Assembly: GCA_032718475.1 (NCBI GenBank)
Contig: JAUCBJ010006296.1
Coordinates: forward strand, 1 to 33,177
Direction: 5' to 3'
Source of the DNA: Nemertoderma westbladi
Lineage: Eukaryota > Animalia > Xenacoelomorpha
DNA: 33,177 bases
The position numbers and the translations under genes are program-made. Shown here in pieces: positions 1 through 33,177 of this stretch. The notes beneath the pieces are model-generated. The model was not told the DNA's origin. It searched no databases and saw nothing but the letters and a program-made list of their open reading frames with translations. The first letter of the stretch is position 1; every line of letters starts with the position of its first letter.

Positions 1-355
1 TAGCTAAACTAACCTAACTATGCACTGACTAAATGACTCACTGACTAAATGATTTGCTGTACTGATAATATATATTGCACGGTTGGCTGTTGTTACATTA
101 CTCAGCCGGTGCCTTCCCCCCATTGGCTAATAACCCTGTTGTCGCCATTTGCCTCCCCTGGAGTGTTTCCCTTCACTCCTGTTACTCTTTCTCTCTCTCA
201 GGGGTGTAACCCCTGACCCTTATTGTGTGTGTGTGTGTGCTTTCTCCTTCCCACTTTGTTGGGGTGACACGAGGTTGATTGCTCACCCTCGTGTTCCCCA
301 ATATTGCTTAACGGCTCACTTTATGGGGTGGTTAGTGGAATTGAATAAGCTAACA
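1..355 (-). mobile_element. Partial LTR (copy D) of the family also at 27589-28188 and 29459-30023, inserted into the BEL pol region
   Basis: Aligns by eye to ~29700-30023 (cagccggtgcc..cattggctaata, tcaggggtgtaacccctga, ggggtgacacgaggttgat, ggaattgaata.gctaaca). Starts TGTTAGC on the minus strand at 355. No adjacent PPT, so it is a 5' or solo LTR that runs off the window. Confidence 0.85.
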
Positions 356-1238
356 GTAGGTTTGTCTGAGTCCCCAAGTATGTCAATCTCCACTGTCTTA
401 CCTCTACCGTCCGCACCTAATGAATTGACTGGCAGTAACGGTTTCAACTCTACAGTGCTAGTGTGTTCCTGTGAGCTTCTAAGCTTCCTAACCTTAGTTA
501 CACGTTTACCTGTAGGTGGTAAGTCAAGTATTTCCTTTGAGCGGAGTGTGATTGCTGTGGCCACACATTCGTCGTCCAAAGAAGTCAAATTCGGTAAGTT
601 GTTAATTCCTAATGAATGTGTACTAGTCCGTTCCAATGGGTCTTCTACTGGAGAGTCTAGTAGACAGTCTGGTGAAGCGTCCGGTGTACAGTCTGGTGAG
701 ACGTCCGGTGAGACATACCGCGGAAATTCCGGCGAAATGTCCTGTCGTCAGTCCCAAAGAAAGTCTGGCGTAGCTTCTGTCAGAAAGTCTGGTCTAAAGT
801 CTGGTCTAAAGTCTGGTCTAAAGTCTGGTGGACAGTCTGTCGAGATGTCTGGTGGAAAGTCTGGTGAGACGTCCGGTAGACAATCCATCGAGAGTTCCAT
901 AAAACATACTGGCGAATAATCCGGAGAACAATCTGTTGTCGCTTCTGGTGAATAATAGGCAAGTCATTTGGTGAACAATCCGGCGAAATGTCTGGTGAAA
1001 TCTCCCGCGGAACATCCGGTGAAAGATTCATACGAGCGTCTGGTCGAGAGTTTGGTGAGACGTCTGGCGTAATGTCAGGTCTAGCGTCCAGGTCATCAGA
1101 TTTCGTCCGTCCTTGTTTCCTCTTGACCTTGGCGTTGGCTTTCGCTTTAGATTTGACAACTGTGTTGATTTTTATCTCAGCACCCTCCGGTATGGTATTG
1201 GTTGTCGCGTCGAATAACAGTGGCCATTCGTCTGATGG
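356..1238 (-). pseudogene. Post-RNase H linker of BEL pol (stop and frameshift), with a degenerate 12-bp xSPD repeat at ~650-1080
   Basis: Reading continues past the TGA at 1239-1241 (FLQ*PSDEWP). Frames read SPDISPDCSP and PDFRPDFRPDF. Plus strand shows aagtctggtcta x3. Confidence 0.7.
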
Positions 1239-4200
1239 TCACTGTAGGAAATCGGGTCCTCTAAACCAAAAGGATTTATTGTCCGGTTTACAAAAGTCGA
1301 TCGGTAGCATCCCCCGTGACGCGATGTCAGCTGGGTTCAGCTTCCCTGGACAGTGACGCCAATCTTGTTTGAGCGACCGGTCCAATATTTCAGCCCGTCT
1401 GTTGGCTACGAAAGTCTTGAACTTAAATGTTTCATTGTTTATGTACCAAAGTACCAACGTCGCATCCGTCCAATATGTGACCTTCAAGTTAGCCTCAAGC
1501 TGGCGTTGAACTAAACTGACAATATCGGTGGATATCGTCCCGGCTTGCAGATCTCCACGAGGTACAGTCATATACTTCAACGGCATTGTTCTAGCCCTTG
1601 AAGTAACGAGAGACACTTCGTAGCTGTAGGATGTCTCTTGTCGTCTAAGGTACAAATTTACTCCCAGTCCATCCTTACTAGCGTCACTAAAGCTGTGAAG
1701 CTCTAAATCGGCAGGAAAGGTGGTCTGCAAAGGAAAATATACCCTTCGTATGGTATAGTCTTGTAGGAACATCAGTTGGGCTTCCCAGTCCCTCCATTGC
1801 TCAGCTAACTTTTCTGGGATGGGATCGTCCCATTCCAGTCCAGCTTGCCAAATGCTGCGGAGTATGATCCTAGCATGTAGGATCACTGGACTAATGAAAC
1901 ACAATCGGTCATACAATCGACTCATGGTCGATAAGCAAGTCCTCTTAGTGAGAGGTCTAGTCTGGTCATTGGACCTTACACATACCCTAAAATTGTCGGT
2001 GTTCGGGTCCCAACTAAGTCCTAATACTTTGGTCGTAGGTAGAGGTTCTAGGTCTAAGTCTAAATCTCCTCCACTGCGATCAGTCGGGTCAAATGAGTTC
2101 ACTAGTTCGGGTTCGTTGGAAGCGAACTTCGTAAGGCGGATTCCGCCCTCAGCGAGACAATCCTGGAGTTGGTGTGCTACGGTCGTAGCGCGCTCCAGAG
2201 CGTCACAACTCTTGAGGCCGTCATCCACGTAGAAATCTCGTTCCACTGTCCGAACTACTTCTGGGTCAAATTGGTCTTGTCTGTCTAATGCGGTTTGCTT
2301 TAAGGCGTACATGGTGCAGTTGGGGCTGTCCCTGGCTCCGAAAACTCTGACCTGCATTTGGTAAGTTTCTGGCGGAAGTTCTAAATTTCCGTCCGGATAC
2401 CAAAGAAACCTCAAGCTGTCCCTGTCCCGCTCCAAAGCCTTAACCTGGTGAAACATGGCCTCTACGTCACAGGTGAAAGCCACTTTGCATTGTCTAAAAC
2501 GCATTAGGACTCCCATGAGGTAATTATTCATATTCGGCCCGTCCATCAGTTCGCTGTTCATAGACATTCCTTGGTAAAGCGCTGCGCTGTCGTTGACTAC
2601 ACGCACCTTGCCAGGTTTGTCCGGGTGTCGAACAAAATGGTGTGGCAGGTAACATGTTTGATCTGTGGTTACCTCGGGATTTAACATCCTAATGGCGTAT
2701 CCCTTTTGGAGATACGTCTGAAGTTGCACATTGTATTGCATATGGGCCGTCTCATCACGCAACAATCGCTGCCTTATTGATTTCAGTCGCCTCAAAGCAA
2801 GCAGATAGTTGTTAATGAGATTAGGTTGTCCATTGCGCCACAACATGCCAACCTCGTAGTGGCCATTCGCGGTCTGGCGAATGGTATCTCTCATAATATT
2901 TAATGACCGTTTTTCCTGTTCTGACATAGTGGTCTCGTGACTACTGGGTTCTGCTGAGTCCTGTTCCAACCATTGAATGGTCCGTTCAGTAAGCAGTCGG
3001 TCAAGCGCTGCTTGCACTGCGCCATGGTCCTCATCCACGTCTTCGTCCGCTGCGGTGGCTAGTGTCAATGTGTCTGGTAGGCTCGCAAGCCTTCCGGTGT
3101 CACTAGTCGGCGTCGAATCGTCGTGTGGCGGTTTGACAACTTCTTGATCTGTCGGTAGGCTCGCAAGCCTTCCAAGATCAATGACCGGTGTCGAAGCCTG
3201 GTGGGTGGGGTCAATGACCTTCGGATTTTTCGGTAGGCTCGCAAGCCTTCCAAAACCCTCGTTCATCGAGTCATCCACAGCAACAACCCTTTGGTCTTCA
3301 GTAGTCAATACAACCTGGTTTACTGCAAGTAGTTGTAAGTCAGAGGTCCGTGTGGTCGTGTCCAGATCAGTTATGTCAGTATCGGTGGCGTCTGCGTTTG
3401 CGACGCAAGTCTGTCGTAGTGCAGTCTGTACAATTGGACCACAGGAGTGTGAAGGAGAATTATCTATCGTGTTAGTCAATAAACTACACGTACTCAAAAC
3501 GTTGTCCTCCTGGTCACTTACCTCTAGTGAACGCACTGGTGCTCTAGTATACCAACCTATGGGAGTTCTACATGCGTAGGGGTTGCCCGCTGTAATGACA
3601 GATGGGCGTGTCTCCCATACCTGATGTAAGTTAAACTGGTCTGTCCCAATTAACATCGCAATTGAGCGATAGTTAACAGGACATTCCGGTATTCCAAGGT
3701 GTCGGAAATACTTACGATCTTCCGGTGATTGCTCTGGCACAGGGCCGAGCAAGTTACTAAAGTCCTTCGTAGCTGCAAAGGTCAAATTACTTACCGGAAG
3801 TAATGAGCGCTCCTCCTTGCTGTGTTCCGCTTTGGAAAGAAGAGTGTCTAAGGTTAGTTTTACTCTTGTCACAGGAATCGCTCTCTTACCATGCATGCTG
3901 CTTACAGTATACTGAGCAGTCTTACCTTGACTCTTGTCCGTAACTACGTCGGCTACTTGTTCGTCGACATAACTGTGTGATGACGCAGAGTCTAAGATAG
4001 TGTATATACGCTTGCTCCCTCGGGTTCTGGTAATCTTTATAGGAATCACGCTAAACCCTTTCAATTGGTTCTGTGTGAGGAGTGTTACTGATGGCTGTTC
4101 CTCACCCGCATGCACGTAGAAAGTGTCGTCTTCCTCCTCGTCCTCGTCCGATGATCCTGACTGATCCATACAGTCCGTATAAAACGTTCGGATCTCGCGC

Positions 4201-4710
4201 GGCGCACGCTCCTTGTATAGTGCGTCGCATCTAGCCGCTTTATCTGGATGCTCTCGTCGAAAGCGTCTGGTCGGAGTATGACTAGTTGTGTGAAGTAATG
4301 CGTCATGGTTACGTCCACACTGAGGACATGTATCATCGCTCGGGCAATCCTTCCGGACGTGTCCTGGCTTCGTACATCTCCAGCAAGAATCTAAAGATCG
4401 GATTTGGAGTCTTCTCTCCTCGATTCCTAACTCCTTAAAAGCGCGACATCCACGAAGTTTATGTCCGCTATGGTTTCTGCTGTTCCGCTCGCAGTATAAG
4501 CATCCCACAAAGTCCGCCGGCAACTGTTGTCGTGGCTGCGTGGTGCCGATAGGCGTCAGAACTTTAGAAGTCTCAGCAGGGGTGGCGTAGGTAACGGCTT
4601 TCGCGTTCGTCGGAAATGGTTTTGTCCGAGTCGGCGCAGAAATAGCTATCCCTTCTGCCGCGATATGATGATCGGTATAATTTGATCGAGTCTCGATAAC
4701 GGCCTCCCGT
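1239..4710 (-). pseudogene. BEL/Pao gag C-terminus plus pol: zinc knuckles, aspartic protease, reverse transcriptase, RNase H
   Basis: CLYC..H...C, CWRCTKPGHVRKDC, CPQCGRNHDALLH; ILDSASSHSYV; YLPHH..KVRVV, DVEAMFHQV, FGARDSP, FYVDD; HSFSDAS, WTDA, HCPGKLNPADIASRG. Confidence 0.95.
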
Positions 4711-5089
4711 ACTAGGATCGGCATGCTGCATTGCAACTGCATTTTTAAGAATGCTGTGCCGGCTTGTCAACAAAATTGCACCGCCACAACTCCCTATCAC
4801 CCATGACATTTGCTAGATCATCCGCATCTTCAAGGCCAGTGTCCTTTAAGATGCGTCTCAAGAAAGTCATGGGCTGTCCACCATGCTTATTCACTCCATG
4901 AGGCTGCCAAAGTACAAGATTATGCACTGGCTGGTCCTCACGGCGAAAGCAATGTCCTGCAAAGCGGAGGCGATTTTGTTCTAGTGTCAAGCTTGGGGGA
5001 ACCAATGAGACACCTCCAATGTTATATAGTGTCTGGTTGGAGATGTGTGCATTGTACTTGACACAATGAACCGGCCTTCACACAATTTC
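4711..5089 (-). mobile_element. 5'-truncated RTE-clade LINE 3' fragment with 12-bp TSD
   Basis: Encodes HISNQTLY..RLRFAGHCFR..LVLWQPHG..LKDTGL..MGDRELWR (RTE ORF C-terminus). TSD acggcctcccgt at 4699-4710 and 5090-5101. Removing it restores the frame QLISREAV-IETRSNY. Confidence 0.92.
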
Positions 5090-7512
5090 ACGGCCTCCCG
5101 TGAAATCAGTTGATAGACGTCAGTGAGTTTTAATAGCCCACTGGCCTCTTCATGCTGGTACTCGATGCGTCGCCATTCTCGTCGTAGTCGATGATGAAGT
5201 CGACCGATTATCCTGATGAGAACCGTCGGTGTGTTAGCGTACTCGAGTTGTCCAATGGACCGTAAAGTCCCTATAGCGTTTTTTATTTCGTCCGCGAGTC
5301 GTAGAAGATCGATCGGTTTCGAAATGCTGCCTCCTCTATAGAGGTCTTCGATAATGGATTTAGCCATGGTGACGTTACCGCCGTAAATCGAATACAAACG
5401 GTCGTACGCCAACTCAAAGGCATCGGGAACACCAATAAAGGTTTCTGCTAATACGCTAGTACGGAATATTTCCCGTTCTGTCGACTCCGAGTCACTGGAT
5501 GAGTCGCTGTCATCCGGATAAGGTGGCTGGCGGGTTCGCGTCCGGCGTATTACCTTTTGTCTCACTCGTTGGGGTCCAGAATCTACGGTTCTCCGTCGTT
5601 CGGTAGGCTCTCAAGCCTTCCATGAAGTCATAGGTCTCGTTAAACGTTGTTCGATCCCGCGGGTACTATCCACATCCATTCTCCTCCGTTATTCGGTAGG
5701 CTCGCAAGCCTTCCACGAAGTCGTAGGTTGCGTCGAACATTGTGTCAAAGGTCGAGTAAAGTAGTCGGGTTTCGTAGTCGGTCTATAAATAACTGGGTTT
5801 GCACAGCACGTCACAGGTTTAACTACTAACGGCTTACTTACCTGTTTAATTGTCATAAACGCAGGTTCCTCTCTTTCTACAAGTAGACTACGACTTACTG
5901 TAGGTGGACTAGTTACGTTACCTGCTAAAATTGGTGATGAAGTCGCCCTAGGTTGCGGTATTTCCATCACAACAAACCTGCTACCTTGCGTCGAGCACAC
6001 AGGTGTTATTTCCTTAGGTTTCATAACAAAGACCAGTTTTATCGGAGTCGTGGGTTTGAGCATAGGAATAACTTGGGGAAAACGTTTGCAGTAATCCTCG
6101 ACGAACTCCTCTCCTCGATCTATCGCTCCCACACTTCCTTCCTCGATTCGCTTCGGAATTCCGCGATATCGAGCTTCCATGCGATCCAGGGTAGACAAGT
6201 CGTGTCCAGCTCGCGATCTTATAGATCTATCTCTCGCGTCGAGTTCAAGGTCCGCTTGCGCGTTCGCTGCCTCGCGCGATCTACGATTCAGTTCGAACTG
6301 TAGTTGCATCTCCCTTTCATGTCGATCCGCTACTTGTTGTTGTGCCGCTAACTCCGCTTCCTGTATAGCTAAACGTGATTTTATTTGTGGTGCCTCCAAC
6401 TGAGCACGAGCGTCGGATGCTGCTTTCTTCCGTGCTAACTCGGCTGCGTTTACCCCCGCAACTCGTGCTAACTCGTCAGCTGCTGCCGCCACGGCCGCTT
6501 CTCGCGCTAAGTCTTCCTCCAATCTTCGCATCTCCGAGGCTTCGAATTCGGCTTGCACCTTAGGTTGAGCAATTCTCGCCTCGTCCTCTCTATGTTGTTT
6601 CTCTCCCTCGATGGCGATCTGTGCCATCTGCTGTTGCGCTTCTTCCTCGACGACTTGTTGTCGGCGTGCAAACTCCTGTTGTTGTCGAGTAATTACAGAC
6701 GCTGTCCTACTGACGTCGCCAAAGTCGCTCCGCATGCTAACGAATGATCTATCCATTGGTGGATTTTGGTAGGCTCGCGAGCCTTCCGTAGTAAGAACTT
6801 CCATAGTCCCTCGCGGTTCGACTTCCGGTTCTTCGGTCGGTACGCCGCATCTACGAAGAAAATTGGTGAGCGTCTCTAACCTCCCGTCCAGGCAGAAGAG
6901 TTCTTCTTCCTCTTCGGGTTGTAACAACGCGTCCGAAACTGACTCACCTAGCAGTTGGTCGAACTGCTCCTGTTGAGCCAATCTTATTACTGACTTAAAC
7001 TGGATAAGGCTTTCTCTCGCACTTACCAACTTATCTATTATCTTTACCTGAGTAAAGTTGTTGCCACACAACTCTGCAAGTTCGTGTAAACCTTTAAGTT
7101 TATCTACGGAGGCATGTACCCTACTTTCGATCCTTACCTGTAAGGTGTAGAACTCGTATTTCGACATCGGGGCGGTTAATTCACGTAAAACGTGAAAACC
7201 TTCTCCGAGGTTCCGAGTAATCTGGGCCATGTGTCCTCCTATACTCATAATAACGTTCTCCTGGCTTCCAGTCGAACTTACCATGTCCGGTTCCTGCGAT
7301 CTGGTCTCCGGGATGGTAAGGAAATCTTCGATTCTGCCGTCGCCACGCGTTGCGGCTTTCGGTATTTCCGTTCGGGGTACCGGTGACGCACGCGGTGTGA
7401 CATCGGTAGAATCTAAGTTTCTCCTTATCGGTTCGTCTACTGTCGATCTGTCCGGGTCGCACGAGTCATAGTCGGTAGGGGGGTATCGAGTCGAATGTGG
7501 TGTGTCACTCAT
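5090..7512 (-). pseudogene. BEL/Pao gag N-terminal/core region with two premature stops
   Basis: ORFs 5689-7512 and 4987-5565 share a frame. Contains a coiled-coil region and a Pao-gag-like core (AYDRLYSIYG, LRSIGQLEYAN, IIGRL..RLRREW). Confidence 0.85.
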
Positions 7513-9901
7513 GTCTTATTATATACGTCAAGTACGGGTAATAAAATGTCAAAGTATCGGAATGTTGAAATGTCAAACTTACCTCGGTATATATATAGCA
7601 TATATATACCCTAACCGGTACAAATAAATCAACAAAGTCAGAATGTTGAAATGTCTAAATGTCAAAATGTCCAAATGTCAAACTTACCGTGGTATATATA
7701 TATATCATATATATACCCTAACCGGTACAAATAAAATTAACAAAGTATATAATAAAATATGTAATAATCTAGCCTACTGGCTAAATTTGTACGAATAAGT
7801 GAGATAACGGTATACATTACCAAAATGTAGATCAACAAGTACAAATAATAGGCAAAACAGCAACGTCTAACGGGAAAATAAGTACCAACAACACTACTAA
7901 TTAGACAGTGAAACCCACAAATTTTGAGTACTACTGTGCTTTTAAGTTTGAACGACACGAGTCGTAAAACTTATGCTCCTTTGATCCTCCAGTCGTGCAA
8001 ATTCCCAAATACAAACTGGACGTGGGTCGTTCTGTTTTTGGGCATTGCGGACGAATTTTGTGTCTCCCAAACTTTGCGAAAAGCGGTCTAATCCTCGAAG
8101 CGGTCCAGAAATGAGTCCTTGAGTCCTGAAAAGTCGAAGGTGAGACTTTTACTTCTACTCTACGAAAAATCTTCCTAGGTACCGATACAACTTGGTCTTT
8201 AAACCCTATGTACCTTTTCAAGTACCGAAAAGTAACACCGCACACACACGGCGTAAAACAAATTATTACCAACTAACTAACTATTTATAGCTAGCCAAAT
8301 ACGAATAAAACTACCCTAAAGGCCTACTGGCAGGGGACGTTCTACAAATTACTAACTTTACTAATTTTAAATTGTAAATATGTTCCTACCTTTACAATAG
8401 CTAATAATATATTTATATATATATCTCCTACTGAAAAGTCCAGTAGTATACCGCTTACCAGATCCTAGTAACGATGTATCTTACCGTAAGATCCAGTAAT
8501 GTATATGGGCTCGTACAGTATCTGACAACAAATCCCAGTCCAGGGTGTCTATATAAACAGATACAAATACAAGAACAACTACTGGCGAGAAACAGAGCCT
8601 AGTGTCTATTCTACATACGTGAGCGGGTCTAATGCCTATGAACTAGACAAAAGGATGCCTGTCCTCTAACTGGTGAGGCAGATGTACAGTTACAGTGACA
8701 GACCAAACTCACGGGAAAACAATCCCCACGCAGCGAATCCTAACTATCGCTGACAGACCGAAATACCGTAACTTGCCGCGGTGTGATTTATATGGTTTAT
8801 ATACGAGCCAGTGGATTAACAGACTAGCGTAACAATACTACTAACAAGCGGTAGCAGTCAAAGGGGGTAGTACCTAAAGTAACAATACTGCTGACAGGGG
8901 CAAAGCAGTCAAAGGGGTGCATGCCATCTAAAATACTTGCCGTAAACTAAATATCAGATCCTAAATTTACAAACTACAAATAGTAAATTACAGATAAATT
9001 CTGCCTAAAGTAATCTAAAGTAAACTAATAGCTGACAGGTCTCGAAGGGGAGTATACATGTTTTAGGACGTGTGTGTGTGTTTGTGTTACGAATAAAACA
9101 ATTTTGGTGTATCGCCGTTGTACTAGGTTTCGGTGATTTCTGACCAAAAACAATACCGGGCGCTAGCTACTAAAATAAGCTAGTCGCGCTCTGTAGGGCT
9201 TTATACTTACAAAATGGCGTCAAAGCTCTCTCCCTCCTATCCACAACTCAACCGGGCAATTACGGTGTTAGTAACTACACCCGTGATCGGCACAAATACC
9301 AGATTCTGGTTGTAAGATAAGAAATAGGTGTTAATTGCTACCGTACGTTAGCTGATCTGGTATACAAATTTGATTCTAGAACTTTGTTGCCGCGGTAGTT
9401 AGCTGCAAATACCTATCAGTACGTGGCAAGGCGCGGTAGGATATTAGTAACCTCCCTAGGCCAAGCAAAGTGCCGGTAGCAGAAAGCTGCTCCTTGCCTG
9501 ATCAAATATTTAGGGCTCAGACAGGGGCGGGCAAATGTATAAACTACAAAGTGAACCGGTACAGAACTGTCAGTACTGCAAATCACCAAATTATGGAACT
9601 TGTGCTGTCTGCACCTAAAGTGTACTTGCGCGTACTAACGAACAGCAATAGTTCACACCTGTAGGAGATACAGGTTAATCCGGGGATTTTGGATTTTGCT
9701 TGTTTGCTCCTGTCTAAGTCTAAATATTCGATCCTAAATTTTATGGTGCTCCAGGACGGCGTCACGCTTACCCTGATCTATAGGTCTTACTGCGGGCAAG
9801 GGCGTCAAACAAAGTCTTACCTTCCTCTGACGTGGGCGCTGTATGGCAAGGGGGCATGCTTCAAACGGGCGCACGGGCAAATCTAATGTGGGCACTTAGC
9901 A

Positions 9902-10211
9902 TGTTGTGGACATCTTTCCCTGCGTTGCTGACGGCCTAACGGTTTAGGCAGCCATCCTCCCAATGCTTGGCTGTCCCAACGGTGGACAATTGGAAATATA
10001 CATGTTCAAAATTTACAGTATATTTACAGTTTACAAAGATTTATCAAACAGATTTACTAATGAGTTTCAACAAGAAACTAACAAATGTAACTAGTGAAGT
10101 AACAAGATTAGGATTAGTGATGAGTGATAACCGAAGGCAAACCAGCCCTTTTATACTAAATCTGGGACATAGAATCCGCTAGAACCTTCCAGAGCATTCC
10201 ATGGCCTCACA
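9902..10211 (-). mobile_element. Putative 5' LTR of the BEL element (310 bp)
   Basis: Minus strand reads TGTGAGG...CACAACA with TATAAAAGGG near 10145-10155. No partner LTR in the window, and the next bases (TGCTAAG) are not a canonical TGG PBS. Confidence 0.4.
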
Positions 10212-10267
10212 TTGGAGCAATAAGATGTTCCATGCCCTATGAAAATAAATTGCCCCAAAATGCAAAT

Positions 10268-10340
10268 TTCCCAACTGGGATTCGAACTCGTAACCTATCT
10301 GTAATGTAACCAACGCCTTAACCATCTGACCACTACGCCA
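10268..10340 (-). repeat. tRNA-derived sequence (SINE head or pseudo-tRNA)
   Basis: Minus strand has GTGGTCAGATGGTTAAGGCG (A box/D arm) and GTTCGAATCC (B box). Stems do not close into a cloverleaf. Confidence 0.6.
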
Positions 10341-10794
10341 TGAGATTACCTACGGGTTTTATGTGTACCAATATAAATAGGCATATTACATTACTGTAAT
10401 TTAATCAAAATGCGTCGGATTTTAGAAAGTTTTTACGTTAAACTACAAATGCTACTTTATAGTGAAATAATCCATCATTAAGTGCTTTATAAATAGTTCC
10501 CCAAAGGTGCCGAAGTGGCACCTGACGGATTTTGATTACTCTAAGGTCCGACTAAAGTTTAAGTAAATAAAAATGCGTGATGACCCAAAGTCACTGTGGA
10601 CCCCTCTGTCTACCTGACTAACTACTATACAGTAGAATGTGTGACCAATTTTTTGACCATCATAATGGCTATTATCACGAGCTTGTTGTTCTAGAACATA
10701 AATGTTGTTGAATATCTAATACTTTTTTTAAGGTAGTTATTATTTATTTTTAAAGCGTGTTTCATTGCATTTATATAAACGACTATAATTATCA

Positions 10795-11990
10795 TAATTT
10801 ATTACCCTCGGGCCAGTTATAAACCATCGGCTTCGCCTCAGGTCTATAACATGTCCCTCGGGTAAATAACTCTTAAAATAACTAAATAACCTGGTAATAA
10901 GTGAGTTATTAACCAATTTTACCAGGTTTCCCACATTTCTAAAAGGGCTTTAGTTTGGGGGCAGAAGTATTAAAATGGGGCTTGGATATTTTGGGGGTAC
11001 AAATATAATATATTTTCAATTTTGTAATTCTTTCTGTATTATATTTTATTTCAAGACGGTTATTATTTCCTGGGGAGAAATAACTGATTTGGTGATGAAT
11101 GTCACCGACATTCATGTCCTGCATTTCCAGTCCATTTCGACAACCAAAGTACATGCATAATAAGCAATAAAGAATATTGTTAACATACGTGGGGTTCACA
11201 TCCAAATTGCCCTTTCTCCTACAGAATTTTAAAATCGTCCACATCTAAGGCCCCCCTCACACGGAGCAACTTGTTTCTGCAACTTGTTTCTGAAAGTTGT
11301 TGCTGGACCCCCTCACACACAGAAACTTGTTGCTGCAACTTGTTTCCGAAACTTGTTTCTGCAACTTGTTGCTGGACCCCCTCACACACAGAAACTGTTG
11401 CTGAAGAAAATAACAATTATTTCAAAATAAATAGCTAACATGTCCAGTCATTTATATATAATATCACATCACTCAATTTATCTGATATTAGCTAGTATTA
11501 AAATGGAATGTAATAAAAGTTTTTAAAAAAGTTGCTAGGAATATAACTTCCAGCAACTTGTTGCTGGACTCCCTCACACACAGAAACAAGTTGCAGAAAC
11601 TTGTGTCTGGAGTCCTCACACACGGAAACAAGTTTCGGAAACAAGTGAATATCCCGCTTTAATTCGCCAACGCAAATTCCATCAAGTTGCCGTAAAAGTT
11701 GAGCAACTTTTACGGCAACCTTTTTACGTGTTTACACGGAGCAACTTGATCGGCAACCTGGGTTGCTCTACAAGTTGCCGAGAAAGTTGCTCTAAAAGTT
11801 GCCCCGTGTAAACAGGCCTTAAGAACACATAAAATGTCTTAAAGTTAAAATAAAATGTCTTAAGTTTATCGGAAGTGGTCTCAATTTTTTCACCGTTCTT
11901 TTTCATATATCGTCGGAGGAAACCATTGGTCTGTTGAGCAAGGTCACTTACACATATTTTTTTCCATTTCTTGAATAAAATCAACGAGAC
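10795..11990 (-). pseudogene. Crypton-like (DUF3504 tyrosine recombinase) relic split by a MITE
   Basis: Fragments FLRRYMKKNGEKIETTS, DDFKIL*EKGQFG and NNILYCLLCMYFGCRNGLEMQDMNVGDI. Hairpin ttattaccctcggg..ggcttcgcc..ccctcgggtaaataa at ~10798-10870. Confidence 0.55.
11249..11818. mobile_element. MITE, PIF/Harbinger-like
   Basis: Imperfect TIRs ggcc....cacacggagcaactt / aagttgccccgtgtaaacaggcc with TAA/TTA flanks. Many internal gcaacttg repeats in both orientations. Confidence 0.65.
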
Positions 11991-12052
11991 TTAAAATATG
12001 CGTGCAGCAGATACTACTGTACAGATTTTATATAGTCCCTCTATCAACGGTA

Positions 12053-13789
12053 GGCACTAGTATAGCCTGTGTGACCATATTTGAACTATAAAAAAACTTT
12101 AGTATATAAGTTTTTTATGGTAGCACTGTAATGTTTTTTTACTAGCTAGTATTTTTAAGTTATAAAAAAAATGTGATAACATTGATATTTCAGGTTTAAA
12201 TATTTGTTGCAGAATTTGTATTAATGACCAAAAATATTAATGATATTTATTGTAATAGGTTACAGTATTTTTATTTTCAAAACATACTACCTAGTAAAAG
12301 AAAAACGGTAGCTATATAGGCCTACCATTGAAAATATGTACTAAGGTTCTAGAATATTCACCAATATTAAAAAACACTCAAAAAAACAATATTATTTTTT
12401 TTTCAAGAATAAGATATAAAAAAAAACACTAGCTAACATAAAAAATATCGGCACTACTGAACTTTAGGGCCCAAAAATTGATTGGAACTAAACAAATATT
12501 ATTGTAAAAGAGATTCAGTTGATGGTATATTTTTTAGCATCATTTACGTTTTTTAATACTCAACTGCATTTTATTAAATAATTGATTTCTAGAATATACT
12601 TTAATTAAATAACATTTGAAGAATAATTGTAACAATATATATTCTAGAATGTCTATTTTACTATAATTAAAACTAAACTAATTAGTACCGCTAGTAAGCT
12701 TACTGCATGTACTGATCTGACGGTTAATACAGAATGATTACTCAGCAGTTATTATTCCCCGGGAAAGAATAACTCAGCAATATAACTCTATGTTAATTTA
12801 GTTATTTTTAATAAGTAATAATATCGGAAAAAAACGATTAATTGGTTAATAACATGACATATTTTTTTAATAATTTGTTATTGTGACAGCCGAATTAATC
12901 CACACAGTATTAATTATGGCACCATTTCATACTAATTAATACTAATTAATACACTGGTATTGCTTGTGTGACGATTATGGAAACTTAAAAAAACGGAAAT
13001 TTTTTTATATTATTTTTGTTATTGGAAAGTGTTCTAGAACATTAGTAGATACGCTTTTTTTATGGTAACTAGTGTTTTTTTACTAGATAATATTTTTTGA
13101 AATTACCTGTATATAAAAATGTGAAAACATTGATATTTCAGGTTTAAACTATTGTGATATATTATGTTATATATTTATGACCAAAAAATATTGATGATAT
13201 TATAACAGTTTACAGTGTATATTAATTTTATTAATTTTGTTTACATTTTCAAAAAATACTAGCTTGTATTAAAACACTAGCTACCATAAAAAAATATCTA
13301 CTAAGGTTCTAGAAAAATCGCCTCCGCTTTGCAGGACATTGCTTTCGCCATGAGGACCAGCCAGTGCATAATCTAGTACTTTGGCAGCCTCATGGAGTGA
13401 ATAAGCATGGTGGACAGCCCATGACTTTCTTGAGACGCATCTTAAAGGACACTGGCCTTGAAGATGCGGATGATCTAGCAAATGTCATTGTTGTGTGTTG
13501 TGGCGGTGCAATTTTGTCGATAAGCCGGCACAGCATTCTTAAAAATGCAGCTGCAATGCAGCATGCCGATCCTAGTAAGGTTCTAGAACATTCACCAATA
13601 TCAAAAAAACATATTACTATTTTTTTGATTTTTTGTTATTTTCAAAAATACTAGCTAGTAAAAAAAACACTAGGTAACATTAAAAAAAAATATCAACTAA
13701 GGTTCTAAAGCATTCACCAATAAAAAAAACTATCAAAAGTAAAAAAAAAATCAATTTTCAAAAATGGTCACACAAGCTATACCAGTGCC
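12053..13789. mobile_element. AT-rich non-autonomous TIR element
   Basis: ggcactagtatagcctgtgtgaccatatttgaa at left matches the reverse complement of ttcaaaaatggtcacacaagctataccagtgcc at right. A second left-arm copy starts near 12951. No clear TSD. Confidence 0.7.
13315..13576 (+). mobile_element. Second 5'-truncated RTE 3' fragment with 12-13-bp TSD
   Basis: Highly similar to the reverse complement of 4711-4976. TSD aaggttctagaa at 13303-13314 and 13577-13588. Confidence 0.92.
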
Positions 13790-13835
13790 ACTATGGCTTT
13801 CTTGTAAATCTAGAGTGAATGTAAAATATCCCTAG

Positions 13836-15544
13836 GCAATGTTGGAATGTTTGGATCTAGTTGGGGAGGTTTCAGTTGCCTGCAAACTGCATTCCATCAA
13901 CCGAAACAGCTCAAGACGATAGTGTCGATTTATTCATCTGACAATCGATACAACCATGACGCACATTACAGAGGGGGACTTGTGCAAGCCAATGGGATGT
14001 TGGCGTGGCACGCGCAGATGTTTGCGTGGATGGCGCGTCCACCATCGGCGGGTGATCATGTTTCCGAGATCGAGTTTAAGGAGCGATGGATGGAACGGCT
14101 GCAAAATATCTGTGGTTGGGGACGCAACTGGTTGCAGCACACTACCGAGGATCAGTACTGGAAACACGGATCCATATCTGCCGATTACGGGAAAGTAAAC
14201 ATCCCTGTGCTTCTAATCGCGGGATGGAATGATCCCTACGTATCAGCCCAACTGCGAATGGCTGGCATGTTGCCTAACGCTCGTATAATAGTCGGACCAT
14301 GGTCCCATCAGTTGCCCGACACAGGAACCCCGGGGCCTCACATTGACTTCTTGGCGCAATGTTTACGATGGTTCAATCAGCAATTGAGGGAAAACAATGA
14401 CGACGGTAATGACCTGGTCACCATGTTCATTATGAAGAGCCATAGACCACAATCTGACCCAGTCCCTGGGAAGTGGGTTGCATTTCAGAATTGGGACGGG
14501 AAATCAACAAGTGAGTCGGGCTCTACTAAACTAATATTCTACACAGGAAATAAGACTCTGGTAACATCGTCATCCGTGGTCGCAGAAAACCGTGTTAGAT
14601 CGGTTCGAATTGAACCAATCACACATGCGTTACGGCCCAGTAAGGTTAGTGCTTGCCCATTCTGTGTGGAAATGTGTTCCAGTGATCAACAACAATCCGA
14701 TGGTGTCAGTGTCTGCTGGGACACTGAACCACTCGTTGATGATGTTACCATAGTTGGCTCGGCTGAAGTTACCGTGATGGTAAAGGTGTTTGGATCATCC
14801 GGCATGGTCTATGCTCGTCTGTGCGATGTTTTTGAGGACAGGGTTAGCACTCTTATAGCCGATGGTGTAATTAATCTCGCGCACCTTGGAGGCCACCATC
14901 CCAATGAAGCGAGATCAGTGGATCCGGGATCCGTCCAAAAGGTCGTGATAACTCTATCCGCTACTGGTTATCAAGTTCTTGCAGGCCACCAAATTCGACT
15001 TGCGATTAATCAAGGCCATTTTCCATCCATATGGCCTTTGCCTAATATCCACGCTATAGAGATATACCAGACGATAGATGCAGAAGAATTATGTAGTTTC
15101 ATTAAGATTCCAACCGTTGATTTGTATAAGTGTTACAATCGTACTTTTGGAGAACCGCATTCCCTTCCTGCAATGCTTTGCAAAGTCTTGGAGAAGAGCA
15201 AAAGACCGAGATACGACCAGAAGCAGTGTGAAGACAAGATGGTATATTCTGAAGTTACTGATAGCGGTTTGGTCCATTATCCAACTATTGGGCTGACCTA
15301 TGGGGAAAGGTCAAAGCGCGAAGAGAGCTTGGTTGGTTACAACCCGACCTCGACTACAGCTAATGTAGAGAACCACATTAGAATGAGTTGGGGCCACAGA
15401 TTTGAGACCGAAATAGAGACAAGGAACACTATGGGATGTTCCTATGATGAGTTTACAATAGAGGATGAAATAGTGGCCCGACTCAATGGCAAAGAGATTT
15501 ACTCGAATTCATCCAGTGAAAGCTTTCCTAGGGGCCTCCTGTAG
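13836..15544 (+). CDS. CocE/NonD-family (peptidase S15-like) serine hydrolase, large terminal exon
   Basis: GNVGMFGSSWGG nucleophile elbow, YWKHGS, GWND (Asp), GPWSH (His) and a C-terminal domain (ARLCDV, GHQIRLAI, WP). Probable acceptor cctag| at 13835, with an in-frame stop just upstream. Confidence 0.88.
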
Positions 15545-16159
15545 AAGAAACTGATTATAAATCTACGCAATTATATTTCGATATTTTTACACAGTTTTGC
15601 GGACCTTTTTTATTATTGTATTTTTAAAAACCTATATACTTTTACATTGTTTTCGTTTAAATGTTTTAATAACACCATAATATAAAATACCATTTTTGAT
15701 ATAAAATTACATGAACTGAAACTACTGTAGTAAAAAATCAGTTATACCTTATTTGCCGTGATATTTAACTAATTGTTCCGAAATATTTTACAATGTAACT
15801 TTAGTTATTAATATCAATGAAGGACTTGGAATAATATCTTAATGAAATACAAAGTCCTTAATGCTTTTCCCTGAACTTGCATTATTCGGACAAGAAGGCA
15901 GAAATTATCAATTAATAGATTGATGTTTGACCCAGGGATACTACTGGTGCAGTGGGCTCCTATGGAATTAGAATTTGTGGTGAGTAACTGGAGAGAGAGA
16001 GCGGCCAACAATTGTGTGAGTCCCAACCGTTTCTGGCCCAACCCTTGGTCACCAGGGAGGCCAGATTGTGAGGGGGGGTGGGGGGGGAGGGATTCTAGAG
16101 TTGGAGGAAATGTTCCACCCCGACCAACCAAGCCATTGTGGGCGGGGTGAACCAGTGCT

Positions 16160-17129
16160 AAACAAGTGTGGGGTGCACCACATATGTGTACTAAACCAGT
16201 GTGGGGTGCACCACATATGTGTACTAAACCAGTGTGGGGTGCACCACATATGTGTACTAAACCAGTGTGGGGTGCACCACATATGTGTACTAAACCAGTG
16301 TGGGGTGCACCACATATGTGTACTAAACCAGTGTGGGGTGCACCACTTATATGTACTAAACCAGTGTGGGGTGCACCACATATGTGTACTAAACCAGTGT
16401 GGGGTGCACCACATATGTGTACTAAACCAGTGTGGGGTGCACCACTTATGTGTACTAAACCAGTGTGGGGTGCACCACATATGTGTACTAAACCTGTGTG
16501 GGGTGCACCACATATGTGTACTAAACCAGTGTGGGGTGCACCACATATGTGTACTAAACCAGTGTGGGGTGCACCACATATGTGTACTAAACCAGTGTGG
16601 GGTGCACCACATATGTGTACTAAACCAGTGTGGGGTGCACCACATATGTGTACTAAACCAGTGTGGGGTGCACCACATATGTGTACTAAACCAGTGTGGG
16701 GTGCACCACATATGTGTACTAAACCAGTGTGGGATGCACCACATATGTGTACTAAACCAGTGTGGGGTGCACCACATATGTGTACTAAACCAGTGTGGGG
16801 TGCACCACATATGTGTACTAAACCAGTGTGGGGTGCACCACATATGTGTACTAAACCAGTGTGGGGTGCACCACATATGTGTACTAAACCAGTGTGGGAT
16901 GCACCACATATGTGTACTAAACCAGTGTGGGGTGCACCACATATGTGTACTAAACCAGTGTGGGGTGCACCACTTATGTGTACTAAACCAGTGTGGGGTG
17001 CACCAATGTAAACTAAACCAGTGTGGGGTGCACCAATGTAAACTAAACCAGTGTGGGGTGCACCAATGTAAACTAAACCAGTGTGGGGTGCACCAATGTA
17101 AACTAAACCAGTAAGGGGAGCACCCATGT
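16160..17129. repeat. Minisatellite: 25 x 33 bp, then 4 x 30-bp variant
   Basis: Unit aaaccagtgtggggtgcaccacatatgtgtact, then aaaccagtgtggggtgcaccaatgtaaact from 16985. Confidence 0.97.
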
Positions 17130-18009
17130 ACGCGTGCGGTACACGGCTACGTACATAAACTCGAGAATAAGTGCCAGGAACATAGATGAATATTCTGTAG
17201 AGGACTCAAATATCCAAATAAACCACAAACACAGGATGCTAATTAACTAGTAATACTATTTTATTGTAGCCCATAAGAACATATTGTTATTGAATAATAA
17301 TTGCACAGATACTTAGTGAAAATAAAGATCATATATACATACATATAAACAATGTTAGTGCTGATGGGTGGAAAGCAAATGTATCAAAAGGTTTACCGGT
17401 ATTAAGGAAATACAAAGACGAAATTAATGAGTATAAAATAATGACATCTTATTAAAATCAATCTAGTTAAATATGTATCGCAAATAAGGGAAGATGATGC
17501 ATTCCTTGATAACCTTTTTATTCGTAAGATAAAGTCTTGGCCTATATAAATTAAAAGTAGAACAAAGATACAGCACAATATTTACAGATTGACTATTAAC
17601 GACAATATTGCATTTAAGGAAGTTATAAAAAATAATACTACAGGGATTATCAGCTATTTGAGTATTTGTTTGCCTTAAACGTCACATGGTTATTATCAGT
17701 TGGTTTTCTCTGGTTCAATAATAAGACCCAGTTATAAATTCTCCGGAATAATATAATTATTGTATATACAGTAAAAAAACAAATATAACAAAAATATTAT
17801 TATATCGAACGATTCGCCTATATAAAAGGATGAATTGAGTATAAAATCACAAAGATTAACTGGTAAATTAATAATTTCAGTGCAAAAATCAAAGTAACTC
17901 TTGCGAAAATCAAAGTAACTCTTAGTTTGTTGTAATAGGAAGGAAAAAATGATTTCAGAAAGTTTGAAGGTAAAACGGGGCTAAAAATAAATATAATGAC
18001 TTCAAGAAA

Positions 18010-18801
18010 CTATTCAACCAACTTCTTGAAACCACTACGGACCCCGAGGATGAAGTTGGTGAAATCGTTGGTGAGATTAAGGTTGTCGACAAGCTCGGTG
18101 ATGTTATCCAAGGGAGGTTCACAGACACTGACCACGTAGACGGAAGTGGCCCCGGATTCCTGGACGGCAATACAGAAACGGAAGGCTTGTTCGGCGTTGG
18201 TACAGTCGATGTGGGTGAAGACAAACTCCACCTGGTCGCTGCAACTCCGGCGAATCTTCAACCCGAGTCGCTCTACGAATAAAGACAACGCCTTCTCGGG
18301 GTTCGTGCAGATCGATTTCGCTTCCATGTGGAGCCGCAACAGCTTCTCCTGCGCAACGAGTTTGTTTTCTATCGCTTTCAACTCGTCTTCGTTAAATTCC
18401 CTGTCCTCTGTGAGGGCGACTGTCTCCTGTTGGATCTCTTCCAGATCTCGCTTGATGATGTTTACTCGATCTATTCGCTCTTCCATTGTCTTTCTGCTCA
18501 GCTCAGCCTGACTCTGCAGCTGGAACAAGGTCTGCTCCAACTTAGATACTTTCTCTTTCCCTTGCTGCATATTGTTCTCGTGCTGCTTCGAGACTTTAGC
18601 CAAGTATTGCAACATTTCGTCGCAGTCTTTGTTGAACGCGTGATCGGTGGAGGAATCAGTAGCCGTATCTACAAGTTGTTCGGAAAAAGCCCCGGGAACG
18701 CGTAGTGCATCCTCTTTCCGAGGCACGCTGACGTATCCAGAGCTCGACGCGTCCCCGTATCCCGGGCAACAATCGCCTTGTTCGAGTTCAGTCGGGTCCA
18801 T
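18010..18801 (-). CDS. SPC25: Kinetochore protein Spc25 (Ndc80 complex)
   Basis: Coiled coil followed by an RWD-like domain LGLKI..FVFTHID..FRFCI..Y.V..CEPPL..LNLTNDFTNFILGVRSGF. Uninterrupted 263-aa ORF. Confidence 0.92.
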   Translation of the reverse strand: MDPTELEQGDCCPGYGDASSSGYVSVPRKEDALRVPGAFSEQLVDTATDSSTDHAFNKDCDEMLQYLAKVSKQHENNMQQGKEKVSKLEQTLFQLQSQAELSRKTMEERIDRVNIIKRDLEEIQQETVALTEDREFNEDELKAIENKLVAQEKLLRLHMEAKSICTNPEKALSLFVERLGLKIRRSCSDQVEFVFTHIDCTNAEQAFRFCIAVQESGATSVYVVSVCEPPLDNITELVDNLNLTNDFTNFILGVRSGFKKLVE

Positions 18802-19075
18802 GCGATGTGAGTTCGGGCAGTACCGATATACACAGTACTGCAGTACAGCAGTAGGTCAACCGGAAAACCAATAAATAAAATTGCTAAATGCTGAAATGCA
18901 ATCAGGAACAGGAACACTGGTCAGCTGGTTACAATTTGTCCATTTTATAGCCAGAATGTGTCCTACATTTATCCATAGAAAACCTGAAAACAATGTTAAA
19001 TTTGGGTAAATCTTTTCGACCTACGCGTAGGCCTACGCGTAGCTACGCGTAGTTCGCAACATTGGGTCATATATC

Positions 19076-19731
19076 GGTACATGCTAAAAAGTGGAATGAG
19101 CTAGAATGACCTAAAATGATCTAGAATGACCGAGAATGAGCTAGAATGACCTAAGAATGACCTAGAATGACCTATGAGGAGATTATAGAATGCAAGAATG
19201 ACCTAAGAATCACCTAGAATGAGCTATGAGGATATGATAGAATGCAATACCGACCTATACCGAGCTGTAACAAGATAAGAATCGAGTCGTTTGAGTCAGG
19301 GATATGAATCGTTTTTTCGAGAGCCAGCAATATGTCGTAGTATGGCGATTTCTAGTAAAGAGCAGGTAGTGGATAAGTTCTTTACTTACAGCGCTTCGGT
19401 TTTGGAAACTACATACCGGAAGCCTATTAGTGCCGGACATAAACAAGGTAGTAAGCAGCATTCTTCTAAGCGAGCATATTACTACAAATAATAGTATTAC
19501 TAATAATAATAGCTCATTCTAGGTGATTCGTATCTTGTTATAGCTCGGTATAGGTCGGTATTGCATTCTATCATCACAATAGAGTTCGTTCTAGGTGATT
19601 CTTATGTCATTCTAGATAATTCTAGATCATTCTTGCATTCTATCATCTTCTCATAGCTCATTCTAGGTCATTCTAGATCATTCTAGGTCATTCTAGATCA
19701 TTCTAGCTTATTCTACTTTTTAGCATGTACC
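19076..19731. mobile_element. MULE/foldback-type MITE, nested
   Basis: TIR ggtacatgctaaaaagt with arms built of ~10-bp ctagaatgac units. 9-bp TSD tcatatatc at 19067-19075 and 19732-19740. Confidence 0.92.
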
Positions 19732-20058
19732 TCATATATCACCAGTTTCAGAGTTTTAACATTAACTACGCGTAGTTGCTACGCGACCTACGCGTAGGTG
19801 CTACGTATAACTACGCGTAGGTGCTACCCATAACTATGCCTATACGTCGTTTATCATTAGTAGGCCTACGTATTCCAAGCGGTTCAGTACTAAAATAAGA
19901 CCATACGGTATGTTCAATAAACAACCCACAACCATCAAATGCTTTCAACAGTAATGCATCCTATACCTGTATACTCTATATAGAGGAATACGCTAAGACT
20001 ACATATACTTCACTTCTTTCTTGCGTTGCGGGTGCTAAAATGTGTTACCGGTAATAAT

Positions 20059-22206
20059 CCCAGCAAAGACACATCCGGCTAATATCCGGATAATATCCAG
20101 CTAAACCCCGCTAAACCCCGCTAGCTTGGTTTTTAGCGTTTTAATATCCAGCTAATAGCTGGATAATAGTATCCGGCAATTCGCTGGAGAAAATATCCAC
20201 TAAATATCTGGAAAAATCCTTGATTTAGCGTCACTTTAGCGTATGAATAAATCGACCTAATAAATAGCGGGATTTTAGCATCAGTTTAGCATGTAGAGAA
20301 GCTAAAACTAGCTGAGAGTAGCGGGATTTTAGCACCAATTTAGTCGCTAAATATAGAAGTAAATAGCGGTGTTCTAGCGACTAAGGGATGGTGGGCGGAG
20401 ACGTGGGGGGGGGGGGGGGGGGGGGGGGGAGTTGTACTTACACAAATCCCATCTCGGCGAATTGATATCTCGTCTCATTGTTAAATTATTATGGATAGGA
20501 CTAAATATGAATTTTGGTTGCCGTCAGCAACCACCCCCCCCCCCCCCCCCCCCCCCCCCTTTTTCTGGATGGATGAGGCCATGTGTACCTGTACAGTATT
20601 CCTCCATAACATATGTACAAACATATCCCAGGAAGCAGAAGACATTCGCCAAAGATATTGAACATTGACATATGGTTACTTATTCAGTTTTCACCCATGA
20701 TGTAATAATCTATGAGACAATGTTTAGATTACAGTAGGTACAACATGCCGATATTACCAGTGAAATACCCCAATTAGCCAATTTGAAATTTTAAAATAAT
20801 GTAATAATTTTAATCACTAGTTGAACGAAATTAAATATGAACCAACACATTCAATAATGATCGTTCACTTTTCATTCAGTTTTACGTCCATTTATTTATA
20901 TCAACAATACAGTACAGTACCTAAAATATGAACGATCATGGCACGATGTTTTAATTTTTATGAACTTTCACAAGTTTACCATAATTAAAGCCATCCCGAT
21001 GACGTTTTTGATAATTAAATGATTTACAACATTAACAAACTAACAACACCTACTAACCAACACATACTAACAACATTAAGCACTTCGCAATTATAACACT
21101 TTTGATATTGCCCCGGATACATACTGTAATACAGTAGAATAAGATAAAACAACAATTTAAATAATCTAATGACAACAAAACACAAATTCATGGGTATGGA
21201 TACAATCGATATAAATTTATATTTAATATTAACTCTCATTCAATATAATGCACTAAGAACAGGTTTGTTGTGCAGATGAAGATGGGAGGAGCTATACCTG
21301 GTGGTGGTGGTGGGAGGGGGGGGGGGGGGGGGAGTTTAAACTCAATCAAAGGAAAAAATTTAGTAATTATCTAAGGGTATAATTTATACAGTAGGCCTAC
21401 CTACAGTGCTACAATATCTCAGGTTACAGTACCTATAGTTGTTATACAGTAGTACAGACAATATGCACTGTATTTAAATTTTCATTTGTACATTTTTGCA
21501 GTGAACAAAAAAAAATATTAAACTGTCAAAAATTAAACTGCATTTACATAAACCACCAACCCCAACCCCCCGACACTACCTCAATTTGCAGAAAACTGAA
21601 ATTATTGGATAGATATATGGTTTCTTGTCTTCGAATAATCGATTAGAAACAGTTTACAATTTATTATTTTTAATAAATTCATAATTATGAATTATCTAAT
21701 ATGGTTGTAAATAAGATCAAATATATAGATTTTAATAATCGAATTAATATTTTTTGATGATCGCTTAAAGTTATATAGGATACTCCTAAGTCTTAATGCA
21801 TTATATATTCTCTTATTATACTCAAACGATTACATCTCAGTTTGTATAGAGTATTGTAGGTGTAGGGCCGTAGGTGTAGGCATAGGGTAGGTAAGGTAGG
21901 CTAACCACTCCAGCCCCCCCCCCCCCCCTCCCCTCCTCTCTCCACAGAGTATGCACAAGGAACGCCATGTGATTGGACAAAGCGAATTTTTTTTAACCTG
22001 GGCAGCTACAAATGCCGCTAAATCCACGCTAAAGTGCCGCTAAGGAACCGCTAAAAACCGGATAATTATCCCGCTAAAAACGCCGCTATAGCGGGGACCA
22101 CTTTTACGGCGATTATCCGGATATTATCTTATAAAAATAGCGGGATATTAGCAGGATGGTACATCCCGCTATTAGCGTGCTAATCGCTGGATATGTATTA
22201 GCTGTA
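20059..22206. mobile_element. EnSpm-like (CCCAG-terminal) non-autonomous element, nested
   Basis: Left end cccagcaaagacacatcc and degenerate right end ggatatgtattagctg. ccgcta/tagcgg subterminal repeats at both ends. Confidence 0.55.
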
Positions 22207-24574
22207 TATGTTTAGAGTTCAAAAATAGTTTACAAAGGAAATAGGCCGATGGTTCTTATCGATTCTCTGTGCTTTTTATTGCCTTTGTTCACGATAGGGC
22301 AAGGATATATTTAATATGTTAACCCCTTGACAAGGGAAGGGGGAGACTAAATTGTTTACCATGATTGGTTGCACTTGTTATTTGACCAAACAATTGAATT
22401 TTATGCAGTATTTATCAGCTTTCGCTTAACCACTTCACCGGTAGATTGGTAGCTTACTACTGTAGAATATTTCAATAATCCAATGGAAACAAAGATGCTT
22501 GAATCATGAGACGTGAATTTTAAGTCTACTTTTTATTCATCCTGTGTTTGTACTGTATGTGAAAGAGCCGAATATTTTTTATTACCAGTGATGTATGTAG
22601 AGATATGAGTTTCCGATTCTGTTATTCCATTTGTCTGATAATCAGATACCTGACATATACCAGTATACCGATACTTGCCTAACAACTCAACCCTACCGGA
22701 CCTGAAATGAAAAATCATTGTTATCAGGACTGCTAGTACTGTAGTAGCACACCTACGCGTAGTTTCAAAATACCTACGCGTAGTTCCAAAATAACTACGC
22801 GTAGTTTTAAAACACCTACGCGTAGTTGTTAAAAAGGCAGTAAGTCTGGCCCTACCGGTAAATGACAGGAATGGAAGTTACAAACTACGCGTAGCTACGC
22901 GTAGCTACGCGTAGGCCTACGCGTAGGTCGAAAAGATTTACCCTTAAATTTATCCATAGAAAACAATGTTACATTTCATTTCAAAACAGGCAGCGCAGCG
23001 GCAGCGAAATTCTTACTTTGGCATTACCGTATATCAAAATAATTATTAAGCAGTGTAGGCCCGAATAAACATTATATATTGAGGTTTAGATGGAGTGCAA
23101 TGGAAGGGGAAAATTTATTTCATGGGACGGGTAGTTTGTCTGGTGTCCGGTGGAGTACAGAGTGAGCGGCATGTGATGGGAATGGTTAAGCGCGTTTTAT
23201 TTGTCTGTTAGAGTTTGCACTTTTGAAAACACTGTGCGCTCGTTTTGGGCGCTTTCAGTTAGGGTAGGTTTCTTAAAAAGGAAGTTTTTTTTCTTCCTAT
23301 ATAGGAAGGAAATCGTGCTTCATATATAGGATCAAGTTTTTGCCATTTTTCTGAACATTTTCTTAATTATCTTTTGAAATAAATTTTAGCGGCATATTTG
23401 AAATCCTGGCTATTGGGGGATAATCTTTTCTACGCTAGTTGTGAAAAAAAAACTAAAAAAAAACTATCTGTGCGTTCTCTTTCTATAGCCATTTTAAAAA
23501 CGTTACTTTTTCGAAGAATTTTTTATATAGGAAATCTTTTTTGGACTTCCTATTTAGGAGTTTACCTTTTTTAACCGTTTTAAATTTTATGTATAGATTT
23601 TTCTTAATTAAGAAAAAATATTCTCCAGCAGTTCATTACAAATAGATGGACTTGGGCTGGGATAGGTACCTGGAACCTGTATGTACCCCCCACCCTGCCT
23701 TGGCTATATGGTTTGCATTTGCAGACAATATAAAACTACATGATTCCCACAGAGGGATGCAGTGATGCTTGATGCGGAGGGTTTTTTTTTATAATAATAA
23801 TCAGATTGGGCCTAATAATTATTCTTGCAATATTATTTTTACAATAATTAATACAATATAATTTTACGATTATAATTATTAATAATTATTCATGCAATAA
23901 ATTTTTTTTTAAATAATTAATAAAAATTATTAAAATTAAATTGCACTAAATTTACACATGGGTGAAAAATATTTATTAACATTAAAAAAACAATATATAT
24001 TATTATACAATTATTTCCTATCAGGACGCCATGCGTCAATAGTGACAACAAAACAATATATATAAACAAGTAATAGTAATCGAACATAGTATAATCAAAA
24101 CAATAATTAATCCTCATCCTAAATCGTACCTATATATCCAGCACTAGAAAGTTAGATCGGTATATAACGAACCAAACAGCTGACACAATAAACCCCTCAC
24201 CGTGGTGGCAATGTGTAATAATAGATAAATAGTCCAAGAGTTATATCAACACATTGAGTTTATAGCTTGCAATAAAAATTTCCAATTAATAAAAATTTAT
24301 AATAATAATTGTAAAAATTACCAGTAGTTACGGAAAAAATTATTTCAAGAGAAATAAGAGAAGTATTTAAATTGATAAGTCAAAAAAATAAAAATAATGC
24401 CCTTTAAATGCGTCAGGAATTGAATTTACTAAAACTCATAAAATAATTAGTTTATGTTGAGAAACATGATGCACAAAATCTAATCTGGGGACCATATATC
24501 TCTCTGTAAGACTCACCTTTGCCTGAGCTAAACGATTCCTTGATACAGGCAGCAATACCTGAACTTGAAGTTTA

Positions 24575-25970
24575 TTTAAGGCAGTGATTTTTTTATGTCC
24601 TTTTATTTGACTTTTTTTGTCCTCCTTTTTTTACGAATTGTGCATAATGACTTTTGTTGTCCCTTTAATGACTTTTGTTGTCCTTTTAATGACTTTTTAT
24701 GTATGTATTTCTTAAAACTGTCAGACTGCTGATTTCTGGACTGTCAGACAGTTGATTTCAACATGCCTATGCCAAAACATTCAAAATTTGTTGATTTCTG
24801 GTCTGTCGGACAGTTGGTTTCACTATGCCTGTGCCAAAACATTCCATGATTCTATGATTCATAGACTATGAGATAGATTTCCATATGCGCCTGTGGTAGT
24901 AGACTCTAAATTTAATAGTTTGTGGTTGTTGTCGATAATCGATTACCACATGACGTAGAAAAACACTCATTTTATAGCCAAAAACAATCACCAATTGATG
25001 GAAAGGAGCGGGTTAAGGCCGGATTTTCTAACCAAAACAATAAACAGTCACTTTACCAAATGAAGGAATGGAGCAGGTTACAGAGGCGGGCCTTTCTAAC
25101 CAAAACAATAAACGATTATTTAACTAATTGAGAAAGGACCGGGTTACAGAGGCGGGATTTTCTAACCAAAACAATAAACAGTCACTTTACCAAATCAGGG
25201 AAAGGAGCAGGTTACAGAGACGGGATTTTCTAACCAAAACAATAAACGATAACATTACCAATTGAGAGAAAGGAGCAGGTTACAGAGGCGGGATTTTCTA
25301 ACCAAAACAATAAACAGTCACTTTACCAAATCAGGGAAAGGAGCAGGTTACAGAGACGGGATTTTCTAACCAAAACAATAAACGATAACATTACCAATTG
25401 AGAGAAAGGAGCAGGTTACAGAGGCGGGATTTCCTAACCAAAACAATAAACGATCACTTAACTAATTGAGGGAAAGGGGCAGGTTACAGAGGCGGGCCTT
25501 TCTAACCAAAACATTAAACGGTCACTTTACCAAATCAGGGAAAGGAGCAGGTTACAGAGGCGGGATTTTCTAACCAAAACAACCGGTCAGCCGGTAGGCC
25601 TACCAGTACCGTATTTAAATGGTTGGCTACACATTAGGCCTACAGCAGTACCGGTGCCGGTACCGGTACTAAAATACCTGCTTTATACCTACATCTGTAC
25701 ATGCAATACTGCAAAATAGTGCTCTATATACTAATACCGGTACTGATAGCCTGAGAGAACAGCAGTAGAGACACCGGTAGCATGGACACTAACAGTAAAT
25801 TTCTGGAGGACATAAAAAGTAAAAAAAAACTAATACCGGTACTGATAGCCTGAGAGAACAGCAGTAGAGAAACCGGTAGCATGGAACCTAACGGTAGATT
25901 TCTGGAGGACATAAAAAGTCAAAAAAAGGACAAAAAAGGATTTAAACAGACAATAAAAATTATTGCGCTT
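24575..25970. mobile_element. Possible degenerate foldback element carrying tandem repeats
   Basis: Left arm with gacttttt/gtcctttt units mirrors right-arm aaaaagtc/aaaggac. 99-bp duplication at 25731/25830. Confidence 0.4.
24965..25582. repeat. 68-bp tandem repeat, ~9 copies, alternating variants
   Basis: aaaggagcaggttacagag at 25201, 25269, 25337 and 25405. Tails alternate cagtcactttaccaaatcagg / cgataacattaccaattgaga. Confidence 0.92.
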
Positions 25971-25980
25971 ATTTAATGAC

Positions 25981-27588
25981 TGTGACGGAATCCGCTTGGA
26001 GTTGGCAGTAGCGAATCCCGACCGGTGTGCGAATTGTACGCGTCGTCGCGTCCGTGGGCTGCTGAACTAGTTAGTACTGGATATATATTAGGCCGAACCC
26101 GTTGAAAATGACTTCCCCCCCCCCCCCCCCCCCATGCTATCTTCCCGGTGAAAAGATAGCAACAACCTTAAGTGCGCTTCAATTCCGCTGGAATCCAATC
26201 TAATATTGGATGTGGGGTGGAATTTTCTTTCTCAGGGTCGGCTTTCCAGGCCGGTCCCCATGGGTCTGTTATCACTACCCATCCTTGGTACACCTGCGAG
26301 CTATGCCATACCAAGGCACATTATCGGGTCCCACGCATGTGTGCACCATGTCAGAGAGATCTGTCTAATGTCTCATCTTCCTACTCTAGTCAATTGGTCC
26401 CCAATCCCAGTAGCTAGTTGGAAAAGGTTATATTTTAACTATAGTGCATACATTGATTATATTGGGTATTAATTAATTAATTTTACGTACGTACATACTA
26501 ATTGCACTTGATTAATTGCACTTAGGAGTTTGTACTGTTGCGTTCATGTGGTGCCTTCCAGGCACACTTACACCCCTGTTCCTGAGTTCTAGTTTGCTCC
26601 CCCCGTCTTCGGGAACCATCTGAGTTCCTTGCCCCTATCATCATCTTGCCTGGGCCGTTTCCTTCCTTCCTGTTTATCCTTGAGGCTACTCATCCTCGCC
26701 GATACCGTATTACCAAGGGGCCGTCCAAGTATGACGTCTGCACTTTTCCCCAAAATGTTGACCCCCTCCCTCCCCTAAATCAGATGTCATCAGATAGGCG
26801 TTGACCCCCCCCCCCCCCCCCCCCTCCCCTAAATCAGATTTTAAAAAAATTTTGTAATAAACTATTATATTATGAAGATTATTTATAATCACTTGTAAAT
26901 CATTCAATTACTATTTTTAATCAAATTATGAATTATATAATTATAGTAAATTATTAATTAATATTATAATATAATAATAGTTATTCAATCAGCCAGGGAC
27001 TGATTCTATCCTCAATAATAGACAGAATTGTAGTACTGTAGTCTCTAACAATCATTAGCTTAGGATTAATGTTTCATTTTCAGGCGAACCCCAGTACCGC
27101 AGTACCCCAGTAGCACGCGTCCCAATCACTGAAACATGGTGACTGGTAACTGAAACAGAAGGTCGTGCTACGGGCCTTCGGGGGCTTCGAACAATTAAAA
27201 TAGGCAAGCTATCCTTCTAGCACCTATAAATGAACATGCTGACGTCAGATTTTGGCTGACCCCCTCCCCTCCCCTCATCAGCACGTCGTCAGATTTTCCC
27301 AACCCCCCTCCCCCCCCTAAAGTGCTGAGGTAATACTTGGACGGCCCCCAAGCCCCATTGTTGGTTCTTTGGGCGCAGGTGTTATCAACTCTCGGTATCG
27401 CTTCGCAGGTGGTCCCACTGAGTGTCCCTCATGTCTCCCTCTGGTAGCGTCCCACAAAATCATCTTCATCGCGCGCGGCACGTGTTCCCCCAGAAAGTCC
27501 CTGAATTCGATCCTATTCTCTGGTGACCATCTGTCCAGGTATCTTTGGGTGTTGATGACCCCTCCATACGATGCCACTGTCGCTACCT
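25981..27588 (-). mobile_element. LTR element C: short (~133 bp) 3' LTR, PPT and internal region
   Basis: tgtgacgg.atcc terminus shared with 29459. C-tract at 26114-26133 is the PPT on the minus strand. 26134-26285 is homologous to 30033-30182. Confidence 0.7.
26717..27348. mobile_element. Harbinger-like MITE in element C
   Basis: TIR ggggccgtccaagtat / atacttggacggcccc with 3-bp TSD caa. Confidence 0.88.
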
Positions 27589-28188
27589 TGTGAGCGGATT
27601 CAATTCCGCCTCACCAAACCCCCATAAAGTGGGAAAGAGCGCCTCTAAGCAATATTGGGAGCACGAGGTTGATTACCAATCAACCTCGTGTCACCCCAGT
27701 AAACGGGGACAATAGGCCCCAGAGAACACACACACAATAGGGGTCAGGGGTTACACCCCTGAGAGAGAGGAAAGTAACAGCAGCGGGGGGGGGGGGGGGG
27801 GGGGGGAAACACCCCCGCAGGACAGAGGGTGTGAAGTAGGTTACTAGCCAATGGGGGGAAGGCATCGGCTGAGTAGGATAATGCGGCCAACCGTGCAGTA
27901 TAATATTACCGGTAACTGTGTTACTTGCTCAGTTTACTCAGTCAGTTCAGTTAGGGTGGAATGGTGATTTCTATCACCATCCGCTACCGCCACTCCACTA
28001 TGTAATACCTATTTACCGGTACATCTTTGCTGACTTAACCCTGTTAATTGTGCTTATATCATATTACCATATACCTTCATATCAATCAAGAACTTTGGAA
28101 CCCTTAAAGAACCTTTTCACACACACGGCGGGGACGCGTAGATAGGAAAACCCACACGGATAAATCGGGGTCCACGGATCCTGTCACA
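27589..28188 (+). mobile_element. 5' LTR of element A (600 bp)
   Basis: TG...CA ends, both matching the reverse complement of 29459-30023. CCAAT near 27848, TATAAT at 27899 and TCAGTY Inr-like motifs at 27929-27952. Confidence 0.88.
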
Positions 28189-28239
28189 GTGATAGAACGT
28201 CCGTAACCCACTGTGACTCCAGCCACAAGGTAAAGAGCG

Positions 28240-29458
28240 ATGAGTCGAGAAGAAAAGACGACCCGCCGCGGACCCCGGACGGCGATCTAACGATCCGCGA
28301 GGCCACGGCGAGACGGTATCGACCCACGACGCCGGATCCGTCGACGAACGATCCGGCAATCCAAGATGGAGGGGGGCCGTCTACAACAGGGAGGACGAGT
28401 CGGGAGGAGAGAGAGACGAGTCGACACACAGCGGCGGTCGACGTACCGATGTCGCCGGCCAGCCACAGGCCGAGGGCGACGGACGGCCCACCGGAACGGC
28501 AACGGTGGAGCCGCCGGTACGACGCCGGACCCGAGGGAGAGAGGAGATGTCGGCGACGAGGACGTCGGGGTCGTCCGGCTCCGACGAGCCTACGCCGCGA
28601 CCCGGGAACAACTGAAAGAAGCTAGAGGAGGGGCCGAGATAGACCAGGTGAAGTTGAAAAGGCGACTAGGTGAGTCGAACAGATACTTTGATTACCTAGT
28701 GCGTTCTGGGCAGGGAGAACTAGCCAGGGAGAGAGCGAGAGGGGTTGCCTTCGAACTGTTTGGGCTATGGGAACGTAGGGGTATGGGGCCTGGTGCAGTG
28801 TACATAGGGCCATACTCAGTCGATGCCCGGGAAGCAAAATTAGTGGGTTGGAGGAGACCGCAGGAGGGCGAATCCGAGGTTAACCCCGAGGATTCGGTCT
28901 CGTCGGTCGGAGGAAGTTCCGGGAGGCGGGGGAAAGTTAGTAGGACGGGAAGACGGAGGGAATCCGTCACAACCGATAAGTCTGCTACATCCTCCGCAAA
29001 AGAAAGACGGATGCGGAAGATAAATCTGGCATATAAATTAGGAATGGAAGAATTAGAGCGGATAATGGGGGAGGGAAGGAGCAAGAGAGTGAACGCAAAG
29101 AGCGTGAGGCAAGAGAACAGAGCGTGCGGTACACGTACAGTACGCTAGTAGCCGTACGGGCGGGGGGGTAGTAGTAGTACGTTAGGAAATGTTGGTATTA
29201 ATAGTACCGTAGTAGGTAACCCTAATCCCTTTATTACAGGAAATGTTTTACCTGGTAGTAGTAATTTAAATTTAAATACAAATAATTAATATAATAATAT
29301 TCAGAATAATCCAAATAATTCGAATAATAATTCAAATTTAGAAAATAATAAAATTCTAATTTAAATAATTTAAATAATAATCCCGTTTCAAATTCTAATA
29401 ATTCTAATAACTTAATTGATTTAACAAATAATATTGGGAATGGTGCTATTAATGTGAA
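28240..29458 (+). pseudogene. gag-like N-terminal ORF of element A, cut by element B
   Basis: ATG at 28240 is in frame with ORF 28366-29148 (one stop). VNPEDSVSSVG followed by a Ser-rich stretch resembles BEL gag N-termini; an Asn-rich tract follows. Confidence 0.6.
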
Positions 29459-30023
29459 TGTGACGGGATCCGAGAGGATCCCGGTTTATCCGGCGTTGTT
29501 TATCTACGCGTCCCTGCCGTGTGAATGGAAAAGGTAATAGTTGTTCTAGTGTCGTTGTCGAACTCTGATACACGTTGAGATAATAAATGATATGAGTGAT
29601 ACAGATAGCACAGTAGATAACTGAGATAATAAGGTAATATACCGGTAATATGGTGACGGTGGCGACGGTCTTAACAGTCACCGTACTGCCTGACTGTACT
29701 GGGATAACTACTGAGTAAACTAACTACAATGATTACTGTACAGGTAATATATACTGCACGGGTTGGCCTCATTGCATTACCCAGCCGGTGCCTCCCCCCC
29801 ATTGGCTAATATCCCTGTTGTCGCCCTTTGCCCCCCTCTGAAGTGCTTCCCTTCGCCCTTGCTATTCTCTCTGTCAGGGGTGTAACCCCTGACCCCTATT
29901 GTGCGTTTCTCCTTCCCACTTTGTTGGGGTGACACGAGGTTGATATTTGTAATCAACCTCGTGCTCCCAATATTGCTTAACGGCTTACTTTGTGGGGTGT
30001 TAGCGGAATTGAATATGCTAACA
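29459..30023 (-). mobile_element. 3' LTR of element B (565 bp)
   Basis: Minus strand TGTTAGC...GTCACA, preceded by PPT GGGGGGGAG (30024-30032). Confidence 0.9.
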
Positions 30024-30439
30024 CTCCCCCCCATGATATCTTCCCGGTAAGAAGATAGCATCCAACTCAAGTGCGGTACAATTCCGCTGGATCCCGACCT
30101 AGTGTCGGGTGTGGGGTGGGATTATTTCCTTTCGGAGACGGCTTTCCAGGCCGCTCCCTATGGGTATGATAATGCTACCCGTTTGCCTGGCGTCCCGTGT
30201 CGGGCCGATCGTGCGCTTCTCCCACACGACTTTTGTTTCCCCAGCACTTTCGCCACTCTAACTCTACTCTACTCTCACCCCAACTCTTACACTCTCGGAC
30301 CTCTTCGTCCCTTAATCTGCCTCTTACTTCTCCCCCCCCCCCCCACACTGGAATTGCGCTCGCACTCTCTCTATACTTTGCACACCACCTCTCTACTCTC
30401 TGTCACCCCCTAAGGCCCTAATTTCTAATGCTACCCCTG

Positions 30440-31640
30440 TGCTATCATACTATCTACCTACTACTTACTTACTAACTATCTAACTCTCTTACTCTAACTA
30501 GCTCTACTAAGTCTGACTAACTCCTACTAACTCTCTAAGTCTAACTAACTCCTACTAACTCTCTACTTCTACTAAATCTCTCTAACTCTTACCGACTCTT
30601 CTAGCTCTTTAACTAGAACTCCCTAACTCTACCCACTCTTTTAGCTATGTGGCGCTTGCGGTGCCCACAACCACTCTACTATCTGGCACCCTATGTGCCT
30701 CTCTACTACTCAACTACCTTTCTAACTCTACTACCTGGCACCCTATGTGCCCTCTCTACTACCTCTAACTCTCTAACTCTACTACCTGGCACCCTATGTG
30801 CCTGTCTCTACTATTCTGCTCTCTGGCACCCTATGTGCCCACTCTACTATTTCTAACACTCCTAACTCTACTACCTGGCACCCTATGTGCCCTCCCTACT
30901 ACTTCTAACACTCTAACTCTACTCCCTGGCACCCTATGTGCCCGTCTCTACTACTCTACTCTCTGGCACCCTATGTGCCCTCTCTACTACTTCTAACACT
31001 CTAACTCTACTACCTGGCAACCTATGCGCCCGTCTCTACTACTCTACTCTCTGGCACCCTATGTGCCCTCTCAACTACTTCTAACACTCTAACTCTACTA
31101 CCTGGCACCCTATGTGCCCTCTCTACTACTCTACTCTATCTACATCTTACTCCCTTTCGTCTACTCGACTGCACGTGACGCTCTGAGTGCCGGCAGAGTG
31201 GGTACGTTAATTATGTGAACTACTACTAACTCTTACTAACTCTACTAACTCTCTACTAACTCAACTAACTCTAACTACTAACTTCTTGTGCCCGGCACCT
31301 CTTGTGCCCGGCACCCACCCTAATTAACATACCCTGCTCTTACATCAAACACGTTATCACGTCCGTGCCCCACTAAGTTCAACGCATCCCCTACTAACTC
31401 TAACTACGTGGCGCTTGCGGTGCCCACAACCACTCTGCTTACTACTACTACTTTCTACGTGGCGCTTATGGTGCCCACAACCACTACTGCTACTACTTTC
31501 TTTCTAACTAACGGTACTACGTACCCTCTTACTAACTTCTCTAACACTCCTAACCAGCACTAACCAACGGTACTACGTACCCTCTAACTAACTCTAACTA
31601 ACTAACGGTACTACTCTCTTACTACCTAACTTCTACCTAC
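30440..31640. repeat. G-poor tandem repeat region inside element B
   Basis: About 11 copies of ctggcaccctatgtgcc at ~35/51-bp spacing (30683-31118) in ctact/ctaact low-complexity sequence. Confidence 0.9.
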
Positions 31641-31671
31641 TTTATTATTTAATTATTTTATTATTTTTAAA

Positions 31672-33177
31672 TTAAATAATTATTTTATATTTTATGCGTG
31701 GGAAGGGCGTCTCGCCCTCATTCCCACCCCCCTCAGTCCAAAACTTTGGACGACCAAAAACTCTCAGGTGCCCCTTCTTCCAGTAGGCACTCTCCCGCTG
31801 CCCTCTTATACGCCCTCTAACTCTTCGCCACACTCTCTTCGGTACTACCTCTGCTGGCCTCCCCCTTCGTATGTGCGCTGGCATTAAAGGCCTCGACGAC
31901 CCCCGCTCGTACCTCGGTATACACGATGCCCGCCCATGCAATGCCCCCTCGCATCGTGCCAGCCCTGCGTGCGTATGCAACACGCCTCCTTCTACTTTCC
32001 CGGCTCCTTTATGTTTGCTCATGGGTTTCTCTGCCCCTGGTCTAGTCCTTTCACATCCTCTCCCTTTCCAACACTCTCCGGATCTGTGTCTTTTTACCAC
32101 ACATCGATGACATAGTCCGTTTGCGTCTGTGTAGGCTACACGATCTCGTTTGGGCAACGCTTGCCAGTACTTGCAACTCCTGGTCTTATGGGTTCCGTCC
32201 CGATGTAAATAACATTCGAATCCTGGATTATAGCGTTTCCTGTATAGTCCTTCACCTATCGCGCCTAGGTTTATATGTACCGATTTAGTGTTTTGGTTGA
32301 CTAGACTCGGCCTACTGGGTATATTGGGATTGTGTTTATTTTTGGTGTTATTTTCTTTCTGTCCCTGCCACGGCGTGGCCCTGCTACCAGCTAACTGTGG
32401 ACTAGCAGTCCCCTGTATGGCCGCGTGTGGTAGCGACTGTCCGCACGACCTGTTCTCGTCCAAGGGGTTCGATGTTCTTGCTCCTATTGGGGTATATTGT
32501 CGATATTGTGATGGGGGAATGTCACCCTGCCCCCCCCCCCCCCCCCCCCCCCACCGGTATGTTTGGTACTGGGGTTGATGTTAATATATTGGGGCCCATA
32601 CATCTATCTCCAATAACTCTCCCCTCCCTGGATATATGTTATGTCCCTGTGTATTATAGTCATGCTGCTGTACCGATATAGGCCTACCCACTTCCTGCCT
32701 ACCTACCGGTATGTACTCCGCGGCTTCCGGGTTTAATCCCGTCGTTCGCGCTACCCTATCGCCTATTCTATCTCTCCCAGCATGACCTATAATAGTATAT
32801 GCAGTAAGGCCTACAGTATGTCCTGCAGTCTGCATGTGCCCTTTCGAACCGAAGTTTATTCTTCGCGAATCTCGAATCTCCCCGCGACTACCGCACCCTC
32901 GATCGGCAGCTATATCCCGTCGGGAAGCTTCTCTTCGATCCCCTCTCCTGTTCTCGACTTTGCATTGGTACGTCCTGTACCCCTCTCTTGGCGTGCGGTG
33001 CGTTTCTCCGGGGTGACGGCGGCAATCTCCCGAAGTTCGACCCCACTGACTCCCTAACTCCCTGCGTGGCCACATATGGTAGCGACTGTCTCACCTTCGG
33101 AAGTGCATTCGCCGCATTATGTTCGGGTTTAGGCCTGTTGTATTCAGCTTTGGGTGCCTTCCCCAAACTGTCCTCAC
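31672..33177 (-). pseudogene. gag-like region of element B with BEL-type zinc knuckles; no pol downstream
   Basis: CYLHRDGTHKTRSC..DR..GLCHRCVVKRHRSGECWKGRGC and LNPEAAEYIP. ORFs break around the C-tract near 32530. Confidence 0.7.

What the first reader, a model, noticed from the sequence alone, without database searches (positions are those of the whole stretch)
27961..28217. Candidate tRNA-independent self-priming in a BEL-like LTR family
Seen: the 9 nt directly after LTR A (GTGATAGAA, 28189-28197) lack the TGG of a tRNA PBS. They are the exact reverse complement of TTCTATCAC (27969-27977) inside the LTR, ~20-40 nt past the Inr-like motifs. A second 9-bp inverted repeat (gtcacagtg 28183-28191 / cactgtgac 28209-28217) spans the LTR-PBS junction, and the internal site sits in its own hairpin (atggtgat/atcaccat). 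Known: Tf1/sushi-type Ty3/gypsy elements prime from their own 5' RNA end. Inference: an analogous mechanism operates in an element with BEL-like gag, which I do not know to be described. Caveats: one copy, only 9 bp, and the site is not at the predicted +1.
Basis: partly seen in the sequence, partly recalled or inferred. Interest (0 to 1): 0.8.

Follow-up and report, generated by a model that had tools for sequence, protein, structure and literature searches.

The report
Self-priming signature in BEL/Pao retrotransposons
An abundant jumping-gene family of a likely animal genome has no tRNA landing site; the nine bases there pair with a stretch of the element's own terminal repeat, and a sister subfamily changes four of the nine on both sides, so the family likely starts copying itself with its own RNA, in a group classed as tRNA-primed.

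Summary
LTR A (27589-28188) is followed directly by 9 nt without TGG that are the exact complement of 27969-27977 (15 of 10,000 shuffles reach this). The sister LTR B differs at 4 of these 9 positions. In public contigs the bases after B-type LTR ends are the predicted complement: 9 of 9 in two runs of one sample, 7 of 9 in an independent sample, none in a fourth run with two contigs. Gag features tie A and B to BEL/Pao, which ICTV describes as tRNA-primed. Five of five readable BEL/Pao elements from other hosts also lack TGG and match their own LTR, three through a predicted splice junction. Best reading: Tf1-like self-priming. Unlike Tf1, the site lies 70-77 nt after the TATA box and inside a hairpin that wins in equilibrium folding. 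Cleavage, priming and the transcription start are untested, and host tRNAs could not be scanned. I found no report in print, but this scan noted the same thing before in at least three other genomes.

The parts
27589..28188 (+). LTR A, 600 nt, TGT...ACA; 5' LTR of element A
   Evidence: 70% identical to LTR B and 72% to LTR C over aligned columns; ends fixed by alignment
27848..27952 (+). Predicted promoter: CCAAT (27848-52), TATA-like (27899-906), repeated Inr-like TCAGT motifs (27929-52); predicted start near 27931
   Evidence: Read from the sequence; CCAAT and TATA are also in LTRs B and C; start site inferred, no RNA data
27961..27980 (+). Hairpin holding the candidate primer; the outer 5 bp are kept in B with one pair changed on both sides
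   Evidence: z -3.4, 1 of 200 shuffles as stable; B region z -1.1, not significant; alignment
27969..27977 (+). Candidate self-primer (9 nt), 70 nt after the TATA
   Evidence: Exact complement of 28189-28197; no variant letters listed here among covering contigs
28166..28183 (+). U5 hairpin 5 nt before the LTR end
   Evidence: Hairpins at the same place in A, B and D with different sequences; z -2.2 for B and D, but not the top fold for A over 50 nt; 4 of 4 listed indels in B-like contigs lie at its loop
28189..28197 (+). Primer-binding position, no TGG, directly after the LTR's CA
   Evidence: a divergent contig in run X2 aligns up to 28197 exactly and then leaves; a variant LTR end in X1 is followed by the same first seven letters
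28183..28217 (+). 9-bp inverted repeat across the LTR-PBS junction (arms 28183-91, 28209-17)
   Evidence: one copy only
28240..29148 (+). Broken gag N-terminus with a PEDSVSS motif; element A is interrupted at 29458 by B
   Evidence: Motif in 26 of 120 BEL/Pao polyproteins and 4 of 12 BEL/Pao loci; no Pfam hit
29459..30023 (-). LTR B, 565 nt, 3' LTR of a pol-less sister element, preceded by a polypurine tract (30024-30031)
29668..29676 (-). B's candidate self-primer, 77 nt after its TATA; differs from A's at 4 of 9 positions
   Evidence: its complement follows B-type LTR ends in public contigs
31672..33090 (-). Broken gag of element B with two Cys-His boxes of BEL/Pao-like spacing
   Evidence: blastx E 9e-5 to a BEL/Pao polyprotein; tblastn E 9e-6 to L007; 3 of 10 phmmer hits carry DUF1759
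1..355 (-). LTR C, third family member, cut by the window start before its primer site; no polypurine tract before it
25981..26112 (-). Short LTR-like remnant D after a copy of B's 3' UTR; ends in a U5 hairpin and GTCACA
   Evidence: 79% match to B's 3' UTR; fold

Best explanation
The nine bases after the 5' LTR pair with, and covary with, a nine-base stretch inside the element's own LTR, and the family likely uses that stretch of its own RNA instead of a tRNA to prime minus-strand DNA synthesis. Steps: (1) inferred: transcription starts near 27931, about 38 nt before the site; (2) shown at sequence level: site and PBS are complementary in two subfamilies; inferred: the Gag nucleocapsid opens the local hairpin so that they pair, next to a U5 hairpin; (3) inferred from Tf1: reverse transcriptase/RNase H, supplied in trans for these pol-less copies, cuts 3' of 27977, giving a 5' fragment of about 47 nt whose last nine bases prime at the LTR edge; (4) inferred: plus-strand synthesis copies the primer back into the PBS, which would carry a change in the site over to the PBS and so explain the full compensation. 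Confidence is for self-priming as such; the exact geometry (5' copy of R, internal cut, long tail) I put at about 0.45.
For: Exact 9-nt complement at offset 0 (15 of 10,000 shuffles). Prediction made in advance and met: at B's exact LTR end the loose-end majority line ends in B's own 9-mer in X1 (10 contigs) and X3 (6 contigs), and in its last 7 letters in X2 (5 contigs, other sample and study); by arithmetic 1 in 256 if the five letters shared with A are taken as given. Match stops at nine in both subfamilies. No TGG. Five of five readable BEL/Pao elements from other hosts (RT 42-63% identical to each other, one pair 86%) lack TGG, and each matches its own LTR best. U5 hairpin in A, B and D. 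Tf1 precedent, including retention of a copied PBS on about half of cDNAs (PMC7175516, PMC10085805, PMC11042837; passages).
Against: In equilibrium folding the local hairpin wins: pairing probability 0.0, and forcing the duplex costs 4.5 kcal/mol or more; after a modelled cut it is 0.01-0.14 while the hairpin's 5' arm is present and 0.5-0.7 only without it. The site is not at the predicted +1 and its distance from TATA differs between A and B (70, 77). Nine bp is shorter than Tf1's 11. Extra pairing around the duplex is not above chance (P 0.15 and 0.20). The B evidence is a majority line over mixed contigs (overall agreement 0.50-0.54); X1 and X3 are one sample; X5 (2 contigs) showed no match; site and PBS were never read on one B-type molecule. 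One high-depth contig in X3 leaves at 28188 with 30 letters I could not see. Contiguous matches in L005, L006 and L009 alone are weak (18, 32, 14 of 300 shuffles).
Confidence: 0.8

Rival explanations
1. Same self-priming, different geometry: the real transcription start is at or just before the site (true Tf1 layout), or the primer comes from the copy of R at the RNA's 3' end or from the second packaged RNA. This is a sub-case inside the 0.8 above.
For: Pairing is favoured only when the hairpin's 5' arm is absent (0.5-0.7 for a fragment starting at 27967). Inr-like motifs are repeated up to 16-20 nt before the site. Tf2 uses alternative starts, one with and one without the primer (PMC5341516, passages).
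Against: No TATA-like element about 30 nt before the site; the only one found in LTR A is at 27899. No AATAAA or ATTAAA in LTR A or B to place a 3' end there.
Confidence: 0.35
2. The pairing is real but regulatory (it hides the PBS, or controls translation or packaging), and a host RNA such as a tRNA half primes.
For: Half-tRNA priming exists in Ty1/copia lineages (PMC6317226, passages). Both 9-mers can be read as U, anticodon, A in one register (UCU in A, GUU in B; seen in the sequence, tRNA layout recalled). Host tRNAs could not be scanned (no genome; none in the window).
Against: It needs two different host RNAs that each match a subfamily's own LTR for exactly the same nine positions. The flanking stems do not pair as an anticodon arm, and Rfam finds nothing tRNA-like at 25900-30200. 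A regulatory duplex need not begin exactly at the LTR edge, as it does in A and B.
Confidence: 0.13
3. The primer is built by splicing inside the LTR, as earlier scan notes propose for other BEL/Pao families.
For: Seen here in relatives: in L003, L005 and L006 an 8-nt match follows a pyrimidine tract and CAG and extends to 11 across a predicted intron (0 of 60 shuffles each for L005 and L006).
Against: In A and B the 9-mer is contiguous, no AG precedes it, and no spliced join of 10 or more exact or 11 or more with one mismatch exists in LTR A.
Confidence: 0.03
4. Chance match in a decayed copy.
For: With G:U pairs allowed, 33 of 300 shuffles reach nine.
Against: The match is all Watson-Crick, starts at offset 0, and a different 9-mer predicted in advance was found for B.
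Confidence: 0.02

Closest known systems
Tf1/Tf2 of Schizosaccharomyces pombe, Tj1 of S. japonicus and the Tf1/sushi group (Ty3/gypsy chromoviruses)
   Same: No tRNA site; the PBS lies directly after the LTR and is complementary to the element's own R region; a U5 stem sits next to it (PMC7175516, PMC10085805, PMC4600332; passages).
   Different: BEL/Pao-type gag, not Ty3/gypsy. Nine nt rather than 11. The site is about 38-45 nt inside the predicted transcript, not its first bases, and is folded into a local hairpin. Tf1's three-duplex 'pretzel' is not established here.
Plant Tcn1 (Ty3/gypsy) and TAR, Houba, Osr-1 (Ty1/copia) lineages
   Same: Self-priming predicted from PBS-LTR complementarity alone (PMC6317226, passages).
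   Different: Other superfamilies and plant hosts.
Belpaoviridae (BEL/Pao) as described by ICTV; Achilles of the olive fly
   Same: TG...CA LTRs, polypurine tract, Gag with Cys-His boxes.
   Different: [quoted passage not shown] A and B have no such site.
Earlier unreviewed notes of this scan on self-complementary PBS in BEL/Pao elements (8 notes, at least 3 other genomes)
   Same: Same reading, some with covariation.
   Different: Other genomes; several describe a splice-built primer, which A and B do not have. These are AI notes, not literature and not independent support.

Membership tests
BEL/Pao (Belpaoviridae) | LTRs with TG...CA ends and a polypurine tract before the 3' LTR | tested here: met
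   (tract before LTR B)
BEL/Pao (Belpaoviridae) | Triple Cys-His box in Gag (PMC554778, passage) | tested here: inconclusive
   B shows two boxes (the first with H at the second ligand); a third is not recognisable in the broken frame. Best named matches are BEL/Pao Gag, but the top phmmer hit was an unrelated protein and 5 of 10 had no family
BEL/Pao (Belpaoviridae) | Gag N-terminal P-x-D-S-[VAI]-S motif (my own marker, drawn from the fetched proteins) | tested here: met
   In A and in 26 of 120 polyproteins; profile E 5.6e-6 but circular, since rows were chosen by the motif; a direct homolog search of A's Gag found none
BEL/Pao (Belpaoviridae) | RT, RNase H and integrase grouping with BEL/Pao | not testable with these tools
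   Neither A nor B has pol inside the window. The pol at 1239-4766 is BEL/Pao (Peptidase_A17, E 5e-36) but is not shown to belong to this LTR family
BEL/Pao (Belpaoviridae) | 18-nt PBS matching the 3' end of tRNA-Arg or tRNA-Gly | tested here: not met
   No TGG in A or at B-type ends; this is the departure reported
Tf1/sushi group | Ty3/gypsy chromovirus Pol | tested here: not met
   Gag features point to BEL/Pao; not filed as a member
Tf1-type self-priming (how it works) | PBS complementary to the element's own R region, directly after the LTR | tested here: met
Tf1-type self-priming (how it works) | Primer is the first bases of the transcript | tested here: inconclusive
   By TATA spacing it is not (70 and 77 nt after TATA); the start is unmapped
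Tf1-type self-priming (how it works) | Three-duplex structure around the PBS | tested here: inconclusive
   U5 hairpin in A, B, D; flanking duplexes not above chance or seen in one copy
Tf1-type self-priming (how it works) | RNase H cut at the primer's 3' end and priming without tRNA | not testable with these tools
   Needs RNA or biochemical data; no RNA holder listed

The most novel reading that the evidence does not exclude
A wide sub-lineage of BEL/Pao elements in marine animals has given up tRNA altogether. In this family the primer is cut from inside R, behind a 38-45-nt leader that folds over it as a hairpin switch opened only in the particle; in sister lineages the same primer is assembled by splicing. 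Self-priming would then be a major, diversified strategy in the third LTR superfamily.
Probability: 0.35. Interest if true: 0.8.

Novelty: new variant of a known kind. Interest (0 to 1): 0.62.

Why it matters
Self-priming is shown in Ty3/gypsy (Tf1) and predicted in Ty1/copia; the ICTV profile lists BEL/Pao as tRNA-primed. Evidence for it here would extend tRNA independence to the third superfamily and suggest repeated origins. A primer cut from inside the transcript, not from its first bases, would widen what RNase H-based primer generation can do. It also bears on host control, since such elements would have no site for tRNA-fragment silencing (inference), and on annotation tools that require a tRNA PBS. 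The natural A and B variants give a ready matched/mismatched pair for testing.

Tried and rejected
No whole genome is held, so copies could not be collected and host tRNAs not scanned. LTR motif scans: none in viral contigs; two metagenome hits were isolated 19-nt chance matches. Protein-led scans of viral contigs found no relative. No RNA holder listed; run X6 laid nothing; neither says anything on expression. A's Gag gave no homolog by word search and no Atlas hit. ARAGORN found no tRNA in the window; Rfam nothing at 25900-30200. An extended duplex around the 9 bp was not above chance. A splice-built primer was rejected for A and B. I first took LTR C as the 3' LTR of the pol-bearing element and dropped this: it has no polypurine tract or family 3' UTR. 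No clear 5' LTR or PBS for that element was found at 7500-10400. Of 12 BEL/Pao loci, L008, L010 and L013 were left out as too short; of the 9 examined, L012 and L014 had no repeat and L004 and L011 only a terminal overlap; L004 gave no match over 5 nt with an incomplete LTR and uncertain end. L003's LTR end was placed by eye. Literature: ten searches listed no paper whose title or abstract start reports self-priming in BEL/Pao; most hits were seen as listings only. PMC554778 and PMC3118150 have no occurrence of PBS, tRNA or priming. Subscription journals, Repbase entries and supplements were not seen and could hold such a report. I recall that C. elegans Cer7 was said to encode its own tRNA-like primer; one search found nothing on it, so this is recall only.

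Full report
Setting. The window is repeat-rich DNA, likely from an animal: its BEL/Pao Pol is 40-45% identical to proteins of cnidarians, echinoderms and molluscs. No genome is held. Three related LTRs and a remnant lie in it: A (+, 27589-28188), B (-, 30023 to 29459), C (-, 355 to the window start) and D (-, ending 25981). A, B and C are 70-82% identical over aligned columns. A is followed by a broken gag and is interrupted at 29458 by element B, which has a broken gag, tandem repeats, a polypurine tract and its 3' LTR but no pol.

The observation. Every coordinate in the finding is right. The longest PBS prefix with a perfect complement in LTR A is 9 nt; 15 of 10,000 shuffles reach that. If G:U pairs and offsets are allowed, 33 of 300 do, so the single copy was suggestive and no more. 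The flanks of the 3' LTRs B and D, which should not match, give 3 nt.

The test. I laid contigs of four public runs on B's LTR end. At 29459, the exact end, the tool's majority line of loose letters ends in the same nine letters as window 29676 to 29668 in X1 (10 contigs) and X3 (6 contigs), and in the last seven in X2 (5 contigs); X5 (2 contigs) shows no match. X1 and X3 are one sample; X2 is another sample and study. Agreement over the 30 letters is only 0.50-0.54, as expected if PBS-bearing contigs are mixed with random flanks of 3' and solo LTRs (inference). By arithmetic the chance is 1 in 262,144 for nine letters, or 1 in 256 for the four that differ from A. Limits: this is a majority line, and site and PBS were not read on one B-type molecule. 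For A, one divergent contig in X2 aligns through 28197 and then leaves, and a variant LTR end in X1 is followed by the first seven PBS letters. Against: a high-depth contig in X3 leaves at 28188 with 30 letters that were not shown, and almost nothing covers 28200-28233, so the junction inverted repeat is known from this copy only.

Family. A's gag has a PEDSVSS motif found in 26 of 120 BEL/Pao polyproteins; the profile score (E 5.6e-6) is circular, and direct searches with A's Gag found nothing. B's Cys-His region matches BEL/Pao Gag (E 9e-5; E 9e-6 to L007); of 10 phmmer hits, 3 carry DUF1759, 1 an aspartyl protease, 5 no family, and the top one is unrelated. Two of the three boxes defined in PMC554778 (passage) are visible. 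The BEL/Pao pol at 1239-4766 is not shown to belong to this LTR family. I file A and B as BEL/Pao-type on gag evidence, with RT membership untestable.

Relatives. A scan of genome contigs returned 12 BEL/Pao loci. Five had a readable LTR-PBS junction (L003, L005, L006, L007, L009; exclusions under Tried and rejected). None has TGG. Their longest contiguous complements in their own LTR are 8, 8, 8, 11 and 8 nt, and each PBS matches its own LTR best, L005 and L006 tying as sisters. Only L007 is strong on that alone (1 of 300 shuffles; L005 18, L006 32, L009 14; L003 not shuffled). In L003, L005 and L006 the match follows a pyrimidine tract and CAG and reaches 11 nt across a predicted intron (0 of 60 shuffles each for L005 and L006), a lead taken from earlier scan notes. 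Four of the five share A's gag motif. Their RTs are 42-63% identical, one pair 86%. A and B are not of the spliced type.

Structure. A U5 hairpin lies just before the LTR end in A, B and D with different sequences (z -2.2 for B and D, not the top fold for A), and all 4 listed indels in B-like contigs are at its loop. The hairpin holding A's site is strong (z -3.4) and outcompetes the long-range duplex: probability 0.0, cost 4.5 kcal/mol or more. After a modelled cut at 27977 the duplex forms well only if the hairpin's 5' arm is missing. Further pairing around the duplex is not above chance. The site is 70 nt (A) and 77 nt (B) after the TATA box, about 38-45 nt after the predicted start. No AATAAA or ATTAAA is present in either LTR.

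Mechanism. In Tf1 the first 11 bases pair with the PBS and RNase H cuts between bases 11 and 12 (PMC7175516, passage) within a three-duplex structure (PMC10085805, passage); about half of Tf1 cDNAs carry a copied PBS at the 3' end (PMC11042837, passage). Levin's primary papers I saw only as reference titles. By analogy, the family here most likely pairs its R site with the PBS with nucleocapsid help, is cut 3' of the site, and primes at the LTR edge; copying the primer back would keep the two in step. Shown: complementarity, position, covariation, absence of TGG. Inferred: start site, duplex formation, cut, priming, copy-back. I give 0.8 to self-priming and about 0.45 to this exact geometry. 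The main rival, a regulatory duplex with a host RNA primer (0.13), could not be closed because host tRNAs are unavailable.

Known and new. The ICTV profile (PMC8742986, whole text) gives Belpaoviridae an 18-nt tRNA-Arg or tRNA-Gly site. Self-priming is described for Tf1/sushi and predicted for Tcn1 and TAR (PMC6317226, PMC4600332; passages). PMC3601003 and PMC3286476 (passages) gave nothing on BEL/Pao priming in what I read. Ten searches showed no report for BEL/Pao; subscription journals, Repbase and supplements were not seen. This scan has eight unreviewed notes of the same kind from at least three other genomes; no look-alike note came up for this stretch, nor among the 8 of 11 notes shown for this genome. 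They are leads, not support.

Verdict. A real feature with a prediction that was met: a new variant of a known mechanism, in a superfamily where it is not described in the sources I could read. Interest 0.62.

Noticed in passing
L003, L005, L006 (LTR and PBS): An 8-nt complement of the PBS follows a pyrimidine tract and CAG and extends to 11 nt across a predicted intron; the three PBS letters that differ between L005 and L006 are matched by the predicted exon ends. Independent DNA for the splice-built primer idea.
   Followed up: partly
L005 LTR position 728, L006 LTR position 816: AATAAA begins directly after the candidate primer.
   Followed up: no
window 28189, B-type ends, L003, L005, L006, L007, L009: All seven complementary tracts have GT at or next to the priming end, at offsets 0 to 4 from the LTR; possibly a cutting preference. 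For L009 this holds for the spliced reading with one mismatch.
   Followed up: no
L003-L014: Twelve BEL/Pao loci lie in contigs filed under bacterial genome bins, probably host animal DNA binned by mistake.
   Followed up: partly
window 28263-28345 and 29459-29495: Summed contig depth is very high over the gag start and B's LTR end (tens of thousands), pointing to a large family; the tool warns that this is no copy number.
   Followed up: no
window 1239-7515 (-): A BEL/Pao gag-pol, broken, with no integrase recognised before LTR C; it carries a short repeated peptide in both gag and pol (repeat family at 3143, 5591, 5684).
   Followed up: partly
window 4707-4977 and 13314-13580: A 270-nt repeat, 95-98% identical, in opposite orientations; one copy interrupts the gag-pol above. 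It looks like the 3' end of a LINE (by eye).
   Followed up: no
window 13814-15544 (+) and 18010-18855 (-): Two uninterrupted open frames: a Peptidase_S15/PepX_C hydrolase (E 9e-30) and Spc25 (E 1e-16). The first could be a transfer from bacteria; not tested.
   Followed up: no
window 16023-17147, 24998-25607, 30390-31630: Tandem arrays of 33 nt and 68 nt, and complex repeats filling element B where pol would be.
   Followed up: no
window 19004-19052 and 22895-22943: A perfect 49-nt inverted repeat 3.8 kb apart, possibly the ends of a DNA transposon.
   Followed up: no
window about 10275-10340 (-): A tRNA-like stretch with A- and B-box-like motifs by eye, probably a SINE head; ARAGORN does not call it.
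   Followed up: no
window 29670-29678 (-): B's hairpin loop reads like a tRNA-Asn anticodon loop (recalled layout); stems do not fit. It could hint that self-primers began as captured tRNA halves; speculative.
   Followed up: partly
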